From: Candidatus Sumerlaeia bacterium
Lineage (GTDB): Bacteria > Sumerlaeota > Sumerlaeia > JADFCW01
Assembly: GCA_026415575.1 (NCBI GenBank)
Contig: JAOAGV010000001.1
Coordinates: forward strand, 49,399 to 113,398
Reading direction: 5' to 3'
Length of the DNA stretch: 64,000 bases
Part shown: one piece after another, positions 1 through 64,000 of the stretch
How positions within the stretch are numbered: position 1 is the stretch's first letter
Layout of the letters: every line of letters begins with the position of its first letter
Program-made: the position numbers and the translations under genes
The notes under the pieces: generated by a model
What the model was told of the DNA's origin: nothing
Databases searched by the model: none
What the model saw: the letters and a program-made list of their open reading frames with translations, nothing else

Positions 1-2104
1 CGGTCAGTCCGATGCGGTCGCGCGCCACGACGGCCGCCGGTTGGAAATCAAAGTTCTCCACGGTCAAGTCTGCTTGGGTCGAACCCGCGCCCACTTGAAG
101 CAGGCGGTCGGTGCGATACACGCGATTGTTCGACTCGCTGACCTCGCGCTGCTGGTCGAGCCGGTCCACCACAACACCCACGCGGTAAAGCCCGTCGGAA
201 ACACCGGCCATCAAGCGCCCGTCCACGGTGCTGAGTTGAAATGCACCGCCCGGCGCAAGCGAGGGCATCAAAACGGAGTTGCAGGCAAGAGTATCCAGCG
301 AGCTGAATGAAGCCTTATTGGAGAGCCAGATTTCGAGCCAGCAGGGGGCAGAAGCCACGCCGCCCAGATTCTGCACGGCGCCGGAAAACACGAGGGAGCC
401 GTCGCGCGCGACCGTTTCGGGCTGAAAGTCGAATGCCAGCGGCGCCAAATCCGGCAGCACGGCGACCAATGCCCGATGGACATTCAGCCGCCCATAGCCA
501 TAGGCATTGCTATAGCCGCTGGCATCATAATTGGCGGCGGCAGGGTCAATTTTGTCTGCCGATTGTTTCAACACCTCGGCTACCTGTGTGCGCATCAGAG
601 TGGGGGCAACCGACAAGACCAGTGCAGCGGCGCCGGCCGCCTGCGGTGTGGCCGCCGACGTCCCCGAAAACCATGTGTATCCGCCCAGCGAACTGGCTGC
701 ATAGACCGGATTGACAAAACCCGAATCGCCGCTGGGCGCCAGCAAAAACACACCGTATCCTGTCGCATAATTGCTGTAACCCGCGCGGACGTCCTGGTTG
801 GTGCTGGCTCCGATTCCCAGCACCATGGAATGGCTGGCCGGAAAACCAATTGTGCTTGTGCTTCCGGCGTTTCCAACAGCCGCGCAGATGACGCAGCCCA
901 GACCGCCACGGCCTGTTGTGGCCGCGTATTGGATGGCGGCACCGATGGTGTCATTCGGCAGCGAGCTCCAGCTCATCGAAAGCACGTCGGCATGGACGCC
1001 GGCATAGCGAATGGCCTCGGACAGCCGGCTCAGCGTCGGATTGGTTTCGCCGAGGACGCGGCAGGGAAGGATTTTGCAGCGCGGCGCCACACCGGCCACG
1101 CCCTCGGCGTTGTTGGCTTCGGCTGCGGCCATGCCCGCACAGGGCGTCGCGTGATAGTCGGACAAGCTGTCGGGCCGCGGATTGTTGTCGTTGGCGTAAA
1201 AGTCCCAGCCCGTGACATCGTCCACATAGCCATTGAAGTCGTCATCGAGGCCGTTGCCGGCGATTTCGCGCGGATTGTTCCAGATGTTGTTGCGCAAATC
1301 CGGATGATCTATGTGCAGTCCATCGTCAATGATGGCAATGGCGACCGCGGGCGAGCCCAGCGTGGTATCCCACGCCTCGACAGCGTCAATGTCGGCGTCG
1401 GGACGGCCGCCCGACTGGCCGGTATTGTGCAGATGCCACAGCAGGCCAAAATCCGGATCGTTGGGAAGAAACGAACGCCGAATTTCAACCTCGAAATTCG
1501 GCTCAGCCCACTGAACGCATCCCGATTGCACGGCGCGTGCAGCCGCTTCCATCGCGGCAAACGGCCCTCCCTGCCCGAGCCGCAACCGCACAATTCGGTG
1601 GTCGCTTGCGGTGCGTTCCACCAAGACCGGCCGAAACGAATCTAGAGCGCGAATGAGGCCGACCCACTCATTTTCATCGCGCAGGCACGCCATCAGCTCG
1701 TCGTTCAGCGTCGCCCGCAAACCCGACGGCGGATGGGCCAACACCGCATAGACGCCGCGCACTTTGCCTTCGGCTTGCCACGCTTCGGCCATGGCAAGCC
1801 ACTGCCGGCGCTCCAGTGCCTGCGGCCAGCGCAGCACAAACCGACGTCCGTCGCGCGATGCCGCTTGAATCGCCGGCAACGGCAACAACTGAAGTTCCGG
1901 CGTCAGGCGATTTGCCAAGAATTGTATTGCCTGCGCCCCGCTGGTTTCCACGACCATCTCTCCGCGCAGCCAGCAAAACGGAACACTGGTTCCATCGCTG
2001 AGGCGAAGGCAGTAATCCGGGTCTGCGTCGGCTTGGGCATAGCTCATTGCAAGCACGGCCAGCCCTACCATCAAACACACAATACGGTCTGCGGTGGTAC
2101 GCAT
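1..2104 (-). CDS. S8 (subtilisin-like) serine peptidase, partial (C-terminus beyond window edge)
   Basis: Reverse-strand translation from ATG at 2104 gives a signal peptide (MRTTADRIVCLMVGLAVLAMSYAQA). Catalytic motifs appear in the D-H-S order of S8: AIAIIDDG, DYHATPCAGMAAA and FSGTSAATPQAAGAAAL. The frame stays open to position 1 with no stop, which explains its absence from the ORF track. Confidence 0.75.
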   Translation of the reverse strand, partial: MRTTADRIVCLMVGLAVLAMSYAQADADPDYCLRLSDGTSVPFCWLRGEMVVETSGAQAIQFLANRLTPELQLLPLPAIQAASRDGRRFVLRWPQALERRQWLAMAEAWQAEGKVRGVYAVLAHPPSGLRATLNDELMACLRDENEWVGLIRALDSFRPVLVERTASDHRIVRLRLGQGGPFAAMEAAARAVQSGCVQWAEPNFEVEIRRSFLPNDPDFGLLWHLHNTGQSGGRPDADIDAVEAWDTTLGSPAVAIAIIDDGLHIDHPDLRNNIWNNPREIAGNGLDDDFNGYVDDVTGWDFYANDNNPRPDSLSDYHATPCAGMAAAEANNAEGVAGVAPRCKILPCRVLGETNPTLSRLSEAIRYAGVHADVLSMSWSSLPNDTIGAAIQYAATTGRGGLGCVICAAVGNAGSTSTIGFPASHSMVLGIGASTNQDVRAGYSNYATGYGVFLLAPSGDSGFVNPVYAASSLGGYTWFSGTSAATPQAAGAAALVLSVAPTLMRTQVAEVLKQSADKIDPAAANYDASGYSNAYGYGRLNVHRALVAVLPDLAPLAFDFQPETVARDGSLVFSGAVQNLGGVASAPCWLEIWLSNKASFSSLDTLACNSVLMPSLAPGGAFQLSTVDGRLMAGVSDGLYRVGVVVDRLDQQREVSESNNRVYRTDRLLQVGAGSTQADLTVENFDFQPAAVVARDRIGLT

Positions 2105-2171
2105 CCACGAAGTTGCAGGTGGTCGAACGGCGGCATCGCTGCCTGACTGTGGAACCTTGTTCATGCGGGAG

Positions 2172-3266
2172 CTAGCCGATGAAGTCGCGCGGGTCGGGTG
2201 GTTTGCGGGTTACGCGCGGTTGGTGGTCGGCGTCGGCGGGACGCTCAACCCCCGTACCTTCGCGCAAGATAATCTCTTCGAGTGTCATCTTCTTGGGGCG
2301 CGGGACAAAACCGGGTGCCATCGCATATTGCAAAAGCCGCTGCCGGAGCATTTGTAGATCAAAAGGCTTGGAAAAGAAATCATTGGCGCCCAAGCGCTTG
2401 CAATACTCGATGTCGCGCGGCGAACACTTGGCCGAAATAAATAGGATGGGCGTATTCCGGTAACTTTGATTCTGCCGCAAGGATGCACACAACTGGTAGC
2501 CGCTCATCTTGGGCAACATTGCATCGAGAATAATGAAGTCCGGCTGATAATTAATGATTCGCTCCACCGCGCTCAGACCGTCGGGCGCCGTCGTCACCTC
2601 GAAATCTTCGCGAAGAACCAGCGACAGCATGCTGCGCAAGTCCTCATCGTCCTCGACGATCATGACGCGCGGGCGCGTGGGGGCAACCGCACGCGGCGGC
2701 GGTGGAGGCGGGGACGGCGGCTCCGGCGTGGTGGCGGGCGCGGACGGCTGCGGTCCCGTTACCGGCCGGGAAACCGCCGGGCGGGGCGGCGCTGCCGGTT
2801 CGGCTTTGGGTGGCGCAACAGGAGAAATATCCCCGTGCGCCGCCCAGAATTTGGACAGCTGCTCGATGGTATAGCGTTTCGGCCGCACTCGCGCGCAGGC
2901 CCGCTCAAGTGCATACGCGATCGTTTTGACCAAACGATCCGGATCAAACGGCTTGGTCAGATATAGTGTCGCGCCCGCCTCGTACCCTTTCATAATTTCT
3001 TCTTTGGCCCGCTTGGCCGAAAGAAACAACACAGGGACAGCGTGCAATTGGGGATGCTTTCGGATGGCCTTGCAGGTCTGGAAACCATCCATCAGAGGCA
3101 TGATCACATCGAGGACAATGAAATCCGGCTCCGCCAGTTCGATCTTGTCGAGCGCATCCAACCCGTCATAGGCTTCGACCACTTCATAGGTAGGGCTGAG
3201 CGTGAGGCGCAAAAGCGTCCGGACGTCTTCTTCGTCATCCACTACCATGATGCGAAATTTGTTCAT
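2172..3266 (-). CDS. response regulator with two tandem receiver (REC) domains joined by a Pro/Ala-rich linker
   Basis: Two CheY-like modules (MVVDDEEDV...DFIVLDVIMPLMDG...LSAK and VMIVEDDEDL...DFIILDAMLPKMSG...ISAK). The start is moved to MNKFRIMVV (ATG at 3266), which has GGAGG 8 nt upstream. There is no output domain. Confidence 0.85.
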   Translation of the reverse strand: MNKFRIMVVDDEEDVRTLLRLTLSPTYEVVEAYDGLDALDKIELAEPDFIVLDVIMPLMDGFQTCKAIRKHPQLHAVPVLFLSAKRAKEEIMKGYEAGATLYLTKPFDPDRLVKTIAYALERACARVRPKRYTIEQLSKFWAAHGDISPVAPPKAEPAAPPRPAVSRPVTGPQPSAPATTPEPPSPPPPPPRAVAPTRPRVMIVEDDEDLRSMLSLVLREDFEVTTAPDGLSAVERIINYQPDFIILDAMLPKMSGYQLCASLRQNQSYRNTPILFISAKCSPRDIEYCKRLGANDFFSKPFDLQMLRQRLLQYAMAPGFVPRPKKMTLEEIILREGTGVERPADADHQPRVTRKPPDPRDFIG

Positions 3267-3537
3267 CGCCGTTGCCTCCTCTGTTGCAAAACATATCTGG
3301 CCTTTTGCACCGGATTTGTTTTGAAAACGCCGCCTTGCCTTGCAGAGCCAACTGATTTCCTGCCACAAGAAACCTTCGCCGTCCATAATTTTTCGCGTGC
3401 ATAAAAAGACCGGGAGATTTCAAAAAGAACCTCGCGCAAGGAGGCGGGTGCATCTCCCGAAATTGAGAGACACTTCCCGCGAGCGCAAGCAAGACCGCCG
3501 CGGGATGCCGGAATAATCCCCCTCGCACAGCGCCAAG

Positions 3538-3684
3538 GACTTTGGACTGCGGCAGCCATGTTGCCGCTTTGCTGAAATCGTCCGTCGTCAGACAAAGCGT
3601 TTGCACTGTGGAAAACCGCCCCGCTTGGCGGGGTTGATCTTGGCGAAAAAGAAAGCGGCAGCGCGGCTGCCGCAGTCCAAAGCG
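3538..3684. repeat. MITE-like palindromic element, copy 1 (about 146 bp, about 30-bp terminal inverted repeats)
   Basis: The left end TTTGGACTGCGGCAGCCATGTTGCCGCTTTG is matched at the right end by its reverse complement, AAAGCGGCAGCGCGGCTGCCGCAGTCCAAAGC. The internal part is conserved with copies at about 13.9 kb and 25.5 kb. The element lies in a 580-bp intergenic gap. Confidence 0.7.
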
Positions 3685-3849
3685 TACGCCGGAGCGGCAA
3701 CGGCGAATGTGCCCAAACCGCGTGTCAACGCATTACACCAACCTCAATAATCCTTGCCCCGATCTTCGACAAAGTACAGAAATAAACAGTGCATAAACAT
3801 TCGGCTGTCGCAATGGCAGCGCACATTCTTTCGCAGGGAGGAATTGACC

Positions 3850-4959
3850 ATGCCCGCAAATCCCACGGAACCGGTCAAAATCGGTATCATCGGTTCGCAG
3901 TTCGTCGCCGAAATTCATGCGGCGTCGTTCAAGGCCATTCCCGATGCGGCCGAACTTGTGGCTGTCGCCTCGCCCAGTGCAGGCCATGCCGAATCGCTGG
4001 CCGCCCGCTACGGCATTCCGCGTGTGTTTCGCGACTACCGCGACATGTTGTGCGAGGCCGACATCGAGATGGTGACCATCGCGGCGCCCAACCGGCTTCA
4101 CGCAGAAATGGCAATTGCCGCCGCCGAAGCCGGCAAGCATGTTGTTTGCGAGAAGCCCCTTTGCATGACACTTGAAGAAGCCGACCGCATGATCGAAACT
4201 TGCCGCGCCCGCGGCGTTCTTCTGCTCTATGCCGAGGAACTTTTCTTCACACCCAAATATGTCAAAGCCAAGGAGATGGCCGATCAGGGCGCTTTCGGAA
4301 AAATCTATCTGGTCAAGCAGAGCGAAAAACATTTCGGGCCGCACTCGCCGTGGTTCTGGGACGTCGAACAATCGGGCGGCGGCGTGTTTTTCGACATGGG
4401 CTGCCACGGCGTCGCGTTTGCCTGGTGGTTTCTGAACCGGCCGGCCATCCGCAGTGTGTTCTGCCAGATGGGAACCTATGTGCACGGCGACAAAACGCGC
4501 GGCGAGGATAATTCCATCTGCATTATCGAATTTGACGGCGGGGCGGTGGGGCTCATCGAGGACAGCTGGGCGCGCCGCGGCGGCATGGATGACTGCATCG
4601 AGGTCTATGGTGAAGGCGGTGTAACCTACGCCGACTTGATGATGGGCAATGCGCTGCCGACCTACAGCGAATACGGCTACGGCTATGCGGTCGAGAAAGC
4701 ACCGACCACACGCGGCTGGTCGTGGCCGGTCTTCGACGAACTCTGGAACTATGGTTTCCCGCAGGAGATGCGCCACTTTTGCCGCTGTGCGCACGGGATC
4801 GAAAAACCGTTGGTCACCGGCGAAGACGGCCGCGTGGTAATGGAAGCGTTGCTGGCCGGCTATCAATCGGCCGGCACGGGGCAAAAAGTGGCCCTGCCAT
4901 TCCGCCCGACAGGCGTGGCCAAACCGATTGACTTGTGGCGAAGTCCCGTGCGGGTTTGA
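3850..4959 (+). CDS. Gfo/Idh/MocA family NAD(P)-dependent oxidoreductase
   Basis: N-terminal Rossmann motif KIGIIGSQFVAEIHA, then EKPLCMTLEEADRM. The start is moved to MPANPTEP (ATG at 3850), which has AGGGAGG upstream. Confidence 0.85.
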   Translation: MPANPTEPVKIGIIGSQFVAEIHAASFKAIPDAAELVAVASPSAGHAESLAARYGIPRVFRDYRDMLCEADIEMVTIAAPNRLHAEMAIAAAEAGKHVVCEKPLCMTLEEADRMIETCRARGVLLLYAEELFFTPKYVKAKEMADQGAFGKIYLVKQSEKHFGPHSPWFWDVEQSGGGVFFDMGCHGVAFAWWFLNRPAIRSVFCQMGTYVHGDKTRGEDNSICIIEFDGGAVGLIEDSWARRGGMDDCIEVYGEGGVTYADLMMGNALPTYSEYGYGYAVEKAPTTRGWSWPVFDELWNYGFPQEMRHFCRCAHGIEKPLVTGEDGRVVMEALLAGYQSAGTGQKVALPFRPTGVAKPIDLWRSPVRV

Positions 4960-4999
4960 GGTTTGTTGCACGGGAAACTAGCCGTTCCTATACCATGCA

Positions 5000-5269
5000 A
5001 ACACATCCACAGATTGCGCGGATTGCGCAAGTTGCGGGGCAGGCGCTTTTTAACAGGACTGTGTTAGGGGGAGATTTGGGAATAAAAACTGGAAGCATAA
5101 AGCCCATTAAGGCGAAATATCCATAAACTTAACTGCACCCCTTTAGCTGAATTCTAACATAACGCACAACAAAACCGAATGTGACATTCATCGGGATTAT
5201 ACAAAGACTTCACGCCAGATTTATTTATTCTTAGCTCACAATCTTTATAGGAAAGAAAGGGAAAGGGCT
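5000..5269 (+). promoter_or_regulatory. AT-rich (about 38% GC) leader/promoter region upstream of the tandem secretin genes
   Basis: A sharp GC drop relative to the flanks over a 270-bp non-coding stretch, ending at the RBS GAAAGGGAAAGGG before the ATG at 5270. Confidence 0.35.
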
Positions 5270-6937
5270 ATGAGGTTTGCCATGGTCTCTGCACTCTTTG
5301 TCGCTTTGCTTGCGCCCGCAGCGGCGGGTGAACCCAATCCTAGTGTTGAAAAACCGACTGCTCCTGACGAAATCCCCTCCAACGTTGTCAAAGTTCTGCG
5401 CACGACCAACAAGGCGCAGATCAACCGGTATGTCCCGAAGGTTTATGCATTCAAGAATGTAAATCCCTTCAGTGTGGTTCGCTTTTATCGGCGAGTGATA
5501 GAACTCGAAGAGGGACGGTTTGCAACATTTGTCGCTCCGGATGGGAAGAGCGGGTTGGTCTTGGTGGTTGTGCCGGAATACCAGATCGAATCGCTGGACA
5601 AGCTCATGACGTCGCTGGACCGGCCGGACCTGACCACATCGGGCGACGATTATTACAAATACATCCAGTTGCGCCACCGCGCCGCCGACGACGTGGGGTT
5701 TCTGGGGGCTGTCTGGAGCCAAGGAACGCGCAGCAGCAGCCGTCCGCCGGGCGGCTCGCGGGTCTCGGACGTTGAGTTTTATTGCGATCTGGAAACCAAC
5801 GCCATCTTTGTGCAAGGCCCGCAAAGCATTGCCGACTCGGTGGAATCCGCCGCCCGGGCGCTTGATCTGCCGGTGCCGCAAGTTCTGATCGAGGCGACGC
5901 TCTATGAGCTGGACTTGAACAACGACAATGCCATCGGCTTCGATTACTATGCGTGGAAAAACGGTCCGGGCCGCAATCTGTTTGCCGTTGGCGCTTATGC
6001 CGAATACGAAAAAGTCAACGAGCTGCAGGGGGGAGTGCCGCTTTACAACAGCGGTGTGAACAGCTTCGGACTTCCTGAAAGCCGCTTTCGCAGCCGCGGG
6101 GCCAACGCCGCCTACTTTCTCGATATTCCTTCGGCGTATCTAGACTTTTTAGTGACCAAGGGCGTGGGCCGGATCATTACAACAGGCCGCATTCTGAGCA
6201 AGATTCCGACGACATATAAGTCGGGCTTGAACGCCTTCGGACAGGCGACGTTTGATCCCGAAACGGACCGCCCCGCGCTCGCCGCCGCTCCCGCCGAGTT
6301 TCGCGCCAATGACGAGGTGCTTTACTACAAGGTCGAGACCGGTCCGACGCCCCGCGCCGGCGCGCGCGCACCGGCAAGTGTCCTCGACCCCTACGGCGAC
6401 GACCCAACCTATCCCGACAACCGCACGGTGGTCGGCAAGGCAGTGCCGCTGCGGGCCGGCGGCACGACGGTGAACCAGCGCACGCTGGCCGCCGTGGAGG
6501 TCGGAACGTTGCTGCAAGTGACCCCCCGCATTGCCGAGGAAGACATGTCGCTCCGGCTGCGAATGGAGGTCTCCAGCCTTCTGGGATTTGACGGCACGGG
6601 CAATCCACGCATCAGTGCCCGTCGCGTGGAAACTGACGTGCGCGTTCGCGACGGCGAAGAGGTCGTTTTCGGCGGCATCGAGCGGACATCGCGGATGCAG
6701 TCCACGCGCAAGATGCCGCTTCTGGGTTCGCTGCCCGGGATCGGCTGGGCGTTCGGACACGAAATGGGCGGCAGCAAAAAATGCGTAGTGGTGGCCGTGA
6801 TCCGGGCCGTCCGGCAGTCGGGCGGTCTAACGGCGGAGGCTGCCGAAGTCGCCCGCCAAGTCGGCGATGAGGCGCCCGCGCCTCTGCCACCCAACCGGTT
6901 CGGTTTTGATCAGTGGTGGATTGACAATACGCGGTAA
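5270..6937 (+). CDS. secretin-family outer-membrane channel protein (GspD/PilQ-like), paralog 1
   Basis: A signal peptide, then a secretin-N-like region (VVKVLRTTNKAQINRYV...). The secretin domain begins QVLIEATLYELDLNNDNAIGFDYYAWKNGPG. The C-terminal motif is KMPLLGSLPGIGWAFGHE. Confidence 0.75.
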   Translation: MRFAMVSALFVALLAPAAAGEPNPSVEKPTAPDEIPSNVVKVLRTTNKAQINRYVPKVYAFKNVNPFSVVRFYRRVIELEEGRFATFVAPDGKSGLVLVVVPEYQIESLDKLMTSLDRPDLTTSGDDYYKYIQLRHRAADDVGFLGAVWSQGTRSSSRPPGGSRVSDVEFYCDLETNAIFVQGPQSIADSVESAARALDLPVPQVLIEATLYELDLNNDNAIGFDYYAWKNGPGRNLFAVGAYAEYEKVNELQGGVPLYNSGVNSFGLPESRFRSRGANAAYFLDIPSAYLDFLVTKGVGRIITTGRILSKIPTTYKSGLNAFGQATFDPETDRPALAAAPAEFRANDEVLYYKVETGPTPRAGARAPASVLDPYGDDPTYPDNRTVVGKAVPLRAGGTTVNQRTLAAVEVGTLLQVTPRIAEEDMSLRLRMEVSSLLGFDGTGNPRISARRVETDVRVRDGEEVVFGGIERTSRMQSTRKMPLLGSLPGIGWAFGHEMGGSKKCVVVAVIRAVRQSGGLTAEAAEVARQVGDEAPAPLPPNRFGFDQWWIDNTR

Positions 6938-6965
6938 CGCACAGGCGGAGAAAGGAAAAGGAACA

Positions 6966-8762
6966 ATGCGCGGCGAAAAGAACAAATCATTCTGTTCGGC
7001 AGGTTGGACATACGGGAGGCGACTCTGGAAACCTGCATGGACGGTCGTTGCTGCTCTGCTGGTCGCCCTGAGCGTGGTTCACTACGGTGCCGTTATTATG
7101 TTTGCGGCACAATTCGATGAGAGCACCGGCGTCAATACGCGTCGCGGCGATCCCAGCCCCACGGCGGCCGAGAGCAACCTGGACGACTATACCTTTCAGG
7201 ACGAGCAGATCAATCTGGCCCCCGACAGCGGCGTGGTTAAAGTCCTGCGCGTCAACCAGAAGAATCTGATCAACGACTACGTGACGGAGATGATTCCGTG
7301 TCGCAACGTCAGCGTGCGGGAGATTCGCCATCTGATGCGGCAGGTTTGCGGGGCCGAAGGCGGGCGCGCCGAAGTCGTTCGCGACAAAAACCAAAAGGAA
7401 TACTTCATTCAGGTGATCTGCCCAAGGTTCCAACTGCCCTACCTGCGCGAAGCGATTGCGGCGCTCGACCAACCGTGGGTTCGCTACATGGACGACGGTG
7501 CGTCGGTCACCTACTACACGGCCAGATTTCGCGACATCCGCGCCGTGGACCGCCTCGCCACAATCTGGGCCGGCGACGGCGAAAGCCAAATTGACCTCGC
7601 CCGCAATGCTGTCCTTCGCTGGGACGAACCCTATCGCGTGAAGGAATACCGAACCCAAGGCGTGGTCATGGTGGATATCCCCGTCAATCAGGTGTTGCTC
7701 GATTTAAAAATCTACGAGATCAATGTAACCAACGACATCAAGTTGGGTTTGGACTACATTGCGTGGAAAAACGGCCCGGGACGCAATCTTGCAGAGTTGA
7801 TCGCCGCCGGCATGGAAAACCGCGAGCACTTCGCCAACGCATCGAGCATCTACAATCCGGTCTATCCGCGCGTGGTCAATCCCGGCCCCCGCGATTTGCA
7901 TCTGACGCGCGAGTTTGCCACCGGGCAATACCACGCTTTTGCCAACTATCTGATGACCTCGGCGTATCTGGATTTTCTGGTCTCCAAAGGCCGCGCAAAA
8001 ACGCTGGCTGCCACGCAGCTTCTGGCCACCAGCGGGCAGGGGCGCAACGCCGGCACCTCACCCGCACGGTTTGAGGCCGTGGACGACATCGCCGGCTTTG
8101 AAATCCACCCCAACGACGCGGGTGTCGAGACGGGAACCGGCGCGCGCCCGACGCGTCTGGCTACCACAATGGGACAGCTGATCGTGGACGGGGCCACGTC
8201 GCGCGCCATTCGCGACGACGACGGCAATCCGACGTTCACGTATTCCCCAAATCCGATCACCGTGGATACGCCCGTCCACAGCCGGACGCTGCAGTATGGA
8301 CTGCGCGGCAAAACTGGCCTTTTTTTTGAAGTGATTCCCCACGTGGCACTCGATGCCTGCGAGTTGGAGATCGTCGCCGGTGCATCGAGTCTCGCGGGCA
8401 CCGGCCCCGACGGGCTGCCGATTCTGGCGCAGCGGACAATCTCGGCGCAGATCAGCGTGCCCAATGGCCAGCCGATTGTGCTCAGCGGTCTGTCGCGCGT
8501 CACACGAGTCCACAACAACGCACGCATGCCGATTCTGGGGAAGATTCCGATTTTGGGCTATGTCTTCGGCGGCGAGATGGGCGTGCAGCGGGAAACACAG
8601 GTTGTTTTTATCCTCACGCCGACGATTATTGCGGCCTCGGATTCCGCCGTGACCTTGGGACATCAGGCGCGCGAGGCCATCGCGCGCGTCAAGGGCGAAA
8701 TCAAGACGATGCCGCCGCGCCATCCGCTGGGATTCGACCAGTGGCTGCTGGGGGAAGAGTAG
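6966..8762 (+). CDS. secretin-family outer-membrane channel protein, paralog 2
   Basis: The same architecture: VVKVLRVNQKNLINDYV; QVLLDLKIYEINVTNDIKLGLDYIAWKNGPG; ARMPILGKIPILGYVFGGEMGVQRETQVVFILTPTII. The shared C-terminal tail (GFDQWLL versus GFDQWWI) shows a tandem duplication. Start at the MRGEKNK ATG at 6966. Confidence 0.75.
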   Translation: MRGEKNKSFCSAGWTYGRRLWKPAWTVVAALLVALSVVHYGAVIMFAAQFDESTGVNTRRGDPSPTAAESNLDDYTFQDEQINLAPDSGVVKVLRVNQKNLINDYVTEMIPCRNVSVREIRHLMRQVCGAEGGRAEVVRDKNQKEYFIQVICPRFQLPYLREAIAALDQPWVRYMDDGASVTYYTARFRDIRAVDRLATIWAGDGESQIDLARNAVLRWDEPYRVKEYRTQGVVMVDIPVNQVLLDLKIYEINVTNDIKLGLDYIAWKNGPGRNLAELIAAGMENREHFANASSIYNPVYPRVVNPGPRDLHLTREFATGQYHAFANYLMTSAYLDFLVSKGRAKTLAATQLLATSGQGRNAGTSPARFEAVDDIAGFEIHPNDAGVETGTGARPTRLATTMGQLIVDGATSRAIRDDDGNPTFTYSPNPITVDTPVHSRTLQYGLRGKTGLFFEVIPHVALDACELEIVAGASSLAGTGPDGLPILAQRTISAQISVPNGQPIVLSGLSRVTRVHNNARMPILGKIPILGYVFGGEMGVQRETQVVFILTPTIIAASDSAVTLGHQAREAIARVKGEIKTMPPRHPLGFDQWLLGEE

Positions 8763-8838
8763 GATTTTGGATTTCGATTTGCGATTTTGGATTGACGGCC
8801 ACGCCGTATCACCTTTTTTCCGCTTTGGGTGAAAATGG

Positions 8839-9444
8839 CTATGGGGCGATTCGGACGCGGCGGCCCTCGATGCGGACCTTGCCTTGGGCGATGAGCGTGA
8901 TTGCGCGGGGGAGCAGTTTGTGCTCCTCCTTGAGAATTCGCGCCGACAGCGTCTCAACCGTGTCGTCTTCTTCGACCGGCACGGCCGCCTGCAGGATGAT
9001 CGGACCGTGGTCCACCTGATCATCCACGAAATGGACGGTGCAGCCGCTGATCTTGACGCCGTATTCGAGCGCCTGCCGCTGGCCTTCCAGTCCGGGGAAC
9101 GACGGCAGAAGCGCCGGATGGATGTTGATGATGCGGTTGGGGAAGGCTTCGAGCAGCGGCGCTTTGACGATGCGCATATAGCCGGCGAGGACAATGAGAT
9201 CAATGCCGCGCGGCTTGAGAAAATCGGCGATGGCTTGGTTGTGCGCCTTGTTGGTCGGAAAGTCCTCGCGGCGAAACACGGCTGTCTCGATGCCGTGGGC
9301 GCGGGCGAACTCAAGCGCTTTGGCCTGCGGGTTGTCGCTCACAAGCACATTGACGACGGCGGGCACTTCGCCCGCTTCAATTTTTTCGACGATCGAGGCG
9401 AAGTTGCTGCCCCGACCCGATGCCATAACGGCAAGGGTAAGCAT
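8839..9444 (-). CDS. purN: phosphoribosylglycinamide formyltransferase
   Basis: The sequence LTLAVMASGRGSNFASIV...IDLIVLAGYMRIV...NIHPALLPSFPG is the classic PurN. Confidence 0.9.
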   Translation of the reverse strand: MLTLAVMASGRGSNFASIVEKIEAGEVPAVVNVLVSDNPQAKALEFARAHGIETAVFRREDFPTNKAHNQAIADFLKPRGIDLIVLAGYMRIVKAPLLEAFPNRIINIHPALLPSFPGLEGQRQALEYGVKISGCTVHFVDDQVDHGPIILQAAVPVEEDDTVETLSARILKEEHKLLPRAITLIAQGKVRIEGRRVRIAP

Positions 9445-9461
9445 GGTTGCATCTTCCTATT

Positions 9462-9677
9462 TCATCTTTCGTCAGGAATTATACCAGTATCTTTAAAAAT
9501 CTGTCGAAGCAGTCCGATACTAATTGTCCGACCACCATGCATCGGCACCGTGGTGCGACGGCCATCGGGGTGAATATATACAGCGTGACTACCCTTTTGA
9601 CGATCCAAAACAAAGCCGTGCGCTTCCAATAAGCGAACAAGTTCATTAGCGCTTAGGCGTGGAAATCGCGGGCTCAT
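9462..9677 (-). CDS. hicA: HicA-family toxin (mRNA interferase)
   Basis: 71 aa. LVRLLEAHGFVLDRQKGSHAVYIHPDGRRTTVPMHGGRTISIGLLRQI is the YcfA/HicA fold signature. It overlaps the hicB stop by 4 nt. Confidence 0.85.
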   Translation of the reverse strand: MSPRFPRLSANELVRLLEAHGFVLDRQKGSHAVYIHPDGRRTTVPMHGGRTISIGLLRQIFKDTGIIPDER

Positions 9678-9895
9678 ACGGCCACAGCAACCTTTTCGGT
9701 TCGCACTTCGACCGGTATGGGCTCACCATGCTGCAACCGCGATTCGATATGCGCCTCGATGGCCTCTCGAATGTTGGCAATCGCCTCGTCCTCAGTTTCG
9801 CCTTCCGTATAGCAGCCTTGCAGCGCAGGGCAAATCGCCACGATTCGACCGTCCTCATCTTTCTCCAAAACCACTGTAAAAAGGTATTCTTTCAT
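9674..9895 (-). CDS. hicB: HicB-family antitoxin
   Basis: 73 aa. YLFTVVLEKDEDGRIVAICPALQGCYTEGETEDEAIANIREAIEAHIE is UPF0150/HicB-like. It sits directly upstream of hicA. Confidence 0.8.
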   Translation of the reverse strand: MKEYLFTVVLEKDEDGRIVAICPALQGCYTEGETEDEAIANIREAIEAHIESRLQHGEPIPVEVRTEKVAVAV

Positions 9896-9932
9896 AATCC
9901 CACCTCGATCGAATGCTTGGGATATGCCGGCG

Positions 9933-10976
9933 CTATTGGATCAATACTTCCCGCTTCCCCCTTTTCACCTCGCCGATCACAAACGGATTTTCGCCCGCCT
10001 TGTCGCAGATTTCAAGCGTTCGTTCGACAGAATCCGGCGGAACGATGGCGACCAGACCGATCCCCATGTTGAACGTGTGAAACATCTCGCTGTTCTTGAC
10101 CGGGCCTAATCGGGCCAGCTGGCGGAAGATGTTTGGCACGGGCCAGCGGGTGGAGTCAATTTCGACGCCGAGACCTTCAGGCAGAAGACGGCGGAGATTG
10201 TCGGGCAGCCCGCCGCCGGTGATGTGCGCAAGGGCATGCACGGGCACGCCTTCGCACAAGGCCAGTGCCGCGCGCGTATATATACGGGTGGGGCGCAAGA
10301 GAACGGCACTGAGAGGTTCGCTTTCGCCGTCGAGCGGCCCGTCGAGTTTCATCCGGCGTCGGCTGAACAAGATTTTGCGGGCCAGCGAGTAGCCGTTGCT
10401 GTGCAGGCCGCTGGAGGCCAAGCCGACGAGGACATCGCCTGCGGCAATCGCGCTCCCGTCGAGGATTTTCGACCGCTCGACCACGCCGACGCCAAATCCG
10501 GCAAGATCCAGATGCCCTTTGGCATAGAGGCCGGGCATTTCGGCGGTCTCGCCACCGAGCAGTGCACAGTCGGCCTGCCGGCAGCCTTCGAGAATGCCTT
10601 CGAGCACGGCGTTCCATTGCGCGCCTTGCAATTTGCCCGCCGCGTAGTAGTCGAGGAAAAACAGCGGCTTTGCTCCGCAGCAAATGATGTCGTTGACCAC
10701 CATGGCGACCAGATCAATGCCGATGGTGTTGAGCGTGCGGGCCTGGAGCGCAACCAGCAGTTTGGTTCCAACGCCGTCAGTCGAAGCGACGAGGCAGGGC
10801 TCGCGCCACGCGGAAAGGTCGAGCGGAAATACGCCGCTGAACAAGCCGATGCCGGGGACCCTCTGCGCGAGGCCGGCAATCAAGCGGTCTTGTTTTTCGA
10901 TGTTCACACCGGCTTGTTTGTAGGAGATTGTTCGGGTTGTTTTGGCCACGTTGTCCATCCTGTCGGTATTGTCCAT
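9933..10976 (-). CDS. purM: phosphoribosylformylglycinamidine cyclo-ligase (AIR synthetase)
   Basis: SYKQAGVNIE...GIGLFSGVF...VASTDGVGTKL...DLVAMVVNDIICCGAKPLFFLDY. Confidence 0.9.
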   Translation of the reverse strand: MDNTDRMDNVAKTTRTISYKQAGVNIEKQDRLIAGLAQRVPGIGLFSGVFPLDLSAWREPCLVASTDGVGTKLLVALQARTLNTIGIDLVAMVVNDIICCGAKPLFFLDYYAAGKLQGAQWNAVLEGILEGCRQADCALLGGETAEMPGLYAKGHLDLAGFGVGVVERSKILDGSAIAAGDVLVGLASSGLHSNGYSLARKILFSRRRMKLDGPLDGESEPLSAVLLRPTRIYTRAALALCEGVPVHALAHITGGGLPDNLRRLLPEGLGVEIDSTRWPVPNIFRQLARLGPVKNSEMFHTFNMGIGLVAIVPPDSVERTLEICDKAGENPFVIGEVKRGKREVLIQ

Positions 10977-11011
10977 TTACACCGCCATTTTCATCCCAAG
11001 CAGCAGCGGCT

Positions 11012-12421
11012 TTATCGCTCCGCGGCCACCCGCACGGCCCGGGCCTCCAAAATCTCCTTGAAATGATTGCGGGGGCGGCCGCCCGGATAATGACCGCTGA
11101 AACAAGCCATGCAAAATCCTCCTTGATTGTCAAACACCCTCTCAAGTCCTTCAATGCTGAGGAACTGGAGCGAGTCGGCGGTGATATAGGCACGCATGGC
11201 TTCGAGATCGCGCGAGCTGGCCAGAAGTTCCTCCCGCGAAGGCGTGTCAATGCCGTAGTAGCACGGGTTCTTCCATGGCGGACAACTTAGGCGATAGTGG
11301 ATTTCGGCGGCGCCGGCCGACCGAAGCATTTTGACAATTTTCTGCGCCGTCGTGCCCCGCACGATCGAATCATCCACCACCACCAACCGCTTGCCCACCA
11401 GCAACTGCTGCAGGGGGTTGTATTTGATCTTGGCGCCGAAGTCGCGGATAGACTGCCGCGGTTCGATAAACGTGCGCCCGACATAGTGGCTGCGAATCAG
11501 CCCGATCTCGAACGGGATGCCTGTTTGCTGCGAGTAGCCGAGGGCGGCGGGATTGGACGAGTCGGGAACGGGCACCACCATATCGGCCGCCACCGGATGC
11601 TCGATGGCCAGCTGGCGGCCGAGGCGCTTTCGCATTTCATAGACGCTGCGGCCGGCGATCACGCTGTCGGGCCGCGCAAAATAAATGTGCTCGAAAATGC
11701 AAAACGACGGCTCGATGCGCGGCTGAATGGGAAACTCGCTGCGGACCCCCTCGCCGTCAATGGTCACCAGTTCGCCCGCCTCCAGTTCCCGCACCAACTG
11801 CGCCCCGATGATGTCGAACGCGCAGCTTTCCGAGGCCACCACATAGGAGTCGCCGAGGCGGCCGAGGCACAACGGCCGGAACCCGCGCGGGTCTTTGACC
11901 GCAATCAACCGACCGGGCCGCAGAATAAGAAAGGAATACGCCCCTTGCATCTGGCGCAAAGCATCTTTGAGCGCTTCGAGAAAATCGCTTTCTCCGCTTC
12001 GGGCAATCAGGTGGAGGAGAATTTCGGAGTCCATGGCGGTCTGGAAGATGGCGCCTTTTTTTTCGAGGCGTTCCTTCAGTTCCGCCGCGTTGGTCAGGTT
12101 GCCGTTGTGGGCCAGAGCCAGCGAGCCCCCCCAGTAATTGGCCATGAGCGGCTGGGCGTTGCGCGAGGCGCTCGAACCGGTGGTCGAGTAGCGCACATGA
12201 CCAATGGCGGCGTGGCCCTTGAGGCCCCCGAGAGTGCCGCGCGTGAAAACTTCCTGCACCAGTCCCTGGTCGGCATAGTGATACAGACGCTCGCCGTCGG
12301 TCGAGCAAATACCGGCGGTTTCTTGTCCCCGATGCTGGAGGGCATAGAGTCCGAGATAGGCGAGATTGGCCGCTTCGGGATGGTTCCAGATGCCGAAAAT
12401 ACCGCAGAATTCCTTACGCAT
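11012..12421 (-). CDS. purF: amidophosphoribosyltransferase
   Basis: CGIFGIW N-terminal Ntn nucleophile, then a PRTase domain (LVVVDDSIVRGTT) and C-terminal Fe-S cysteines. GAGGAG RBS. Confidence 0.9.
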   Translation of the reverse strand: MRKEFCGIFGIWNHPEAANLAYLGLYALQHRGQETAGICSTDGERLYHYADQGLVQEVFTRGTLGGLKGHAAIGHVRYSTTGSSASRNAQPLMANYWGGSLALAHNGNLTNAAELKERLEKKGAIFQTAMDSEILLHLIARSGESDFLEALKDALRQMQGAYSFLILRPGRLIAVKDPRGFRPLCLGRLGDSYVVASESCAFDIIGAQLVRELEAGELVTIDGEGVRSEFPIQPRIEPSFCIFEHIYFARPDSVIAGRSVYEMRKRLGRQLAIEHPVAADMVVPVPDSSNPAALGYSQQTGIPFEIGLIRSHYVGRTFIEPRQSIRDFGAKIKYNPLQQLLVGKRLVVVDDSIVRGTTAQKIVKMLRSAGAAEIHYRLSCPPWKNPCYYGIDTPSREELLASSRDLEAMRAYITADSLQFLSIEGLERVFDNQGGFCMACFSGHYPGGRPRNHFKEILEARAVRVAAER

Positions 12422-12595
12422 GTCGGTCTTCGCTCCTCGACCGAGCCCGCGGCCATTTCGATGTCAGGAGAAGAAAAAGAAATTACCGCGGCGCCCGCCG
12501 CGCGCCCTTGGAAAGCCATCGGCAGGAACAATGAACGGCGAAATTCGGCTTATCAAATGAATTCCGTTGAGGCCAAACGCACCCGTTTGGCGGGG

Positions 12596-13570
12596 TCACT
12601 TCTTTGCCGCGACGGCCTTGTCCTTGTCTTTTTTGGGCTCCAGCGCCTTGGCAATCTTCTCGATAATGCCGCGAACGACCTCGGCTTGGTCGCTTTCCAG
12701 CCCCAGAATCAGCAGACGGTCTTTCTGAAACACCAGAGTCTTTTTGCCATTCTTGGCCGTAAATGTATGCCACGGCGACTCGTTGGCTATCGAGGCCATG
12801 TCCTTTTTGACGGATTCTGTGAACTGCGCAAGCGCCTTGGCGCTGTCTTCGGGCGCAACATACCGGGCGACCAGAATGCCTTGCTCGCCGCCGGACAAAT
12901 CATAGCCGGCATAGACTGCTTCGGCTTTAGCCGGTTTGTTGGCATTGGCTTCGAGCAACAAAATGTTGTCGGTGCCCATGAACCAGATCTGATCGAGCGG
13001 ATGGCGGTCGTGGATGTAGAGAATACCGTTGGCGCGGAGTTTCTCCTTGGGCAGCGCGCGCACCAGTTCAGGCAGTGGATGTTGGCCCGGAATCTCTTGG
13101 GCGATGGTCTTGGCCACGGCAATCAGGTTTTCTTTCGCGGCGCCCTCTTCACCGACATCTTTCACTTCGATGCAATAAGAGCCGCGCCAGAGAACGACCA
13201 TGCCGGGCGAGTAGGAAGCCTCGTCGGGGATGGCAATGATCTCGCCATCGCGCTGGCGCAAGGCCGAATACAAGCCGTAGGCGTTGTCGGAATTGCTGAG
13301 GCGATAGACGGCGACCTCGAACTCCTGTTTGCCCTTGGTCAGTTTCATGTGCTCGGAATCCACATAGGCAAAGCCCATGTGAATGTCGGCGAAACCGTCA
13401 ATGAGGTCGTAGAGTTTTTCGCCGACGACTTTCTGGATGTCGCCCTGACGCACCCAGTCGGTGATTTGGACTTTGGCAAGCGAGAACGGAACCGGGTCGG
13501 CGGCGCGGCTGGGGGCGCCGGCTGCAAGTAAGCCCATAGCCAGACTGGCGGTTGCAATCCATCGTTTCAT
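12596..13570 (-). CDS. secreted hypothetical protein, paralog of 46327..47235
   Basis: Signal peptide MKRWIATASLAMGLLAAGAPSRA. It shares ordered motifs with the 46327 lipoprotein (LYDLIDGFA/LFEAIDGMA; GILVARYVAPE...AKALAQF/DVLVARYKVGE...QKALEAF). Confidence 0.6.
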   Translation of the reverse strand: MKRWIATASLAMGLLAAGAPSRAADPVPFSLAKVQITDWVRQGDIQKVVGEKLYDLIDGFADIHMGFAYVDSEHMKLTKGKQEFEVAVYRLSNSDNAYGLYSALRQRDGEIIAIPDEASYSPGMVVLWRGSYCIEVKDVGEEGAAKENLIAVAKTIAQEIPGQHPLPELVRALPKEKLRANGILYIHDRHPLDQIWFMGTDNILLLEANANKPAKAEAVYAGYDLSGGEQGILVARYVAPEDSAKALAQFTESVKKDMASIANESPWHTFTAKNGKKTLVFQKDRLLILGLESDQAEVVRGIIEKIAKALEPKKDKDKAVAAKK

Positions 13571-13800
13571 TTTCTTTGCCTCCTGAAGCAGTGTTCACCG
13601 AAACGAAACTGTATCGGGACAAGCCCCTCGGCGTCAATAAAAGTTGGCGGGGATGAGCCGAAATCTGATTGCGGATTGCGGGGGGCTTCTCACAAAATCG
13701 GCAAAAGGTCGTTCGATCATGCTGTGGTTTTTTGACTGGAACAGCCAAAGGGGAAAGGCCTCGACCGCGCCCTTGTCATTATACACAAATCGGCCTCTGC

Positions 13801-14046
13801 TTTGGACTGCGGCAGCCACGCTCCCGCTTTTTCCCTTTGGACTGCGGGAGCCATGCTCCTGCTTTTTCTTTTACCAAACTCAACCCCCTGCCGGCAATCT
13901 GCTTTGGACTGCGGCAGCCACGCTGCCACTTTCTTTTGTGCCAAGTTCAAACCCGCCAAGCGTCGGTTTTCCCTTCAGTAACGACGCTTTGTCTGACAAT
14001 GGGCGCTTCCAGCAAAGCGGTAGCAGGCTGCCCGCATTCCAAAGCC
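13801..14046. repeat. MITE-like element cluster: one full inverted copy (about 13901..14046) plus two extra terminal-repeat half-copies (13801, 13835)
   Basis: TTTGGACTGCGGCAGCCACGCT occurs three times. The reverse complement of 13901..14046 aligns along its whole length to copy 1 at 3538..3684. Confidence 0.65.
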
Positions 14047-14379
14047 CATGGAGGGATTTTGTCGGGATCAGGCGTCGGTCTTGCTTGCGCTCGCAGAAAG
14101 TGTCTCCTGATTTCGGGTGATGCACCAAAGCGCAAAGGCAGCGCGAAATAATCGTCATTCGCCTTATCTATTAGAGCGTTGCATTTGCGCCCTAAAGGGC
14201 CGGAAAGGGTTTTCCGACCTATGGCTTGGGGCCAAGTCAGCTTGCCCTTTCTCTTCAAAAAGATTGCCCGCAGCAAAAAATGCGGCGTCTTCTCTTTGCA
14301 CATTCTTTTTGCGTGTGGCCAAAGGCCACGGTAGAAAGTCCGGTCAGGTGTTCGCGAAACTCTTGCAGGAGAATCTACA

Positions 14380-15009
14380 ATGCGAATTCTGGACATTTCC
14401 GTTCCTCTGCGCGACGGCATGGTGGTCTGGCCGGGCGACGTGCCGTTTCGGCGGCATCAGACCGTCTCGATGGCCTGCGGCAACGACTATAATCTTTCAG
14501 CCATCACCACCAGCGTGCACGCCGGCACGCACATGGATGCACCGCGACACTTCATCGCAGGCGGTGCCACGGTGGAACAGCTGGACTTGTCGCCGTTTGT
14601 GGGGCCGTGCCGCGTGGTCGAGATCGCCAATCCTCTTGCAATTGATCTGGGTGACATCGAGCGCCTCGATCTCAAGGGAGTCGAGCGGCTGCTGTTTAAG
14701 ACGCAAAACTCCGCGCTGTATGAGCGGCCGGAGTTTGTCGAGAATTACGTGGGGCTGGCGCCCGACGCCGCGCGGCATCTGGCGAAGATCGAGACGCTGA
14801 AACTGGTGGGTGTGGACTACTACTCGATTGCGCCGTTTGGCAGCGCGGCCGTGCCGGTTCACGAGGCGATTCTGGGCCGCGGCATCGTGGCGCTCGAAGG
14901 GATTAACCTGCGCGAGGTCGAACCGGGGGATTACGAGCTGATTGCCCTGCCGCTGCGAATCGAAGGGAGCGACGGCTCGCCCGTCCGTGCGGTGCTGATC
15001 CAGAGATGA
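14380..15009 (+). CDS. cyclase-family protein (kynurenine formamidase-like)
   Basis: ILDISVPL...SVHAGTHMDAPRHF...GVDYYSIAP matches the putative cyclase signature with the HxGTHxDxPxH metal site. Confidence 0.8.
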   Translation: MRILDISVPLRDGMVVWPGDVPFRRHQTVSMACGNDYNLSAITTSVHAGTHMDAPRHFIAGGATVEQLDLSPFVGPCRVVEIANPLAIDLGDIERLDLKGVERLLFKTQNSALYERPEFVENYVGLAPDAARHLAKIETLKLVGVDYYSIAPFGSAAVPVHEAILGRGIVALEGINLREVEPGDYELIALPLRIEGSDGSPVRAVLIQR

Positions 15010-15052
15010 AGGCCGACGGCTTTACCTTGCCGGTTTGGTGGGATGCAGCCGG

Positions 15053-16369
15053 TCACAGCGTCCACGGCTCGCGCATCGGACGCCTGAGCATGGCGTTGGC
15101 CTCGTTGTCGCCGATGAACTGTTCCTTTTCCGGATCCCAACGCAGCTTGCGTTTCAACGTAATGGCAATATGGCCGATGTGGGCGATGGTGATGGTGCGA
15201 TGGCCAACCTCGGCCGGTGCGTAGCAGGGTTTGCGCGATTTGACGCAGTCGAGAAAGTTGCGCTGTTCGCCCAAAGGTTCCTTGTAGAGGTGAATTTCGT
15301 TGGGTTCAATTTTGGAGTCGAGAATGCTTTTGGGTTCGGCTTCCAGCGGCTGGTTCCAGCCGCTATTGCCCACCCAGCCGTCGGTGCCTTCGAAACGGAT
15401 GCCGGGTTTGCTGGCCGAGACCGTCAGGGTAACACCGTTGGCATATTTATAGTGGATGTCAAAATCAGTGGCGGTGTTGTAAAGCCCCTCCTTGGGAAAC
15501 ACAGCGGTTCCTTCGACCTCGACCGGTCCGGTCAATTCCGTGTCGTTACCCCATTGGGCGATGTCTATGAGATGGGCGCCCCAGTCGGTCAGCTGTCCGC
15601 CGGAGTAGTCGAGAATCCAACGAAAGTTCCAATGGCAACGGGCGGGACAGTAGGGGGCTTCGGGCGCCTGCCCCAGCCATAGATTATAATCAAAGCCCTT
15701 CGGCGGATCGCACACGTCCATGCTGGCCGGACGGACGGAGTGGCCGCGCGGCAGTGTCACTTGGATATGCCGCAATTTGCCGATGCGTCCGTTGCGCACC
15801 AGTTCGGCCGCGCGATAGTAACATTCATAGGAGCGGTTCTCGGACGAAGTCTGGAAGATGCGGTTGTGTTTGGCCACGGCGTCGGCCAGTACGCGGCCCT
15901 CGTGGACCGTCAGCGACAGCGGTTTCTCGCACTCGACATCCTTGCCCGCGCGCACCGCCATCACCGCCGGAATGACGTGCCAGTGATCGGGTGTCGAGAT
16001 CATTACGGCATCAATGTCCTTGCGTTCGATAATCTCGCGGAAGTCGTTGTAAGAGGCGCAGCCTTTCCATGCGCCTTTGGCCAGCTCTTTCGCGTAGTGC
16101 TGTTCGACCATTTCGCGGGCCTTTTCGCGGCGCTCCGTGTCCACATCGCATACGGCCACGGCCATCGCGTCGGGTTCGACCAGAAAGCGCTTGAGGTTGC
16201 GGTTGATGCCGTGATCGCCGGTTCCGATGAAGCCGATGGTAATGCGATCGCTGGGGGCGGCTTTGGCGGCACGGCCGAGTGCCGAGGCCGGAATAATGGC
16301 AGGCGCGGACAGAACAGCGGCACTGCGTTGGAGAAATGCTCGGCGTGAAACAGTGTTCTTTCTGCCCAT
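15053..16369 (-). CDS. Gfo/Idh/MocA family oxidoreductase, TAT-exported
   Basis: MGRKNTVSRRAFLQRSAAVLSAPA is a twin-arginine signal. ITIGFIGTGDHG is the Rossmann motif, then ECEKPLSLTVHEG. Start moved to the ATG at 16369 (GAAGGAG RBS). The longer track ORF is an upstream read-through. Confidence 0.85.
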   Translation of the reverse strand: MGRKNTVSRRAFLQRSAAVLSAPAIIPASALGRAAKAAPSDRITIGFIGTGDHGINRNLKRFLVEPDAMAVAVCDVDTERREKAREMVEQHYAKELAKGAWKGCASYNDFREIIERKDIDAVMISTPDHWHVIPAVMAVRAGKDVECEKPLSLTVHEGRVLADAVAKHNRIFQTSSENRSYECYYRAAELVRNGRIGKLRHIQVTLPRGHSVRPASMDVCDPPKGFDYNLWLGQAPEAPYCPARCHWNFRWILDYSGGQLTDWGAHLIDIAQWGNDTELTGPVEVEGTAVFPKEGLYNTATDFDIHYKYANGVTLTVSASKPGIRFEGTDGWVGNSGWNQPLEAEPKSILDSKIEPNEIHLYKEPLGEQRNFLDCVKSRKPCYAPAEVGHRTITIAHIGHIAITLKRKLRWDPEKEQFIGDNEANAMLRRPMREPWTL

Positions 16370-16419
16370 GGCGGGTACTCCTTCAATACAATTGGTTTGG
16401 GTCGCAGCGGTGTGCGCCT

Positions 16420-17790
16420 TCACGGCTGCCTCATCCAGTCGGGGCCGACCTCCGAGGCGGCAAGCGGTTTTTCGCGGAGTGCCGCGCCGACGGGACCTGC
16501 GCCCTCGCGGCCGCGCCATAGGCCGTCGCCGCCACGTTGGGCAAAGGCCGCCTCCGAACGGATTCCTGCCTCGCCCACAAGGCCGGGCTCGAGGCCCTGC
16601 ACCACGTTGCCTTCCCATGTCATGCGGAGCGGCACAGACTTCAGAAGGATCGCCGTTCCTTTGTTGCCGATGACCAAGTTGTTGCGCAGGATGCAATCTT
16701 CGGGCGGGAGACTGTTGCGGCTGCTGTCGGCCGAGCCGATTTCGATCGGACTGCGGCAGTTGACAAAAGTGTTGAATTCGATGACGGCGCGCTTGACCTG
16801 AAAATAGCCGTTCAGCGGGGAGTTGCGCACGCCGTTCATGATGGAAAGGGCCGAGCGGGTCCCGTCGCCGCGCAAATCGGCGAAGTAGTTGTGCGCCACG
16901 CGATGCTCTTCGCCGATGACGCGCACGCCGCCGGTTTCCTTGATGTTGTGGCCGAAGAAAAAGTTGCCCTCGACCACGCAGCGGTTTCCATGCCGCAGCG
17001 TCAGTGTGCCCTGACACCGCTCGAACGTATTGCAGCGGTATATGTTCTCGCAGGACTTGTTCGAGATGGTTTCGATCTCGCCGTTGCACTCCTCGAAATA
17101 GTTGAATTCAACGGTGGTGCGGGAGTTTTGCATCGAGGAGTCGCTGTCGCCGATGCGGATGATTTCCGCGCCGTTCTTTGGGAATTCCGGCCGGCGGCCG
17201 AAATAGTTGTGGTCAATCCGGTTATAGTTGGGCTGGTCGGAAAGCCAGACGGCCAGGACCGGGCCGCGGGTGGTTTTGCCGGAGAACCAGCAATGATCCA
17301 CGCGATTGTGTTCGCCGTAGATTTGTACCCATTTGTTTTCCTGCGCGGGGTCGGCGGGATTGTAGTCCAAAATGGCGCATTGCGTGACGCGGCAATGGCG
17401 GGCCGGATAGTCGGAGCGTGTGCGAAACTCGATGGCGTCGGTGCGGTTGCCGCCGTCGCGAAACACAAGGCCTTCAACGACGAGGTGGCTGCCGCCGATG
17501 TGGAGCCGTGACTGGCCGCAAAGGATGGTTTTCCCCGGCGTTTCGGCGCGCAACGTGATCGGCTGCGATGCGGTGCCGGTGGCGCGAAAGGCGAGGTCGG
17601 CGTCGCGCCAGAGGCCGTTGGCGAGGATGATGCTGTCGCCCGGGGCGGCTTTTTTAACCGCCTCATTGAATTGCGAAATATCGGCCGCGCGATAGTCGGC
17701 GGCGCCTGCGGGCTGGCCGATTGAAAGGCACACCCATGCGATTGCCGACACCCAGCCTTTGGTTCCGGCTTTCACTTTTGCTGGGTTCAT
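16420..17790 (-). CDS. polysaccharide lyase family 6-like (chondroitinase B / alginate lyase type) right-handed beta-helix protein, secreted
   Basis: Signal peptide. Repetitive beta-helix motifs (IDHNYF, NYFEECNGEIETISNKSCENIYRCNTF, VEGNFFFGH, IEFNTF), as in PL6. Confidence 0.7.
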   Translation of the reverse strand: MNPAKVKAGTKGWVSAIAWVCLSIGQPAGAADYRAADISQFNEAVKKAAPGDSIILANGLWRDADLAFRATGTASQPITLRAETPGKTILCGQSRLHIGGSHLVVEGLVFRDGGNRTDAIEFRTRSDYPARHCRVTQCAILDYNPADPAQENKWVQIYGEHNRVDHCWFSGKTTRGPVLAVWLSDQPNYNRIDHNYFGRRPEFPKNGAEIIRIGDSDSSMQNSRTTVEFNYFEECNGEIETISNKSCENIYRCNTFERCQGTLTLRHGNRCVVEGNFFFGHNIKETGGVRVIGEEHRVAHNYFADLRGDGTRSALSIMNGVRNSPLNGYFQVKRAVIEFNTFVNCRSPIEIGSADSSRNSLPPEDCILRNNLVIGNKGTAILLKSVPLRMTWEGNVVQGLEPGLVGEAGIRSEAAFAQRGGDGLWRGREGAGPVGAALREKPLAASEVGPDWMRQP

Positions 17791-17835
17791 CTTTTCCGGT
17801 TTCCTCCATCCTGCTTGCCGGTTGGTTTGGGCGCG

Positions 17836-18534
17836 CTAGTAGGTCAAGGTGGCCGGTTTCGGTTTTGGCGTGGGCTTGGAGTCAAACATGCCGCAGAGAA
17901 TCTCGGCGCGGTCCATGTTGCGCTGGCAACTTTCCATCATGGCGGAGATGACGGAGATCGTGCGGTCGAGGCGGCTGAGTTCGAGCACGTATTTGGCATC
18001 TTTGTCTTTGCTGTAAGAACCCACGCGGCTGGCGCTTTGGCGCAACTGTTCGATGAGCTTGGCGGTTTCTTCCATGCCTTCCTGACAGGCGGAGAAAGCG
18101 GCGGCTTGGGGTGCGCCCGTTTTTTGATAGTAATCGCGGGCAAGTTTTTGACGCTGGCTCATTTGTTCGCGGCATTCTTTGGCAATCTTGGCGATTTCAT
18201 CTACTTTTTCGTTAAACTTTTCGGCGGAAAAAGCGACGAGGCCCTCGACCGGTTTGTCGCCCGGCGAAAGGAACAAACCTTCGTATTGGTACTTTTCCAC
18301 TTCGGCACGTAATTCGGCCAGAAGCAACCGCACCCGCAACATCTTGCTTTCATAGGCGGGTGCCGGAGTGGCTGCGGGCACCTTAATCTTGCCCGTTTTG
18401 CCAGCGGCTGGGGCCGTTTCCGTCGTGGGGCTGGTCGGGCTTTTGGCTCCCAACGCGGAGAGCGCGACCATAGCCATTGCAGCAGCCGCGAAGACACAAA
18501 GAAGTGTTCGTGATGTGTTCTTTGGGGTTTTCAT
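17836..18534 (-). CDS. hypothetical secreted protein, largely alpha-helical
   Basis: Signal peptide MKTPKNTSRTLLCVFAAAAMAMVALSALGA. No recognisable domain. Confidence 0.5.
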   Translation of the reverse strand: MKTPKNTSRTLLCVFAAAAMAMVALSALGAKSPTSPTTETAPAAGKTGKIKVPAATPAPAYESKMLRVRLLLAELRAEVEKYQYEGLFLSPGDKPVEGLVAFSAEKFNEKVDEIAKIAKECREQMSQRQKLARDYYQKTGAPQAAAFSACQEGMEETAKLIEQLRQSASRVGSYSKDKDAKYVLELSRLDRTISVISAMMESCQRNMDRAEILCGMFDSKPTPKPKPATLTY

Positions 18535-18820
18535 TGCTGGCCTCCCCTATAGGGTGTGATATTTGACACCGGCGCAAGGCGGTTGCCCGGCGTTGCGCGC
18601 GATTGACCTTCATGGCGGCACGATTCCCCGGTTTGTTCGTAATGATTCTTTCCTGCATCCCTTCACCAATCCTGCGCATGACATCGGCATGTCCTGTGCC
18701 ACGATCATTGATTCACTTTGGTATTGACATTCGGCCAATCGCAAGCGCTATTTTCTTTCCAGTTGTTTGGCCGCACGGTTGAAAAGCTTCAGTCTTTTTC
18801 CCGCTTTTTTTGTCCCCTGT

Positions 18821-18908
18821 GGAGGGGTGGTCGAGTGGCTAATGGCACGGGGCTGTAAACCCCGCGAGCGAGAGCTCTACGGAGGTTCGAATCCTCCCCC
18901 CTCCACCA
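18821..18908 (+). tRNA. tRNA-Tyr (anticodon GTA), with long variable arm and encoded CCA
   Basis: GGAGGGG acceptor stem pairs with CCCCTCC. Anticodon loop CTGTAAA. T-arm GGAGGTTCGAATCCTCC. 3-prime ACCA. Confidence 0.85.
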
Positions 18909-19003
18909 TATAATCTCAACGGACAAGATTGACGCCGTGGACAGTGTGGACGGTGCGCACGTCCATGAGTCCCGGCCATAATGTCCACCCCATCCGCCCC
19001 CTT

Positions 19004-20149
19004 TTACACCTTGACCCAACATCGCGCCCGATCGGATTCGAGCGCGGCCGCAATGAGTTCCTGAACCCGCACGCCGACCTCGAGGCCCGGTTCGGCTTTG
19101 GCACCGGCGGCGATGGCCGACAGGAAATTGTGCACGCAGGCCACATGCGAGCGCATCCAGCCGACAGGGAATTTCACCCCCGGCCAACCTCCCGGTGCAG
19201 GATAGCGATGGACGCTGGCGATACGCTTCCAGCCGCGTTCGCCGCCAAAAGGCTGATCGGGCGCGGCGGCGTCGAATACCTCCACCCAGTTGGGGTCCAT
19301 GAGATTGAAGCGAAGGGCGCCGCGCGTGCCGTGGATTTCGACGCGCAGTTCGTCCTCGATACCCGCGGCGATTTTGCTGGCCTCGATTGTGCCCAAAGCG
19401 CCCGAGGCGGTGCGAACAAGCATGACGGCGTGATCTTCGGCGTCCACTTTGACAAGAGACGCAACAGGCGTGCTGTGGGCGTGGGCAAAAGCAGGCCTTT
19501 GGGCGAATGCAATCATAGTCGAGCAACCGATTTCCACCGGCTCGCCGAGAAAATGCCGCAGCAAATCCAGCACGTGCGAGCCAAGGTCCTGAATCACTCC
19601 GCCGCCCATCGCGCCCGACAGTTTCCACTTCAGCGGGGCGTTGGGATCGGCGCTGCCGGAGTGCAGATACGCGGCACGGAAGCAAAGGGGCCGTCCGAGA
19701 AATCCCGCATCCACAAGGTGTTTGGCGCGCAACGTCGCCGGCAGAAAGCGGTAGTTGAAGGTCATCTGATGGACGCCGCGGTAGCCGTCCAGCGCCGCTG
19801 CGATGCGGCGTGCCTCATCCACGTTGGCCGCCAAAGGCTTTTCGCAATAGACGTGCTTGCCGTGTGCAAGGGCTGAAAGGACCGGCTCGACGTGCAAACT
19901 GTTGGGCGTGCAGATATGGACAGCATCAATGTTGGCGTTTTCGGTAATGGCGCGCCAGTCGGTCGTGGCGAAGTCAAAGCCGACGGCTCGCTGTGCCGCC
20001 TCGGCGGTCTCCGGACGGCTGGTGCAAACGCCCGCAAGGCGCGTCTCAATGGGCGGCGGATCGTAATACAACGCCATGTTGCGATACGCATAGGCGTGCA
20101 CCTTGCCGATTGAACCAAAACCAATGATGCCGATGCGAAGACAGACCAT
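19004..20149 (-). CDS. Gfo/Idh/MocA family oxidoreductase
   Basis: RIGIIGFGSIGKVHA...YCEKPLAANVDEARR. Confidence 0.85.
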   Translation of the reverse strand: MVCLRIGIIGFGSIGKVHAYAYRNMALYYDPPPIETRLAGVCTSRPETAEAAQRAVGFDFATTDWRAITENANIDAVHICTPNSLHVEPVLSALAHGKHVYCEKPLAANVDEARRIAAALDGYRGVHQMTFNYRFLPATLRAKHLVDAGFLGRPLCFRAAYLHSGSADPNAPLKWKLSGAMGGGVIQDLGSHVLDLLRHFLGEPVEIGCSTMIAFAQRPAFAHAHSTPVASLVKVDAEDHAVMLVRTASGALGTIEASKIAAGIEDELRVEIHGTRGALRFNLMDPNWVEVFDAAAPDQPFGGERGWKRIASVHRYPAPGGWPGVKFPVGWMRSHVACVHNFLSAIAAGAKAEPGLEVGVRVQELIAAALESDRARCWVKV

Positions 20150-20189
20150 TTTTGCATTCTCTTTTCGAGCGATTTGGGATGTCGTGCGA

Positions 20190-21308
20190 TTAGTTTTCTT
20201 TCATTTTGGCCAAATGACTTTCATTCACATCCACTCCCAAGCCCGGTCCTTCCGGCACCATGAGCTGTCCGTCTTTCAATTCAAAAGGCTGCTTCAAGAT
20301 GCTGGTGCCCAGAAATTGAAGGCCGTTGAGTGCGGCGGGCGTTTTCAGCCCATAGGCGCCGTAGATGGCCAGCGAGGCGGCCAGCGCCACGTCGGGATCG
20401 CACAAGCCGCTGCCCAGCCAGATCAGGCCGGCGTCCTCGATGATTTCGATCTGGCGTCGCTGCGACAGCAGTCCGGCGCAGCGTGCCGGCTTCATAGCCA
20501 CGCCGTCCATCATGTCGAGCCGGATGAACTCGATCAGATCGTCGGGCGAAAAAACGCCTTCGTCCATGATGATCGGCAGCGCACCCTGCTTTTTCAACTC
20601 GCGCCAGCCGCTGATGCGATTGGGACGCAGCGGTGATTCGAGCACGGCGACGCCGATGTCGGCCAATTTCGGCGCCACAGCCATGGCCGTCGCCGTGTCG
20701 TAGCCGCCATTGGCATCGGCCCACAGAAAACCGTCGGGGGCAAGGCGCTTGACGATGCGGCACATTTCGACGTCGAACTTCGGATCGGGTGCGACCTTGA
20801 CATTGAACGTGCGGTAGCCGCGCTGAAATCCCTCGGCGACCAATGCCTCGACCTCGTCGAGCCTGCGGGCGTTCAGCGTATAACTTATGGTGATCGGCCC
20901 GCCGCGCGGCCGCCCCCACAGCTGCGCCAGTGAGCAGCCGAGGCTCCGGCCAATCAGGTCGTGCAGGGCCATATCAATGCCCGCTTTGGTCAGCGGCATA
21001 CCGGTCGAGAATCCCGGCGCGATGATGCGGTCCATGGCTGCATGGACACCGGCAAGATCAAACGGATCGAGGCCGATAAGTTCCGGCGCGAGATAGCGTC
21101 GGATAACAATTTCCGACGCTTCCATTGTCTCGTAGCTCCAGCGATGACTGGGGACGCTCTGGCCCCAGCCGACCGTGCCGTCATCGGCGGTGATTTTGAT
21201 GGTAATGGCCGGCCGGCCGTAGGGCACCCCCCTTGGCCCCTCGAAAAACTTGAAGTAGCCGACGGTGGGATAGCGGATGGGGAAGGTTTCGATGCGTTCG
21301 ATCTTCAT
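20190..21308 (-). CDS. enolase-superfamily enzyme (mandelate racemase / muconate lactonizing enzyme family)
   Basis: MR/MLE N-terminal capping domain, then a TIM barrel with metal-ligand regions (FLWADANGGY, IIMDEG). About 370 aa. Confidence 0.8.
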   Translation of the reverse strand: MKIERIETFPIRYPTVGYFKFFEGPRGVPYGRPAITIKITADDGTVGWGQSVPSHRWSYETMEASEIVIRRYLAPELIGLDPFDLAGVHAAMDRIIAPGFSTGMPLTKAGIDMALHDLIGRSLGCSLAQLWGRPRGGPITISYTLNARRLDEVEALVAEGFQRGYRTFNVKVAPDPKFDVEMCRIVKRLAPDGFLWADANGGYDTATAMAVAPKLADIGVAVLESPLRPNRISGWRELKKQGALPIIMDEGVFSPDDLIEFIRLDMMDGVAMKPARCAGLLSQRRQIEIIEDAGLIWLGSGLCDPDVALAASLAIYGAYGLKTPAALNGLQFLGTSILKQPFELKDGQLMVPEGPGLGVDVNESHLAKMKEN

Positions 21309-21329
21309 GGCTGTTCCTGGAATGCGGTG

Positions 21330-22706
21330 TTATTGTTCATCTTCATCTGAGCGTTTTTTCTTTTTTGCTTTCCTCGACTTATCGGCGACCCACTCTTTGC
21401 TGCCGCGAATGGGTTGGCCCATTTGGGCGAGCCATGCGGCAAATGTTTGCTTTAGTTCTGCCATTTTGTCGGGATGGGTTTTCGATAAATCCTTCGACTC
21501 CTGCGGATCGTCCTTGAGGTTGAAGAGTTCCTCGCGGCCTTCCTGAAAGACATATTTCCAGTCGTCCTTGCGAATGGCCCAGCGTCCGACACCGTCATGC
21601 CAGCACAGATAGTCGTGAATTTTGCCGACTTCGCCGCGCGCGGCGGGCAGCAGATTTTTGCCGTCGAACATCCCCGTCGGCGCAGGCAGCTCGCAGGCGG
21701 CCAGCGCTGTCGGCAGAATATCGAAGGACATCACCGGCGTGTTACAGGTTGATCCGGCGGGCAGACGGCCCGGCCAGACCATGCAGAAGGGTGTGCGGAT
21801 GCCACCTTCCCACATGGAGGCTTTGAATCCGCGCAGGGGCGAGTTGTCGGCCCTCATTCCCGCCGCTCCGCCGTTGTCGGTCAGGAAGAACAGAAGCGTG
21901 TTGTCCCATGTGCCTGTTTCTTTCAGCGCGGCCACAATCCGGCCCACGCTAAGGTCAAGGTGCTTAAGCATGGCCATGAGGATGTTTCGCGTGGGATCGC
22001 CGGTGTTGTACTGTTTGACATCCTCTTCCGGGGCCTGCGCGGGCGAATGCACCGAGTTGAAGCAGACATAGGCGAAGAACGGCCGGTCGCGGTGCCGTCG
22101 GATGAACGAAATAGCCTCGTCGGCGATGCGGTGGGGAAGATAGCCCTCGTCGTCAATGGGATCGAGGCCGCGCCGCAGCAGATTGTGCTCGGCCGTTCCC
22201 TCGCGCTTGAGATTAAAATAGTCGTGGGCGCCATGGCCGAGAAAGCCGTAGAACTCGTCGAAACCGCGCCGGACCGGATTGTATTCGGGCGTGATGCCCA
22301 GATGCCACTTGCCGAAGCAGCCGCAGGCATAGCCGTGCTCTTTCAGATACTGGGGGAAAATTTTTTCGGTCAGAGGCAGGCCCTCGCGCGACGAGGAGGT
22401 CGTATAGAATCCCGACCGCTGCTGATAGCGGCCGGTCATGATGCCGGCGCGCGTAGGCGAACAGGTTGCGCCCGATGTGTAGGCCTGGCCAAACGTCACG
22501 CCCGCTTTCATCAAGGCGTCAAGGTTGGGCGTGGCCACTTCTTTTTGGTGCAGCGGATTATGCGATACATCCGCATAGCCCTGATCGTCGGAAAGAAGAA
22601 TGACAATGTTTGGCCTGCGCGCCGTTTGACCGGTGCTGCGCAAGGTCGCAATGGCCGCCGCGGCGCCAAATAGACGGCCCAAAGCCTGCCGTCGTGTCAA
22701 ATGCAT
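21330..22706 (-). CDS. arylsulfatase (S1 formylglycine-dependent sulfatase), TAT-exported
   Basis: MHLTRRQALGRLFGAAAAIA is a TAT signal. SDDQGYAD...CSPTRAGIMTGRY is the C-x-P-x-R FGly motif, then GKWHLG. Start moved to the ATG at 22706 (AGGAGG RBS). Confidence 0.9.
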   Translation of the reverse strand: MHLTRRQALGRLFGAAAAIATLRSTGQTARRPNIVILLSDDQGYADVSHNPLHQKEVATPNLDALMKAGVTFGQAYTSGATCSPTRAGIMTGRYQQRSGFYTTSSSREGLPLTEKIFPQYLKEHGYACGCFGKWHLGITPEYNPVRRGFDEFYGFLGHGAHDYFNLKREGTAEHNLLRRGLDPIDDEGYLPHRIADEAISFIRRHRDRPFFAYVCFNSVHSPAQAPEEDVKQYNTGDPTRNILMAMLKHLDLSVGRIVAALKETGTWDNTLLFFLTDNGGAAGMRADNSPLRGFKASMWEGGIRTPFCMVWPGRLPAGSTCNTPVMSFDILPTALAACELPAPTGMFDGKNLLPAARGEVGKIHDYLCWHDGVGRWAIRKDDWKYVFQEGREELFNLKDDPQESKDLSKTHPDKMAELKQTFAAWLAQMGQPIRGSKEWVADKSRKAKKKKRSDEDEQ

Positions 22707-22944
22707 GGCTGCCTCCTGTAGGATGAAATGAAAAAAACGTCGTGCCGCAACCCGCCGCTGATAGAGGTAGTGCGTGTCGGCGGGCTTTGGCAATGAAATT
22801 TCCTTGCGGCTGCGCTGCGTTTCCGGTAACGCAGCCTGTCGGCTGGAGAAAGCGGGGCAGATTTCAGTCGGCGTCATCGCCGCCAAAGAGGCAAAAACCT
22901 GTCGCAGGTCGTTTCCCGCCGTGCGACACGAAGGATGGAACAGC

Positions 22945-24369
22945 ATGGCCGAGTTGATGCTTTCCGATCAAGGCGCGCCGCGCGAGCGAATGACCGGCTA
23001 TCACTGGTGGGTGCTGGCCGTGGGTTCGATGAGCTGGCTGTTCGACTGCATGGACGCGCGGTTGTTTGCGCTGTCGCGCCAGCCGGCGTTGACGCAGTTG
23101 CTGGCGCCCGTGACCGCCGGCATGGCGCCGGCCGACGCGGGATTGACCGTGTTGAAATTCGGCGATGTGGCCACGGCGGCCATGATGGTCGGCTGGGCCG
23201 TGGGCGGACTGTTTTTCGGCATCGTCGGCGACAAGTGGGGCCGCGTGCGCACGCTCTCGACCAGCATCCTCGTCTATTCGTCGTTCACGGGGCTTTCCGG
23301 CTTGTCGCAAACGTGGGTGGATTTCTGTGTGTGGCGGTTCCTGATGGGCTGCGGCATAGGCGGAGCGTTTGCAACGGCCGCCACGCTGATTGCCGAAACA
23401 TTGCCGGCCCATGTGCGGGCGCTGGCGCTGGGATCGTTTCAGGCGTTGTCGGCTTTGGGCAACATTCTGGGGTCGGCCGTGAGTGCATGGGTGATTCCGC
23501 CGAACCAGCCGGTGAACTTTCTGGGCCTCGGCTGGCATGTTCCCGGCTGGCGGTTGATTTTTGGCTTCGGCGTTCTGCCCGCGTTTCTGATCTTTCTGAT
23601 CATGCGCACCATCCGCGAGCCGGAGCAGTGGCATCAGGCGCGCCGGACGGCCAAGGCGCAGCTGGACCGCCAGATGGGCGACCTTAAAAGCATGATGACG
23701 CATCCGCGCTGGCGGCGGGCGGCGATTGTCGGCGTGCTTCTGGCGGTCGCCGGAGCCGTGGGGCTGTGGGGCGTGGGCTTTTATACGCCGGAGCTGATCT
23801 CGGAGGCGCTCAAAGGCGCGACGCCGAAACAGGAGAACTTTGTTCGCGGCTTCGGATTGATGATTCAGGACTGCGGCGCGCTGGTGGGGATTTTCTTCTA
23901 CACGTTTCTGGCGTTGTGGATGGGCCGGCGGGCGGCGTTTGGAATCTGTTTTGTGCTGGCCTATGCCGTAGTCACGTTTGTTTTTCTGAATCTAAACTCG
24001 GCGCGCGACGCCTTTTGGATGACGCCGATGGTGGGCTTCGTCACGCTGAGTGTGTTCGGCGGCTACTCGATCTATTTTCCCGAGATTTTTCCGACGCGGC
24101 TGCGGGCAACCGGCACGGCGATTTGCTACAATGTAGCGCGGATTCTGACAGCGGCGATCATTTTCATGCAGGTGCCGATGAAGGGCTTCTTCAACAATCT
24201 GTTCGCCGACCAAAGCCATCCGGTGACGAAGTTTTTCGTTTCGATCGGCGCACCGACACCTTTCCGCGCCGTCGCAGTGGTGATGTGTCTGATTTATTTT
24301 GTAGGCCTGATTACGTTGTTCTGGGCGCCCGAAACCAAAGGCAAGCCGCTGCCGACCGATGAAAACTGA
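22945..24369 (+). CDS. MFS transporter
   Basis: Twelve predicted TM helices and MFS motifs (GDKWGRVRTL, LMGCGIGGAF). Start at the MAELML ATG at 22945. Confidence 0.8.
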   Translation: MAELMLSDQGAPRERMTGYHWWVLAVGSMSWLFDCMDARLFALSRQPALTQLLAPVTAGMAPADAGLTVLKFGDVATAAMMVGWAVGGLFFGIVGDKWGRVRTLSTSILVYSSFTGLSGLSQTWVDFCVWRFLMGCGIGGAFATAATLIAETLPAHVRALALGSFQALSALGNILGSAVSAWVIPPNQPVNFLGLGWHVPGWRLIFGFGVLPAFLIFLIMRTIREPEQWHQARRTAKAQLDRQMGDLKSMMTHPRWRRAAIVGVLLAVAGAVGLWGVGFYTPELISEALKGATPKQENFVRGFGLMIQDCGALVGIFFYTFLALWMGRRAAFGICFVLAYAVVTFVFLNLNSARDAFWMTPMVGFVTLSVFGGYSIYFPEIFPTRLRATGTAICYNVARILTAAIIFMQVPMKGFFNNLFADQSHPVTKFFVSIGAPTPFRAVAVVMCLIYFVGLITLFWAPETKGKPLPTDEN

Positions 24370-24404
24370 GAGCAGTCCGACGAGCCGGACAGGTCGGACA
24401 GGAG

Positions 24405-25451
24405 ATGCAACCCATGACCCACTCGCAATGGAACACCCTGCTGGCAGTACTCCGCGGCGAACTTCTCTCGCCCCCTCCCGTCGCGTTCATCATGGACAGT
24501 CCGTGGTTACCCAACTGGGCGGGCATGACCCTGCTCGACTACTTCAGCAGCGAGGAGCAATGGTTTGAGGCGAACCTCAAAGCGATGACAGAATTCCCCG
24601 AAGCCATTTTTCTGCCCGGCTTTTGGGCGGAGTTTGGCATGTGCACCGAGCCGTCGGCCTTCGGCGCCAAGTGCGTGTTCCCGGAAAACGAATTCCCGCA
24701 CGCCGCCAAGATCATCCAGTCGGTCGAGGACATTGACCGCCTCAGCCCGCCCAACCCGAAAACCGACGGCCTGCTGCCGCTTGTGATCAAGCGTCTGCAA
24801 CACTACCGGCCGCGAATCGAGGCGGCGGGGCATTCCATCCGGTTTGCGGTTTCACGCGGCCCGCTCAACGTCGCCTCGTTTCTCATGGGCATTACGGAAT
24901 TCCTGATGGAGATCAAATGCAATCCGGAGAGGATTCATCAGCTGTTGCGCCTGACGACGGTTTTCATTGCAGACTGGATTGCCTATCAGCGCGAGTGCTT
25001 CCCGACTATTGACGGTGTGCTTCTGCTCGATGACATCGTGGGGTTTCTCGGCGAAGAGGATTTCAAGGAATTCGGCCTGCCCTATCTGAAGGAACTCTAT
25101 GCAAAGTCCGGCGTCTCAGTCCGGTTTTTTCACAACGACGCCCCCTGCCGCAGTTCGGCTCCCTATCTGCACGAAGCGGGGATCAATCTTTACAACATGG
25201 GAATCGAGTCCGCGCTGGGCGATGTGCGCGATTGGGTGGGCCCCGAAGTGACATTGATGGGCAACATTCCGCCGAGGGATGTGCTGGCCGCCGGCACCCC
25301 GCGCGACGTGGCCGATGCCGTTGGCCGTCAATACGCCTCCCTGCCCGACCGCCGCCGTGTTCTTTTCTCCTGCGGCGGGGGGTTGCCGCCCGGAGTCTCC
25401 ACCGAAAACCTTCGCGCATTTCTGTCGGCCGTCGCAAAGGCGGGCGCGTGA
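24405..25451 (+). CDS. uroporphyrinogen decarboxylase (URO-D) family protein (MtaA/HemE-like fold; likely not HemE itself)
   Basis: Length and motifs (FIMDSPW, GFLGEEDFKEFGLPYLKEL, FFHNDAPCRS) fit the URO-D/methyltransferase family. The genomic context is sugar catabolism. Confidence 0.65.
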   Translation: MQPMTHSQWNTLLAVLRGELLSPPPVAFIMDSPWLPNWAGMTLLDYFSSEEQWFEANLKAMTEFPEAIFLPGFWAEFGMCTEPSAFGAKCVFPENEFPHAAKIIQSVEDIDRLSPPNPKTDGLLPLVIKRLQHYRPRIEAAGHSIRFAVSRGPLNVASFLMGITEFLMEIKCNPERIHQLLRLTTVFIADWIAYQRECFPTIDGVLLLDDIVGFLGEEDFKEFGLPYLKELYAKSGVSVRFFHNDAPCRSSAPYLHEAGINLYNMGIESALGDVRDWVGPEVTLMGNIPPRDVLAAGTPRDVADAVGRQYASLPDRRRVLFSCGGGLPPGVSTENLRAFLSAVAKAGA

Positions 25452-25512
25452 TTCCCGTCAAAGACCCGACTTGGGCAGGACGAACGAAAAAAGTTTTATC
25501 CCTGATTGAGGT

Positions 25513-25656
25513 TTTGGACTGCGGCAGCCATGCTGCCGCTTTGCTGAAATCGTTTGTTGTCAGGCGAAGCGTCGGCGCTGAGGAAAGAACCCGCGCTTGG
25601 CGGGTTTGAATTTAGCACGAAAGAAAGCGGCAGCATGTCTGCCGCAATCCAAAGCG
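25513..25656. repeat. MITE-like palindromic element, copy 3
   Basis: TTTGGACTGCGGCAGCCATGCTGCCGCTTTGCTGAAATCG...CGCGCTTGGCGGGTTTGAA...AAAGCGGCAGCATGTCTGCCGCAATCCAAAGC is collinear with copy 1. Confidence 0.65.
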
Positions 25657-25825
25657 GCCGACGATTTGTGCATAATGACAAGGGCGCGGCCTCAGGCCCT
25701 TTCCTTTTCGCATCTCCAGCCGAAATAAGGCCAAAGCATGCTCGAACGACCTTCTCCCGATTTTGGGAGATGCTCCCTCCTTGGCCTTTGCAAGAGATTG
25801 GCTGTGAAAGAATTCAGAGAAACGC

Positions 25826-27202
25826 CTAACTTTCACACTCTTTCGAGTGCTCTCGCCACAGGCCTTTTCGTTTTTCGCGCGCCTCGGCTTCGTATTGCTC
25901 GAAACGCTTGCGGTGGCGGTAGGGGTGCGAGCGGTCGGCGCGGGCATAGCCGTCGCGGATCATGCGCGCGTTAAGAAACTTTTTGTTGCTCAGGTGGACG
26001 TAGGCGGGACCAGAAGCGCCGTCGGCGAGCGGCCCGTGGTCGTTGCTGAGTTCAAGCCCGCTGCTGCGAACCATGCGCTCAAGATGTTCGATTGCCAGTT
26101 CCTGCGCGCGAGATTTGCTTTCGACAGAAGGCCACGGGGCGACGCCGAGCAGCGTGATGGTGCGTCCATCGCGCAGCAACAGTTCGGCAGGACTCAGGAC
26201 GGTTTTCAGTTGAGCCTTTTTCTTCGGGAATTGCTGTTTCACCGTGACGCGTGTCCCATACGAGTTTTCCCGCGGATCCACAGCGCGGCGAATTTGCACA
26301 CTACCGCTTGCGGCTGCGGGGCCTGCGCTCCAGCGCCGGATACGTTCCTCGAAATCTTCGGGCGAGGCGGACCGCTCGATGAACTCAAGGTTCGGCAGCC
26401 CGATCGCGTTGAACAATTCGCCGCCCTCGCGCATCCGATTCTCGATGGTTGCGCGGAATTCCGGGTTGATCTCGTAGCCCACAGAATTGCGGCCGAGTCG
26501 GTGCGCCGCCAGCGAGGTCGTCCCGCTGCCGAGAAAGGGATCGAGCACGGTTTCACCGGCAAAGGTGAACATGCGAATGAGCCGGCGCGGCAGTTCGAGC
26601 GGAAAGGCGGCCGGATGCTCTCCCTGACGGACGCCGCTGAAATTCCAGTGGCCGTAAAAATACTCGTTCCACTCCTCAGTCGTCAGGCGCGCGGCTTCTT
26701 TGGCGGCAAGCGAGGGCGGAGGGGGCGCCTTGCCGGGTTTTTTGAAAATCACGATGAACTCATAGTCAATCTTGATGATGCCATTGCGCGGAAACGGAAA
26801 GGAACCCATGATTGCCGCGCCGCCCGACGTATTGCATGTGGTAACCTTTTGCCAGATGATTGCGCCCATATAGTCGAGACCGAGTTTTTTTTCGCAAAAG
26901 CCGACAATTTCCTCGCGGATGGGAATTACTTTGTAGCGTCCATAGTGGGCGGCGCGGGCGAACTGGTCGCCGATGTTGACGCACAGCCGGCAGCCGTCGT
27001 GGAGCACGCGCGCACATTCTTCCCACACCAGATTCAGATTGTTGATGTAGGCGCGATAGTCATCGTGAAAGCCGATCTGGTCCGCCGCGCCGTAATCTTT
27101 GATCTGCCAATAGGGCGGCGAAGTGACGACCAGATGAACGCTCCGGTCGGGCAGTTCCGGCATCGCGCGGGAATCGGCAAAGATGATTTTGTGCGTGGAC
27201 AT
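25826..27202 (-). CDS. DNA methyltransferase (beta-class, SPPY motif: probable N4-cytosine MTase) fused to a C-terminal SNase-like (thermonuclease-fold) domain
   Basis: Motif IV TSPPYW precedes motif I DPFLGSGTT, which is the beta permutation. The C-terminal 150 aa (TVLSPAELLLRDGRTITLLGVAPWPS...GPAYVHLSNKKFLNARMIRDGYA...EAEAREKRKGLWR) aligns to staphylococcal nuclease topology. The canonical VDTPE metal site reads VAPWP. Confidence 0.8.
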   Translation of the reverse strand: MSTHKIIFADSRAMPELPDRSVHLVVTSPPYWQIKDYGAADQIGFHDDYRAYINNLNLVWEECARVLHDGCRLCVNIGDQFARAAHYGRYKVIPIREEIVGFCEKKLGLDYMGAIIWQKVTTCNTSGGAAIMGSFPFPRNGIIKIDYEFIVIFKKPGKAPPPPSLAAKEAARLTTEEWNEYFYGHWNFSGVRQGEHPAAFPLELPRRLIRMFTFAGETVLDPFLGSGTTSLAAHRLGRNSVGYEINPEFRATIENRMREGGELFNAIGLPNLEFIERSASPEDFEERIRRWSAGPAAASGSVQIRRAVDPRENSYGTRVTVKQQFPKKKAQLKTVLSPAELLLRDGRTITLLGVAPWPSVESKSRAQELAIEHLERMVRSSGLELSNDHGPLADGASGPAYVHLSNKKFLNARMIRDGYARADRSHPYRHRKRFEQYEAEAREKRKGLWREHSKECES

Positions 27203-27551
27203 AAAGGCGGCAAGTAATCCTCACTCTCAATCTGTTACCTTGCAAATGAAATGGTGAATTCGTGTCCCGAGCGATTCAAGTGTGAATGCGCGACTGCACC
27301 GTCAGTTTTCCAAGATACTGATAGTGCCACAAAAACGGGGGAAGAATCCGACAGTTATTACTATATGCATTGTGTGGAACACGGAGAGTGTTTTTGTGGG
27401 TTTGGCATTTTTATCTTGCACTCTGCGGTTACTTGATGCCAATCTTTATTAGAGCCATAATGAAATACGCTTTACGGGGTAGGCAACATAGGAATTTGCA
27501 CTTTGGGCAATACCCAGTATCTACTTACAAACCACAGAAAGGAGTAAGAAT

Positions 27552-28070
27552 ATGGCGTATTGGCTATTCTACGTTATGGACTTTGTAAGCGAATCAGGTG
27601 GCTTTAAGAAACAAGTGCAATGGGGGGTTGCAGCACAACAATATCCTACCCCTGATTGGGTAGGCGCATACCAGAATATGCCGCTCCTGCGCAAAATCAA
27701 GTGCGGCGATTGGCTCGTCGCAGGACGCTCTTGTCGGTTTGCGGGCTATGCGCAATCTCTGTCAGACTTTTATCAGGGCGGCCGCTCGCTTGACATACCT
27801 TGCCCCTATGATCCGGACTACCACTTTGAATTTTACGAACGTGTGGATGTGGAATGGTATGTAGTGCCTGGGTATGAAGACTACGAAAACTGGTTGGATT
27901 TGCACGATTTCAAGAAGGCACTCCTGAAGGAACAGCAGAGAACAGGAGGAAGTCGATCCTATAGTCCCATTGATTTCCCCATGGGGAGATGCCTTAAGCA
28001 AATTAATGCGGGTCTGTTCAAGGAACTGCGCAGGCGACTCGACGAAGCCGGCGCACGTCCCATTGGCTGA
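27552..28070 (+). CDS. hypothetical protein, possible PUA-like (EVE-type) modified-base-binding domain
   Basis: N-terminal MAYWLF and KIKCGDWLVAG resemble the EVE hallmarks (M-x-YWL...MK-x-GD). The gene has about 42-50% GC. RBS AAAGGAG. It ends at a TGA in the same frame as the downstream HNH ORF. Confidence 0.5.
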   Translation: MAYWLFYVMDFVSESGGFKKQVQWGVAAQQYPTPDWVGAYQNMPLLRKIKCGDWLVAGRSCRFAGYAQSLSDFYQGGRSLDIPCPYDPDYHFEFYERVDVEWYVVPGYEDYENWLDLHDFKKALLKEQQRTGGSRSYSPIDFPMGRCLKQINAGLFKELRRRLDEAGARPIG

Positions 28071-28142
28071 AGAAGGCGCGATGTTCGCCGCTAACGTAGA
28101 CCATCTCTTACATGCTGGGACAGACTTGACGATACCAAGCCA

Positions 28143-28427
28143 ATGCCGGCGCATCACTGCTTCTTTCTGGTCACCAGACCGGTGCGTAGCTCGCGAAATC
28201 GCCTTGCTGCAAAAGAACGTGCGAAATGGTGTTGTGAGGTGCCGGGATGCCGGATCCCAACGTTTATGCAAAGGAACCATGGAAAACCCTATCTTGAAGC
28301 CCACCATCTCGACCCTCTGGGAGAAAAGGGGGCCGAACACCTGTCGAATATTGCCGTCGTAGACGCTTGGCACCATGCCTTATTGACATATGGTCCCCTA
28401 AAGGACGCTAAAAAAGTCGCCGGGTAA
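28143..28427 (+). CDS. HNH endonuclease domain ORF (possibly the severed C-terminal half of an EVE-HNH Type IV restriction gene)
   Basis: WCCEVPGC...YLEAHHLDPLGEKGAEHLSNIAVVDAWHH has the C-x2-C, the catalytic His and the N...H-H of the HNH motif. There is no convincing RBS. It is in the same frame as 27552..28070. Confidence 0.55.
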   Translation: MPAHHCFFLVTRPVRSSRNRLAAKERAKWCCEVPGCRIPTFMQRNHGKPYLEAHHLDPLGEKGAEHLSNIAVVDAWHHALLTYGPLKDAKKVAG

Positions 28428-28640
28428 CTAAGAAACGTAAGGCGTGCAAAAAGATAGGTGGAAAACGGCCGCAAAACACGGGACCTGTCCGTCTGCTCGG
28501 CTCTTTTTTTCTCTTGAACGCTTTTCTGTCCCTGCGCCAGCATAGCGGCCTCGAACGCGGGATTCGGCCGGGGGGCGGATTTCCCGTTCTAAGGCCCGAT
28601 GGAACAAAGGGCCATCGTGTCCAGAAAGGAGGTGATCCGA

Positions 28641-29240
28641 ATGCGAAAAGGTTTTACCCTGATTGAGCTGTTGATCGTGGTGGCCATCATCGCTATCCTT
28701 GCGGCGATTGCCATTCCGAACTTTCTCGAAGCGCAAACGCGGTCGAAGGTCTCCAGAGCCATGGCGGATATGCGCACACTGGCCACAGCGCTCGAATGCT
28801 ACGCCGTGGACCAGAACGGCGATTATCCATTCGACCTCGACAGCCGCGGATGGCCGTGGTATATCACCGATGTCCTATCTACGCCAATTACTTATGTAAC
28901 CAATGCGGCCTCGCTTCACGATCCGTTTCGGATGCATTTGAATCAGAACGATGCCAGCTGGCGCTTTCGGTATGTGAACTATCGCGCCAACTACGGCAGC
29001 AAACCGTGGCCGCCGTGCTGGTGTCCGGGGCCTTATTACACGCGATGGGTTGCCAGCACGCCCGACAGCACGGTTGACCAAGGTATCGAACAATGGGGAT
29101 TGTGGAAGCTCAGTTCGGCTGGACCCGACCGGACGGCCAATTCGAGTTTTTTCGTGGGCGATTTGGTCTATGATCCGACCAACGGAACAATTTCCGGCGG
29201 CGATGTCATCCGCTCGCAAAAGACCGGTCAGCGGAAGTAA
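28641..29240 (+). CDS. prepilin-type N-terminal cleavage/methylation domain protein (pseudopilin-like)
   Basis: MRKGFTLIELLIVVAIIAILAAIAIPNF is the class III signal peptide and methylation motif. RBS AAAGGAGGTG. Confidence 0.8.
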   Translation: MRKGFTLIELLIVVAIIAILAAIAIPNFLEAQTRSKVSRAMADMRTLATALECYAVDQNGDYPFDLDSRGWPWYITDVLSTPITYVTNAASLHDPFRMHLNQNDASWRFRYVNYRANYGSKPWPPCWCPGPYYTRWVASTPDSTVDQGIEQWGLWKLSSAGPDRTANSSFFVGDLVYDPTNGTISGGDVIRSQKTGQRK

Positions 29241-29392
29241 CGCTTCGGCTGGCTCATTTTGTCGCGTTCCCGCTTCTGCGCGAAGGCGCAAAAAGTAAAA
29301 ACAAAGAGGTTGAATTCGGCGCCCTCCTGCGGAAGGTGGGAACAGATGTGGAATAGGCATTTTGTTTGGGCTATTACAAAAAGGGGGCAATC

Positions 29393-30688
29393 ATGAAACG
29401 CAGGAAAGAGTTGAACTTGAGCCGGCGCGCATTTACCAAATCCGCCGCACTGGCCGCAGGCACAGCCATGGTCGGCACACCGCTGCGCGCCGCCACGTCC
29501 AAACCCAAAACGCTGAAGATCGGCTGGATTGGTGCGGGCGACCGCGGGGCTGCCGATATTCGGTTCTGCCTCGATGCCGATGACAACATCGAGGTCGTCG
29601 CCATCGCCGATCTTTTTCCCGATCAAGTCAAGGTGGCGCTCGACAAGGTTGGCAAAAAGTTTCAAGACCGGATCAAAGTAACCAAGGATACAACCTTCTT
29701 CGGCTTCGACGCCTACAAAAAAGTTCTCGAAATGCCCGAAGTGGATATTGTGTTCCTGACCACACCGCCGTTTTTCCGGCCGGTGCAATTCCGCGCCGCC
29801 ATTGAGGCGGGCAAGCATTGCTTCGTGGAAAAACCGGGCGCCGTGGACCCTGTGGGCGTTCGTTCCATTCTCGAAACCACCGAGATGGCGCGCAAGAAGA
29901 ACCTCAGCGTCGTTGTCGGCATGCAACAGCGCTGGATGCCGCAATATCAGGAAATCGTCAAGCGGGTCCAAGACGGCGAGATCGGCGAAATTCGCCATGT
30001 CGGTGCCTATTGGATCGGGACAATGATGACGTGGCACTGGCAGCCGCGCGAGTCGGTCAAGAGCGACCTCGAATGGCAGATCCGCTGCTGGCCGCAGCTG
30101 ACATGGCTGTCGGGCGATTGCTGCGTCGAGCAATTGGTGCACAACCTCGATGTCTCGAACTGGGTTTTGGGCACAACGCCGCTGCAGGTAGTGGCCGTCG
30201 GGGGACGCCTCGCGCGCGTCGGCGACCAGTATGGCACCGTCTATGACCACTTCGCCTTCGACTTCGACTACCCGGGCGGGCTGAAGGGTCTGGGCATTAA
30301 TGCCCAAATTGAAAAAGTTACCAACAAGGTCTGTAACACGATTACCGGCAGCAAAGGCGAAGCCTCGGTCTCGCGCGGACACGGCTTCCTCATCGGCCCG
30401 AAAGGACGCTATGAATACAAGGGCTCCATGGACGGCGACGGCCCGATGCATCAAGCGATGTGCGAGGGCATTCGCAAGGGCGAACCGGTGAATCAGGGAC
30501 AGATTCTGTGCGAGGCCACGTTGACCGGCATCATCGGCCGCATGAGTGCATATTCGGGAAAACCGGTCGGCTGGGAATGGGCGCTGAAACAATCGAAACT
30601 GGATTTGACGCCCAAACAGGAGCTTTCGTTCGACAAACCGTTCCCCATGCCGCCGGTTCAGATGCCCAGCAATACGGAATTGATTTAA
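29393..30688 (+). CDS. Gfo/Idh/MocA family oxidoreductase, TAT-exported
   Basis: The TAT signal is SRRAFTKSAALAAGTAMVG. The Rossmann motif is KIGWIGAGDRG, followed by CFVEKPGAVD. Confidence 0.85.
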   Translation: MKRRKELNLSRRAFTKSAALAAGTAMVGTPLRAATSKPKTLKIGWIGAGDRGAADIRFCLDADDNIEVVAIADLFPDQVKVALDKVGKKFQDRIKVTKDTTFFGFDAYKKVLEMPEVDIVFLTTPPFFRPVQFRAAIEAGKHCFVEKPGAVDPVGVRSILETTEMARKKNLSVVVGMQQRWMPQYQEIVKRVQDGEIGEIRHVGAYWIGTMMTWHWQPRESVKSDLEWQIRCWPQLTWLSGDCCVEQLVHNLDVSNWVLGTTPLQVVAVGGRLARVGDQYGTVYDHFAFDFDYPGGLKGLGINAQIEKVTNKVCNTITGSKGEASVSRGHGFLIGPKGRYEYKGSMDGDGPMHQAMCEGIRKGEPVNQGQILCEATLTGIIGRMSAYSGKPVGWEWALKQSKLDLTPKQELSFDKPFPMPPVQMPSNTELI

Positions 30689-30714
30689 CCGCGGCGGCGA
30701 TGCGGACGGAACGA

Positions 30715-30862
30715 AGCAGGATGCGGTCGGGGTGGAACCCGACCCTCCAAGGTGGGTTTTTCTCCAGCGTCTGAAGTTAAAACAGGATACTACAGGGCAT
30801 ATTACACGGTGCTGGCAGGCCATACGGTCGGGGTGGAACCCGACCCTCCACGGATGGGTGCC
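30715..30862. repeat. pair of direct REP-like hairpin repeats (CGGTCGGGGTGGAACCCGACCCTCCA), about 100 bp apart
   Basis: Two near-identical 35-40 bp units at about 30721 and 30823. Each contains an imperfect GTCGGGG/CCCGAC palindrome. They lie in an intergenic region after the oxidoreductase. Confidence 0.5.
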
Positions 30863-30940
30863 TTTCACGATGTTCGATACAAGGGTTTGCCTTCAAGGGC
30901 ATCAGCCGCGTGAAAGCCTGCCTGCATAGGGCGCACGGCG

Positions 30941-31545
30941 CTAAGTCGGCACTTTGTGGTGGGCAGGCCATGCGTTTTTGGGCGCGTGGGGCGGTCCCGG
31001 ATTGAAGGTGAACCGCACAATATTGTCGGGATTAACCAACGTAACCCCGCCTTCGGGCCGTCGGGCCCACAAGACCGGCGCCGCGAACATTTGCGAGATG
31101 ATATGGCGCTGGTCGAGCTTGGGCAGGACGCGCGACTGGATTTCCACAAAAAAGCGCTCACCGCTGACCAGTTCCAGCTCCAGATACCCCGTCATCGGTT
31201 TGCCGACTTTCCGCTCCTGCTCTCGGACAAACTTCTCGTCTTTTTCCGCCTCGAAATGTTTCCAAAACTCCTCCTCGCTGGTCAGACGGAGTTCCTCGAC
31301 CGGCGGCGGCATCGGCCAGTCGGGATAGCCGTCCATGATCAACTCGACGGCCGTGATTGTCTGTGTGGAGTAGGCGGTCAGCGAATATTTGCCGGCGATA
31401 ATCAGATGGCTCTGCGAGAACAACTTTGCCGGCTGCATGCCCTCAAGAATTTGCCGGACAGCCGCCGGGTTTGTCTGCACGAACTCCGCAATCCGTCCGT
31501 TGACCAGATGAATGCGAATCTCCAACGAGGGGGGAACGACATCCA
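30941..31545 (-). CDS. hypothetical protein with internal two-fold repeat
   Basis: Start chosen at MDVVPPSLEIRIHLVNG. LEIRIHLVNGRIAEFVQ and LELELVSGERFFVEIQ are internal repeats. No known domain is recognised. Confidence 0.45.
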
Positions 31546-31668
31546 TGGGCGATGGGTCCTTTCCGCAGTATTTAGTTCGCAAATCATGGGCAGTGTCAGC
31601 GCAATCCGGCTGCGGGGGCAAGCAAAAAAGCCATCCGATTTGTCTTACCCGCCCGACCCGTCCGACGT

Positions 31669-32532
31669 TCAGCGATAATGCACCCACCGCGCAACGGCGG
31701 CAGGAATACGCAACAGAACAGTATTGCTGCGCGACAGTTCGCGCACCACAACCACCGGGCCGCTGGCTGCTCCGGACGGCACCACAAACACAATTGTGCG
31801 GTCGCCCCAAGAAACAATCGTGCCGACGGCGCGGCCATCCAGTTCGATGCGGCTTGTGCCCTGAACGGCGCCGAAGTTGTAGCCACGTACCGTGACGTGT
31901 GTTCCCGGCGCCGCACGAGACGGAGAGAGACTGGAAATGACCAGCGTGGTCGGCGGGCCAAACGACGCCTCGAACGGCACGATCAGATCATCGGCGCTCA
32001 TGACACCGTCGCCGGCCAACGACACCAAAGTCCACCGGTCAAAGGCATCTCCGTACAGATCGAGCGTGACGGTTCCCGACCACGGATGAACCAATCCCAG
32101 CGGCGAGAAGAGATAATAGGGATTGCCCCACGGGTCGGTCGGTGTGCCGGGGTCATAGCCGGCGCCGTCCACTGAAAATCCGCCTTGTTGAAAATTCACA
32201 TAAGGACCACCCCAACGTCGAGGGGGGAAGCGCACGTCCACACGCTGAGCAACGAAATTGCCGGTTTGCAGGCTGAGCGCCCGCGCCCCGCCCCCATACA
32301 TGATGTCGTCAAAATAGTACAGGGTTTGCGATTCGAGAAGGTCGTTGAGGTCTTCGAGCGGAAAGAAATAGCCGGTGTCCAGATATGCAGCGATTTCGGC
32401 GTCGCGCAACGCCGCCATGTCCGTCAAGGCGGCAACTTCGCGCGCACCCAATGGGCCGGGACCTTGAGGCAATCTGGGCGCGGCAGCCAGACAGAGTACC
32501 ACTGCGGCCGAAGCGGCAACGCGTGCCACCAT
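31669..32532 (-). CDS. secreted protein with C-terminal IPT/TIG domain
   Basis: Signal peptide MVARVAASAAVVLCLAAAP. The C-terminal VISSLSPSRAAPGTHVTVRGYNFGAVQGTSRIELDGRAVGTIVSWGDRTIVFVVPSGAASGPVVVV is an IPT/TIG beta-sandwich. Confidence 0.55.
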   Translation of the reverse strand: MVARVAASAAVVLCLAAAPRLPQGPGPLGAREVAALTDMAALRDAEIAAYLDTGYFFPLEDLNDLLESQTLYYFDDIMYGGGARALSLQTGNFVAQRVDVRFPPRRWGGPYVNFQQGGFSVDGAGYDPGTPTDPWGNPYYLFSPLGLVHPWSGTVTLDLYGDAFDRWTLVSLAGDGVMSADDLIVPFEASFGPPTTLVISSLSPSRAAPGTHVTVRGYNFGAVQGTSRIELDGRAVGTIVSWGDRTIVFVVPSGAASGPVVVVRELSRSNTVLLRIPAAVARWVHYR

Positions 32533-32636
32533 GCATCGCTCTTTTTTGCGCTTCCGACACATTGCGCTTGCGCCCTTCATACAGCCAGTAAATATTTGCC
32601 ACAAATCGGATTGCAAGTCAACGAAAGGAGAACAAA

Positions 32637-33089
32637 ATGATTCTCGAACCTTTGGAAAATGCCGACCGGTACGCTCCGCTGCATCCGGCCTTCCCGGCCG
32701 CCTTTGAGTTTCTGCGACGGCGCGATCTGCCGCTGTTGGCTCCGGGCCGCCATGAGTTGGACGGTGGGCGCCTCTACGTGCTAATCGAAAAAAAACCGGG
32801 TCGCGGAAAGGACGCGGCGCGTCTCGAATCCCATCGCCGCTATATTGACATTCAATACACCCTTGCCGGCAACGAAGTCATCGGCCACCGCCCGACCTGC
32901 ACGTGCACGCGCGTGACGGAGCCGTATAATCCGGAACGCGACATCGAGTTCTTCGGCGATGCGCCGGAGATATGGGTTACGCTCCCGCCCGGCCGCTTTA
33001 CCATCCTCTATCCCGACGACGCACATGCGCCGCTGGCCGGCGAAGGCGATGTGCACAAGGCGGTGGTAAAAGTTCTGCTCGAAAATTAA
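32637..33089 (+). CDS. YhcH/YjgK/YiaL (DUF386) family protein
   Basis: 150 aa. HRRYIDIQYTLAGNEVIG...ILYPDDAHAP is the cupin-like DUF386 signature. Confidence 0.7.
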   Translation: MILEPLENADRYAPLHPAFPAAFEFLRRRDLPLLAPGRHELDGGRLYVLIEKKPGRGKDAARLESHRRYIDIQYTLAGNEVIGHRPTCTCTRVTEPYNPERDIEFFGDAPEIWVTLPPGRFTILYPDDAHAPLAGEGDVHKAVVKVLLEN

Positions 33090-33116
33090 GCCATGTTTTC
33101 CATCCCCTCCATCCTT

Positions 33117-34784
33117 TTACATCCCATCCTTCAGCGGCGGAGCCAGCGCCGGCCACGGGCCGGGCCGCGGGATGACCACGATGCGCAACCGGCCAAAATC
33201 TTTGCTCGGATAGCCGGCGAGAAACTGGTCGAACTCCGGCTGCACCGGGTAGTGCAAATTGCGCAGCACATACCAGTATTCGGCGCGTTCGCGGTCTTTC
33301 GGAAAAAAGCGCTCGGTGTTGCGGTCGTGCATCCACAGCAAATACCAATAGCGAAAATCAATACCCCGCGCCGGATCGAGCTGCTCCTCGCTCAACACCA
33401 CGGTGCGGCCGGCGGAGTGGCCGGCTACAAAGCGCATGGCCTCGCGCTGGTGGCCAAAGCTGATGTACGAGCCGACACCTCCGCCTGCGCGATCCAAACG
33501 CAGAAGGAGGACGACCTCAAAGAAAATCTGGCATGCCAGCCACGCCGTCAGCAGTACGGCCGGAACCCATGAAAGCCGTCGCGTCCGTCCTCCCATCTTC
33601 AACCTCTCTGCAACTTTCACTCCCAACCATGCCACCGCCAAAAACGGCACCGGATATACCACCAAGAAATACGGGGGAACGACGGGAACGCGAAGTGCCA
33701 AAAAGACCGCCAGCGGCACCAGCGCCCAGCTGAGCAGGAAGAGAGAAAGTCGGGAAGAGAGCGGCGAAAGTACAAACCAGAAATCCTGCCTTGTGTCCTT
33801 GCCGTCCACCACGTTCACGCTGTCCATTCCGTCCCTTGTGTTCCTGTGTCGCCCCGCCCCGCGTGCCGCATTCACAGCCAGTGCAGAAAGTGCGGCCACC
33901 CACGCGACCCCCGCCAAAAAGCGAATGGCCCTATACGGCCCCAGATTGGCCAAAAACTCGCCGTGTTTGGCCTGAAGGAAATTGCAGTGGGCGAAATCGG
34001 TGACAGAGAAAAACCAATATACAAGCGGCTGAAAACCAAAAGGCCGGTATTCGCCTGTGCCGTGAAAAATTAACTGGGTGATGATTTGCAGGTCTGAAAA
34101 ATGGCGGTCAGCCTGCTCAAGCGCATAGGGGAAATAGGGCAAAAGGCCAAGGGCCAGTCCGCATCCCAACGCCGCCCAATCCACCGGCGGGCGAAACAGT
34201 GCCCATGCCACAAGCAATTGAACCCATAGAAGCGAGGCCGAAAAGTGAAATTGCATCGCCGCGGCAATCAATAGGGCCAGCCAAAAGAGCGTCTTCGGCT
34301 TTCGCTCGATTGCCCAGCGCAGCAAAAGATAAAAAATGACAGGGCAGAGAATCTGTACGAGACTGTGGCCCCACAGGCGCCGCGAATACTCGATGGCCGT
34401 CGGCGATACCGCCATCATTGTCCCGGCCACCCACCCGACCGCCGGCGAAAAAAAGCGCACGCCCGTCCGATAGACTATATAGACGGCGAGAGTGCCGAGC
34501 AGCGCAAAGCAGGCGGCGGCAAATCGAGGATCACTGGTTACCAGAAACGCCGGTGAGATGACATAAAGGAACAGCGGCGAGTTGTAAAACTGGAAGCTGG
34601 TCTTGATGCCCAACAGCGGCGGCAATCCCGCATGAACAAACCGCACGACAAACAGACACGCCGCGCCTTCATCCATCTCGAAGGCCATCAAGTCCAAACG
34701 AATCAGGCGCAAGGCGGCGGCAAGGCCAAGAAGTGCAGCAAGTCGAGCAGAGGAGGAAAACCTTCGCATGCTCGCCGATGTCAT
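33117..34784 (-). CDS. GT39/ArnT-like (PMT family) membrane glycosyltransferase
   Basis: About 13 TM helices. An N-terminal DE-containing loop (FEMDEGA) and the overall architecture resemble ArnT/PMT. The start overlaps the upstream gene stop (ATGA). Confidence 0.7.
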   Translation of the reverse strand: MTSASMRRFSSSARLAALLGLAAALRLIRLDLMAFEMDEGAACLFVVRFVHAGLPPLLGIKTSFQFYNSPLFLYVISPAFLVTSDPRFAAACFALLGTLAVYIVYRTGVRFFSPAVGWVAGTMMAVSPTAIEYSRRLWGHSLVQILCPVIFYLLLRWAIERKPKTLFWLALLIAAAMQFHFSASLLWVQLLVAWALFRPPVDWAALGCGLALGLLPYFPYALEQADRHFSDLQIITQLIFHGTGEYRPFGFQPLVYWFFSVTDFAHCNFLQAKHGEFLANLGPYRAIRFLAGVAWVAALSALAVNAARGAGRHRNTRDGMDSVNVVDGKDTRQDFWFVLSPLSSRLSLFLLSWALVPLAVFLALRVPVVPPYFLVVYPVPFLAVAWLGVKVAERLKMGGRTRRLSWVPAVLLTAWLACQIFFEVVLLLRLDRAGGGVGSYISFGHQREAMRFVAGHSAGRTVVLSEEQLDPARGIDFRYWYLLWMHDRNTERFFPKDRERAEYWYVLRNLHYPVQPEFDQFLAGYPSKDFGRLRIVVIPRPGPWPALAPPLKDGM

Positions 34785-35332
34785 CGGAAATCATCATCCG
34801 CCGGATCGTTGCCGAACCAGCCGAGACCAAAGTCCAACGTCTCTTCGATGTCGAGGGCTGCTTCGAGACCGATGATAAGAAAGTGGACCGTCCCCCCGAA
34901 CTCATAAAAGCCCCGCTCGGTTTCGCCCCCCTCCCAATACAAGCCGTCGAAGCCGCCTTCGCTGCTCCACTCGTGCCAGAAGGGCAACCGCCGTCCGCGC
35001 AGGCCAATCCGCACCGAGTCGTAGGCGCCAAATCCGGCTTGCAGGCTCTTGGTCGGGCGCACATTCACGCACAAGCCCAAACCCAAACCCACGTTGCATT
35101 TTACGATGTCCAGAAGGTCGGCCACGCGGCTGGGAAAGTAGCGCAGGAGATGATACAATGGACCGCGATGGGGATACGAAACGGGTGACGGTTGCGGCGA
35201 AGCAGGTTCTGTGGCTGCGGCGGATTGCACTGCCGGAAAGCCAACAGACATCGGCGATGTGGCCGCTGCACCGACCGGCAGAACCGCCAGCACAAACAGC
35301 AAGAACGCGACGCTACGCGCTACCAAACCCAT
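34781..35332 (-). CDS. hypothetical secreted protein, translationally coupled to GT39-like gene
   Basis: Start chosen at MGLVARSVAFLLFVLAVLPVGAAA (signal peptide). Its stop overlaps the start of 33117..34784. Confidence 0.45.
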   Translation of the reverse strand: MGLVARSVAFLLFVLAVLPVGAAATSPMSVGFPAVQSAAATEPASPQPSPVSYPHRGPLYHLLRYFPSRVADLLDIVKCNVGLGLGLCVNVRPTKSLQAGFGAYDSVRIGLRGRRLPFWHEWSSEGGFDGLYWEGGETERGFYEFGGTVHFLIIGLEAALDIEETLDFGLGWFGNDPADDDFR

Positions 35333-35457
35333 GCATTGTCCATCCGCATTTTGACTCACGCCAAAATTCTGATTGAAATCCACCGCTGCTTGCCTTTCTC
35401 GTATGGTCGAAAGCGATTGCACTGCAATTGCCCAACCCTTGACGAGATGCTAAGACC

Positions 35458-36054
35458 ATGATGGCGAACCGGACAATCAAAATCTTGACCGCTCTTGCCA
35501 TGGCAGCGCTGAGTGGCTGCCAGCTGTGGCCGCCCCGCACTGTTTTCATCCGGCCGATCAGCCTCGGCCACCCCGAGAATCCTCACGCGTTGTTTATCGA
35601 GGGCAAGGCGTTTCTGGCGCAAGGCGAGCCGCGGAAGGCCGCCCTCAAGTTTCAGGCCGCCCTTTCCCTGCAACCCGACTTCGAGGAAGCGCGCATCGGT
35701 CTGGCCCATGCCTACCGTGCGGGCCGCAACTATCGCCGCGCCGAAGCACTCTACCGGCAGATGCTCGAACGCGCGCCCAAAAATGTCGCCGTGCTGGAAG
35801 GACTGGCGATCTGCGAGCGGTATTTGAAGCGCCCCGATCAAGCACGCGCCCATTTTCAGCAGGCGCTGGCGCTGGACCCCAAATCGGTTTCCACTCTCAA
35901 CGCCTATGCGGACTTTCTCTATAACCGAAAGGAATACGCCGAAGCCCTGAAGTATTGGGAAGAGTCCGTACGGTTGGACCCCAGTCAGGGCGCCCTGCGC
36001 GACTTGGTCGCAGACTTGCGGCGTTATGTGGCCAAGTATGGAAAAGGGCAGTGA
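35458..36054 (+). CDS. TPR-repeat lipoprotein
   Basis: The lipobox is LSGC. Three or four TPR units follow (AHAYRAGRNYRRAEALYRQMLE...). Confidence 0.75.
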   Translation: MMANRTIKILTALAMAALSGCQLWPPRTVFIRPISLGHPENPHALFIEGKAFLAQGEPRKAALKFQAALSLQPDFEEARIGLAHAYRAGRNYRRAEALYRQMLERAPKNVAVLEGLAICERYLKRPDQARAHFQQALALDPKSVSTLNAYADFLYNRKEYAEALKYWEESVRLDPSQGALRDLVADLRRYVAKYGKGQ

Positions 36055-36094
36055 GTTGTGGGTTGTGCGTTGTGGGATAGGAACGTTTGGAGTT

Positions 36095-36125
36095 CCGCTG
36101 TCAGGCGGTTTGTTTTGAATCTCCG
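36095..36125 (+). terminator. possible weak intrinsic terminator after TPR gene
   Basis: CCGCTGTCAGGCGG is a short GC stem-loop, followed by TTTGTTTTG. Confidence 0.3.
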
Positions 36126-36175
36126 AAGGCTGCGGGCATGACGCGGCGTGTTTTGTTTTCCCCGGGCGTCAACGG

Positions 36176-37786
36176 ATGCGGATTGTCTTAATCAGCCCTT
36201 ATGACGAACGCTGCTATGGCATGCGGCATGTGTTTGCTTTCCTCCGCCAGCAGGGCCACGAGGTTTGGTTTATCGTTATGAAGCAATACCTCAGCAAACC
36301 GGCCACGCTCGAACAGCTGGCGGCAGTTCGCCATCCGCCGCCCGGTATGTTCTCGGCCGTGACCGAGACGCTCGAGGACGCTTCATATATCTGCTGTTAT
36401 ACCGAACCGATCACGGCGACCGAATACCAGTTGCTTCTGGGCAAGCTGGCCGAAATCCGGCCCGACCTGATCGGCATTTCGATGACCACGCCGACGGCGG
36501 CGGCCGGCCGCGAAATCGCCGACCAAATCCGCCGCGAATTCCCGAAGGTCCCCATTGTCGCCGGCGGCATTCATCCGACCATTGCGCCCGAACAATGCAT
36601 CGAGTGGGCTGACCTTGTGTGCATCGGCGAGGGCGAGTATGCGATGGCCGAGATCGCCGCCGACCCCGACCGTCCGGACATCGCAGGCGTCTGGCGGCGA
36701 AAGGCCGACGGCGGGGTGATTCGAAATCCCATCCGGCCTCTCGAACAAAACCTCGATCGGTTTCCTTTTCCCGTGTGGGGCGAAAACGAATGCCGCATAG
36801 ACTGGAATCAAATCCTGCCTCTGCCGGCGGACAACCGTCCCTACTTCCGCGGCATTTACTTCATCATGACGCAGCGCGGATGCCCGTTCTCCTGCTCGTA
36901 TTGCTACAATCACGTGCTCAAGGCCCAGCATCGGGGCGAGAACTACCTGCGGCGCCGGTCGGTTGAAAATGTCCTGCAGGAAATTGAAAAGTCCCGCCAA
37001 CTGTTCGGCCTGACTCATGTCATGTTTCAGGACGACGTGTTCGTGAAGGACTTGGAGTGGATCGAAGAGTTTGCCGACAAATACCCGCGAAGAATCGGCC
37101 TGCCGTTCGGCGGCTATGCTCACCCGGTGCTCAGCACCGAGCCGATGCTGGCCCGGCTGGCCTCGGCGGGGCTGAAGGTGATTCAACTTGGCGTGGAAAG
37201 CGGCAGCCGGTATATTCTGGAGAAAGTGTATAACCGGCGCCACGGCCACGAGAAGCTGATGCAGCTGGCCAAGGCGGCCGAAAAATACGGCATCGCCTTG
37301 AACTACGAGCTTTTGTCCAACTGCGACTACGAAAGCGAAGCCGACTGTCTGGAGACGCTGAAACTCCTGACGCAGCTGCCCAAAACTTATCTGACCCGCG
37401 TGATGGGGCTGGCGGTGTTTCCGCCCTTGCGAATTGCGCAGCTGGACTTGCCCAAACCTTGTTTGTCCGAACGCACCTTTGAGTTTTGGAATCTGCTTTA
37501 TCTGCTCACGCACTACCCGCACATGGACGGCGAACCGCTTTTGGCCCTGAGTCAGGACCCTCACCTCCAAGCGCACCCGGAAATCCTCCGCGACATTGCG
37601 GTGGCGTTCAAGCAGTTGGAGCAGCAGATTCGTTCAGACCGGGCGGAAATCGAACGCCTGAAAGCGGAATGCGGCGAGGTCTCGCTCAAGGGACTGTGGC
37701 GTCGCCTCCGCCGGTATATGGCGGCACGGATGCCTCGGTCTGTGGCGGAAAGGATTCGGACCATATTGGGCCGGAAGGGCGGCTAA
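36176..37786 (+). CDS. B12-binding domain-containing radical SAM protein
   Basis: An N-terminal cobalamin-binding-like domain, then CPFSCSYC (CxxxCxxC) and a radical SAM core. 536 aa. Confidence 0.85.
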   Translation: MRIVLISPYDERCYGMRHVFAFLRQQGHEVWFIVMKQYLSKPATLEQLAAVRHPPPGMFSAVTETLEDASYICCYTEPITATEYQLLLGKLAEIRPDLIGISMTTPTAAAGREIADQIRREFPKVPIVAGGIHPTIAPEQCIEWADLVCIGEGEYAMAEIAADPDRPDIAGVWRRKADGGVIRNPIRPLEQNLDRFPFPVWGENECRIDWNQILPLPADNRPYFRGIYFIMTQRGCPFSCSYCYNHVLKAQHRGENYLRRRSVENVLQEIEKSRQLFGLTHVMFQDDVFVKDLEWIEEFADKYPRRIGLPFGGYAHPVLSTEPMLARLASAGLKVIQLGVESGSRYILEKVYNRRHGHEKLMQLAKAAEKYGIALNYELLSNCDYESEADCLETLKLLTQLPKTYLTRVMGLAVFPPLRIAQLDLPKPCLSERTFEFWNLLYLLTHYPHMDGEPLLALSQDPHLQAHPEILRDIAVAFKQLEQQIRSDRAEIERLKAECGEVSLKGLWRRLRRYMAARMPRSVAERIRTILGRKGG

Positions 37787-38337
37787 CGCTGCCGGTCGGC
37801 TTCCGATTGAGCGGTCGCGCGCGCGAGACTGTCCGAAAGGCATTTCAGCACGTCGCGAAACTCAACCTCGTTTCGGCTGTCCACTTCAACCAGCTTTTCG
37901 TGGGCCTGGATCATGTGGACAATTTGCTCCACGCGGGACAGCGAAACCCGGCTCGATTCATCCACAATAATCTCCTGATCCGCCGCCGGGGACGGCATTT
38001 GCTCGCGGATTTCCATAAGATGATTAAGGCCAAGTTGCGTGAGGATCTTAAGAAGCCGCGCGCTGGCATTGACAGCGATCATCTTGCCCAGTCCCTGCGC
38101 GGACTGCCGTTGGGCGAGGCCGGCCAGCACGCCCAGAAACGTGCTGTCCATGTGCTCGCAGCGTTCGAGGTCGAGCACAAACACGCACGGACCCGACTGG
38201 GCTTGGCACAAATCCGCGGCTTTGGTCAGATAGGCGCTGTTTTGGTGCGAACAGCGGCCGATCAAACGAAGCACGGCAACCTTGCCGCCCACCGGAGCAA
38301 ATTCAATGGTCGCCGACGACGTAAGCGGTTCAACCAT
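37783..38337 (-). CDS. STAS-domain protein (anti-sigma-factor-antagonist-like)
   Basis: VAVLRLIGRC...VFVLDLERCEHMDSTFLGVLAGL resembles SpoIIAA/STAS. Start chosen at MVEPLTS. Confidence 0.55.
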   Translation of the reverse strand: MVEPLTSSATIEFAPVGGKVAVLRLIGRCSHQNSAYLTKAADLCQAQSGPCVFVLDLERCEHMDSTFLGVLAGLAQRQSAQGLGKMIAVNASARLLKILTQLGLNHLMEIREQMPSPAADQEIIVDESSRVSLSRVEQIVHMIQAHEKLVEVDSRNEVEFRDVLKCLSDSLARATAQSEADRQR

Positions 38338-38761
38338 GCTCCTGCACTCCCTGCAAAAACTGAATCCAACATTGGCGGCGGCGCGGGCCGTCAAACTCGC
38401 CAAAGAAGATGCCTTGCCACGTTCCCAATTGCAACCGTCCATTTTCGACCGGCACCAAAACGGAACAGCCGACCAGAGACGACTTCAGGTGGGCGTCGGA
38501 ATTGCCTTCGCCATGCTCAAACGGCCAATTGCGCGGGACGATTTTTCCCAGTCCCATCAGCAGGTCGTGGCCCACGTCGGGGTCGGCGTTCTCATTGATC
38601 GTAACGGCGGCGGTGGTGTGGGGAACATAGACCAAACAGGCCCCGCGGCGCAGGCCGGCCTCGGCCACGGCCGCCTGCACCTGCGCGGTCAGGGGAATCC
38701 ATTGCTCGCGCTGCGACGAGCGAACCTCGATGGTTTTCAAAGCAACCTCCACACTGCGTTG
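38330..38761 (-). CDS. YjbQ/UPF0047 family protein (GTG start proposed)
   Basis: ACLVYVPHTTAAVTINENADPDVGHDLLMGL...NSDAHLKSSLVGCSVLVPVENGRLQLGTWQGIFFGEFDGPR is the YjbQ signature. There is no in-frame ATG at a sensible position. The GTG at 38761 has GGAGGA 13 nt upstream. Confidence 0.6.
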   Translation of the reverse strand, partial: QRSVEVALKTIEVRSSQREQWIPLTAQVQAAVAEAGLRRGACLVYVPHTTAAVTINENADPDVGHDLLMGLGKIVPRNWPFEHGEGNSDAHLKSSLVGCSVLVPVENGRLQLGTWQGIFFGEFDGPRRRQCWIQFLQGVQEHG

Positions 38762-39119
38762 GATTTGTCCTCCGGTGCGGCTGCGCGCATGCCCAAAGGC
38801 CAAAATCCGGACTGCGCTGCCTGCCGGGGCGTTCTGAACGCAATTCCAGTGAATGAAAAGACGGCCGACGCTTGTCAACGGCAAAGCCGGTCGGCGGGTT
38901 GGCGGGCTTCCGCAGGTCGCCCGCCCCTCCGTTTTCATTCCACAACCCGCAACTCACCGCCTGGCAACGCTCCCCTTTTCATTTGACAACGCTGCACTGC
39001 CACGCGACTTAGTAGGCCGTCTTTTGGGACGATAACCGACAGCCTGCGGAAAGATTTTGCATGGGCTGCAAGGGCTTTCGCGCTAAAGCCTAACAAATCC
39101 ATGAGGAGGAATTCTGACA

Positions 39120-40127
39120 ATGGCAGCAAGAGTTCAGATTAACGGCTTCGGCCGCATCGGTCGTCTGGTCTTCCGCGCCGCGCTCGGCTGCAAGGACATC
39201 GAGGTCGTCAGCGTCAACGACCTGTTTCCGCCCGCTGCGCTTGCGCATCTTCTCAAGTATGACACCATCCACGACAAACTGGACGCCGAAGTGAAGGCCG
39301 AGGAAGGCGCCATCCTGGTCAACGGCAAGCGGATCAAGGTCACCGCAATCAAAGACCCCGCCCAACTGCCGCACAAGGACGACGGGATTGACATCGTGGT
39401 CGAGTCCACGGGGCTTTTCACCAAGCGCGAGGGCGCGCAGCTTCACCTCAACGCAGGAGCCAAAAAGGTCGTCATTTCAGCGCCGGCCACCGACGAAGAC
39501 ATCACGCTGGTCATGGGCGTCAACGACCACAAATACGATCCGGCCAAACACCACATTATCTCGAATGCCTCCTGCACCACAAACTGCCTCGCTCCCATCA
39601 CCAAGGTGATGATGGAAAACTTTGGCGTCAAACGCGGCCTGATGACCACCATCCACAGCTACACCAACGACCAGGTGGTCATTGACTTTGCGCACAAAAA
39701 GGACATGCGGCGTGCGCGCGCGGCCGCCCTCAACATGATCCCCACCACCACGGGTGCCGCCAAGGCCATCGGCTTGGTCATTCCCGAACTCAAGGGCAAG
39801 CTGCACGGCCTGGCCATTCGTGTGCCGACCCCCAACGTCAGTCTGGTGGACGTGGTATTTGAAACCGAAAAGCCGGCAACCAAAGACGCGATCATTGCGG
39901 CGATGGACGCGGCGGCGGCCGGTCCGCTCAAAGGCCTCCTCTATGTCAGCAAAGAGCCTCTGGTTTCGAGCGACTTCAACCATTCGAGCTACAGCTCGAT
40001 TCTCGATGCCGACTGCACCTACATCATCGGCGATACGCTGGTCAAACTGATGGCGTGGTATGACAACGAGTGGGGCTATTCCTGCCGCACGGTGGACCTG
40101 TTGTCCATGATAGCCAAATCGCTGTAA
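39120..40127 (+). CDS. gap: glyceraldehyde-3-phosphate dehydrogenase
   Basis: VQINGFGRIGR is the Rossmann motif. ASCTTNCLAP contains the catalytic Cys. Strong RBS GAGGAGG. Confidence 0.95.
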   Translation: MAARVQINGFGRIGRLVFRAALGCKDIEVVSVNDLFPPAALAHLLKYDTIHDKLDAEVKAEEGAILVNGKRIKVTAIKDPAQLPHKDDGIDIVVESTGLFTKREGAQLHLNAGAKKVVISAPATDEDITLVMGVNDHKYDPAKHHIISNASCTTNCLAPITKVMMENFGVKRGLMTTIHSYTNDQVVIDFAHKKDMRRARAAALNMIPTTTGAAKAIGLVIPELKGKLHGLAIRVPTPNVSLVDVVFETEKPATKDAIIAAMDAAAAGPLKGLLYVSKEPLVSSDFNHSSYSSILDADCTYIIGDTLVKLMAWYDNEWGYSCRTVDLLSMIAKSL

Positions 40128-40293
40128 GCGCGCAAGACATCACCGGAGTGCGGGCGGTTGGTGGTTCCCACTTTTGCGGGTAGGCGCAATTCCCACCTCT
40201 TTCCGGATAACGGCAACCTGAAAGAGACCCACGAAGGCGCGAACGGCAAACCGCCCGCACTCCCAACTTATTTGGGAGAGACAAACAACGATC

Positions 40294-41049
40294 ATGAGAA
40301 CCCCATTTATTGCCGGGAACTGGAAAATGTATATGACGCGCAAGGAGGCCACCGACCTCGTGGAGGGTCTGTTGACCGCCTTGGCCAACGTGCGCGATGT
40401 CGAGGTCGCCGTCTGTCCGCCGTTCACCGCGCTCGAGACAGTCGGAAAACTTCTGGCCAAGCACAACCTTGCCTTGGGCGCCCAGAACTGCTATTGGGAA
40501 GACAAGGGCGCGTTCACGGGCGAAATCTCGCCGGCATTCCTCAAAGACCTTCGCTGCAAATACTGTATTGTCGGCCATAGCGAACGCCGGCAGTATTTCG
40601 GAGAGACCAACGAAACGGTCCGCAAGAAAATCCTCGCTCTCTACCGCCATGACATTCTCCCAATCGTATGTATCGGCGAGACGCTGACCCAGCGCGAGGA
40701 AGGCCAGACCGAGGAAGTGGTTCTAACCCAGTTGCGCGAGTGTCTGGCCAACCTGCCGCCCGACCGCATGGCCGCTACCACCATCGCTTATGAGCCGGTC
40801 TGGGCCATCGGAACGGGCAAAACGGCCACGCCGCAGCAGGCACAGGAGGTTCATGCGTTGATTCGCGCGGAACTGGTGAGATTGTTTGGGCAAGAGGTGG
40901 CCGACGCCGTCCGCATTCAATATGGCGGCAGCGTCAAGCCCGACAATATAAAGTCCTTGATGGATCAGACGGACATAGACGGGGCGCTGGTCGGTGGCGC
41001 CAGCCTAAAGGTGGATTCTTTTGCCCCAATTGTGAAGTTTTATGAATAG
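40294..41049 (+). CDS. tpiA: triosephosphate isomerase
   Basis: IAGNWKM...CIVGHSERR...AYEPVWAIGTG. Confidence 0.95.
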   Translation: MRTPFIAGNWKMYMTRKEATDLVEGLLTALANVRDVEVAVCPPFTALETVGKLLAKHNLALGAQNCYWEDKGAFTGEISPAFLKDLRCKYCIVGHSERRQYFGETNETVRKKILALYRHDILPIVCIGETLTQREEGQTEEVVLTQLRECLANLPPDRMAATTIAYEPVWAIGTGKTATPQQAQEVHALIRAELVRLFGQEVADAVRIQYGGSVKPDNIKSLMDQTDIDGALVGGASLKVDSFAPIVKFYE

Positions 41050-41131
41050 TGGACGGGCGGGATAGAGTGGACGAAACAATGGAAGGGCCTTCGTCCATGT
41101 TGTCCGTTCTTCCCCTCGCAGGAGTACAACC

Positions 41132-42154
41132 ATGAACCGAATCGGCGTTCTCAGCGGCGGGGGCGATTGCCCCGGCATCAATGCGGTCATCCGCGGCATC
41201 GTGCTGCGAGCGGCCAAATACGGCGCAGGCGTCGTTGGCTTTCGCCGCGGCTGGCAGGGTCTGCTCGACGGCGGCCGGACCACCCTGCTGGGTCTGGACG
41301 ACGTGGAGGAAATCCACAGCCTCGGCGGCACCATTATCGGCACGTCACGCACCGATCCTTTTGCCCCGCCCGACGGGGCGGATCAGGTGATGAAAAACTT
41401 TGCCCGCCACGAGTGCGCCGGACTGGTTGTCATCGGCGGCGAAAAAACCCTTGCCCACGCCTATCGTTTCCATCGTCTCGGACTGCCCGTCGTGGGCGTG
41501 CCCAAAACCATAGACAACAACGTCGGCTCGACCGACTGCACATTCGGCTTTCTTACAGCGGCCAACACCGCCACCGAGGCCATTGACCGGCTTGTTACCA
41601 CCGCCAAGTCGCAAGGCCGCGCCTTGGTCGTGCAGGTCATGGGGCATAATTCCGGCTGGCTGGCCCTGTTTGCCGGAATTGCCGGCGGCGCCCATCAAGT
41701 GTTGATCCCCGAAGTGCCGTTCGACGTCGCCCAAGTCTGCGACCGCGTAAAGAAACGCTTTACCAACGGTAACGACTTTGCCGTGGTGGTCGTGGCCGAA
41801 GGCGCGAGGCCCGCCGATCCCAAATCTTTGGACATCACCGAACCGCCGTCGCCCGACGGACGCGAGGACGGCGTGGCCAAAGCACTGGCCGAGGCCATTA
41901 CGCGCCAGACGGGCATCAAGGCCCACCATGTAGCCTTGGGCACGCTCCAGCGCGGCGGCAGCCCCAGTGCCTTCGATCGTGTGTTGGGTATGCGGATGGG
42001 TCTGAAGGCGGCCGAATTGGTTCAGGAAGGCAAATTCGGCATGATGGTGGCGCTGCGATGCACGGACATCGTTGCCGTCCCGCTCGAAGACGCCGTCCGT
42101 CAATCCAAGACGGTTCCCGACGCCTTGTGGCGGGAAGTAGTCCAGCTGATTTGA
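41132..42154 (+). CDS. pfk: 6-phosphofructokinase (ATP- or PPi-dependent)
   Basis: IGVLSGGGDCPGINAVIRG...GVPKTIDNN...MGHNSGWLAL. Confidence 0.9.
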   Translation: MNRIGVLSGGGDCPGINAVIRGIVLRAAKYGAGVVGFRRGWQGLLDGGRTTLLGLDDVEEIHSLGGTIIGTSRTDPFAPPDGADQVMKNFARHECAGLVVIGGEKTLAHAYRFHRLGLPVVGVPKTIDNNVGSTDCTFGFLTAANTATEAIDRLVTTAKSQGRALVVQVMGHNSGWLALFAGIAGGAHQVLIPEVPFDVAQVCDRVKKRFTNGNDFAVVVVAEGARPADPKSLDITEPPSPDGREDGVAKALAEAITRQTGIKAHHVALGTLQRGGSPSAFDRVLGMRMGLKAAELVQEGKFGMMVALRCTDIVAVPLEDAVRQSKTVPDALWREVVQLI

Positions 42155-42371
42155 TGCCGCTGCGGTCGCGCTTTGTGATTTAGAGCCTATCCGGAAAACT
42201 TGGCTTGGCCCGTCTCGGCCAAGATGCTTGGGTGTCACGCCCAAGCCACGATCAAATGGTTTTCGGATAGACTCTTAGCCAATACAAAAGAAAACAGCCC
42301 CACCGGGGAGGATGCAGCTCGGGCCACTCCCGCAGCACCCCTTCCCGGAGGGGCTTTCCCTTTAGCCACGC

Positions 42372-42827
42372 TCAGTTTTCGGTCAGCACAAACTGATCAT
42401 ATTCCAATTCAAAGCGCAGTTTGTGTTTGGCTTCTTCCTGCGCCAAAGCCAAAAACGTCGTGCGAACATTGGCATCTTCGGCCTGATTGGCCAAATCCGT
42501 ATAAAGTCGAAAGGATGCCTTCTCGCGCTTCATGGCAAGGATCAGGGCTTGCTGATACGTGAACTCCGGCTGGGGTTCCTGATCCACCACGTAGTCGGCG
42601 ATCTTGAGGTCCATGACTTTTTCCGGCCGCGCCAGAGTGAGCTTGCCTTGTTTGACCGCAAGCAGTTTGGCCTTGTGGCCCAATTCCTCGCGGGAGAAAT
42701 CGCGGAACATTTGCTGGACGTTGGGGTTGGCCATCTTGGCGGCCAACTCCGTGTAGAATTGCGCGGCTTCTTCTTCTTTGGCGATCGCAAAGTCCAGAAT
42801 CTCCTCGATGGTATTGGGTTCGCTCAT
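42372..42827 (-). CDS. ferritin-like / rubrerythrin-family di-iron protein
   Basis: Two ExxH-type helices (EEEAAQFY..., LAQEEAKHKLRFE). Start moved to the MSEPNT ATG at 42827 (GAAGGAG RBS). Confidence 0.65.
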   Translation of the reverse strand: MSEPNTIEEILDFAIAKEEEAAQFYTELAAKMANPNVQQMFRDFSREELGHKAKLLAVKQGKLTLARPEKVMDLKIADYVVDQEPQPEFTYQQALILAMKREKASFRLYTDLANQAEDANVRTTFLALAQEEAKHKLRFELEYDQFVLTEN

Positions 42828-42900
42828 GGCTTTCTCCTTCGCGTTGAAATGGGCCGAACAGGAAGAATCGAAGCGCGGGACTTGCCCACCTTGGCTTTTT

Positions 42901-43473
42901 TCACCAGTTTTCCGCAAGCAGTTCAAAATGCGCCTGCGGATGCGCACAGGCCAGACATGTCTTGGGCGCTTCAATGCCTTCGTGCAGATAGCCGCAGTTG
43001 ATGCATCGCCACACAACCGGCCGATCTTTCTTGAACACCGTGCCGTTTTCCACGTTTGCCAGAAGCCCGAGGTAACGTTTTTCGTGCTGCTTTTCGGCCA
43101 CGGCAATAGCCTCGAATACTTGAGCAATCACTTGGAAGCCTTCTTCGCGGGCAACTTTGGCAAACGTCGGATACATGTCCGACCATTCATAGTGTTCGCC
43201 GCCGGCCGCGCTTTTCAGGTTCTCGGCAGTCGTGCCGATTTTGCCCGCCGGAAACGCGGCCTGAATCTCGACTTCGCCGCCCTGCAGGAATTTGAACAGC
43301 CGCTTGGCGTGTTCCTTTTCCTGATTGGCCGTCTCCTCAAAAATGTTGGCGATTTGCACGAACCCTTCCTGCCGTGCCTGACTGGCGGCATAGGTGTAAC
43401 GGTTTCGCGCCTGCGATTCGCCCGCAAAAGCGGTCAGCAAGTTTTTTTCGGTTCGCGACCCTTTCAGCTCCAT
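42901..43473 (-). CDS. rbr: rubrerythrin
   Basis: A di-iron four-helix bundle ([41 protein letters not shown]) and a C-terminal rubredoxin-like CINCGY...CLAC. Confidence 0.9.
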
Positions 43474-44756
43474 GGGTTTTCTCCTTTGATGATGGAATGG
43501 TTTATGGGTGAAGCGGAATAACCCGCCAGTTCGACCGCACGCCGCAGAGCGGCGATATCAAACCCTTTGCCGACGATTCGCGCCTGCCCTCCCGCCAAAT
43601 CTATCTCGGCCGCCCGCACACCGGCGCAGCCGGTCAGCGCCTCGCGCACTGTCTGCGCGCAGTGGCTGCAGGTCATGCCTTCGATCCGCAGCGACACGGC
43701 CATTTCCGAATCCGCAATTTCTGCAGGCCGACGCCTTTCCCGACGGACATAAGGCCGAAGCAGTGCATGGGCGAGAATGGCGATCATCGCGAAGGCGAAG
43801 AGATTGCTCATCCATAAGGGCATCATCGCATGTTCGCCATGAGTTGTCATGGGGTGGGGCAGGCTGGTCAACCAAAAGTCCAGCAAAACTCCGCTGGCCA
43901 GCGCGCAGAAAGCCACCGTGGCCAGATAAATCCCGAGGGTCTTTTTTCCCATTGTTTTTATAATCACAGCCAGCGTGGCCATATTGGTGGCCGGTCCGGA
44001 TATTAGAAAAACCAGTGCGGCGCCCGGAGAAACGCCTTGATGCACCAACGCGGCTGCAATCGGAACCGAACCGGTGGCGCATACGTAAATCGGGATTCCC
44101 ACGCCCAGCATGACCAGCTTGGGCCACAGTCCGGTTCCGCGCAATCCGGCAAAGTAGTCGGCCGGGATTGCCGCCGCGATGATACCGGCAAGAATCAGCC
44201 CAATGATCAAAGGCCGTCCTATGTCGCGGGGAAGGTCCACGAATCCGTAATCCCATAGGCGGCGCAACTTGCCGCTGTTTTCCGGCAAAGAGCAGGCCGC
44301 TGCGGGCGAATCGGTCGCCTTGGATTCTTCCCGTTCGTTATCGCTGACAAAAATCCCCACCAACCAGCCGCCCAGCAGCCCCGTCAGGAATGCGGCAATG
44401 GGCCGGAGAATTGCAACGGTCAGGCCCAGCAGGCTGTAGGTTATAAAAATGCTGTCCACGCCCGTTTGCGGCGTCGAAAGAAGAAAAGCGGTCGTGGCTC
44501 CGCGACTGGCACCACGGCTGCGCAGCGAGGCCGCAAGGGGAATCACCCCGCAGGAGCACAGCGGCAGCGGTACGCCAAACAGCGCCGCCTTGGCCACCGG
44601 CACGATTCCCCTGCCCCCCAAATGCCGGCCCACCGCCGAAGGCGAAACAAGGACGGACAACAGGCCGGCGAAAAAGAAACCCAGCAACAGGTAGGGAGAG
44701 ACTTCCGCCACCATGGCCCAGAATTCCATGCCTATGGATTGCAGGATTTGCGACAT
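43464..44756 (-). CDS. predicted permease (COG0701-type) with C-terminal heavy-metal-associated (HMA) domain
   Basis: Multi-TM with paired CxC/CATG motifs ([10 protein letters not shown]; [11 protein letters not shown]). The C-terminal [12 protein letters not shown] is an HMA. An alternative start is at 44729. Confidence 0.7.
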
Positions 44757-45661
44757 ACGCCTCCACCTCTTCCGCTTAGCAGCAAAAACTTTGCCGGGTC
44801 GCCGCCGACTTCCATCGCCCAGTGGGCCAAAGCAAAATCATAGCGCACCGGGTCGTCGGGCACAAGGCGGCGGAAGGCCGCCGTAATCTCCAGTGCCGCT
44901 TTCAAATTGGCCTGTTTGCGTCCGGTCAATCCCAGTGCACGTCCGATCTGAAAAATGTGCGTGTCCAAAGGCATCACGAGACGGGACTTTGGAATGAAGT
45001 CCCAGCCGCCCGGGTCCACGCTGTCACGGCGGACCATCCAGCGGAGGAAAAGATTCAGGCGTTTGCAGGCGCTGCCGTTCTCGGGCGAGGGAAGAAGCCC
45101 TTTGAGTGGCCGGCCGCCGGCTCGCTCCAAGCGGGCGACAAAGGCCGACAACGCGGGAAGAATTGTTGCATCGTGCTCCAGCGCCGCACTTCCTTCAGCG
45201 GCTTTCCCAGATGCCGGCAAATCCTCCAATTCCCGCCGATTGTCATTGCGTACGCCTTCGGTAAAACAGTGGCCCAACGTTTCCCATTGGCGCAGGACTT
45301 GCCCCACAGCCCAGAGCAGAGCTGCCAGACCTTCGCCGCTGAGTGTGCGATGCTGAAAACCGGCGAATTGCTGACGGAGGTCTTCCTCACCCGTCTTCCG
45401 AAGGAAACCTGCCGGTGATCCGTCCATTTTCTTTAGAACCACGGCGACACTTTTGTGGATCTGATTGATATTGCCCAAAGCCAGCAATGCGGCAACCAAC
45501 CCGGCCACCTCGCGGTCGGCCGGATTGTCATATTGGTATAGAAACCCCACGGGGTCGTTGCCAACAGCCTCGCGGCGATTATATCGGCGATAGAGGGTTT
45601 CCAGCATTCGCCGGTTGAGAAATACAGGCGCGGCAGGGTTCACAACGTGCCTCTTTTCCAT
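44732..45661 (-). CDS. DUF2400/TIGR02757-like hypothetical protein
   Basis: WDFIPKSRLVMPLDTHIFQIGRALGL motif. About 300 aa. Confidence 0.55.
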   Translation of the reverse strand: MEKRHVVNPAAPVFLNRRMLETLYRRYNRREAVGNDPVGFLYQYDNPADREVAGLVAALLALGNINQIHKSVAVVLKKMDGSPAGFLRKTGEEDLRQQFAGFQHRTLSGEGLAALLWAVGQVLRQWETLGHCFTEGVRNDNRRELEDLPASGKAAEGSAALEHDATILPALSAFVARLERAGGRPLKGLLPSPENGSACKRLNLFLRWMVRRDSVDPGGWDFIPKSRLVMPLDTHIFQIGRALGLTGRKQANLKAALEITAAFRRLVPDDPVRYDFALAHWAMEVGGDPAKFLLLSGRGGGVCRKSCNP

Positions 45662-45817
45662 GCCCTTTACGGCGACATGGGCTCGCTACGAAGTTCAAAC
45701 TGTATGGAGCAGGACATAACCTTGGAAAGCATTGTATCTCGCATTGGCCGTACACAATAATCTCTCACTGAAACGGGGGGGAAAAACAACAGAAGCTTGA
45801 ACTTCGCGCCGTTTCCA

Positions 45818-46237
45818 TCAATCCGGTAGTGCGGCCAATTCGCTTTCGTTCTTGCATGCCGGGCACAGGCCGAAAAACTCGACGCGATGACCGGTGACCT
45901 GAAATGCGGTCACGGACCGAAGGTCGTCCTCCTTGACCGGAAATGGCCGAATCGGCAGATCGTCCACCCGTCCGCAGTGTTTGCAGTGGATGTGATAGTG
46001 GTTCTCTACGTTGCCGTCGAAACGCCGCTGGGAACCCGCCAACTCGATTTTCTGCACCAGCCCATACTCCGCCAGCAACTCCAGATTGCGATAGACCGTG
46101 CCCAAGCTGATATGGGGCAGTTTCTGACGGACGAGTTGGCAGACTTCGTCGGCGGTGGGATGCGAAACGACTTTACGCAGCTCTTCAAGAATGACTTGTC
46201 TTTGGCGTGTGATCCGAAACTTCCCTTTCGGCGTCAT
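45818..46237 (-). CDS. Fur-family transcriptional regulator (PerR-like given rubrerythrin context)
   Basis: A winged helix, HYHIHCKHCGRV and CPAC zinc sites. 139 aa. Confidence 0.85.
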   Translation of the reverse strand: MTPKGKFRITRQRQVILEELRKVVSHPTADEVCQLVRQKLPHISLGTVYRNLELLAEYGLVQKIELAGSQRRFDGNVENHYHIHCKHCGRVDDLPIRPFPVKEDDLRSVTAFQVTGHRVEFFGLCPACKNESELAALPD

Positions 46238-46326
46238 TGTTTATGCCCAACCTTCCCCTTCATCATTCCGGATTGATGACGGAATCCCGGCCTCATGCTT
46301 CCAGTGGTTTTACCCGCGTTCCTGAC

Positions 46327-47235
46327 TCAGCGTTTCGCTGCGCCGGCAAAGCGTTGCAACAAATCAGCCACGGCGGCATCCTTCTGATAGCCTACTACCA
46401 CCACAATTTGCGTTTCGATCTGGAACACCCCCACCGTACCCATCCATTGGTCTTCGTAGAAAAATCCAGAGAATGCCTCGGCGGCGTCTTTGGGGGAACG
46501 ATCCTTGACCGCTGCGCGAAACGCCTCCAACGCCTTCTGCGCCGCTGCTAAATCGGCAAATGGTGCGCGATGCACCTCCACCGTTCTTTCCCCGACTTTA
46601 TAGCGCGCCACCAAAACGTCGCGCATAAACTCCATCCCAAAAGCCGCGTCGGGAACCCAGCGCTCCGAACGGGGCACGCGGCCCTCGGACGGCAAACCCG
46701 CCAGCAGTTCGTTGAGCGGCGGGCCGGCGGGAATCTTGGCAACCAGCGAGCGGGCCGCGCTTTCGAGCGCGGAACGCGCACCTTCGGCCGCACTGCTCAT
46801 TTTGACAAAATACCGCCCGCGCGCAAACTCGATCGAGTCCTCGGCCACCGCCGCCTCCTCGCCAATGTCCAAAAACTCGCCGCCTTCTCCAACATGGGTT
46901 CGACTGTAAATGCCGAATGCGCCCAATGCCGACCCCATGTCATAGATGTGCGTTTCGATTGTTTCCTCGGCCGACTTCAACGAGGCCCAGTTCAACACCG
47001 CCAGTGCTTTGCAGCCGTAACTGATGTATTCGGGCGCCATGCCGTCAATGGCCTCGAACAAGTTATCGCGGTTGAAAAACGCCGGCTTGCCCACCGCGCG
47101 GTATCCGGCGGGTGCCACCGCCTGTTGGGCAAGCGCGGCCAGCGTCGGGCCGCCGGCGATCTTTCCTTTGCCGTTAAAATGACTGCAACCGGCTGCCAGC
47201 AAACATCCCGCCAAAAACACGCAAACTCGTTTCAT
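46327..47235 (-). CDS. lipoprotein, paralog of 12596..13570
   Basis: Lipobox LAAGCS. Ordered motif matches to the 12596 protein. Confidence 0.6.
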   Translation of the reverse strand: MKRVCVFLAGCLLAAGCSHFNGKGKIAGGPTLAALAQQAVAPAGYRAVGKPAFFNRDNLFEAIDGMAPEYISYGCKALAVLNWASLKSAEETIETHIYDMGSALGAFGIYSRTHVGEGGEFLDIGEEAAVAEDSIEFARGRYFVKMSSAAEGARSALESAARSLVAKIPAGPPLNELLAGLPSEGRVPRSERWVPDAAFGMEFMRDVLVARYKVGERTVEVHRAPFADLAAAQKALEAFRAAVKDRSPKDAAEAFSGFFYEDQWMGTVGVFQIETQIVVVVGYQKDAAVADLLQRFAGAAKR

Positions 47236-47333
47236 TGCTTCCCCCTCCCACGGGAAAGACCCTCCCCTGAGGTTCTCGCTTTCCCATGGTTGTTTGCTTT
47301 GTAGAAAACCTTTTTCTGCTTACAGCCTTTCGC

Positions 47334-48491
47334 TCATGCAACGACCGACAGGCGCGCGTGGGCTTCCCGAATGATGCTGCGCACCGGCAGCCCCATCGGG
47401 CATTTCGACTCGCACAGGCCGCAATCGCCGCAGGCGGCCGCCGTTTGCTGCGGCTGAATTTCTGCATAGCGCTCGGCCGCCAGTGCCGCCAGCCCCTGCT
47501 GCTCGTAGTAATAGCTGTAGTCGCGCACGATCGCCTGAACATCTACTCCACGCGGGCAGCCTTCGCACAGACCGCACAGCGTGCAGGTGCCGTCGGCCAT
47601 TGCCACTGCGCGCGAGCCCGCGTCGGCTTTTTGCTGTGCGGCTTTGCTGACCGCCGCAAACCATCCGTCCACCTCTTCGCGCGTATTCAGCGTCCGCAGC
47701 ACCGTGGTCACACCCGCCGGAAACAGCGCCGAAACCACTTGCTCAGGAGTTGCCTGTGCCTTGCCCCGGCCCATCTGCGTCTTCATGGCCATAATGCCGA
47801 CGTTTTCCTGATTGGCGCGCTGCAAGGTCTTGCGGAACAGGTTGACGTTGTTTGGCGTAATGACCGACAGAATCGTGCTATACCACTTGGCATCCAAGCC
47901 GGCCTCCATGCTTTCCTGCAGGCTCTGGTGCGTGGTGAGATTGTAGAACCGCACTTTGCCGGCCTTGCGGAGCGCCTCAAATTTGGCGAGTTCTTTTTCG
48001 CTCTTGATCTGTTCGGGCGTCCAAACCGGCAGACACAGAATGTCCACGTGGTCGGTATTCAAAACCTTCAACTGGTCGTCAATGCTGTCGGGCAGGCCTT
48101 TTCCGTGCTCGCCCTTCAGCATAATCCACACCTTGTCGCGGTTGCCGGGCTTTTTCAAAAATAGCCCCAAGTTCTTGTTCGCCTCGCCGTTCAAGTAGCC
48201 GTTGCTGGTATGGACGAGGTTGACACCGCGCTCTACGGCCATCTCAAGGATGGGCAGGTGGTCCGGCGACAGTCGAATGCAGCCAAAAGTAAGGCGGCTG
48301 ACATTCAGACCGGTCTTTCCGAACGGCTGATAGACCATCCCCGATTGCTCGTTGCGGCGTTCCAACTTGGTTTCGGCAGCCAGTACGGGGCCGGCCAAGG
48401 CAGCGGCCAAGCCGGCTGCGGTGCGGCCGACAAATTCGCGTCGGTTGATCCCGTTACGTGATACTGGTTTCCTCATGGTGCACTCCTTCAC
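47334..48491 (-). CDS. aldo/keto reductase with TAT signal and C-terminal 2x[4Fe-4S] ferredoxin-like domain
   Basis: NRREFVGRTAAGLAAALAG is the TAT signal. An AKR barrel follows (YQPFGKTGLNVSRLTFG), then CTLCGLCEGCP and CGDCGLCESKCP. Confidence 0.8.
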   Translation of the reverse strand: MKECTMRKPVSRNGINRREFVGRTAAGLAAALAGPVLAAETKLERRNEQSGMVYQPFGKTGLNVSRLTFGCIRLSPDHLPILEMAVERGVNLVHTSNGYLNGEANKNLGLFLKKPGNRDKVWIMLKGEHGKGLPDSIDDQLKVLNTDHVDILCLPVWTPEQIKSEKELAKFEALRKAGKVRFYNLTTHQSLQESMEAGLDAKWYSTILSVITPNNVNLFRKTLQRANQENVGIMAMKTQMGRGKAQATPEQVVSALFPAGVTTVLRTLNTREEVDGWFAAVSKAAQQKADAGSRAVAMADGTCTLCGLCEGCPRGVDVQAIVRDYSYYYEQQGLAALAAERYAEIQPQQTAAACGDCGLCESKCPMGLPVRSIIREAHARLSVVA

Positions 48492-48778
48492 GATAGTTGA
48501 TGGATCGTATGATCCTTACAAAAAAGTAAAAATTTTGCACGAAAAGGGGAGCGGCTAAAAGCAGCGAGGGATAAAACTTTGCAAAATCCTCGATTTTTTT
48601 TGCGGGATTTTAAACCCGCAATTGATAACTATTCTTATCTGAAGAGACATGTCAAATGCATTTTTACCCCACTGACCGACATCCTTGCACCATCGCCCTG
48701 ACTTTGCGCTTGCGCCACATTCGCTTCCTAACCTACAGTCGGAATCAGAAACGAGACGGAGATCGAAAGAGGAGTCTC
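48492..48778. promoter_or_regulatory. AT-rich divergent promoter region with two palindromes (GCGGG-ATTTTAAA-CCCGC; GATAA-CTATTC-TTATC)
   Basis: It lies between the divergently transcribed AKR and NfeD genes. GC drops sharply, and there are perfect inverted repeats at about 48598..48615 and 48622..48637. Confidence 0.3.
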
Positions 48779-50299
48779 GTGAACCGCTTACCACATACAT
48801 CCTTCGGCGTCGGCGGCATCATCGCCTCTGCGGCGCTGCTGGCCTGCTTTTTGGCCCCGAGGGCAATGGCCGCACCCGATACAACGGCCGCTGCTTCTCC
48901 TGCAAAGACCACGGCCACGGTTGCGGCGACTTCGCCCACCCCCGCGGCTGTGACCGCCGCGTCCACCGCGCGCACCACGGCCACGCCGCCCCCACCGCTA
49001 TTCAGTTCCGGCGAGGGGAAGTCCTATGTGGTCGTCTCGGTGGACGGAGGCATGTTGAGCCAGCACGGAACCGTGGTGCTCAAGCGGGGGATAGATTTTG
49101 CGCGCAGCCGAAAAGCCTCGCTGGTTGTCCTGCGCATCCAGACGCCGGGCGGTCTGGTCAGCGTCATGCTCGGCATGCGCGATGCGCTGATTGAATGTCC
49201 GCTGCCAACGCTGAGTTTTGTGAACAAGGCCTATTCGGCCGGTTCGCTCCTCGCCTTGGCCACCGACCGGATCTATATGCACCCGATGGGGCACATCGGC
49301 GATGCCATCCCGATCCAGCTGGGATTGGGCGGGGCACAGGAAATGCAGGGCGACCTGAAGGAGAAAATTCTTGCGCCCATGCGCAAGGAGTTTGCGACAA
49401 CGGCCCGCTATAAGAAGCATCGCGAGGATTTGGCCATCGGCATGGTGGACCTCGACTACGAAATTCCGGGCCTCAAACCGAAAGGGCAGATTCTTGTGCT
49501 GGATGCCCCGACGGCGGTGCGCGAGGGCTTGGCGGTCAAGGTGGTCGAGACCATTGAGGAAGCCGTCGCCGACGCCGGCCTGACCGGCGCCACCCGTATA
49601 GACTATGAGCCGACGCGCGCCGACCGCCTCGCCAGTTTTCTCAGCAGCCCCATCGCTAACATGATTCTGATTATCGTGGTGATCGCCGCAATTGTCATCG
49701 AGGTCAAGACCCCTGGATTTGGCGTGGGCGGCATCGTGGCCCTCATCGCGTTGTTCCTTTTCTTCTGGGCGAACTGGTATGCCAATCTCGCCCACTGGCT
49801 GGAAATCCTGCTGTTCCTTTCCGGTGTGGGGCTGATGATCGCCGAACTGTCCATTCCGGGTTTTGGCGTGCTGGGTGTATCCGGCTTATTGTGTATTCTG
49901 GCCAGCCTGTTTCTGGCCATGTTTCGTTTCCCGCCCCAAGGGTTTGGATTCACGTATGACCGGATCGGGCCGGCCGTGCGCAACATGGCGTGGGCGTTGG
50001 TGCTGGGCGTGGGAGCACTGGCCCTGATTGCGGAAGCCTTGCGCCATTCGAGGTTGTGGCAAAAGATTTCTCTCGGCGACGAAATGGAAGCAAAGAAAGG
50101 TTTCGCCGGCGTGCCGGATTTGTCGCAGCTGGTCGGCCGCGAAGGCACCGTGTTGACCGATTTGCGGCCCGTGGGAACGGTGGTCGTCGGCGGCCGGCGG
50201 CTCGACGCCGTAACGCAGGGCGAATTCCTCGAACGCGGCACGCCGGTCAAAATCATTCGAATCGAAGGCGCGCAAGTGGTAGTGGAAAAGCAGGCATAA
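48779..50299 (+). CDS. NfeD-family membrane-bound serine protease (ClpP-class) with C-terminal NfeD OB-fold
   Basis: A ClpP-like domain (LVVLRIQTPGGLV, SAGSLLALA), then a multi-TM region and C-terminal VGREGTVLTDLRPVGTVVVGGRRLDAV...IIRIEGAQVVV. A GTG start at 48779 with AGAGGAG upstream is proposed. The ATG at 48656 is an alternative. Confidence 0.7.
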   Translation: MNRLPHTSFGVGGIIASAALLACFLAPRAMAAPDTTAAASPAKTTATVAATSPTPAAVTAASTARTTATPPPPLFSSGEGKSYVVVSVDGGMLSQHGTVVLKRGIDFARSRKASLVVLRIQTPGGLVSVMLGMRDALIECPLPTLSFVNKAYSAGSLLALATDRIYMHPMGHIGDAIPIQLGLGGAQEMQGDLKEKILAPMRKEFATTARYKKHREDLAIGMVDLDYEIPGLKPKGQILVLDAPTAVREGLAVKVVETIEEAVADAGLTGATRIDYEPTRADRLASFLSSPIANMILIIVVIAAIVIEVKTPGFGVGGIVALIALFLFFWANWYANLAHWLEILLFLSGVGLMIAELSIPGFGVLGVSGLLCILASLFLAMFRFPPQGFGFTYDRIGPAVRNMAWALVLGVGALALIAEALRHSRLWQKISLGDEMEAKKGFAGVPDLSQLVGREGTVLTDLRPVGTVVVGGRRLDAVTQGEFLERGTPVKIIRIEGAQVVVEKQA

Positions 50300-50408
50300 G
50301 AAATGAAGGATGAAGGATGAGGGATGACGGATTGGAGTTGTCCGTTCCGTCCATTTTCCCCCTCGTGTTCATGTCGCTTCTCTCTCCGTTCACGCAAAAG
50401 GTAGGACC

Positions 50409-50891
50409 ATGCTTACACTGATTCTCACCCTGCTGATTCTGGGATTGCTGCTTTTGCTGGCCGAAGTGTTTGTGCCGGGTCTGGTGTTGGGCATTGGCGG
50501 TTTCATTTTGTTGCCCATTGGCGTGGTCTTGTCGTTTCATCACTACGGCGCTGCAACGGGGTCGTGGGTTTTTGCAGGGACCGCCGTAGGCGTGCTGGCT
50601 GTCTTTGGTCTGGGCATGGCGATTTTCCCCCGCACACGTATGGGGCGGAAGGTTTTTCTCAGCGAGCGCGTGGTGGCAGGACCGACCGAGCAGGCCGCCG
50701 AACAGGAACGAAAACGCTTGATTGGCCTCGAGGGCAAAGCCATGACGGATTTGCGGCCGGCGGGAATTGGTCTGATCGAAGGCCGCCGCTGGGACGTAAT
50801 CACCGACGGCAGTTATATTACACAAGGCGAGCCGTTCTGTGTGGTGCGGGTGGAAGGGCCGAGTATCGTGGTCCGGCCAAAAGAAATGTAG
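50409..50891 (+). CDS. short NfeD-like protein (membrane anchor + OB-fold)
   Basis: An N-terminal hydrophobic region, then LIGLEGKAMTDLRPAGIGLIEGRRWDVITDGSYITQGEPFCVVRVEGPSIVV. Confidence 0.75.
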   Translation: MLTLILTLLILGLLLLLAEVFVPGLVLGIGGFILLPIGVVLSFHHYGAATGSWVFAGTAVGVLAVFGLGMAIFPRTRMGRKVFLSERVVAGPTEQAAEQERKRLIGLEGKAMTDLRPAGIGLIEGRRWDVITDGSYITQGEPFCVVRVEGPSIVVRPKEM

Positions 50892-50950
50892 AAGCCTCGA
50901 ATCGAACGACCCACTGAGGTGGGAATTACAAACCAAAGGAGGATCGAACA

Positions 50951-51970
50951 ATGCCAGAGTGGGACCAGATCGTTCCAGTTGCCGTGGTGGTGGCAATCAT
51001 CGCCTTGTTTTTGTTCCTCGCGTGGGCGGTGCCGTTGCGGTTGTGGATTGCCGCGATTGCCGCGCGGGTGCCCGTTAGTTTGTTGTCGCTCATTGGCATG
51101 CGGTTGCGGCGTGTCAACCCCCGCGCCATTATCGAGCCGCTTATTATGGCGCACAAGGCGGGGCTTCATCTGACCACCTCGATGCTCGAAGCGCACTATC
51201 TGGCCAACGGCCATGTGGACTTGGTCGTTCTTGCCCTCATTTCCGCCGACAAGGCAAAAATCCCGCTGACATGGGAACGGGCCACGGCCATTGATCTGGC
51301 CGGCCGCGACGTTTTTGACGCCGTGCAGCGCAGTGTCCTTCCCAAGGTCATTGACTGCCCCGATCCGGCCAAAGGGCCTTCGACCGTTGCCGCCGTTGCC
51401 AAAGATGGTATTCAGCTGAAAGCCAAGGCGCGCGTGACCGTGCGCTCCAACCTCGACCGCCTGATCGGCGGCGCCACCGAGGACACCATCATCGCGCGCG
51501 TGGGCGAAGGCATTGTCACCACGATCGGTTCGGCCGAAACGCACAAACAGGTGCTTGAAAACCCCGACCTGATTTCCAAGCGCGTGCTGCAAAAGGGCCT
51601 CGACGCCGGAACCGCCTTTGAGATTCTTTCGATTGACATTGCCGACGTGGACGTGGGCGAGAACATCGGCGCCAAACTCCAAATTGACCAGGCGCAAGCC
51701 GACAAACAAATCGCCCAAGCCCGCGCCGAGCGCCGCGCAGCCGAAGCCCGCGCCATCGAGCAGGAAAACCTCGCCAAGGTTCAGGAAATGCGCGCCCGAC
51801 TGGTTGAGGCCGAAGCCGAAGTGCCGCGCGCCATTGCCGAGGCTTTCCGTTCCGGCCGGCTGGGCATTATGGACTACTACATGCTGCGCAATATTCAGGC
51901 GGACACGCAGATGCGCCAGTCCATTGCCGGCGAGCCGGAGTCGCCGACACGGCCCAAAGGAGTCGTATAA
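50951..51970 (+). CDS. floA: flotillin-like protein FloA (SPFH domain)
   Basis: UPF0365/FloA signature: [28 protein letters not shown]...[10 protein letters not shown]. The C-terminal Ala/Glu-rich coiled-coil is present. Confidence 0.85.
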
Positions 51971-51973
51971 ACG

Positions 51974-52654
51974 ATGGATGACTTGATTGTCCTCCTTATC
52001 TGGCTGGTGATCTTTGCCGGCGCCGGTATTTGGAAACTGCTGGCGAAACTTCTCGGCAGCGCCGAAGCCATCGGCAAAGCAGTGGAAGCGGGCAAGCAGT
52101 CGAAGGGGCTTCTCGACGTCCTGTTGAGCGGCGATCCGGACAAGGTGGCCGAGCTTCTTAAGGAACAAGCCGAAGCGAAGCCGCCGGCCGCCACGGTCGT
52201 CGAAGAAGCCGCCCCGCCATTGGCCAAAGCCGAAATGACACCGCGAATCGAGCGGCCCGCCCCGATGCGGCCCAAACCCGCTGCGGCCCCGCGGCGCGCT
52301 GCCGTGGAAACCGCCCCTGCGCGTCCGCCCCAAGCCGCGCCCGTCCGGCGGCTTCGCCGCGTTGCCGAGACCAAGGCTGCCGCGGGCCGTCCCCGCACAT
52401 GGGAGGAAGAAGAGGCACCGGGCGACGAGGAAGCCTTTGAGGGCGAAGGACCGGCGCGTACGTTGAGGCCGGTTGCCGTCCCTGCTGCCATTGCCCCCGC
52501 GGCTGCACAGCCACCTGTGCCGGCGCCTGTTCTCCAGCCCGTGGCTGCCAATGTACGCCAGTGGCTCAAGGGCGGCCGGCAAAGGCTGCAAGAGGCGTTC
52601 GTGATCAGCGAAATCCTTGGTCCTCCCAAAGCTCTGGCGCGTCGTGTGCGATAA
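51974..52654 (+). CDS. hypothetical membrane-anchored Pro/Ala-rich protein (YqfB-position gene)
   Basis: An N-terminal TM (LIVLLIWLVIFAGAGIW), then low-complexity PA-rich sequence. The start lies 4 nt after the floA stop. Confidence 0.45.
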   Translation: MDDLIVLLIWLVIFAGAGIWKLLAKLLGSAEAIGKAVEAGKQSKGLLDVLLSGDPDKVAELLKEQAEAKPPAATVVEEAAPPLAKAEMTPRIERPAPMRPKPAAAPRRAAVETAPARPPQAAPVRRLRRVAETKAAAGRPRTWEEEEAPGDEEAFEGEGPARTLRPVAVPAAIAPAAAQPPVPAPVLQPVAANVRQWLKGGRQRLQEAFVISEILGPPKALARRVR

Positions 52655-52762
52655 GGGCGGATCCGTCTTGCCGGGGCTGAGCGCTGCAGAAAGACGTTGC
52701 GCGCATTCCGCTGCTTGTGCAAACCCCAAAACAATTTCAGTCTAATGCACAAAGGTTGGTAA

Positions 52763-54214
52763 ATGTCCAGAAGCAGCAACACAAACAGCAAAACTGCCAT
52801 TGAGAATTCGGTCGTCCGTGAGAGCAATGAGACTGTTTTGGGCCTGACCCCGCGCGAAATTGTCGCCGAACTGGACCGCTATATCGTGGGGCAGACCGAG
52901 GCCAAGAAAATGGTGGCGATTGCTTTGCGCAATCGCGCCCGCCGCCGCAAACTCGAACCCTCGCTTCGCGACGAGGTCAATCCCAAGAACATTCTCATGA
53001 TTGGCCCGACGGGCTGCGGGAAAACTGAGATTGCGCGGCGACTTGCCCGATTAGCCGGCGCGCCGTTCCTCAAAGTCGAGGCAACCAAATACACCGAGGT
53101 CGGCTATGTCGGCCGCGACGTCGAAAGCATGATCCGCGATCTGGTGGACGTTGCCATCAACATGCTGCGCGAGGAGCGCCGCGCCGAGATTATCGAGACT
53201 GCACGCCGCCGGGCCGAAGACCGTGTCCTCAATCTGCTCCTGCCGCCGCGGCCGAGGGCGTCGCGCCGCCCCTCAGTAGAATCACCCGAATACGACCGCG
53301 ACGAGAACGAGGTGCTCACAGCCACCGAGCGATACAACCGCACGCGCGAAAAACTCCGCACGCAACTTCAACAGGGATTGCTTGACGACCGCATCGTCGA
53401 GGTGGAAATGCGCCGCTCGGGCTCGCCTGTTGTCGGCGGCATGATGATCGGCAATCCGGCGGAACTGGAAGTCGAGTTGCGCAACATGATGGACCGTCTG
53501 ATGCCGCAGCAGCCCAAGAAGGTCGAAATGTCGGTTCGCGAGGCCCGCGACTACTTCACTGATGAAGAAGCCGACCGGATGCTCGACATGGACAAGATTA
53601 TCCGCGAAGCGCTCAAACTCGCCCAGGAATCCGGCATCATCTTCGTGGACGAAATGGACAAGATCGCAGGCCGCCACGGCGGCACAGGCCCCGATGTCTC
53701 GCGCGAGGGCGTTCAGCGCGACATTCTCCCCATTGTCGAAGGCTCGACCGTCTTCACCAAATACGGCTTGGTCAACACCGAGCATATTCTCTTTATTGCG
53801 GCCGGTGCCTTTACCATCAGCAAACCGTCGGACCTCATCCCGGAGCTGCAGGGCCGCTTTCCCCTGCGCGTGCAACTCAAGCCGCTGACCGTCGAGGATT
53901 TCCGACGCATTCTGACCGAGCCGAAAAACGCCCTGACGCGGCAATATCGGGCGTTGCTGGCCACCGAAGGCGTTTCGGTTGAGTTCACCCCCGACGGCAT
54001 AGACGAAATCGCCCAGACGGCATTCCGCGCGAACGAGCAATCGGAGAACATCGGCGCCCGGCGGCTTTACACGGTCATGGAAAAGGTGACCGAGGACTTG
54101 TCCTTCAATGCGCCGGAACTGGCCGGCAGCAAAGTGGTAATTGACGCTGCTTACGTGCGCGCCCACGTCGGCGACATCGTCAAGAACGTGGACTTGAGCA
54201 AGTTTATTTTATAG
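52763..54214 (+). CDS. hslU: ATP-dependent protease ATPase subunit HslU
   Basis: [17 protein letters not shown]..., [15 protein letters not shown] (Walker A), [10 protein letters not shown] (Walker B). The N-terminal extension is uncertain. No hslV lies upstream. Confidence 0.9.
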
Positions 54215-54393
54215 CCCGCTTCTTGGAGCGTATTCCCTAAATTCGTTCGTTTCCGCTGGGGCAAACCATCCCCTATTCTTTGCTCTTTTGCCTTTTTGGG
54301 CGAGAAGCCAAAAGAAGAAACCTATTGAAAACGGGGCCTGCCTTCGGCATACACAACGCGGGTTTGGCGGGAAAACGATTTTTGCCGCCCGCG

Positions 54394-56061
54394 ATGGCGG
54401 ATTCGACAATCATGGCGCGAAAAGACCCCGACAATTTGAGCCTGTTTGACCGGCTGACCGAATGGCTGTGGGCAGACCATCACGACCGCCCGTGGTATGT
54501 GCGATGGCTGCTGGGCGAATTGCGCGTCTTCTACTTTGTTTTCAAAGGATTTGGCCAACATCAGTGTGCATTGCAGGCCAGCGCGCTGACCTTTGTTACC
54601 TTGCTGGCAATCGTGCCCATGCTGGCGCTGGGTCTGGCTATGAGCACAGGGCTGGGACTTCATCAGGCGCTGCGCGAACACTTGGGGGCGACGGGCTCGC
54701 AGCCGTCGCCGGCGCCCACTCGGGCAACCACGACAACCGTACCGGCAGTCGTGCCGCCTGCCTTGCCGGCATCCACAGCACCGACCAATCCAGCAAAAAC
54801 GCCACCTGTTGCCACGACCGCTACGCTGCTTGCCGGTCCGGCCACGACGGCGTCGGCGGGCCTTGTCAGCGTCCCACCCCCACAGGAAAGCCCTGCGGAG
54901 CGGAATTTTCTGGAACTCCTTCGGGATTCGCTGACCACGCAGTTGACGGCCGATCAGCGCGAGGTGCGCGACCGTATCCTCGACTATGTGCGGAAGACGA
55001 ATTTTTCGGCGCTGGGGGCGGTCGGCATTATCTTCCTGATTATTACGTCAATTTCAGCGCTGGGCACGATCGAGCACGTATTCAACCAGATTTGGCAGTT
55101 GCGGCGCGCGCGGTCGCTCCTGCGCAAATTCACCGATTATCTCAGCGTGGTGGTGATTTGTCCGCTGCTCTTTGCGGCAGCCATTGCCATGACGCCGACG
55201 ATCACGCGGAATGCCGTGCTGAACAAGTGGATGCACAGCCATGCCGCATCGCTGGCTTCGACATGGTTTGTCCATCTGGCGCCGTATCTGAGCGCGTGGA
55301 TTGCGCTGACGCTGTTGTATTGGTTTTTGCCGAACACGCGCGTCAAGTTGCGGTGTGCGCTGGCCGGCGGTTTCATTGCGGGGATCATCTGGCAGCTGGC
55401 CTTTTTGGCCTACACGAAGTTTCAGGCCGGCATGAACGCCTACAACGCCGTGTATTCGACTCTGGCGGCCCTGCCGTTTTTTCTGTCGTGGCTTTACACC
55501 AGTTGGCTGATCGTCTTGTTTGGGGCCGAGGTGGCCGCGGCTTATCAGAACGCCGAGACGTATGCGCGGAATCGCGTGACCTGCAAGGTCAGTCCGTCCG
55601 AGCGTCTGCGCGTCGGCCTCAACTTGGTTCTGGCAATCTGCTCGCGATTCCGCCGCGAGGAACCGCCGTGGACGGCGGACCATCTCAGCCGCTACTTGGA
55701 GTGTCCGGCCAGCCTGGCCGACGAGTTGCTGAGCGATCTGGCGCGCGCGAAGATCGTCATGCCGGTGGGCACGAGCCTGTTGCCGGCCTATCAACCCGCG
55801 GTGCCGCTGAACCATATTACGCCGGCCCGCGTGATTGAGGCCCTGCAAGAAGGCGAAGGGGAGGGGAGCATCGGAACGGCGACGCCCGAATCTATTTATG
55901 CAAAAACAATCATGGAGCAATGGCGGCAGGGATTGTGGCGCGATTTGGGGCATGTGGGCTTCGATGTGCTGGTCGAGGAACTGCCACCCAAGGGAAGTTC
56001 TGTGTTGGAACCCGCAAGTTCGCCGCCAAAATCCGAGCCTCCAAAACCGGAGACGAAGTAG
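54394..56061 (+). CDS. YihY/BrkB family membrane protein with Ala/Pro/Thr-rich insert and C-terminal extension
   Basis: ALTFVTLLAIVPMLAL...; WLIVLFGAEVAAAYQN is the YihY core. Confidence 0.7.
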   Translation: MADSTIMARKDPDNLSLFDRLTEWLWADHHDRPWYVRWLLGELRVFYFVFKGFGQHQCALQASALTFVTLLAIVPMLALGLAMSTGLGLHQALREHLGATGSQPSPAPTRATTTTVPAVVPPALPASTAPTNPAKTPPVATTATLLAGPATTASAGLVSVPPPQESPAERNFLELLRDSLTTQLTADQREVRDRILDYVRKTNFSALGAVGIIFLIITSISALGTIEHVFNQIWQLRRARSLLRKFTDYLSVVVICPLLFAAAIAMTPTITRNAVLNKWMHSHAASLASTWFVHLAPYLSAWIALTLLYWFLPNTRVKLRCALAGGFIAGIIWQLAFLAYTKFQAGMNAYNAVYSTLAALPFFLSWLYTSWLIVLFGAEVAAAYQNAETYARNRVTCKVSPSERLRVGLNLVLAICSRFRREEPPWTADHLSRYLECPASLADELLSDLARAKIVMPVGTSLLPAYQPAVPLNHITPARVIEALQEGEGEGSIGTATPESIYAKTIMEQWRQGLWRDLGHVGFDVLVEELPPKGSSVLEPASSPPKSEPPKPETK

Positions 56062-56154
56062 GCGTTCAAAGTGCATTCATATAAACCCGTGGTTTAGGCC
56101 TTTTTACACCGGTATCCAGTTTGGTTCAGTCACATAACACAGAGGAGGACCAAC

Positions 56155-57162
56155 ATGAACCGAAGGCAGTTGGCAATTGTCGGGTTTGCATATCTGGCCG
56201 GATTGGCCATGGGGGCAGCGCCACTTGTGCCCAACGGCTCGTTTGAGGATGGCACAACCACGCCGACCGGCTGGCGACTGTCCGGCGGCGTCGGCACATG
56301 GGAGACCGAGGGGCATACGGGCAAGCGCAGCGTCAGCGTGACGGGCGACGGGACAGGCAGCAACACGTGGATGTGTCCGGGCGTTGTGCTGACCGCGGGC
56401 AAGATCTATCAGATCGAGTTTTGGACCAAGTCGAGCGCCGACATTTCCGGCGAGTTTGTCATTTCGGGCACCAATGCCTGTAACTTCGACTGGGATGTGA
56501 AGGCACCGCAATGGGTCAAGCGCACAACGATTGCGCGTGTGCCGCCCGTTCAGCCGGAAAAGCAATTTATCCGCTTCGGCCACTGGCGGGCAAAAGGCAA
56601 GGTATGGTTTGACGACGTCAGCGTCCGCGAGATGACGGTTGAGTTCGCCGCGAAAGGCAAGATGGTTCTCGGTGGCGGCGAGAGTGTCGCCAACGGACAA
56701 TACACATTTGTCGCCCCGCTGAAAGAGGGAACAAACGTTTCGCGCCCGTTGCAGGAACCTTCGCCGGCGTTTGACAGCGACCGGTGGCGTCTGAGCGGCG
56801 ACGCGAAACTGTTGTTTGTCCATTCGGTCAGCGATCCTGACGGAAAGGCATGTCCGTTCAGTGAAGGGCGGATCAAGGCATCGGTCATCCATCACCGTTC
56901 AGGGGCGTGCGCGGTGGCCGTCAGCCGCGACGGCAAGGAGTGGGCGGAACTCGGCGAGATCGCCAAGGATGGCGAGGGCGAGTTTGCCCTGCCGCCGGCG
57001 CTCAGCGGGGCCGAAACTGTGTATGTTCAACTGATCCCCAAGAAGAAGGAAGGGGACACGCGCGCGCCGTCGCTCGAAGTCAACGGCTACGGGTTTTCCG
57101 CGCGGCTTGGACGCACACTCCCAGATATGAAAGGCGCGACCAAGTTTGTACCGGTGAAATGA
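56155..57162 (+). CDS. secreted CBM-like (carbohydrate-binding module 4/9-type) protein, paralog of N-terminus of next gene
   Basis: Signal peptide. PNGSFEDGTTTPTGWRLSGGVGTWE...YQIEFWTKSS...GHWRAKGKVWFDDVSV. Confidence 0.6.
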   Translation: MNRRQLAIVGFAYLAGLAMGAAPLVPNGSFEDGTTTPTGWRLSGGVGTWETEGHTGKRSVSVTGDGTGSNTWMCPGVVLTAGKIYQIEFWTKSSADISGEFVISGTNACNFDWDVKAPQWVKRTTIARVPPVQPEKQFIRFGHWRAKGKVWFDDVSVREMTVEFAAKGKMVLGGGESVANGQYTFVAPLKEGTNVSRPLQEPSPAFDSDRWRLSGDAKLLFVHSVSDPDGKACPFSEGRIKASVIHHRSGACAVAVSRDGKEWAELGEIAKDGEGEFALPPALSGAETVYVQLIPKKKEGDTRAPSLEVNGYGFSARLGRTLPDMKGATKFVPVK

Positions 57163-57282
57163 TTGCGCCCCTTCAAGGTTGTTTGGGTTTGGTTCAGTCC
57201 TATTTGGGTCATATACGAATCAGCCAGCTGAAGTTAGGACTGCAAACCTGAACCAAAGTCTGATTTGCAGGAGGGATGAGCC

Positions 57283-60200
57283 ATGCGTCGGCGAGTGGCG
57301 GGATGGTTTGTTGTTGCCCTATTGCTGGTGCGATTGGCACAGGGCAATATGAGCATTCCAAACCCTTCCTTCGAGGACGGCACCACTGCACCGTTGGGCT
57401 GGCGGCTTTCCGGCGGTGTCGGCCAATGGGAGAACGAAGGCCGCACCGGCGGGCGCTGCGTCAGCGTGACGGGCGATCGCAAGTCGTCGAACTTCTGGTC
57501 GTGCCCGGTGCCCTTTGAGCCCGGCAAAATCTACAAAGTTGAGTTCTGGACCAAATCGTCGCCCGACGCCGCGGGCGGCAACGTGATTGCCGCCGGCAGC
57601 CTCTGCAACTTCGACTTCCCTCATGCGCGCGAGTGGACCCGCCGCTCGATGGTCTTCCGCGTCCCCGACCGCTCCGACCGGCCGGTGCTTCGGCTGGGCC
57701 ACTGGCAGGCAAAAGGGAAGGTGTGGTTTGATGATGTCAAAGTTGCCGAAGTGCGTGCGGTTGAGGCCAATTTTCTGGAGCCGCCGGGTTTCCGCATTCC
57801 GCTCGCGGAAGGCGAACAACTTTCACGCACACAGTATGTGTTTGTTGCGCCCTTGAAACAGCGGATGAACTGGGCGCGGCCTTTGATGGCATGTAGTGCC
57901 GGATTCAACTCCAACCGTTGGCTTCTGGACGACGATGCCGAGATTGTTTTTCGCCATGACGGGATCTCGGCCGTATCGCGGGATAATCCCGATGATGTCA
58001 CGCAGTCACCGCTCATCCACAAGCGTGTCGAGGTGGACGTGGGCTACCATGTGAGCGGCCGTTGCGCGGTCGAGGCAAGTTCGGACGGAAAAGATTGGAC
58101 GCTCTTGGGCACACTGGAAGGCGTGAAGACCGCGGAGTTCCCCCTGCCCAAGAGCCTGGATGCGGCCGCGCATGTTTGGATTCGATTATCGGGCAGGAGG
58201 AACGACGGCGATAACCGACCGTGCTCGATGCAGATTCATGGCTACCGCTTTTCCGCTACTCTTGCCGGCCTCGATCTGGAATCTCGCCGCAAATCCATTG
58301 ATTCTGCCTTGGCTCCATTTCCGCAAAGGGAACACTCTCCCACACGGACAGGGGCTACGTTTATTGTGCAGGAATCGCGCCATTGGCCGGAGCAGGATGC
58401 TGCAGGCAAAGCCGCCCCTCCCGGCCGTCTTGTCCATGTGGGAGCGCCAGTACTTGGAGGGCGCAATCCCGTGGACTTCTTGATTAACACATCCCGATAC
58501 CGATTCGTCGCGATCCTGTCCGTTGATGGCAAAGAGCAGACCTATCCTAGCCCCAAGGATGTTGCGTATGACGCCGGGCGGCCGGGCGAGCATCAAGCCA
58601 AAGTTGTGCTCCTCGATGCGGCCACCAGCAAGCCCTTATACGAAGCCTCGTGGGACTATCGTATCCCGTCCTTGTATGATTCCGGTTTCGGATACGCGGT
58701 TCAATCGGGCGAGAATTGCGACCTGTGGTGGGCTGAAGCGCCCTACAAGATCAGCCGGCAATGTCCCCCGCCCCAAGCGCATCAGCCGATCGCCATTTCT
58801 GCGGCAAAAGGCGAGTATGAGCCGTTTCAATTGATTCTTTCGCCCAAGCGCAACCTGATGCGCGTGTCCGTCAAGGTGTTGGCACTGCAATCGGACAAGG
58901 GCGCAAAGATTCCCGCCGATGCAATCACCGTCTGCCGCGTCGGCTATGTTTTTGTCTCGTCTCCGACCGACGAAATCGGCTGTGCGGGCGACTGGCCCGA
59001 TCCGCTGCCGCCGTGCGACAAGCCGTTCGATCTGCGCGCCAGCGACGGCAATCAGCCACTGTGGATCACGGTCCGCGTCCCGCGCGATGCGGCGGCGGGC
59101 GATTATCGCGGCGCGATTGAACTTTCGGCCGAAGGCGGATGGAAGGCGTCGGTGCCCTTTACGCTTCACGTCTGGGACTTCGAGATACCCCGTGAAAATC
59201 ATCTCAAAACGGCCTTCGGGTTTTCGACCGGCAATGTGAGGCGTTATCATAATCTCAAAACGGAAGAAGAATGGCGGCAGGTGGTTGACCTTTATTTCAA
59301 AAACTTCGCCGAGCACCGAATCTCCCCCTACGACTTCGCGCCGTTTGATCCGATTGAGGTGCGCTTTCCCGAAGACCCAAGCGGCACGGTCAAACTCGAT
59401 TTCACGCGGTTCGACCGCCAAGCCGAAAAGTATCTCGGCCCCGACTACAGATTTACGACCTTTCGCTTGCCCCTTTCGGGTATGGGCGGCGGGACGTTTC
59501 ATTCACGCCAAACGGGCCGCATCGGCCGCTTCGAACAGGGGTCGCCCGAATACGAACGCCTCTTTGCCAGCTACGTGAAACAACTCGAATCGCACCTGCG
59601 CGAAAAAGGCTGGCTCGACAAGGCGTATATCTATTGGTTCGACGAACCGAATCCGAAGGACTACGAATTTGTTCGCAACGGTATGGAGCGCATTCATCGT
59701 GCCGCGCCCGGACTGCGCCGCATGTTGACCGAGCAGCCGGAAAAAGAATTGGACGGCGCCGTGGACATCTGGTGTCCGCTCACGCCGCACGTAACGCCCG
59801 AACTGGTGGCGCGCGAGGCCGAAAAAGGACGCGAAATGTGGTGGTATATCTGCACCGGCCCCAAAGGCCCCTATTGCACGCTGTTCATTGACCATCCGGC
59901 CATTGAGTTTCGCATGTGGTCGTGGCAGACGTGGAAGACCGGCGTGAAAGGACTGCTCATCTGGCAGAGCAATTACTGGACCAGCGACGCCGCCTATCCG
60001 CCGCCGCAATTTCAGAATCCGTGGGAAGACCCAATGTCCTATGTGAGCGGCTACGGCACTCCGCGCGGGACAAAAAAACACTGGGGCAACGGCGACGGCC
60101 GTTTCCTCTATCCGCCCAATCGCGATCCGATGAACGACAAGAGCACGTATCTCACGGGGCCGGTCAACTCCATCCGCTGGGAAATGCTGCGCGAGGGAAT

Positions 60201-60630
60201 CGAGGATTACGAATATTTCTGGCTCCTGCGCGATCTGCTTGAAAAAAGCCGCACAACCGTCCCGCCTGCGAAAGAAAGTAGCACAACCATCCCGCCAGTG
60301 CCAGCAGGCCGCGCTGCCGTGATGGACCGCCGGCGGCCCGCCGGTGCTTTTGCTTCCTCCACCAGTACCCTTGGGACTTCCGACAGCCACGCTGCCGCTT
60401 TATCCAATCCGCGAAACTCAAAACCCGAAACCGACTCCTCAATCCAAAATCCAAAATCGAACATCCAAAATCCCCAACTCGCCCGCGCCCGGGAACTCCT
60501 TTCCATCCCCGACTCCATTACGCGCAACCAGACCCATTTCACCAAGGACCCGCTGGACCTCTATCGCTATCGGGAGGAAGTGGCAAAGGCGATTGAAGCC
60601 CTGATCCAGCAGGGATACACGGGCGATTGA
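57283..60630 (+). CDS. large secreted protein: N-terminal CBM-like domain + DUF4091 (GH123-like glycoside hydrolase-type) domain
   Basis: The N-terminal 330 aa parallel 56155..57162 motif by motif. The C-terminus has AYIYWFDEP and SIRWEMLREGIEDYEYFWLL, the DUF4091 hallmarks. Confidence 0.7.
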   Translation: MRRRVAGWFVVALLLVRLAQGNMSIPNPSFEDGTTAPLGWRLSGGVGQWENEGRTGGRCVSVTGDRKSSNFWSCPVPFEPGKIYKVEFWTKSSPDAAGGNVIAAGSLCNFDFPHAREWTRRSMVFRVPDRSDRPVLRLGHWQAKGKVWFDDVKVAEVRAVEANFLEPPGFRIPLAEGEQLSRTQYVFVAPLKQRMNWARPLMACSAGFNSNRWLLDDDAEIVFRHDGISAVSRDNPDDVTQSPLIHKRVEVDVGYHVSGRCAVEASSDGKDWTLLGTLEGVKTAEFPLPKSLDAAAHVWIRLSGRRNDGDNRPCSMQIHGYRFSATLAGLDLESRRKSIDSALAPFPQREHSPTRTGATFIVQESRHWPEQDAAGKAAPPGRLVHVGAPVLGGRNPVDFLINTSRYRFVAILSVDGKEQTYPSPKDVAYDAGRPGEHQAKVVLLDAATSKPLYEASWDYRIPSLYDSGFGYAVQSGENCDLWWAEAPYKISRQCPPPQAHQPIAISAAKGEYEPFQLILSPKRNLMRVSVKVLALQSDKGAKIPADAITVCRVGYVFVSSPTDEIGCAGDWPDPLPPCDKPFDLRASDGNQPLWITVRVPRDAAAGDYRGAIELSAEGGWKASVPFTLHVWDFEIPRENHLKTAFGFSTGNVRRYHNLKTEEEWRQVVDLYFKNFAEHRISPYDFAPFDPIEVRFPEDPSGTVKLDFTRFDRQAEKYLGPDYRFTTFRLPLSGMGGGTFHSRQTGRIGRFEQGSPEYERLFASYVKQLESHLREKGWLDKAYIYWFDEPNPKDYEFVRNGMERIHRAAPGLRRMLTEQPEKELDGAVDIWCPLTPHVTPELVAREAEKGREMWWYICTGPKGPYCTLFIDHPAIEFRMWSWQTWKTGVKGLLIWQSNYWTSDAAYPPPQFQNPWEDPMSYVSGYGTPRGTKKHWGNGDGRFLYPPNRDPMNDKSTYLTGPVNSIRWEMLREGIEDYEYFWLLRDLLEKSRTTVPPAKESSTTIPPVPAGRAAVMDRRRPAGAFASSTSTLGTSDSHAAALSNPRNSKPETDSSIQNPKSNIQNPQLARARELLSIPDSITRNQTHFTKDPLDLYRYREEVAKAIEALIQQGYTGD

Positions 60631-61013
60631 CGGTTTAATCACACCGCAATACACAAATACCAACCTAAAGCGGAAGTCCGACCACCGACCGACCAAATCT
60701 TCTATAATGGCATTGCCATAATACGGGAGTACCATCTATGCACGGGCGCGATTTTGCGGCCCTTTGCATTTACATCGCTCGGCGCAGATGCTCGAGCGCA
60801 GAGTAATGTTCCCCGCGAGGTCACAGGCAAAGCGGCAGCACGGCTGCCCACGGTCCAAAGTGAAAAAGAAGTTGCCGCCCTGCGCTATGCCCTTTATGTT
60901 TGCGGCCAGTGATTGGAAAAGGTGCGCGGCAGGAGAGTCGCGCCGAGGGACTTGCTGTATTCCTGTGCCTCTGTGGTGAAAAAAACTCTGATCGAAGGGA
61001 GAAAAAAGTCGTT

Positions 61014-63530
61014 ATGTCGAGCCAGATCATCATGACCGTGCATCGAGGGTCCAAGCATCCGAAGTTCGCGTACGTTCTGATTTCTGTATTGCTTGCGGTT
61101 TGCGCACCGCCGGTGTCGGCAGCTGTGCAATCGCTGACGCCGGACGACTCGCCCGCGCAGCCGGGAGAGTGGGGATTCCGGCCATTCGAGGGAAGTGCGA
61201 CAGAGGTCAATCCGCCGGCGTTTTGCTGGCGGCCACAGAAAGGCGCGGCGACGTATATACTGGAATGTTCGCCGACGTCGGATTTCTCGCAAGAAGGTTC
61301 GGCAGGAGCCTCACCTTCCCCGACCTTCTATCGCGCTGAAAAGATTTGGTTGAACGTCCACTGCCCGCCGCGGGCTTTCAAACCGGGCACCTATTACTGG
61401 CGCTATGCGTTTGTGGATGAGAAGGGGCAGCGGTCGGCGTGGAGCAAAGTGCGGTCCTTCACAATTCCCGAAACGGCGGCTGAGTTTCCCATGCCGCCGA
61501 TGGACGAACTCATCGCGCGCATTCCAAAAGAGCACCCCCGTCTTTTCCTGCGACCCGAAGACCTCGCCCGGCTCAAAAAAGACATCGAAGGGCCGCTCAA
61601 AGAGCGCTGGGCGGCATTGCGCAAGGAGGCCGACCGGTTGGCGGCCAATCCCCCGCCGTCGGACGAGCCGCTGAAATATGAACCGGGCTGGAAGCGCGGT
61701 AGCGAGGAGTGGCTGGCGCGCTGGTGGGGCAACCGCGAGAAGGTCATCCGCACGCTGAACGGCGCGGCGACGCTTGCGTTTGTCTATATGCTGACGGGCG
61801 AGAAAAAATACGGCGAAGTGGCGCGAAAGCTGATGCTCGATGCCGCCGCGTGGGACCCCAAAGGTTCGACCAATCACTACTACAACGACGAGGCCTCGAT
61901 GCCGGTGGTTTATTACATGTCGCGCGCTTATACTTGGGGCTATGGAGCGCTGAGCGAGGCCGACCGGGAAAAAATCCGCGCTTCGATGAAAATCCGCGGC
62001 CAGGACATCTTCAGCCACCTTCGGCGCTCGCCACACACGTGGCGGCCCTACGACAGCCATCACAACCGCGCGTGGCACAAATTGGGCGAACTGGCCATCG
62101 CCTTTATGGGCGAGATTGACGAATGCCCGATATGGTTGGAGCACACAGTCAACACGTTCTTCTGCTGCTATCCGGTGTGGTCGGACGATGACGGCGGCTG
62201 GCACGAGGGAACATCGTATTGGAGCAGCTATCAGTACCGCCACACGTGGTGGCTCGACGTGATGAAGTCGGCCCTCGGCATTGATGGCTTTAAGAAACCG
62301 TTCTTCCATCGCGCCGGCTATTTTCCGCTCTATGCGATGCCGCCCGGAACCGAGTGTGGCGGATTCGGCGATCTGGCGCTCGAACGGACGCCCCGCTCGC
62401 ACGGAGGGCTCATGGCCATTTTTGCCCGCGGAGCACAGAACGGGCACTGGCAATGGTATGCCGACCAGGTGGGCGGCGAGATCGAGTCGGGCTACTTGGG
62501 CCTGCTGAGGGCACAGCGGCCGGCGCCAACGCCGCAGCCGCCGACCGATCTGCCTTCGTCAAAAGTCTTTCGCGGCACCGGTGTGGCCATGCTCCATACC
62601 AACCTGCTGGATGCGACAAAGGATGTTCAGGTGTTTTTCAAGAGCAGCCCCATGGGTTCGCAGAGCCACGGTTTCGAGGCGCAGAACTCCTTCATCCTTG
62701 CGGTCTATGGCAAGCCGCTGCTGATTTCGAGCGGGCGGCGCGACTGGCACGGCAGCCCGCACCACACACAGTGGATGTGGGAGACCAAGTCGCAGAATAA
62801 CATTTTGGTGAACGGCAAGGGTCAGATCAAGCACACGCGGACGGAAGTCGGCGGCAGGATCACCGCCTTTTACACCAGCAGGGAGTTTGACTATGTGGTG
62901 GGCGACGCCAGCGAGACCTACGGCGAGGCGATCAAACGTTACACGCGAACGATTCTCTTCGCAAAACCCGATGTGATTTTGATTTACGACCAACTGGTTG
63001 CGGCAAAACCCTCAACATTTTCGTGGCTGCTTCATGCCGTCGAGGCAATGAAATTCAAGGATCAGTCGGAGATTATCGCATCGAATGGTGCCAGTCGCGC
63101 GCGGGTCAGCATCCTGCAACCAACCGGCTTGAAGCTGTCGCAGCATGACAAGTTTGATCCGCCGCCGCAGAAGTGGCGCGGATGGAAACAGTACCACTTC
63201 GCTGCCGAAACGACGGAGCCGCAGGAGGCCGTCCAGTTCATCACGGTCATCCGGCCCTATAGCATTAAAGCCGGTGGGGCGGCCGGGGATAAGAGTGCCC
63301 TGCCCGCCACCGGCGAGGCGGTAAAAAAAGTGCCGAACGGCTGGTTGTGCGAGATCAAGGGCGAAAAGGGCACCACGGTGGAGGTGCTTTTGCGCGCCGG
63401 CGAGACGGGTGGGCCTGTTTCGACCGATTCGTGGAAAAGCGACAGCAATTGCGCCGGGCGGCGGTTGGATGCCGGCGGAAGAGTCCTTGCCACATTTACC
63501 GCTACAAAGGCGCTTCTGGCAGGCAAGTAG
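61014..63530 (+). CDS. heparinase II/III-like (DUF4962 + Hepar_II_III) polysaccharide lyase-like protein, secreted
   Basis: Signal peptide. An alpha/alpha toroid region (WDPKGSTNHYYNDE, RAWHKLGE), then a beta-sandwich C-terminus. Start at the MSSQII ATG at 61014 (AAGGGAGA RBS). Confidence 0.7.
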   Translation: MSSQIIMTVHRGSKHPKFAYVLISVLLAVCAPPVSAAVQSLTPDDSPAQPGEWGFRPFEGSATEVNPPAFCWRPQKGAATYILECSPTSDFSQEGSAGASPSPTFYRAEKIWLNVHCPPRAFKPGTYYWRYAFVDEKGQRSAWSKVRSFTIPETAAEFPMPPMDELIARIPKEHPRLFLRPEDLARLKKDIEGPLKERWAALRKEADRLAANPPPSDEPLKYEPGWKRGSEEWLARWWGNREKVIRTLNGAATLAFVYMLTGEKKYGEVARKLMLDAAAWDPKGSTNHYYNDEASMPVVYYMSRAYTWGYGALSEADREKIRASMKIRGQDIFSHLRRSPHTWRPYDSHHNRAWHKLGELAIAFMGEIDECPIWLEHTVNTFFCCYPVWSDDDGGWHEGTSYWSSYQYRHTWWLDVMKSALGIDGFKKPFFHRAGYFPLYAMPPGTECGGFGDLALERTPRSHGGLMAIFARGAQNGHWQWYADQVGGEIESGYLGLLRAQRPAPTPQPPTDLPSSKVFRGTGVAMLHTNLLDATKDVQVFFKSSPMGSQSHGFEAQNSFILAVYGKPLLISSGRRDWHGSPHHTQWMWETKSQNNILVNGKGQIKHTRTEVGGRITAFYTSREFDYVVGDASETYGEAIKRYTRTILFAKPDVILIYDQLVAAKPSTFSWLLHAVEAMKFKDQSEIIASNGASRARVSILQPTGLKLSQHDKFDPPPQKWRGWKQYHFAAETTEPQEAVQFITVIRPYSIKAGGAAGDKSALPATGEAVKKVPNGWLCEIKGEKGTTVEVLLRAGETGGPVSTDSWKSDSNCAGRRLDAGGRVLATFTATKALLAGK

Positions 63531-63534
63531 GAGT

Positions 63535-63801
63535 TTATTCAACCGGGTTTAATTCGACGGTTTTCCCGTTGGTCCACAGTTCATATTCGCTCAGGTCCAA
63601 ATCATCGTTCCATGAGATTCCGTAGCCGCCCGGATCCACGCGCACAGCTTTAAAAAAGCCGGGGTCTTTCAGCAAATGGAATTGTGGTAGGTGCAAAAGA
63701 GCTTCACAATTATAATATCTTTCTACTCCATTCTCAAAATACACGCGCAATTTAAAAGGGGGCACCGCCTCGACTCTTTTAATTCGTGGGATTCGGTCCA
63801 T
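63535..63801 (-). CDS. DUF2442 domain protein
   Basis: IKRVEAVPPFKLRVYFENGVERYYNCEALLHLPQFHLLKDPGFFKAVRVDPGGYGISWNDDLDLSEYELW is the DUF2442 pattern. An alternative start at 63867 is immediately after the upstream gene stop. Confidence 0.6.
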   Translation of the reverse strand: MDRIPRIKRVEAVPPFKLRVYFENGVERYYNCEALLHLPQFHLLKDPGFFKAVRVDPGGYGISWNDDLDLSEYELWTNGKTVELNPVE

Positions 63802-63868
63802 GAGTTGTTTACTCCAATCCCGGCAGTTGCCGAAATTCTTGTCGCGTCCACATGTCAAGAATCTCACG

Positions 63869-64000
63869 TTAATATTGGCCAGCCCATTCTTTTACCAATC
63901 GTTGAGCGCGGATCGGAAGATCACCTTCCAGCATCTCCAAAGTCTCGATGGCAAACACTCCGTTGAATTCGTTGTATATGGCATGAAAATGTGGAACGCC
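63869..64000 (-). CDS. DUF4160 domain protein, partial (N-terminus beyond window)
   Basis: The reverse translation HFHAIYNEFNGVFAIETLEMLEGDLPIRAQRLVKEWAGQY* is the DUF4160 C-terminal pattern. It lies in an AT-rich segment. Confidence 0.5.
   Translation of the reverse strand, partial: GVPHFHAIYNEFNGVFAIETLEMLEGDLPIRAQRLVKEWAGQY

Follow-up and report, generated by a model that had tools for sequence, protein, structure and literature searches.

Palindromic 31-nt repeats form REPIN-like doublets in a Candidatus Sumerlaeia contig and flank RAYT-like transposase genes in other phyla

What kind of element is the palindromic sequence of roughly 146 bp that recurs between genes in this DNA? We analysed a window of 64,000 nucleotides from a Candidatus Sumerlaeia contig, in which a sequence-only reading had proposed a novel MITE-like element at three intergenic loci. 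Repeat search of the window and a three-way alignment confirmed three copies at the proposed positions and in the proposed orientations, aligning from end to end (3540-3682, 25512-25654 and, inverted, 13902-14046). Direct repeats at 3541-3691 and 25513-25663 are 81 % identical, and the inverted matches of 3533-3683 and 25510-25655 to 13901-14051 reach 77-78 %, giving an overall identity of 77-81 % (n = 3 copies). Identity amounts to 74-94 % in the arms, 73-75 % in the 81-nt interior and 21-43 % in the 20-nt flanks. Since arms and interior are similar and the flanks are not, the ends are sharp and the copies are homologous over their full length. The boundaries read (C/T)TTTGGA... on one side and ...TCCAAAG(C) on the other; similarity ends exactly at ...CAGTCCAAAG, the sequence past this point has background composition, and outside the three copies similarity drops to background.

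As had been proposed, the two ends of a copy are reverse complements (3540-3570 and 3652-3682, 31 nt, 90 %; 25513-25542 and 25624-25653, 30 nt, 93 %), and the expected internal GC hairpin was located in copy 1. The open reading frames across the copies are mechanical, given that the flanking genes begin and end outside them, in agreement with the suggested lack of coding capacity. Each copy is predicted to fold into one long hairpin. For whole copies the RNA minimum free energy ranged from -67 to -89 kcal/mol (z -3.9 to -10.3), the predicted RNA folds being very stable on both strands, and the DNA folds from -39 to -48 kcal/mol (z -4.5 to -6.7).

What is repeated is a half-site of 31 nt, AAAG-GCGGCAGC-nnn-GCTGCCGC-AGTCCAAAG, the core of which is a self-complementary hairpin. 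It consists of a conserved 5' AAAG, an 8-bp GC stem closed by a 3-nt loop, and a conserved unpaired tail, AGTCCAAAG; half-sites are oriented here as AAAG-hairpin-AGTCCAAAG and are called REP, in anticipation of the relationship discussed below. As single-stranded DNA, one arm folds with -11 kcal/mol (z -4.6). A 28-nt arm pattern with up to 3 mismatches matched seven times in the window, compared with 0.00 times in 100 shuffles. An nhmmer profile made from the half-sites retrieved ten and no more from the window; each has E below 1e-8, and the match ranked after them has E = 0.8. The three doublets initially recognised are therefore real, but the count of three loci fell short: the ten half-sites occupy four loci, two in each copy, two more in tandem with copy 3, and a degenerate pair farther downstream (Table 1).

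Table 1. Positions of REP units and adjoining repeat modules in the window.
Feature	Position	Strand	Details
Copy 1, left REP half-site	3540-3570	-	+ strand = CTTTGGACTGCGGCAGCCATGTTGCCGCTTT; nhmmer E = 1.3e-12
Copy 1, interior spacer, 81 nt	3571-3651	+	GC hairpin 3616-3631; 73-74 % to interiors of copies 2 and 3
Copy 1, right REP half-site, AAAGCGGCAGCGCGGCTGCCGCAGTCCAAAG	3652-3682	+	- strand: hairpin then TTTCTTTTT
Copy 2, full doublet	25512-25654	+	half-sites 25512-25542 (-) and 25624-25654 (+)
Copy 3, full doublet, opposite in orientation to copies 1 and 2	13902-14046	-	half-sites 13902-13932 (-) and 14015-14046 (+)
Truncated right half, REP 13835-13865 plus about 22 nt of interior	13835-13887	-	nhmmer, repeat search
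Solo REP half-site, in tandem with the 13835 unit and copy 3, spacing 35 and 67 nt	13800-13830	-	nhmmer
Degenerate REP half-site in C-terminal tail of GH123-like ORF 57283-60630	60370-60401	-	nhmmer
Degenerate REP half-site, partner of 60370-60401, 427 nt apart	60829-60860	+	nhmmer
Flank module A, 74 nt, beside left arm of copy 1, towards response-regulator gene	3447-3520	-	82 % to 14053-14126
Flank module A, second copy, beside copy 3, towards cyclase gene	14053-14126	+	repeat search
Flank module B, about 120 nt, beside right arm of copy 2	25657-25777	+	begins TTGTGCATAAT
Flank module B, second copy, beside REP cluster of copy 3	13681-13799	-	repeat search

In the three window doublets the tails point outward, and 9 of the 10 half-sites lie outside genes. 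In the unit at 13835 the stem has changed on both sides in a compensatory way (GGAGC/GCTCC), and an indel is present in the second half-site of copy 3 (14015-14046). All units have the unpaired tag GACT with the longer tail CTTTGGACT (AGTCCAAAG on the opposite strand); a GTAG or CGTC tag at the unit end is absent from every one of them. The half-site at 60370-60401 lies in frame in the GH123-like protein, where it encodes ...LGTSDSHAAAL..., and the Pfam domain of that protein ends at residue 980 of 1115. It is possible that this is an intragenic REP insertion, or that the ORF has been over-extended through intergenic DNA.

A classical MITE would be a deletion derivative of an insertion sequence with a DDE transposase, moved via its 30-bp terminal inverted repeats. 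The length of about 146 bp, the inverted termini, the intergenic positions, the several copies and the non-coding character are all those of such an element. However, a target-site duplication, sought at all three copies, was found at none (flanks GGA...CGT, GGT...CGG and GGG...CAG), and the supposed terminal repeat proved to be a self-complementary unit in its own right, which also occurs alone and in arrays with periods of 35, 42 and 67 nt. The MITE-like label does not fit these features, and the comparison with other genomes described below bears on it further.

The surroundings of the copies are varied. Copy 1 separates two divergent genes, for a response regulator (-; start at 3266, as implied by the annotated 364-aa product; 100 % identical to MCX8035476.1 of Candidatus Sumerlaeia) and for a GFO/IDH/MocA oxidoreductase (3754-4959, +). 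Copy 3 and the extra units beside it are again bordered by divergent genes, one for a DUF6599 protein (12596-13570, -) and one for a cyclase (14380-15009, +), and copy 2 lies between converging genes for URO-D (24405-25451, +; stop at 25451) and a DNA methylase (25826-27202, -; 3' end at 25826). The methylase has a C-terminal SNase domain, and just before the copy 2 doublet a remnant resembling a prepilin N-terminus (25481-25516) is similar to 28638-28673. Two further modules, A and B, each occur twice in the window, every time directly adjoining REP units. At its start module B has TTGTG(C/T)ATAAT, a sequence similar to an extended -10 box. No Rfam match was found for either module, and their folds were not better than those of shuffled sequences in both copies. 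The overall picture is of doublets and modules forming a mosaic, as in enterobacterial BIMEs.

The stable folds on both strands, the compensatory stem changes and the extended -10-like start of module B beside two of the copies could suggest that we are dealing with structured small-RNA genes or cis-regulatory RNA elements. Searched against Rfam at the gathering threshold, the whole window yielded a tRNA only (18821-18905, +; RF00005, 55.8 bits), and a permissive scan of 13600-14400 (E up to 10) found nothing better than E = 6; the element thus matches no known RNA gene. Moreover, the copies take both orientations relative to the neighbouring genes, their interior is not conserved between genomes, modules A and B fold no better than shuffles in both copies, and a perfect 30-bp inverted-repeat duplex, of the same stability on either strand, is what DNA palindromes would be expected to give. 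The earlier suggestion of a source of small RNAs found no support, and we consider an RNA family the least probable of the explanations weighed here.

A function for the host deserves more attention. Palindromes that serve as bidirectional terminators, as stabilisers of mRNA 3' ends or as protein-binding sites could have been dispersed incidentally, by recombination or duplication. On the inner face of the right arm the GC hairpin is followed by TTTCTTT(T)T, and a terminator scan picks this up in all three copies; in copy 2 it lies about 180 nt behind the methylase stop in the correct orientation. The arms are conserved better than the interior, and secondary roles are documented for enterobacterial REPs (background in PMC3733652). 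Of the terminator role suggested earlier, what stands is its possibility for this one copy in three, as copies 1 and 3 lie between divergent genes, where a terminator is not needed. Termination also leaves the conserved unpaired tail AGTCCAAAG and the 5' AAAG unexplained, and it is whole units of 143-146 bp, with homologous interiors, that recur at unrelated loci.

Scanning for the exact 18-mer GGCTGCCGCAGTCCAAAG, with one genome per species, returned at least 105 loci. The full hairpin is present in about 95 of the 105 listed, and about 10 (e.g. in Pseudomonas and Burkholderiaceae) contain the 18-mer only and look like chance matches. Full-hairpin loci among those listed belong to Planctomycetota, Verrucomicrobiota (including an isolate, Brevifollis gellanilyticus NBRC 108608), Sumerlaeota DG2.163 (17 loci) and a few others. 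The genome-wide dispersed family anticipated from the window is accordingly supported, and in fact extends over several phyla. Doublets with outward tails occur at least 50 times (48 in the listed loci, 2 in the window), with lengths of 79-251 bp and a median of about 144 bp; DG2.163 also contains dimers with inward tails.

Among the listed loci, the REP is almost invariant across phyla, with 30-31 nt of the form AAAGCGGCAGC-AG/ATG-GCTGCCGCAGTCCAAAG. The window and the other genomes have only this half-site of about 31 nt in common, the interiors being genome-specific. The loop is CTG or CCTG in Planctomycetota and Verrucomicrobiota, and of the CATG type in the window and DG2.163. Doublets of Planctomycetota and Verrucomicrobiota often contain two extra inner hairpins (L004, L009, L015 and others), the stems of which are unlike on the left and right sides and share the core CAGCCTGCTG / CAGCAGGCTG. 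Stem variants occur in matched pairs: GCTACAGC/GCTGTAGC (L117), GCTGCAGC/GCTGCAGC, GCGGTAGC/GCTACCGC and the GGAGC/GCTCC of the window. In a tally of stem cells changed on both sides, 60 were paired and 16 unpaired, with a loose pattern that also catches inner hairpins; owing to this looseness we rely only on the clear, named stem variants.

In chromosome CP070680.1 (labelled WOR-3 bin69; L006, L024, L037, L040, L046 and L084) the 18-mer belongs to another composite that recurs there, ...GCAATGACGCGGGCGTGGGGGCTGCCGCAGTCCAAAG, and a second unit, GAAGCGGCAGC..GCTGCCGCAGTC, often comes after it. This appears to be a distinct repeat that uses the same tail.

Two comparisons with relatives bear on the history of individual copies. 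L114 encodes a response regulator with 88 % identity, and the 290 nt available upstream of its gene contain neither module A nor the doublet. In DG2.163 (L125), nucleotide identity is 85.7 % over the URO-D gene and synteny is lost right after its stop; no REP was found at the corresponding position (window 25453-27202 versus L125 1244-1700). Absence at both sites indicates that the doublets are variable between relatives. A clean pre-insertion site was sought in L114 and L125, and neither gives one; the region behind URO-D (25453-27202) may be an inserted or rearranged segment.

The ORFs of the 105 listed loci were clustered all against all, without prior expectation. This brought out a protein of about 190 aa bracketed by REP in 5 of the 105, a frequency far above chance for 8-kb loci ascertained by the motif. 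Three further homologues, picked by protein similarity alone (L117, L118 and L119), proved to be REP-flanked as well, so that REPs stand beside the gene in all eight loci examined (with L001, L004, L057, L059 and L044, the last from Brevifollis gellanilyticus NBRC 108608), in two phyla. At L004 the gene (2535-3110) lies between one doublet at 2347-2524 and another at 3115-3291. In the 20.6 kb of L117 the only doublets are the two that border the gene to its left and right, both with the stem variant GCTACAGC/GCTGTAGC. At L118 doublets flank the gene on both sides, and all 13 half-sites in 20.6 kb lie between called genes. At L119 the gene is followed by a doublet and by six REP units repeated in tandem every 42 bp (array at 10689-10925).

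Several lines of comparison point to a RAYT-like protein. Two of the proteins scored 79.2 and 74.5 bits with the NCBIfam model NF047646, 'REP-associated tyrosine transposase', for which the cut-off is 80, and one of the two passed Pfam Y1_Tnp (28.5 bits versus a cut-off of 23). Residues 26-162 matched E. coli TnpA-REP (PDB 4ER8) with E = 9e-5, the HUH and tyrosine motifs being in register, and an IS200 model gave 16.5 bits versus a cut-off of 55. The HUH (SNHYH) and tyrosine (YVHQN) motifs are invariant in 122 homologues. The protein family comprises 4,570 clusters at E <= 1e-10, and the RAYTs of Planctomycetota and Verrucomicrobiota are 62-72 % identical.

Neither tblastn nor a profile HMM built from 122 sequences detected a RAYT in the window (64 kb) or in DG2.163 (Sumerlaeota, about 110 kb searched); applied to the window and all loci, the two methods found RAYTs in the eight non-Sumerlaeota loci only. 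A plasmid search gave no close RAYT (best 29 % identity). A search for vectors of horizontal spread found 5 motif matches in viral contigs, and a metagenome scan for the CATG-loop variant produced 8 short matches, none with a RAYT.

The gene content bears on these alternatives. No DDE transposase bracketed by the arms emerged from the ORF clustering of the 105 listed loci, where the only protein-coding gene so placed is that of the Y1/HUH transposase, and the 31-nt arm stays constant between genomes while the interiors are wholly different. A classical MITE is, in our judgement, highly improbable. For a host function, the near-invariance of the REP across phyla could be explained by a host factor of fixed specificity; against this, the RAYT gene is flanked by REP at 8 of 8 loci, some of them with no other REP nearby. 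We regard a host function as the primary explanation as unlikely. The elements may plausibly serve secondarily as terminators or stabilisers, for example as a terminator behind the methylase gene.

Our favoured reading is that the copies are REP doublets of the REPIN-like, non-autonomous kind, and that a RAYT most likely spread them as whole units. Two inverted 31-nt REPs enclose a spacer of about 81 nt, and on single-stranded DNA the element could form both the arm hairpins and one long hairpin. A RAYT, as a Y1/HUH enzyme of the IS200/IS605 superfamily, would recognise the hairpin together with its unpaired tail on single-stranded DNA, cut with its catalytic tyrosine and rejoin the element elsewhere without target duplication, by analogy with IS200/IS605 TnpA and E. 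coli TnpA-REP. Such an enzyme presumably acts, or once acted, on the window copies in the Sumerlaeia genome; where in the element it would cut is a guess based on the same analogy. Against a RAYT-driven origin stands the absence of a RAYT for the CATG-loop Sumerlaeota variant from the searched window and DG2.163 sequence. The REP also has no GTAG or CGTC tag, and the RAYT-like protein falls just under the NCBIfam cut-off.

Active REPIN populations usually consist of many near-identical copies. No such population was seen in the window, where the three doublets are 77-81 % identical, and from this limited identity they may be old relics. The data suggest old insertions in which the arms have been kept better than the interior.

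The family resembles the REPINs of Pseudomonas fluorescens SBW25 and other Gammaproteobacteria (Bertels & Rainey 2011, PMC3116915; PMC3337134; PMC5581495), in which inverted REPs and a spacer make up a long hairpin that is copied as a unit. As in SBW25, the units are extragenic, singlets and clusters exist besides doublets, target duplications are absent, and a Y1/HUH transposase gene is flanked by its own REPs. In contrast to SBW25, the REP has another sequence without a GTAG head, the hosts are Sumerlaeota, Planctomycetota and Verrucomicrobiota, the doublets of the latter two often contain two inner hairpins with the CAGCCTGCTG core, divergence is evident among the window copies, and the 64-kb window contains no RAYT. 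Moreover, the 31-nt REP hardly varies across phyla, whereas those REPINs that have been described are lineage-specific and reportedly inherited vertically; REPIN-RAYT systems are characterised in these terms in PMC5581495.

Alternating orientations and a mosaic with short modules, here A and B, are shared with the E. coli REP/BIME system and its TnpA-REP (RayT; PDB 4ER8, PMC3479197). The protein similarity is remote, however (E = 9e-5), and the REP of E. coli differs in its stem and in having a GTAG head. Biochemical work has established binding and cleavage by E. coli TnpA-REP (PMC3479197), and for the present family we infer them. The GTAG and CGTC REP superfamilies and the TIRYT/TIRtron elements (Di Nocera et al. 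2013, PMC3733652) are tagged stem-loops with stems of 6-9 bp. Those superfamilies likewise form head-to-head or tail-to-tail dimers with spacers of 20-100 bp, occasionally insert in frame into genes, and are present in the PVC group (Planctomycetes, Verrucomicrobia, Chlamydiae). In contrast, the tag GACT with the tail CTTTGGACT / AGTCCAAAG fits neither consensus. With IS200/IS605 and their palindrome-associated miniature derivatives the family shares its logic: a Y1 HUH transposase reads subterminal hairpins on single-stranded DNA, and neither terminal inverted-repeat chemistry nor target duplication is involved. It differs in that the RAYT profile gives 79 bits and the IS200 model 16.5 bits (cut-off 55), and in that the hairpin is far more widely spread than the gene. 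Two other kinds of repeat were set aside: integron attC sites, for lack of GTTRRRY ends and of a cassette array, and CRISPR, for lack of a regular array.

A REP family with this 31-nt half-site appears to be undescribed. Neither the motif nor its hypothetical translation products gave a match in a full-text literature search. For RAYTs or REPINs in these phyla, the literature search found only the general REP survey PMC3733652, the text of which does not contain this sequence. The claim of novelty accordingly holds at the level of the family, but not for the kind of element, since REPs and REPINs are already known.

The label thus moves from a novel MITE to a REP/REPIN family, and with it comes a specific and testable mechanism, the action of a Y1/HUH enzyme on single-stranded DNA hairpins. 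The range of REP-RAYT systems is widened to Sumerlaeota and to many uncultured Planctomycetota and Verrucomicrobiota. For annotators, the 31-nt signature offers an explanation of the spurious ORFs and the contig breaks that recur in these MAGs. The near-invariant REP, together with RAYTs that are 62-72 % identical between Planctomycetota and Verrucomicrobiota, may reflect one REP-RAYT lineage distributed over at least three phyla, Planctomycetota, Verrucomicrobiota and Sumerlaeota, a view that we advance tentatively. If correct, it would imply either horizontal spread of REPIN-RAYT between phyla or an exceptionally constrained pair of enzyme and hairpin, contrary to the published picture of lineage-specific, vertical REPINs centred on Gammaproteobacteria. 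The near-identity of the REP across phyla is a concrete case for asking whether REPIN-RAYT systems are strictly vertical or mobile between distant hosts, and the compensatory stem variants that occur with their own RAYT (L117) are ready material for work on specificity.

Two other palindromic sequences were observed in the window. A separate 119-bp inverted-repeat element at 40145-40263 lies between co-directional genes, occurs once in the window and has 37-nt arms, GGAGTGCGGGCGGTT... and ...AACCGCCCGCACTCC, that are 78 % identical; it may belong to another REP-like or terminator hairpin family. At 30721-30752 and 30822-30853, two intergenic 32-nt units, ATRCGGTCGGGGTGGAACCCGACCCTCCAMGG, are 94 % identical and 101 nt apart. 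Each holds a GGTCGGG/CCCGACC hairpin, and the two represent a second small palindromic repeat family.

Follow-up and report, generated by a model that had tools for sequence, protein, structure and literature searches.

The window, the whole 64-kb stretch of DNA analysed in this study, carries two adjacent genes, secA and secB, whose products are both members of the secretin superfamily. On sequence grounds the pair is an ancient, lineage-restricted module whose founding duplication is old and not local. We tentatively propose that it could encode an obligate two-subunit secretin channel, independent of secretion machinery, for the acquisition of phosphate and other nutrients, a proposal that we regard as just short of evenly balanced.

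The secretin gene pair and its products

Paralog 1 is referred to as sec1 or secA (group A) and paralog 2 as sec2 or secB (group B). The features of the locus are as follows.

3754-4959, + strand: GFO/IDH/MocA oxidoreductase gene, upstream flank
4960..5269, + strand: leader, probable promoter region of the pair, GC 0.43 overall
5154..5187, + strand: two-box element, CTAACA (5154-5159), 21 nt, GTGACA(T) (5181-5187)
5252..5269, + strand: purine-rich ribosome-binding region, GAAAGAAAGGGAAAGGGCT, ahead of ATG 5270
5270..6937, + strand: secA, 555 aa, ATG at 5270
6867..8762, + strand: sec2 open reading frame as called
6938..6965, + strand: secA/secB intergenic spacer, 28 nt, with Shine-Dalgarno-like GGAGAAAGGAAAAGG ahead of ATG 6966
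6966..8762, + strand: secB, 598 aa, likely true start ATG 6966
8839-9444, - strand: purN (Formyl_trans_N), downstream flank

The NCBI model of sec1 starts at 5282 and gives 551 aa, and the 598-aa secB from ATG 6966 is identical to the NCBI model P0120. The spacer contains no terminator-like site on the + strand, and therefore co-transcription of secA and secB is likely; the gaps between the called A and B genes of relatives range from -4 to about +60 nt. The two products share 29% identity across ~550 residues (BLASTP E 5e-50), which supports the paralogy asserted in the preliminary description of this DNA. The oxidoreductase flank, the purN gene on the opposite strand and all the motifs quoted there (GFDQWW/GFDQWLL and KKCVVVAVIRAV/ETQVVFILTPTII) were also found in the sequence.

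The assignment of both genes to the secretin family held in profile searches, as Pfam Secretin (PF00263) scored 82 bits for sec1 and 70 bits for sec2 against a gathering score of 27.5. Pfam matches in the pair were confined to PF00263 and PF03958; Secretin_N in sec1 was below threshold (25.3 vs 28.2) and was recorded in many orthologues, and there was no Pfam match to AMIN or N0 domains in sec1 or sec2. The profiles of individual secretin classes gave, for sec1 and sec2, respectively, 108 and 73 bits with TIGR02517 (GspD, cutoff 351), 71 and 57 bits with TIGR02515 (PilQ, cutoff 284) and 59 and 58 bits with TIGR02516 (T3SS SctC, cutoff 238), all below cutoff, and 36 and 35 bits with the NCBIfam HofQ profile, far under its cutoff of 554. 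The best sequence match was GspD of V. cholerae (phmmer E 5e-20). Foldseek searches with the AF2 models returned InvG, GspD, PilQ and pIV at E 1e-11 to 3e-19 (GspD about 1e-18), the weakest match among secretins being RcpA 8odn (E 4e-9 and 3e-8).

Pfam searches of all sizeable ORFs detected no T2SS, T4P or T3SS gene in the 64 kb, and none for an ATPase, platform or alignment complex, and phmmer searches with E. coli GspC/D/E/F/G/L/O found no machinery genes there either. The sole machinery-related item in the window was a prepilin-like N_methyl protein at 28599-29240. Several known identities were considered and rejected: T2SS GspD on the sub-cutoff TIGR02517 scores, the missing N0 and the lack of gspC-O in the window; T4P PilQ/HofQ on sub-cutoff scores, the lack of AMIN and N0 and the absence of pilM-P from the window; T3SS SctC on sub-cutoff TIGR02516 scores and the absence of T3SS genes from the window; the Tad/Flp secretin RcpA/CpaC on the restricted Pfam content and the absence of tad genes from the window; and the phage secretin pIV on the chromosomal housekeeping genes in the flanks and the vertical conservation of the module across a phylum. 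Some source annotations label relatives of sec2 as "CpaC", which is a name only.

The layout of the two proteins is as follows.

secA: Sec signal peptide, linker of ~30 aa, ring-building domains 54-116 and 128-198, secretin domain 204-516, short helix, GFDQWW tail
secB: long hydrophobic N-terminus (signal peptide or anchor), helix 25-44, conserved acidic linker motif GDPSP..SN.DDYT.QDEQIN at about residues 62-84, ring-building domains 105-167 and 180-236, secretin domain 242-555, helices, GFDQWLL tail

In the AF2 models, which are monomer predictions (pLDDT 72 for secA and 74 for secB), each protein has two beta-alpha-beta-beta-alpha ring-building domains and no folded domain ahead of the first of them. 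The N0 families PF21305 and PF07660 were not found in sec1, sec2 or the 222 listed family members, whereas canonical GspD proteins found by the same search do carry PF21305. The gate-1 region measures 40-75 aa in groups A and B versus about 20 aa in canonical GspD, and both groups have an invariant or near-invariant Arg there in a DNRT-type motif. A Gly of sec1 aligns with the gate hinge G453 of V. cholerae GspD; this residue is compatible with a conventional gated export pore and counts against a role in uptake.

The S-domain region of paralog 1 had been described as drifted, and KKCVVVAVIRAV in this region corresponds to the final beta-strand predicted for the secretin domain (498-516, AF2). 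Its divergence, and nothing else, would favour a recent tandem duplication followed by decay of paralog 1, a scenario that we find scarcely credible. The departure of this strand from the canonical motif is common to the whole A group by consensus and alignment and is thus no drift of this paralog. Decay is contradicted, as both groups are conserved family-wide, both open reading frames are intact and GC3 is high.

Pairing and evolution of the two groups

Gene order and neighbourhood were counted in a sample of 70 non-redundant related loci. A is followed by B on one strand in 64 of these, the other six being mostly contig-end cuts, and no locus with intact flanks carries one of the two genes alone. 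All of the 102 relatives found with sec1 and the 120 found with sec2 can be assigned unambiguously to one or the other of two orthologous groups, with 31-99% identity inside a group and 26-34% from one group to the other. A and B each form a monophyletic clade, the two topologies are congruent, and the distance matrices of the groups correlate in a mirror-tree comparison with r = 0.90 (permutation maximum 0.15), a correlation that extends over 2-3 paralogous pairs within single MAGs. The pair loci belong to MAGs of Sumerlaeota type, and distant forms of the pair occur in Lentisphaerae/Victivallales. The duplication proposed earlier for the origin of the pair therefore stands as far as the genes are paralogues, but the existence of two ancient orthologous groups shows that the event was neither local nor recent.

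A two-subunit A/B channel is a reasonable reading of these data, and from the strict pairing and the co-evolution we infer that A and B may form hetero-oligomers. Alternatively, A and B might not co-assemble and might instead build two homo-oligomeric secretins that differ in their tasks and are merely neighbours; the secretin domain is complete in each, each has a signal sequence, and the solved secretin pores all consist of one secretin species, with accessory subunits that are not secretins. We consider this unlikely, given the 1:1 adjacency in fixed order, the short or overlapping junctions, the duplication of the pair as a unit within genomes, the mirror-tree correlation and the lack of single-gene loci with intact flanks.

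Genomic neighbourhood and leader of the pair

An importer lies beside the pair, on the same strand and at a gap of 20-300 nt, in 21/70 loci. The adjoining genes are pstSCAB-phoU in 17 loci, often with phoB-phoR, urtABCDE in two (UrtA identified by 576 bits on TIGR03407, cutoff 493), an NMT1-type ABC system in one and feoB in one. Three pairs in one MAG (L010, L030 and L041) are each accompanied by a different importer. Among the eight closest relatives of the window, five have pstSCAB-phoU, then A, then B. In this clade (63-70% identity), the order in L073 and L075 is phoB-phoR-pstSCAB-phoU-A-B, in L076 and L069 pstSCAB-phoU precedes A and B, and in L068 phoU is found immediately upstream of the pair at the contig edge. 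In the Victivallis locus L063, a Metallophos phosphoesterase gene is placed between phoR and secA. About 70% of the pair loci stand alone amid housekeeping genes, and the pair of the window adjoins no importer. In addition, a conserved lipoprotein gene is present upstream of the pair in 43 loci, whichever importer adjoins. The location of the pair in Pho-regulon and importer operons of relatives, including the closest clade, makes a simple role in pili or secretion less likely.

The orphan status first ascribed to the pair with respect to T2SS, T4P and T3SS was borne out beyond the window, as no GspE/F-like gene was found within 10 kb of the pair in 69/70 related loci (1.2 Mb around pairs searched); in the remaining one, L033, such genes are on the opposite strand, 4-7 kb from the pair. 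No secretin lies within 10 kb of the Sumerlaeota T4F clusters L077 and L078 (T2SSE-T2SSF-T2SSF-pseudopilins), and L077 comes from the same MAG as the pair L002. Fang et al. report that every Sumerlaeota MAG has type IV pilus genes and that pilB, pilC and pseudopilin genes are numerous in each, and published MAG tables give 1-8 pilB per genome and few gspD or pilQ. The secretin-less state of both clusters and the universal pilus genes favour a different role, in which the pair would be the shared or dedicated outer-membrane outlet of T4F machines encoded elsewhere, and its pst-linked copies would secrete scavenging enzymes or lipoproteins under Pi starvation. The prepilin-like gene of the window and the service of all known secretins to such machines are in line with an outlet of this kind; B might dock through its conserved N-terminal motif, a peptide in place of N0, and the upstream lipoprotein would suit a pilotin. 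We nevertheless judge it rather unlikely. T4F genes occur near the pair in just one of the 70 loci, N0 is absent, the periplasmic part is short with its two ring domains, and the linkage to urtABCDE, the NMT1-type ABC system and feoB has no obvious secretion logic. The lipoprotein, present whatever importer adjoins, does not behave as a phosphate-specific cargo.

The leader is AT rich, as had been noticed, with a GC content of 0.42 at 5000-5269 and 0.375 in the last 200 nt (5070-5269) compared with 0.59 in the whole window. It matches no Rfam family and contains no sigma-70 consensus promoter, terminator or meaningful ORF, and its RNA is not predicted to fold stably (z = 0.24). In five clade relatives, secA is preceded by GAAAGGAGG, with which the ribosome-binding region GAAAGAAAGGGAAAGGGCT aligns. 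A total of 2.36 Mb contained 16 CTAAY-N6-CTAAY repeats of 11-bp period, against a chance estimate of about 3; nine are directly before pstS and one is before phoB. The remaining six are all intergenic by gene coordinates, four of them being on the same strand ahead of secretin operons (L003, L017, L059 and L063), one in a divergent region of L010 and one at a distance of 0.57 kb ahead of the first pstS gene in L003.

The first box of the window element (CTAACA) matches the half-site of the repeats that precede pstS in related loci, and degenerate repeats follow it as CACAA at +11 and CGAAT at +22. A relaxed pattern including the GTGACA box has a single match in the window, in the secA leader, and likewise in the secA leaders of five clade relatives (L068, L069, L073, L075 and L076), in four of which the CTAAC box is kept at the identical 21-nt spacing. 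The window leader has one perfect half-site only (CTAAC, at the conserved position), and this site alone is statistically not distinctive. As judged by its recurrence in the clade, the AT-rich leader contains a conserved cis-element, which may be read as a Pho box, and the pair of the window may be under phosphate-starvation (Pho) control. The pair would then have its own regulated promoter, the regulator in this clade probably being the phosphate-starvation regulator, and would have been parted from pstSCAB-phoU by rearrangement while keeping the leader element of the clade.

Comparison with known systems and a proposed function

The pair is like GspD/PulD (TIGR02517; 5wq7, 5wq8, 6hcg) in the secretin domain, where its best sequence and fold matches lie, and in the Secretin_N-type ring domains, the conserved P-x-LG-x-IP-x-LG loop and the sec1 Gly at G453. 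It differs from them in having neither N0 nor N2, a gate-1 that is 2-3 times longer and a GFDQW tail instead of the S-domain; furthermore, two different subunits are always co-encoded, gspC-O-type neighbours occur in 1/70 loci, and importers adjoin. Pseudomonas Hxc/LapA is a Pho-regulated T2SS. A known parallel is the phosphate-starvation-linked type II secretion of ElpS in Caulobacter (PMC2996285). Hxc and ElpS resemble the pair in tying a secretin to phosphate starvation and in a lipoprotein gene beside the secretion genes, but in each case the T2SS cluster is complete, comprising an ATPase, a platform, pseudopilins and one secretin that bears N0, whereas the pair loci have the secretins alone, with or without the lipoprotein. 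The secretin DR_0774 of Deinococcus radiodurans, a standing component of the envelope, forms a hetero-oligomeric complex with non-canonical accessory proteins, in which a beta-rich protein replaces the pilotin and for which ion transport and nutrient uptake are listed as a possible function (PMC10828601). In contrast to the pair, that complex has one secretin species with non-secretin partners, a long periplasmic stack and extra domains, and its gene lacks the importer synteny seen in relatives of the pair.

PilQ/HofQ, the "DNA uptake porin", has the secretin domain in common with the pair and is often encoded apart from ATPase genes; the pair lacks its AMIN and N0 domains and its pilMNOP neighbours. 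To our knowledge, these are the only secretins with known inward movement of material, and DNA uptake through them requires a competence pilus. A HofQ/PilQ-like channel might, under phosphate starvation, bring into the periplasm not small solutes but large P-rich polymers, for example extracellular DNA, polyphosphate or organophosphates, as could fit the Pho-regulon synteny with its Pho-box-like repeats, the phosphoesterase gene of L063, the weak NCBIfam similarity to HofQ and the wide secretin lumen in established structures. We find polymer import quite improbable, as the HofQ scores are far below cutoff, no competence pilus is linked to the pair, and the urea, NMT1-type and feoB neighbours would be left unexplained.

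The phosphate-starvation porins of the outer membrane, OprP/OprO and PhoE, belong to the Pho regulon, and their genes adjoin pst genes or lie in their vicinity. Tandem paralogy is found here too, in OprO and OprP, which owe their anion selectivity to Arg/Lys, and all three proteins are 16-stranded beta-barrel trimers. The pair is like them in that, in relatives, its channel genes lie by pst genes, and in the (near-)invariant Arg of the gate region in A and B; such a resemblance would be one of function only, the folds being unrelated.

All characterised secretins known to us work with a T2SS, T3SS, T4P/competence or phage assembly machine, and we know of no secretin that is a stand-alone solute channel; a literature search for one found nothing. 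In favour of uptake, small molecules are known to enter cells through secretin pores (PMC13392014). In the nutrient-acquisition channel that we favour, secA and secB would be the A and B subunits of one outer-membrane channel that needs no dedicated machine of the type II, type IV-pilus or type III kind, each subunit contributing only two short periplasmic ring domains, with no N0 docking domain and with an enlarged, rebuilt gate-1. Phosphate or phosphorus compounds would cross the outer membrane through it and reach the binding protein that serves an inner-membrane importer in the periplasm, and paralogous pairs elsewhere could serve urea, other anions or Fe2+ in the same way. The direction of transport and the substrate are inferred. 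In its fullest form, the pair would be the first hetero-oligomeric, machine-free secretin ring, a Pho-controlled "porin" admitting phosphate for ABC/Feo importers with paralogues for urea, other anions and Fe2+; we put this forward with less than even confidence.

Secretins are viewed in textbooks as one-way export or assembly portals made of a single protein species and served by a dedicated inner-membrane machine. The present module departs from this view genomically, as its two secretins always occur together, machine and N0 are lacking, and the context is one of importers and Pho-box-like repeats. If the pair is an outlet of T4F machines, it would be the first two-subunit secretin, with a new secretin-platform coupling without N0. 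If the uptake route is true, it would constitute a new functional class for secretins and would help to explain how nutrients pass the outer membrane in poorly known diderm phyla such as Sumerlaeota and Lentisphaerae.

Secretin gene pair and its surroundings

Two plus-strand open reading frames were found head to tail, with the following genes on either side.

3754–4959 (+), GFO/IDH/MocA oxidoreductase, flanking the pair
5270–6937 (+), sec1 (secA, paralog 1), 555 aa
6867–8762 (+), reading frame of sec2 (secB, paralog 2)
8839–9444 (−), purN, flanking the pair and followed by purM

The most likely start of sec2 is the ATG at 6966 behind GGAGAAAGGAAAAGG, which gives a protein of 598 aa identical to the NCBI model P0120 and leaves a gap of 28 nt after sec1. 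Both proteins scored well above the gathering score (27.5) of the Pfam Secretin family PF00263, with 82 bits for sec1 and 70 bits for sec2; sec1 also matched Secretin_N near threshold. The two are 29% identical over ~550 residues (E 5e-50). Thus, the adjacent secretin-family paralogues of the preliminary description were confirmed, every motif quoted from them was found, and the flanks were indeed an oxidoreductase and the opposite-strand purN. The leader, described as 270 bp at 38% GC, is AT-rich relative to the window (GC 0.59); its GC content is 0.42 across 5000–5269, and the lower value (0.375) applies only to the last 200 nt. The stop of sec2 and the convergent purN are separated by 76 nt (8763–8838), which contain a T-run and repeated GATTT(T)GG / CGATTT units; a simple scan found no hairpin terminator there.

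The absence of cognate secretion or pilus machinery nearby also held. Pfam searches of all sizeable ORFs and phmmer with E. coli GspC/D/E/F/G/L/O detected no ATPase, platform, alignment or injectisome genes in the 64 kb, and a complete T2SS or T4P operon inside this window was rejected. When the same Gsp proteins were searched against 1.2 Mb of window plus flanks of the related loci, GspE/F-like genes were seen at one locus only (L033), several kb from the pair and on the other strand, and no secretins were found beyond the pairs. The window encodes a single prepilin-like protein (N_methyl, E 7e-9; 28599–29240, +). It adjoins three opposite-strand ORFs (29228–30868, 30941–31810 and 31669–32616, all −), two of them without a Pfam family and one with a TIG/IPT domain.

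Elsewhere in the window, genes of glycosaminoglycan-degradation type are dispersed at 16420–17790 (−), 21330–22946 (−), 57283–60630 (+) and 60900–63530 (+); the set comprises a chondroitinase B-like protein, a sulfatase, a GH123 protein with CBM_4_9 and a heparinase II/III-like DUF4962 protein. The window also encodes several GFO/IDH/MocA oxidoreductases and has the following genes.

2172–3386 (−), response regulator with two receiver domains and a long Pro/Ala-rich linker, without an output domain
12596–13570 (−), DUF6599 paralogue
25826–27202 (−), DNA methylase (N6_N4_Mtase) with a fused C-terminal staphylococcal-nuclease-like domain
46327–47235 (−), second DUF6599 paralogue, 33 kb from the first, adjoining a FUR-family regulator (45818–46237) and a DUF2400 protein

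Orthologous groups and architecture of the two secretins

The conservation of the pair was examined in 70 non-redundant loci, the window included, which were collected from a species-representative genome scan, a metagenome scan and context look-ups. With sec1 as query, 102 relatives were retrieved at E < 1e-58, followed after a gap by canonical GspD at E about 1e-11, and the sec2 search returned at least 120 relatives among the matches listed, all at E 1e-100 or better. Every match of either search scored about twice as high against its own query as against the other paralogue. Among 1.84 billion cluster representatives, phmmer with sec1 found only 110 proteins at E ≤ 1e-30 out of 13,664 secretins at E ≤ 1e-3, and the sec1-type family is therefore small and distinct. 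In a neighbour-joining tree, the sec1-type (A) and sec2-type (B) proteins formed two clades of matching topology, and the pairwise distance matrices of A and B were correlated with r = 0.90 (permutation maximum 0.15). Identity was 31–99% inside one group and 26–34% when A was compared with the B of its own locus. Judged from these comparisons, A and B are two old orthologous groups and not the product of a local duplication. The group-wide sorting of relatives and the A/B distance comparison also excluded a pseudogenising or decaying duplicate.

A is followed by B on one strand in 64 of the 70 loci, the remainder being mostly cut by contig ends, and the A–B junctions, where genes were called, measure −4 to about +60 nt. 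Some MAGs carry two or three pairs that belong to different subclades, which indicates that the two genes are duplicated or moved together. The MAGs are labelled Sumerlaeota/BRC1 and in some cases “Planctomycetota,” “Brocadiia” or “Phycisphaeraceae.” Victivallales, Lentisphaerae and one Verrucomicrobia-labelled MAG also have tandem secretin pairs, at 22–26% identity, in which both genes have PF00263 and lack N0, the docking domain of canonical secretins. A prophage pIV was rejected because the flanks are housekeeping genes and the module is vertically conserved phylum-wide. That A and B form homo-oligomers which do not interact with each other is a lesser alternative to a joint channel.

In the AlphaFold2 models (pLDDT 72 for sec1 and 74 for sec2) the two proteins share one predicted architecture, in which a signal sequence and a disordered linker are followed by two beta-alpha-beta-beta-alpha ring-building domains, a complete secretin domain and a short helical tail ending in GFDQW. 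Neither model has a folded domain before the first ring domain, and the N0 families (PF21305 or PF07660) were found in no A or B member, whereas the canonical GspD matches carry them. Foldseek matched InvG, GspD, PilQ, pIV and RcpA at 10–18% identity and preferred no single secretin class for A or B; all NCBIfam secretin equivalog scores of sec1 and sec2 were far below the cutoffs. The A/B module is a member of the secretin superfamily yet lies outside GspD, PilQ/HofQ, SctC, RcpA and pIV, the membership tests for which all failed.

Comparison with GspD of E. coli and three other canonical GspD proteins showed that the gate-1 region is rebuilt in A/B. The distance from the “VGQDVPV” position to the next barrel strand is 40–75 aa in A/B against about 20 in canonical GspD, and the Arg of a DNRT-type gate-1 motif, R385 in sec1 and R440 in sec2, is invariant throughout B and nearly so in A. 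phmmer aligned the V. cholerae hinge residue G453 with G389 of sec1. The “drifted S-domain” reported for paralog 1 turned out to be the last predicted barrel strand, its divergence being common to the A group. The B group has a strongly conserved N-terminal acidic motif, GDPSP..SN.DDYT.QDEQIN (window 6966–7270, sec2 residues about 62–84), in a stretch that leads up to the first ring domain and is otherwise disordered, and no counterpart was found in A.

Importer operons, upstream lipoprotein and leader element

The pair lies with an inner-membrane importer on the same strand at short gaps in 21 of the 70 loci; the remaining loci are stand-alone operons amid housekeeping genes.

Importers linked to the pair
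pstSCAB-phoU, 17 loci
urtABCDE, 2 loci (UrtA beside the pair above the NCBIfam cutoff)
NMT1-type ABC importer, 1 locus
feoB, 1 locus (Victivallaceae MAG)

The usual Pst order is phoB-phoR-(lipoprotein)-A-B-pstS-pstC-pstA-pstB-phoU, as seen in several subclades and in Victivallis (L063), and a Lentisphaerae fragment (L059) has A-B-pstS. One MAG carries three pairs (L010, L030 and L041), each beside a different importer. In the window's own clade (63–70% identity), two loci (L073, L075) have phoB-phoR-pstSCAB-phoU and then A and B after a gap of 100–300 nt, two others (L076, L069) have pstSCAB-phoU followed by A and B, and at L068 phoU is directly upstream of the pair at a contig edge. The window and the related loci L007 and L001 have lost the pst linkage.

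In 43 loci a lipoprotein of 250–300 aa is encoded directly upstream of secA, as in the following examples and 40 further loci.

L003 9139–9897, upstream lipoprotein
L071 5407–6267, upstream lipoprotein
L070 4797–5612, upstream lipoprotein

Its features are a lipobox Cys, an N-terminal half resembling a beta-sandwich and a conserved NPY.G motif in the C-terminal part. It belongs to no Pfam or NCBIfam family, and the best that its profile gave in the PDB was a weak match to an arrestin-C-like beta-sandwich. This protein may act in the channel as a pilotin, a belt or a plug. By tblastn it was absent from the window and L001, and none of the loci most closely related to the window showed it.

PhoB/PhoP/SphR boxes are laid out as direct repeats with a period of 11 bp. 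The strict pattern of this layout, CTAAY-N6-CTAAY, occurred 16 times on both strands of 2.36 Mb, against a chance estimate of ~3, as repeats of two or three units almost only ahead of pstS, phoB and secretin operons. Nine sites are directly before pstS and one before phoB. The other six are all intergenic by gene coordinates: four stand ahead of secretin operons and share their strand (L003, L017, L059, L063), one falls in the divergent region of L010 and one is 0.57 kb upstream of the first pstS of L003.

CTAAY-N6-CTAAY sites in related loci
L003 1068, 4483, 8640
L017 7483
L038 7182
L046 11676
L059 83, 3816
L063 9696, 13356
L071 9773
L075 3361

The repeat is a candidate Pho box common to Sumerlaeota-type and Lentisphaerae/Victivallis loci. 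A relaxed pattern with a GTGACA box was found once each in the window, L068, L069, L073, L075 and L076, in each case within the secA leader, and a CTAAC box precedes it by exactly 21 nt in the window and four of those five relatives.

5154–5159, CTAACA box, secA leader of the window
5181–5186, GTGACA box, secA leader of the window

These boxes show that the pair has a conserved control element of its own, and the motif was not enriched elsewhere in the window, making it a single-site element and not a dispersed repeat. The CTAACA box is identical to a Pho-box half-site and is followed by degenerate repeats at +11 and +22. By a simple CTAAC x3 score, the window site was not distinctive in estimated chance statistics; hence the site is described as a conserved element with a first box matching the half-site, and no Pho box is claimed there. 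The window pair may be controlled by the Pho regulator. No Rfam family, sigma-70 promoter or terminator, small ORF or 5′ UTR RNA fold (z = 0.24) was found in the leader.

Possible function of the module

These findings together make us confident that A and B constitute an ancient, obligately paired, N0-less secretin module that is genomically coupled to a T4F (type IV filament) or T3SS machine at only one of the 70 loci and that recurs in Pho-regulon and other importer operons. In the literature searched, no paper describes secretins that are paired or hetero-oligomeric, or secretins in pst operons.

Two Sumerlaeota loci, L077 (10001–16102) and L078 (10001–16142), contain compact T4F clusters in which T2SSE and two T2SSF are followed by four small genes, N_methyl being present in some of these; neither a secretin nor PilM-P or GspC/L/M was recognisable within 10 kb. 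The main rival explanation, which we consider rather improbable, is that the pair serves as the outlet for such secretin-less clusters. It is favoured by the lack of a nearby secretin in both clusters examined and by published tables listing many pilB and pilC and few gspD or pilQ per MAG. Uptake of a polymer or DNA by the pair is a lesser alternative.

The mechanism that we tentatively place first is a two-subunit outer-membrane channel of A and B, which would admit phosphate to the periplasmic binding proteins. Secretin pores are known to admit small molecules (PMC13392014). The proposed channel would resemble OprP or PhoE beside pst, and the paralogous copies of the pair may admit other nutrients.

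Follow-up and report, generated by a model that had tools for sequence, protein, structure and literature searches.

A short-form HicBA toxin-antitoxin cassette at a variable position of the purine biosynthesis operon in a Candidatus Sumerlaeia lineage

Between purM and purN of its purine biosynthesis operon, an uncultivated Candidatus Sumerlaeia bacterium, represented by a metagenome-assembled genome (MAG), carries what we predict to be a compact type II HicAB toxin-antitoxin (TA) cassette with the antitoxin gene first. From the analysis of a 64-kb stretch of this genome, hereafter the window, and of related loci, we propose that the purM/purN gap is probably a permissive landing site, in which such cassettes persist mainly as selfish elements. 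As judged from sequence comparison, the insertion is an old one that other lineages share, and it is one of the states taken by a TA hot spot found across the clade.

Results

The hicBA pair fills the gap between purM and purN

The operon is encoded on the minus strand. Its first gene within the window is purF (amidophosphoribosyltransferase; 12421..11012; TIGR01134, 522 bits), followed by purM (AIR synthase; 10976..9933, with its TAG stop at 9935..9933; TIGR00878, 398 bits). Next come hicB (9895..9674), which starts with ATG and codes for a short-form antitoxin of 73 aa, and hicA (9677..9462), which codes for a putative toxin of 71 aa and ends with TGA; the TGA of hicB and the ATG of hicA share 4 nt (ATGA). 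The last member is purN (GAR formyltransferase; 9444..8839, ATG at 9444; TIGR00639, 234 bits). Reading of the two spacers, also on the minus strand, revealed a Shine-Dalgarno sequence for hicB (GAGGTGG, 9906..9900) in the 37 nt downstream of purM (9932..9896) and one for purN (AGGAAG, 9458..9453) in the 17 nt downstream of hicA (9461..9445). The coordinates, strand, 4-nt overlap and placement between purM and purN given in the initial annotation proved exact against both the ORF list and the sequence.

In the window's lineage purN is the final gene of the operon, and a convergent gene ends at 8762. Neither purD, purE nor pyrB was found anywhere in the 64 kb, and downstream of purN the window does not align with L001, the closest sequenced genome, in which the purM-hicB spacer is partly conserved.

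The insert had been described as AT-richer, at about 50% GC, and this holds: the 488 nt from 9445 to 9932 have a GC content of 51.0%, against 61-62% in purF, purM and purN and 59.0% in the whole window, and across the 64 kb a value this low is reached by only 2.2% of 488-nt windows (z = -2.3). The same trend is seen at third codon positions, with a GC3 of 0.38 for hicA and 0.57 for hicB versus 0.74-0.77 for the pur genes, and in all lineages compared the GC3 of the cassettes lies below that of the flanking purN. By a rough ORF-pair heuristic, hicBA is the sole credible TA-like small gene pair of the window. The NCBI annotation of the source MAG already labels the two proteins as a HicA-family toxin and a HicB-family antitoxin.

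The 71-aa protein is predicted to be a HicA-family toxin

The 71-aa protein matches PF07927 over profile positions 2-58 of 58 with 80.7 bits (cut-off 27) and contains Gly29-Ser30-His31, a sequence motif corresponding to the active site of translation-independent mRNA interferases. Across 33 homologs, there is no variation at G29 and H31 and hardly any at S30. Searches against proteins of solved structure retrieved Thermus thermophilus TTHA1913 (1WHZ; E 1.6e-9, 40% identity) and the HicA of Burkholderia pseudomallei (6G26, 4C26). His31 pairs with the Ala of the GSAHH stretch in 4C26, which we take to be the position of the H24A mutation of the catalytic His.

The AlphaFold2 model of HicA (pLDDT 87) adopts an alpha-beta-beta-beta-alpha arrangement (H10-19, E23-28, E31-35, E41-45, H54-64) resembling a dsRBD-like fold, and its top six PDB matches are all HicA-family chains (TM 0.64-0.79). 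[quoted passage not shown] By profile, sequence and modelled fold, the 71-aa protein is thus assigned to the HicA family, and its toxic activity is predicted.

The 73-aa protein is predicted to be a HicB reduced to the toxin-binding domain

The upstream ORF scores above the cut-offs of both PF15919 (44.5 bits, cut-off 27) and UPF0150 (32.3 bits, cut-off 27.3). Its match covers only positions 1-61 of the 123 of PF15919, and it aligns with residues 3-64 of B. pseudomallei HicB. Since HicB ends after position 61 of 123, it is a short form without the canonical autorepression domain. The AlphaFold2 model (pLDDT 94) shows a beta-beta-beta-alpha unit with a short tail, corresponding to a degraded RNase H-like N-terminal domain; beyond the helix only about 12 residues remain, with no secondary structure predicted for them. 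This model superposes on the N-terminal domain of B. pseudomallei HicB (6G1C; TM 0.72, rmsd 1.8 A) as well as on single-domain Thermus proteins. [quoted passage not shown] Canonical HicB represses its own promoter through such a C-terminal domain (PMC6159526), and the HicB domain as such probably does not bind DNA, only some of these proteins being fused to RHH or Xre domains (PMC2701414; Makarova et al. 2009). By sequence and model, we therefore assign the 73-aa protein to the HicB family as a toxin-binding domain only, a short subtype that is already recognised.

Close homologs of this HicB, distributed across several phyla, are nearly all exactly 73 aa long. Moreover, a 73-aa HicB, again with a 4-nt overlap, is encoded ahead of each of the nearest HicA proteins from outside the clade (66-69% identical), which lie among unrelated neighbour genes. 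All residues invariant across 33 HicA and 39 HicB homologs are kept in the window's pair. These comparisons present the short HicB as a trait of the whole subfamily and not as an adaptation to the pur site. The HicA and HicB identities proposed in the initial annotation were thus borne out for both ORFs at the level of profile, sequence-to-structure and fold comparison.

hicBA is very likely co-transcribed with the pur operon

The genes lie on one strand throughout, with spacers of 37 nt (purM-hicB), -4 nt (hicB-hicA) and 17 nt (hicA-purN). A consensus scan detected a terminator-like hairpin at 12502..12487, belonging to the gene upstream of purF, and no terminator-like site on the operon strand from this hairpin to the end of purN. 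From this tight spacing and the lack of a terminator, we infer that hicBA is very likely co-transcribed with the operon. That purine operon transcription and toxin expression would be coupled, as initially suggested, is structurally well supported by strand, spacing and terminator content.

A sigma-70 consensus scan found a promoter-like site within the 3' end of hicA (9507..9478, minus strand; TCGACA-18-TATAAT with an upstream TG), located 34 nt ahead of the purN ATG and matching 11 of 12 consensus positions. The 64 kb contain two matches of this quality, where shuffled sequence would give 0.13. As L001 and L082 do not conserve the -10 element, we treat this site as a lead only. The 37-nt spacer upstream of hicB contains no promoter-like site, and a weak match (9/12) lies inside purM at 10015..9987. 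Rfam scans found no riboswitch (purine, ZTP or other) and no other Rfam family near the operon; a Twister-sister match within purF was below threshold and was taken as chance.

The initial annotation also envisaged polar effects of the insert. The Shine-Dalgarno sequence of purN is located in cassette-derived sequence. In relatives with a cassette, the distance from the toxin stop to the purN ATG is 0-23 nt; in L166-L168 it is 0-1 nt, and the Shine-Dalgarno sequence lies inside the last codons of the toxin gene. We found strong purifying selection on purN (dN/dS 0.03-0.11), an argument for its continued expression. Considering this selection and the fact that the 3' end of the cassette supplies purN with both a ribosome-binding site and a promoter-like site, a damaging polar effect seems unlikely.

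Two slots of the operon carry unrelated TA cargo among relatives

The PurN clade comprises 26 sequences with 76-97% identity, separated by a gap from those outside (64% or less). We compared the window with 12 further loci of this clade (13 in all); most of them are unbinned metagenome contigs, assigned to the clade by their PurN identity (76-97%) alone. The gene order in the clade is purF-purM-slot 1-purN-slot 2-purD-purE-PRTase-pyrB, in which slot 1 corresponds to the purM/purN gap and slot 2 to the purN/purD gap.

In addition to the hicB-hicA pair of the window, slot 1 houses several other arrangements. L082 has a 77-aa antitoxin-like ORF followed by hicB (81% identical) and hicA (75% identical). 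L172/L173 carry a hicB (92% identical), an 8-codon remnant of hicA joined to a second, divergent 3' fragment of purM, and then a RelB-like gene, ParE(B) and a 159-aa ORF. An orphan hicB-like gene precedes a 62-aa antitoxin-like ORF (anti62) and ParE(A) in L168, while in L167 a hicB-like gene and a chimeric 105-aa ORF precede the same two genes, which stand by themselves in L081 and L166. L169 and L083 contain a RelB-like gene (RelB66) with ParE(B). ParE(A) and ParE(B) are only 25% identical and are paired with unrelated antitoxins. In L001 slot 1 measures 366 nt, with both edges of the hicBA insert kept and a REP/MITE-like repeat in the middle, and the slot is empty in L084, L170 and L171 (180, 70 and 87 nt, respectively).

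Slot 2 is occupied by a RelB-like gene and a 72-aa ORF in L166 and L167, by the RelB-like gene alone before the contig end in L082, and by the 72-aa ORF alone in L169. L081 has there a second, divergent hicB-like/hicA pair, whose HicA scores 64 bits and is 34% identical to that of the window. Slot 2 is empty in five loci.

In other phyla in which purN follows purM, we found no hic genes in the gap, which is typically 0-30 nt and reaches about 270 nt in Atribacterota. Taken together with the empty sites of L084, L170 and L171, this indicates that the hic genes are not a universal component of pur operons, the comparison on which the initial reading of an insert hinged. With unrelated cargo at one position in related genomes, empty sites included, the purM/purN slot is best described, at the sequence level, as a TA hot spot.

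The insertion is old and the slot content turns over rapidly

PurN of the window is 97% identical to that of L001 and 87% identical to those of L082 and L172. A junction motif, GATGA(A/G)ATAGGAAGA, is common to the window, L001 and L082 at the hicA-purN boundary, and we read this similarity as the trace of a single ancestral insertion. The L001 remnant includes both insert edges, among them a piece of the HicA C-terminus, with a copy of a REP-like repeat between them. This points to a loss of hicBA in L001 and not to a primary absence. The element is real and patchily distributed, in keeping with a type II TA module, and the notion of an insert in the operon stands; its reading as a recent one-off event does not, since hicBA sequences are shared with L082 and L172/L173 and a remnant is present in L001.

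When the window is compared with L082, the dN/dS of hicB is about 0.06, and hicA shows a pN of 0.137 with saturated synonymous sites, compared with 0.11 for purN; the cassette has thus evolved under purifying selection. In the same comparison, pS is higher for hicBA (0.70-0.80) than for purN (0.49). This excess, together with the GC3 of hicA, which has stayed at 0.38 despite an apparently long residence, suggests that the hicBA allele may have been re-imported rather than inherited strictly vertically.

In a neighbour-joining tree of PurN, which resolves terminal pairs only (deep nodes have less than 35% bootstrap), the supported pairs are the window with L001 (100%), L083 with L084 (98.5%), L081 with L169 (84%) and L167 with L082 (68%). 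The members of each supported pair differ in their slot-1 content, so that turnover in this slot must be fast relative to PurN divergence. The earliest-branching loci, L170 and L171, are empty, and an empty slot 1 is probably the ancestral state.

Some loci contain traces of how cassettes may be exchanged. In L083 a 5' fragment of purN is duplicated upstream of the cassette and adjoins a gene for a TdeIII restriction endonuclease. In L172/L173 the incoming RelB-ParE(B) cassette would have brought with it the foreign purM 3' fragment, thereby truncating hicA. Such duplicated purM and purN fragments beside cassettes point to exchange by recombination via the conserved flanks. In L166-L171, none of the genes called within about 4 kb gave an integrase-family Pfam match, nor did we find attC-like sites or conserved inverted repeats bounding the cassettes; around the window's insert, direct and inverted repeats are short and at chance level only. 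The plasmid collection yielded no HicB match, and the phage collection returned HicA only at 41% identity, in Enterococcus and Helicobacter phages, with no vehicle identified.

Discussion

A proposed permissive slot with mainly selfish cassettes

We propose that hicBA would be transcribed from the host promoter as part of purF-purM-hicB-hicA-purN, with the translation of hicA coupled to that of hicB. HicB would then neutralise HicA by covering His31. Should the presumably labile HicB no longer be replenished, free HicA would cleave mRNA and cause growth arrest. The slot itself may be permissive in the sense that it tolerates cassettes without promoter and terminator since these leave purN expressed, and relatives would swap cassettes by recombining in the conserved purM and purN flanks. 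Under this model, which we favour with good confidence, persistence would depend mainly on addiction and selfish properties and not on a dedicated role in purine metabolism.

On the other hand, the recurrent occupation of the operon by several TA families could reflect a selected function rather than permissiveness. One such function would be that of a domesticated sensor, in which a stable toxin and a labile antitoxin on a constitutive host transcript detect a transcriptional shut-off (for example by a phage, as in abortive infection) or nucleotide status, and respond with growth arrest. The convergence of at least four unrelated cassette types on two slots of one operon is in line with this idea, as are the purifying selection on hicBA and the lack of a DNA-binding domain in HicB, which would leave expression to be dictated by the host promoter. 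Precedents also exist: mazEF lies within a sigma-B operon (PMC5308263), and a passage in 10.1101/330480 cites E. coli hicAB as having a promoter under host control, one not repressed by HicB. However, it is the toxins that are most often lost, as seen from the orphan hicB of L168, the hicA stub of L172 and the orphan antitoxin of L082, and three clade members have an empty slot while sister lineages differ from each other, a pattern expected of selfish turnover. Furthermore, the short HicB occurs throughout its subfamily in unrelated contexts, and our Rfam scans revealed no riboswitch or known regulatory RNA that would tie the operon to purine sensing. We therefore consider a sensor function unlikely.

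A broader form of the same thought is that the pur operon of this clade acts as a dedicated docking platform for TA cassettes that lack both a promoter and a repressor, that borrow the transcription of the operon and repay the host by supplying purN with a ribosome-binding site or promoter, that sense transcription shut-off (abortive infection) or nucleotide demand, and that are exchanged via the pur flanks. We regard this possibility as equally doubtful. If true, TA modules would have a further, separate way of being regulated and of moving, operon-embedded and host-regulated.

The pair might instead be a decaying, non-functional remnant whose ORFs have stayed intact by chance. Relatives do exhibit many stages of decay, and hicA has been lost from most hicAB loci of Haemophilus influenzae (10.1101/330480), but in the window both ORFs are full length and retain all residues invariant among the 33 HicA and 39 HicB homologs, the dN/dS of about 0.06 is that of a constrained sequence, and both AlphaFold2 models are confident. 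This makes decay of the window's copy quite improbable. The simplest reading of the low GC would have been a recent, lineage-specific horizontal insertion into this genome alone. The 51% GC, the hicA GC3 of 0.38 against 0.74-0.77 in the flanks and the lack of an intact hicBA in L001 all agree with it; it is largely refuted, and very improbable in our view, as L001 keeps both insert edges and the HicA C-terminal remnant, and as L082 and L172 also have hicB in this position behind purM (81-92% identical), the former having in addition hicA and a similar junction. Finally, an assembly or binning artefact that placed a foreign TA cassette in the operon, conceivable for a compositionally distinct insert in a MAG, has hardly any probability left, since purM-hicB-(hicA)-purN recurs in independent JGI and ENA assemblies (L082, L172, L173) and the junctions are continuous, coding-dense sequence.

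Comparison with known systems

As a gene pair, the cassette is, by its sequence, an ordinary member of the HicAB family, of the short-HicB subtype. It shares the HicA fold (TM 0.64-0.76) and the Gly-Ser-His motif with the two-domain HicAB systems of B. pseudomallei (6G26/6G1C/6G1N), E. coli (6HPB), Yersinia pestis (HicA3B3, 4P78) and Streptococcus pneumoniae (HicBA, 5YRZ), and by analogy the same mechanism would be expected, with HicB sterically blocking the catalytic His (PMC6159526). However, sequence identity to these systems is only about 31-34%, the 73-aa HicB of the window is devoid of their C-terminal RHH/HTH domain, and the cassette lies within a host operon and has no separate upstream region. 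Among solved structures, the closest in sequence and fold are instead T. thermophilus TTHA1913 (1WHZ), TTHA1756 (2YZT), TTHA0281 (2DSY) and TTHA1013 (1WV8). TTHA1913, the best sequence match of HicA, superposes on it with a TM of 0.79, and the single-domain HicB-like Thermus proteins matching our HicB have 67-81 aa. These stand-alone proteins are structural-genomics targets, comparable to our pair in sequence and fold.

The placement of a TA module on a host transcript is familiar from E. coli, where relA-mazEF is co-transcribed with a host gene; this module, like the mazEF of Listeria, is conserved across its species. In Listeria monocytogenes, mazEF forms part of the sigma-B operon (PMC5308263). 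Both are likewise type II modules sharing a host transcript, with a different toxin family. Unlike the cassette of the window, which is internal between two biosynthetic genes in a slot whose content varies among close relatives, these mazEF examples sit at the operon edge.

With respect to mobility, two further settings invite comparison, namely the hot spots between core genes into which defence and TA systems integrate, and the arrays of promoter-less cassettes in chromosomal integrons. The pur slot resembles them in its fixed position, conserved flanks, variable cassettes, frequent turnover and presumed expression from an upstream promoter. It is nevertheless not integron-like, as no integrase (among the called genes of L166-L171) and no attC-like boundary accompany it, and it differs from both in lying inside an operon and in an exchange that appears to proceed via purM/purN flank homology.

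The literature searched gave no direct precedent for a TA module in a pur operon or in a member of the Sumerlaeota, nor for TA hot spots in operons. The context thus appears to be undescribed there: a TA hot spot at two slots of the pur operon, with evidence of flank-mediated exchange. The 13 loci read like a natural time series in which TA cassettes are gained, swapped, decay with the toxin going first, and are lost, all at two fixed slots of an essential biosynthetic operon, and the duplicated purM and purN fragments serve as footprints that reveal the route of exchange. This makes it possible to address whether a type II TA system whose antitoxin has no DNA-binding domain can run purely on host operon transcription, and whether such coupling is of physiological or anti-phage value or represents tolerated selfish DNA.

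Probable recombination scars in the purM-purN slot

We found that the slot between purM and purN, occupied by hicBA in the window, carries chimeric sequences in several related loci of the clade. In L172 (394-537) and L173 (281-424), the same 47-aa ORF begins with the initial 8 hicA codons, which continue in frame into an additional, divergent C-terminal fragment of purM (46% identical to PurM residues 308-346). This ORF lies directly 5' of the cassette formed by a RelB-like antitoxin and the toxin ParE(B). This chimera is a recombination scar, the cassette having been imported together with a foreign purM flank. In L083, a TdeIII-type restriction endonuclease gene (50-916; 139 bits) and a duplicated 5' fragment of purN (904-966) replace purM, again 5' of the RelB-ParE(B) cassette. 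Furthermore, the N-terminal part of the 105-aa ORF of L167 (3193-3510) is similar to the 62-aa antitoxin paired with ParE(A) in its cassette, and the C-terminal part to the RelB-like antitoxin paired with ParE(B). This second type of chimera suggests recombination between cassettes inside the slot.

The region just upstream of purN was compared over its last 20 nt in L166-L169 and L083. The last codons of parE(A) contain the purN Shine-Dalgarno sequence, GGAGAC, and only 0-1 nt separates the parE(A) stop from the purN ATG. L169 and L083, both carriers of ParE(B), retain between the toxin stop and purN 17-19 nt matching the tip of parE(A). The retained sequence is likely a footprint of cassette replacement.

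A second variable slot and an empty one

The purN-purD interval is a second variable slot of the same operon, found in L166 (4655-5159), L167 (4685-5168), L169 (4807-5025), L082 (1644-1841) and L081 (2549-3127). Its content is a RelB-like antitoxin (38 bits) together with an acidic 72-aa ORF, for which we obtained no family assignment, or either ORF alone. In L081, the slot instead contains what remains of the 72-aa ORF, preceded by a hicB-like/hicA pair of divergent sequence (64 bits for HicA).

In L171, the purM-purN slot is empty and the 280-nt purN-purD spacer contains no ORF of note. This locus carries a BrnT-family toxin gene, an 84-aa ORF and a DUF2442 gene (240-1039) about 330 nt upstream of purF.

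The operon end in the window

In the lineage of the window, purN is the last gene of the operon. We did not find purD, purE, the PRTase gene or pyrB anywhere in the 64-kb window; these genes lie 3' of purN in most other clade loci with a long enough contig. The gene convergent to purN encodes 631 aa and ends at 8762, leaving a gap at 8763-8838 on the purN side. Downstream of purN, the window and L001, its closest relative among these loci, do not align.

Other features of the window

The translations of two adjacent large plus-strand ORFs (5270-6937 and 6867-8762) have motifs in common, for example GFDYYAWKNGPGRNLF and GLDYIAWKNGPGRNLA, and the encoded proteins may be paralogues of a secretin-like, outer-membrane type. 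On the minus strand, the ORF at 25826-27202, whose translation contains an SPPY motif and by eye looks similar to a DNA methyltransferase, extends into 26961-28058, where GC is lowest in the window (43%). Together, the ORF and the low-GC island may constitute a restriction-modification island. A Twister-sister ribozyme match within the purF coding sequence (12135-12229, minus strand) is sub-threshold, at 23 bits (gathering score 34; E 0.14), and was taken as chance.

We also identified a REP/MITE-like palindromic repeat family, whose hairpin, GCGGCAGCC-NN-GCTGCCGC, has 14 matches in the whole window against 0.12 expected. The repeats, often in pairs about 105 nt apart, occur in the window at 3549-3673, 13809-13929, 25521-25645 and about 60832, and in L001 at 7120-7284, 8107-8190 and 8244-8348. 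In L001, one copy of this repeat takes the position of hicBA.

What the first reader, a model, noticed from the sequence alone, without database searches (positions are those of the whole stretch)
25826..28430. Low-GC defence-type island: m4C-type MTase fused to SNase-like domain, next to a disrupted EVE-like + HNH (Type IV-like) module
GC falls from about 63% to about 42-50% between 27.2 and 28.4 kb. Within and beside that patch sit three nucleic-acid-targeting ORFs: a beta-class SPPY methyltransferase with a C-terminal thermonuclease-fold domain, a PUA/EVE-like ORF, and an HNH nuclease ORF. MITE copy 3 (25513..25656) is immediately to the left. A prepilin-like gene follows on the right. The island sits between a sugar-catabolic block and unrelated genes, consistent with horizontal acquisition. 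A new m4C methylase next to an inactivated modification-dependent nuclease would fit resolution of a methylase versus Type IV conflict.
Basis: partly seen in the sequence, partly recalled or inferred. Interest (0 to 1): 0.8.

Follow-up and report, generated by a model that had tools for sequence, protein, structure and literature searches.

The report
Dead methyl-reader nuclease beside resident methylase
A low-GC 1.3-kb insert in a Sumerlaeia genome holds a restriction gene of the kind that cuts modified DNA, killed by three premature stop codons, next to an intact and older DNA methylase gene; this is ordinary defence-gene decay, and the methylase-versus-nuclease conflict is not supported.

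Summary
The sequence observations hold.

- **Methylase.** ORF 25826-27202(-) is an intact beta-class TSPPY DNA methylase. It carries a C-terminal SNase-fold domain that lacks the catalytic residues. This fusion is a large, already catalogued family.
- **Composition.** The GC dip and tetranucleotide deviation are the most extreme in the window.
- **Island limits.** Only 27213-28505 is extra. A related genome (82-85% nt identity) has the methylase and pilin genes 192 bp apart. So the methylase is the resident, not the newcomer.
- **Conflict idea.** A third lineage carries both genes intact in the same divergent layout, which argues against an inherent conflict.
- **Methylase target.** Two orthologue lineages sit beside MjaI-family (CTAG) restriction genes, and CTAG is strongly depleted here. 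I infer an orphan m4C-CTAG methylase.

Verdict: a decayed member of a small, unannotated reader-nuclease family. Low to moderate interest.

The parts
25826..27202 (-). Intact 458-aa beta-class DNA methylase gene with a C-terminal SNase-fold domain. Motif IV TSPPY is at aa 27-31 and motif I FLGSG at aa 223-227. It is a resident gene, probably an orphan m4C-CTAG methylase.
   Evidence: PF01555 E 2.9e-41 and PF00565 E 2.9e-09. PADLOC MTase_II model PDLC03259 matches over the full length at E 3.2e-149. PDB 2zie matches at E 4.5e-55. The orthologue in L001 is 82% identical at nucleotide level. Orthologues sit next to RE_MjaI genes in L002/L003 and L020.
25829..26251 (-). SNase-fold (OB-fold) C-terminal domain of the methylase, about aa 318-458. 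It is predicted to be catalytically dead.
   Evidence: hhalign of the family's C-terminal domain against staphylococcal nuclease gives 92.5% probability over SNase residues 5-149. SNase D21, R35, D40, T41, E43 and R87 align to A, T, A, P, P and S in the window protein. Apart from R35 they are not conserved in the family.
27213..28505 (.). Low-GC segment (GC 0.494) that is present in the window and absent from the syntenic locus L001, where 192 unrelated bp stand in its place.
   Evidence: blastn and MAFFT against L001. L001's spacer shows no residual similarity to it. GC and tetranucleotide values are the extremes of the window. No flanking direct or inverted repeats were found.
27213..27551 (+). 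It holds one sigma-70-like match (27433-27461) and an RBS-like AAAGGAG at about 27538-27544.
   Evidence: No Rfam family matches. The promoter match is consensus only, and the count is no higher than in shuffled sequence.
27552..28070 (+). 5' part of the pseudogene: a 172-aa reader domain with an EVE/YTH-like (PUA superfamily) fold, ending at premature stop TGA 28068-28070.
28071..28094 (+). Linker stretch ending in the second in-frame stop, TAA 28092-28094.
   Evidence: The in-frame translation is colinear with the intact homologues in L008 and L007.
28095..28457 (+). 3' part of the pseudogene: the rest of the linker, a McrA-type HNH domain and the tail. The third premature stop, TAA 28425-28427, aligns to Gln in intact homologues. 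Homology continues (LRNVRRAKR) to TAG 28455-28457. A zinc-ligand Cys is replaced by Asp at 28362-28364.
   Evidence: PADLOC mREase_IV E 1.3e-05. E. coli McrA 6ghc E 2.7e-04. ScoMcrA 5zmm matches the intact homologue. The alignment to L007/L008 shows VVDAWHH against VVCAWHH. blastn homology to L007 extends to window 28459.
28641..29240 (+). Prepilin-type (pseudopilin-like) gene. It is the conserved neighbour of the methylase gene in L001 and is not part of the insert.
   Evidence: PF07963 E 6.9e-09 and TIGR02532. Window 28506-29239 is 84.8% identical at nucleotide level to L001 92-826.
25513..25656 (.). MITE-like element of about 144 bp with 30-bp terminal inverted repeats, just 3' of the methylase gene. 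This is where synteny with L001 ends.
   Evidence: Copies lie at 3541-3684 and 13901-14046 (80-82% identity), with partial copies at about 13774-13887. The terminal repeat also occurs in L001 at 6410-6441.

Best explanation
The region holds two things of different age.

(1) A resident, intact DNA methylase. It has a beta-class TSPPY methylase domain followed by a catalytically dead SNase/OB-fold domain. I infer that it methylates CTAG to m4C and acts here as an orphan methylase, because no restriction gene is next to it.

(2) A 1.3-kb foreign, lower-GC segment (27213-28505) in the divergent promoter region between the methylase gene and a pseudopilin gene. It carries one former gene for a Type IV, modification-dependent restriction endonuclease.

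In intact relatives of 301-305 aa, this enzyme has an N-terminal EVE/YTH-like reader, a linker, and a C-terminal McrA-type HNH nuclease. I infer that it restricts phage DNA carrying modified bases.

In the window the gene is dead. It has three in-frame nonsense codons, a Cys-to-Asp change at a zinc ligand and a Trp-to-Phe change at an invariant Trp. The simplest reading is neutral decay of an acquired, dispensable defence gene. At most a free 172-aa reader domain could still be made.

Shown: domain identities, fold, colinearity with intact homologues, the stop codons, synteny, and the compositional anomaly. Inferred: CTAG/m4C specificity, modification dependence, insertion rather than deletion in the relative, and the reason for inactivation.
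For: Frame and stops. The two ORFs share a frame and are colinear with intact homologues in L008 (305 aa) and L007 (301 aa). Stops are at 28068, 28092 and 28425.

Modular reader family. Of 37 members scanned, HNH is found in 14, HNH_2 in 7, NOV_C in 3, PDDEXK_4 in 2, McrB-like AAA_5 in 2, and a canonical EVE domain in 5; one of those 5 (P0126) is a weak hit on its own N-terminal reader domain, E 0.006.

HNH type. It matches McrA-type HNH and PADLOC Type IV models.

Genomic context of relatives. They sit in defence-type settings without a methylase of this family: an MNT-HEPN module, a NACHT STAND protein, and others. This fits Type IV enzymes, which rarely neighbour DNA methylases (under 6% of PUA-nuclease ORFs; PMC6765204).

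Synteny. L001 has the methylase and pilin genes 192 bp apart, at 82-85% nt identity.

Composition. The insert has GC 0.494 against 0.59 for the window and is the top tetranucleotide outlier.

Methylase. It is intact, and the family is large.

CTAG inference. RE_MjaI genes sit directly upstream of orthologues that are 75% and 69% identical. M.MthZI on plasmid pFZ1 is among the best plasmid relatives (E 3e-33). CTAG is the most depleted 4-bp palindrome in the window: 7 observed against 49.6 expected. Orphan m4C-CTAG TSPPY methylases are documented (PMC7708080, PMC5867850).
Against: The insertion cannot be strictly told apart from a deletion in L001. No target-site duplication or remnant was found.

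AT-biased decay of a pseudogene could explain part of the low GC without recent transfer. Intact homologues have GC 0.55-0.57.

The reader domain is well preserved, with only 4 of 40 conserved columns changed. A truncated reader protein could therefore still be functional.

The contig comes from a metagenome-assembled genome, so the stops could be minority variants or errors. Three independent stops make that unlikely.

CTAG depletion is common in bacteria and is weak evidence.
Confidence: 0.72

Rival explanations
1. The Type IV nuclease recognises the methylation made by the neighbouring methylase (m4C). Their coexistence was toxic, and the nuclease was inactivated by selection to resolve the conflict.
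For: An intact methylase sits 350 bp from a dead modification-dependent nuclease gene. Conflicts of this kind are an established concept (PMC2993543 listed; PMC6765204). One of the lesions hits a zinc ligand of the nuclease domain.
Against: L007 and L018 carry an intact methylase orthologue (74% aa identity to the window's, with no stops over 453 aa). It lies divergently adjacent to an intact reader-HNH gene (65% identity). So the pair can coexist. The methylase is the older resident rather than a newcomer. No characterised EVE-HNH enzyme is reported to read m4C; VcaM4I-group enzymes read 5mC and 5hmC. Neutral decay explains the same data.
Confidence: 0.12
2. The methylase and the reader-HNH gene form a cooperating two-gene module that moves as a unit. 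One possibility is that the reader senses the methylase's mark on host DNA to keep the nuclease off self DNA. Another is that the methylase gene serves as the homology anchor that carries the nuclease gene between genomes. On this view the window holds a decayed copy of that module.
For: The same divergent layout occurs in the window and in L007/L018/L019, although fewer than 6% of PUA-nuclease genes have any DNA methylase within 3 kb. That is the footprint expected from homology-anchored integration through the methylase gene.
Against: No methylase of this family was found in any of the other reader-family loci examined: L008 (the same contig as L012, and also seen in L013), L009-L011 and L014-L017. 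Five other methylase loci (L001, L002, L004, L005, L006) and L020 have other neighbours or none; L021's contig begins 140 bp upstream of the methylase gene, so it says nothing about that side. The window methylase shows no mosaic structure relative to L001. The genes are on opposite strands and so are not an operon.
Confidence: 0.1
3. The split is functional. The 172-aa reader ORF and the 94-aa HNH ORF are made as two separate proteins, either a stand-alone modified-base binder plus a small nuclease or a two-subunit enzyme.
For: Stand-alone proteins of 153-172 aa exist in the family, for example P0123, P0131 and P0152. The window reader domain is well conserved and has an RBS-like AAAGGAG upstream.
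Against: Two stops lie eight codons apart in the linker. The downstream ORF has no RBS-like sequence before its ATG at 28143. It has lost a zinc ligand and carries a further premature stop. [quoted passage not shown] Some short family members may themselves be fragments or pseudogenes; P0124, for example, has a scrambled HNH part.
Confidence: 0.05

Closest known systems
VcaM4I / TspA15I group of EVE-HNH modification-dependent restriction endonucleases (PDB 6yex; PMC7897488, PMC6765204)
   Different: No sequence-level similarity to the EVE domain was detected: Pfam EVE gives no hit, and hhalign gives 7% probability. The HNH domain is nearest to McrA/ScoMcrA, and no match to VcaM4I appeared in the PDB sequence search. 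The specificity is unknown. The window copy is a pseudogene.
E. coli McrA (PDB 6ghc) and Streptomyces ScoMcrA (PDB 5zmm), Type IV HNH enzymes
   Same: The C-terminal HNH domain matches both at sequence level (E 2.7e-04 and 9.7e-04). It also matches the PADLOC mREase_IV models built on them.
   Different: The N-terminal reader is unrelated to the McrA N-terminal domain and to the ScoMcrA SBD/SRA domains; no hits were found there. The second zinc-binding element is C-x2-H rather than C-x2-C, and in the window copy it is D-x2-H.
m4C-CTAG beta-class methylases: M.MthZI, M.MjaI, M.BfaI, Haloferax HVO_0794 and Leptospira LomA (PMC5867850, PMC7708080)
   Same: All share the TSPPY motif IV, the beta-class motif order and a frequent orphan status conserved within a clade. 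M.MthZI on pFZ1 is a top plasmid relative (34% identity, E 3e-33). Orthologues of the window gene are paired with MjaI-family restriction genes.
   Different: The window family has an extra C-terminal SNase-fold domain of about 190 aa. It is 425-480 aa long, against 303-364 aa reported for the characterised enzymes. Identity to M.MthZI is only about 34%, so the specificity is inferred.
Thermus thermophilus TTHA0409 putative modification methylase (PDB 2zie)
   Same: It is the best solved-structure match to the methylase domain (E 4.5e-55, residues 3-257).
   Different: At 297 aa it lacks the SNase-fold tail, and its specificity is not established in the data I had.

Membership tests
Beta-class N4/N6 amino-DNA methyltransferase (PF01555) | Profile match above the curated cut-off | tested here: met
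   142.3 bits against a cut-off of 26.7, E 2.9e-41, covering profile positions 1-219 of 221.
Beta-class N4/N6 amino-DNA methyltransferase (PF01555) | Catalytic motif IV (S/D/N)PP(Y/F) lies N-terminal to AdoMet motif I FxGxG (beta-class order) | tested here: met
   TSPPY is at aa 27-31 and FLGSG at aa 223-227 (translations).
m4C-CTAG methylases (M.MjaI / M.MthZI type) | Methylates the first C of CTAG at N4 | not testable with these tools
   Indirect evidence only: RE_MjaI neighbours of orthologues, 34% identity to M.MthZI, a TSPPY motif, and a CTAG observed/expected ratio of 0.14.
Staphylococcal nuclease (PF00565) | Profile or fold match | tested here: met
   37.8 bits against a cut-off of 21, E 2.9e-09. 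hhalign gives 92.5% probability over SNase residues 5-149.
Staphylococcal nuclease (PF00565) | Ca2+ ligands and catalytic residues D21, D40, T41, E43, R35 and R87 | tested here: not met
   They align to A, A, P, P, T and S in the window protein. All but R35 are variable across 120 family members.
EVE domain (PF01878), PUA superfamily | Sequence profile match | tested here: not met
   The window ORF has no hit at E <= 0.1. One family member (P0126) has a sub-threshold hit at E 0.006. hhalign against canonical EVE domains gives 7% probability.
EVE domain (PF01878), PUA superfamily | EVE/YTH-type pseudobarrel fold | tested here: met
HNH (beta-beta-alpha-Me) nuclease, McrA type | Profile match and H...N...H catalytic residues | tested here: inconclusive
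   Pfam HNH scores 13.7 bits, below the 21.4 cut-off. McrA matches at E 2.7e-04 and PADLOC mREase_IV at E 1.3e-05. The EAHH, SN and WHH residues are present, but the zinc-ligand Cys is Asp.
Type IV / modification-dependent restriction endonuclease (reader plus nuclease fusion) | A single polypeptide joining a modified-base reader to a nuclease | tested here: not met
   The intact homologues P0122 and the L007 protein meet this criterion. The window copy is broken by three in-frame stops, so it is a pseudogene of such an enzyme.
Type IV / modification-dependent restriction endonuclease (reader plus nuclease fusion) | Cleavage depends on DNA modification | not testable with these tools
No phage or plasmid homologue carrying an annotation was found.

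The most novel reading that the evidence does not exclude
The reader domain defines a previously unannotated clade of EVE/YTH-like modified-base sensors. It has 47 clusters, spans bacteria and Methanothrix, and is fused to at least five effector types: four nuclease domains (HNH, HNH_2, NOV_C, PDDEXK_4) and a McrB-type AAA_5 NTPase. Its specificity could differ from the known 5mC/5hmC and 6mA readers. It might read m4C, which would make the recurrent pairing with a CTAG m4C methylase in this lineage functional: either self-marking that restrains the nuclease, or a genuine methylase-nuclease conflict. It might instead read 7-deazaguanine, given the queC/queE/queD/folE neighbours in L011.
Probability: 0.1. 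Interest if true: 0.6.

Novelty: new member of a known kind. Interest (0 to 1): 0.3.

Why it matters
For this genome the result is a corrected annotation. It has one orphan methylase gene, probably m4C-CTAG, which may affect gene regulation as LomA does in Leptospira. It also has one dead Type IV restriction gene that should be marked as a pseudogene rather than as a 'hypothetical protein'.

More generally, the work brings up a small, unannotated family of reader domains that are EVE/YTH-like by fold. They are combined with many nuclease types. Families of this kind have yielded useful modification-specific enzymes before, and intact members (P0122, the L007 protein) are available for testing.

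The work also shows that a low-GC patch next to a methylase does not by itself indicate a methylase-nuclease conflict. Synteny with relatives reversed the inferred order of events.

Tried and rejected
- **Single-sequence AlphaFold** of the 172-aa ORF gave pLDDT 38.6 and was unusable. It was redone with an alignment.
- **Word-indexed protein search** with the 172-aa ORF found only the ORF itself. The exhaustive HMMER search was needed.
- **Exact look-up** of the ORF in the contig index found nothing on record.
- **The search for related loci** with the broad alignment A2 failed for lack of a conserved stretch. The genome-contig scan with A3 found nothing.
- **afdb50 fold library** was unavailable.
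- **Phage collection** held no homologue of the intact enzyme.
- **Plasmid collection** held no full-length methylase-SNase fusion.
- **Rfam** gave nothing credible in 25400-28700.
- **Insert boundaries** showed no target-site duplication or terminal inverted repeats.
- **L001's 192-bp spacer** showed no remnant of the insert.
- **Window methylase gene** showed no mosaic or recombination breakpoint.
- **MjaI-like restriction gene remnant** was not found anywhere in the window or in L001.
- **Frameshifts between the two ORFs** were considered, via the +1-frame ORF 27970-28362. I rejected this because the same-frame translation is colinear with intact homologues.
- **dN/dS** against the intact homologues was not attempted, because about 65% amino-acid identity means saturated synonymous sites.
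Full report
**Source and setting.** The window matches a contig of a 'Candidatus Sumerlaeia bacterium' metagenome-assembled genome. The 172-aa ORF is NCBI locus N3D11_00295 on a 115-kb contig. Overall GC is 0.59.

**Observation check: composition.** GC in 300-bp windows drops to 0.41-0.43 at 27200-27650 and stays at 0.50-0.55 until about 28550. The flanks are at 0.59-0.63. At 1300-bp scale the window starting at 27176 is the lowest of the whole 64 kb: 0.491 against a mean of 0.591 and SD of 0.022. It is also the strongest tetranucleotide outlier, 0.418 against 0.263 +/- 0.033. Short intergenic dips to 0.42-0.43 occur elsewhere, at about 4976 and 48451. So the anomaly lies mainly in the low GC of the coding-like part: 0.51 for the 172-aa ORF and 0.54 for the HNH ORF. 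The methylase gene has host-like GC (0.595).

**The methylase.** ORF 25826-27202(-), 458 aa, matches PF01555 (E 2.9e-41) and PF00565 SNase (E 2.9e-09).
- It has TSPPY at aa 27-31 ahead of FLGSG at aa 223-227, which is the beta-class motif order.
- Its best solved relative is Thermus TTHA0409, PDB 2zie (E 4.5e-55).
- The fusion is not new. PADLOC's REBASE-derived model PDLC03259 matches over the full length (E 3.2e-149).
- The 120 best database hits all cover at least 93% of the protein at 51-82% identity. They come from many phyla, including Kapaibacteria, Latescibacteria, Sedimentisphaerales, KSB1 and Ignavibacteria.
- The methylase domain is very strongly conserved. The C-terminal domain is much less so.
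- A profile alignment to staphylococcal nuclease is significant (hhalign 92.5%). However, SNase D21, R35, D40, T41, E43 and R87 align to A, T, A, P, P and S here, and apart from R35 they are variable in the family.
- I therefore read the tail as a non-catalytic OB-fold module, probably for DNA binding. That function is an inference.

**Likely specificity of the methylase.**
- Orthologues that are 75% (L002/L003) and 69% (L020) identical sit directly downstream of MjaI-family restriction genes. PF09568 scores E 2.1e-50 and PADLOC REase_II E 2.9e-53. MjaI cuts CTAG.
- M.MthZI on plasmid pFZ1 is among the best plasmid relatives of the methylase domain (34% identity, E 3e-33).
- CTAG is the most depleted 4-bp palindrome in the window: 7 observed against 49.6 expected from a Markov model.
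- m4C-CTAG TSPPY methylases that persist as clade-conserved orphans are documented in Leptospira (LomA, PMC7708080) and in Halobacteria (HVO_0794, PMC5867850).
- No MjaI-like remnant exists in the window.
- Conclusion: probably an orphan m4C-CTAG methylase. This is inferred, not shown.

**The two small ORFs are one broken gene.** ORF 27552-28070 and ORF 28143-28427 are in the same frame. An exhaustive HMMER search found 47 homologue clusters of the 172-aa ORF. The best is P0122, at 305 aa and 63% identity. P0122 (locus L008) and a 301-aa homologue in L007 are intact and colinear with the window's in-frame translation. Relative to them the window has the following lesions:
- TGA at 28068-28070.
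- TAA at 28092-28094.
- TAA at 28425-28427, aligned to Gln. The tail LRNVRRAKR remains recognisable up to TAG 28455-28457, and nucleotide homology to L007 runs to 28459.
- VVDAWHH in place of VVCAWHH. By alignment to ScoMcrA and McrA this Cys is a zinc ligand.
- Phe in place of a Trp that is invariant in the other 36 aligned sequences.

That is within the family range of 1-12. Inactivation therefore looks fairly recent.

**What the gene was: the reader domain.** The N-terminal domain has no Pfam, NCBIfam or PADLOC hit and no PDB sequence match. With a 37-sequence alignment, AlphaFold gives pLDDT 96 and pTM 0.90.
- At sequence level only one family member gives a weak EVE hit (E 0.006). Profile-profile comparison with canonical EVE domains is not significant.
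- So the domain is EVE/YTH-like by fold and forms a separate, unannotated family.

**What the gene was: partners, nuclease and mechanism.**
- Family members join this domain to HNH (14 of 37), HNH_2 (7), NOV_C (3), PDDEXK_4 (2) or a McrB-type AAA_5 module (2). Five of the 37 also match the canonical EVE profile; in four of these (P0125, P0127, P0130, P0134) it is a separate second domain, while in P0126 it is a weak hit (E 0.006) on the reader domain itself. This is the classic pattern of a modified-base reader in Type IV systems.
- The C-terminal domain matches the HNH domains of E. coli McrA and ScoMcrA, and PADLOC mREase_IV models.
- Size and layout mirror VcaM4I: EVE 1-147, linker 148-178, HNH 179-309 (PMC7897488).
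- I infer the same mechanism for the intact relatives, with unknown base specificity.

**Extent of the island and order of events.** Locus L001 (GCA_017161705.1) has the orthologous methylase (82% nt identity) and the orthologous prepilin-type gene (85%), divergently arranged and only 192 bp apart.
- Homology with the window stops at 27212 and resumes at 28506. The 1293 bp between those points are extra in the window.
- L001's 192-bp spacer shows no trace of them.
- No flanking repeats mark the insert.
- The window methylase is closest to L001's along its whole length, with no mosaic structure.
- On the other side, synteny ends at the MITE-like element.
A deletion in L001 cannot be formally excluded.

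**The conflict hypothesis.** L007 carries a full-length methylase orthologue (74% aa identity, no stops). After a 163-bp spacer comes an intact divergent reader-HNH gene, in the same layout as the window. L018 and L019, from other assemblies, repeat this arrangement.
- Both genes can therefore coexist intact, which argues against an inherent clash. Differences in specificity between lineages cannot be excluded.
That is the footprint expected if the cargo entered through homologous recombination in the conserved methylase 5' region.
- This hints that the methylase gene acts as an integration anchor, which may explain the shared layout without a functional link.
- Other loci of the methylase clade have different upstream neighbours or none: RE_MjaI, a transposase, or unknown ORFs; L021's contig starts 140 bp upstream of the methylase, so that side is unknown.
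- Lutz et al. found DNA methylases within 3 kb of fewer than 6% of PUA-nuclease genes (PMC6765204). The pairing is therefore unusual, but it is confined to one lineage.

**Verdict.** The features exist as described, and the domain calls were right. The locus is best explained as an orphan, probably m4C-CTAG, methylase gene of a large known family, with a recently decayed Type IV reader-HNH gene inserted in its upstream region. It is not a functional defence system, and the conflict story is not supported.

The one moderately new element is the reader domain family itself. I rate the finding as a new member of a known kind, interest 0.3.

Noticed in passing
window 3541-3684, 13901-14046, 25513-25656 (partial copies at about 13774-13887); L001 6410-6441: A MITE-like element of about 144 bp with 30-bp terminal inverted repeats (TTTGGACTGCGGCAGCCATGCTGCCGCTTT) is present in at least three copies at 80-82% identity. 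Its terminal repeat also occurs in the related genome. The copy at 25513 marks the point where synteny with L001 ends.
   Followed up: partly
whole window; CTAG at 1642, 2172, 4978, 5340, 6140, 17836, 58547: CTAG occurs 7 times against 49.6 expected from a Markov model and 234 expected from base composition. It is the most depleted 4-bp palindrome; GTAC is next (37 against 87). None of the CTAG sites lies in the insert.
   Followed up: partly
L007 6479-10041; L018 87-3649: The order is: full methylase gene, intact reader-HNH gene, PIN-like gene, then a truncated second copy of the methylase 5' end (codons 1-87, about 86-88% nt identity to the full copy). This looks like the footprint of homology-anchored (Campbell-type) integration through the methylase gene.
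   Followed up: partly
L002 9373-9846, L003 1637-2110, L020 243-824: MjaI-family (CTAG) restriction endonuclease genes lie directly upstream of methylase orthologues that are 69-75% identical. The same methylase clade therefore occurs both as a complete Type II system and as an orphan.
   Followed up: yes
L011 6903-7814 and 9040-11714: A reader-HNH_2 family member (P0174) lies about 1.2 kb upstream of a queC / radical-SAM (queE-like) / PTPS (queD) / GTP cyclohydrolase I cluster. These are 7-deazaguanine synthesis genes. The link could be coincidental, or it could hint at a connection with deazaguanine DNA modification.
   Followed up: no
P0127 (732 aa), P0130, P0134, P0125: Some family members carry this reader domain in tandem with a canonical Pfam EVE domain. 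In P0127 these are followed by a McrB-type AAA_5 GTPase module. Two different readers in one Type IV protein suggests that they have distinct specificities.
   Followed up: no
P0124 (241 aa); P0123, P0131, P0152 (about 170 aa): P0124 has an intact reader domain, but its sequence after 'RPVRDPRNRMAAQ' no longer resembles HNH. It looks like another decayed copy. Several reader-only proteins of about 170 aa exist. Loss of the nuclease part may be recurrent in this family.
   Followed up: no
   Followed up: no
window 4960-5270 and about 48450-48750: These are other sharp low-GC dips (0.42-0.43 in 300 bp). They are ordinary intergenic regions; the first lies between an oxidoreductase gene and a 555-aa ORF (5270-6937) that I did not scan, possibly a secretin. 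Low GC in short non-coding stretches is normal for this genome.
   Followed up: partly
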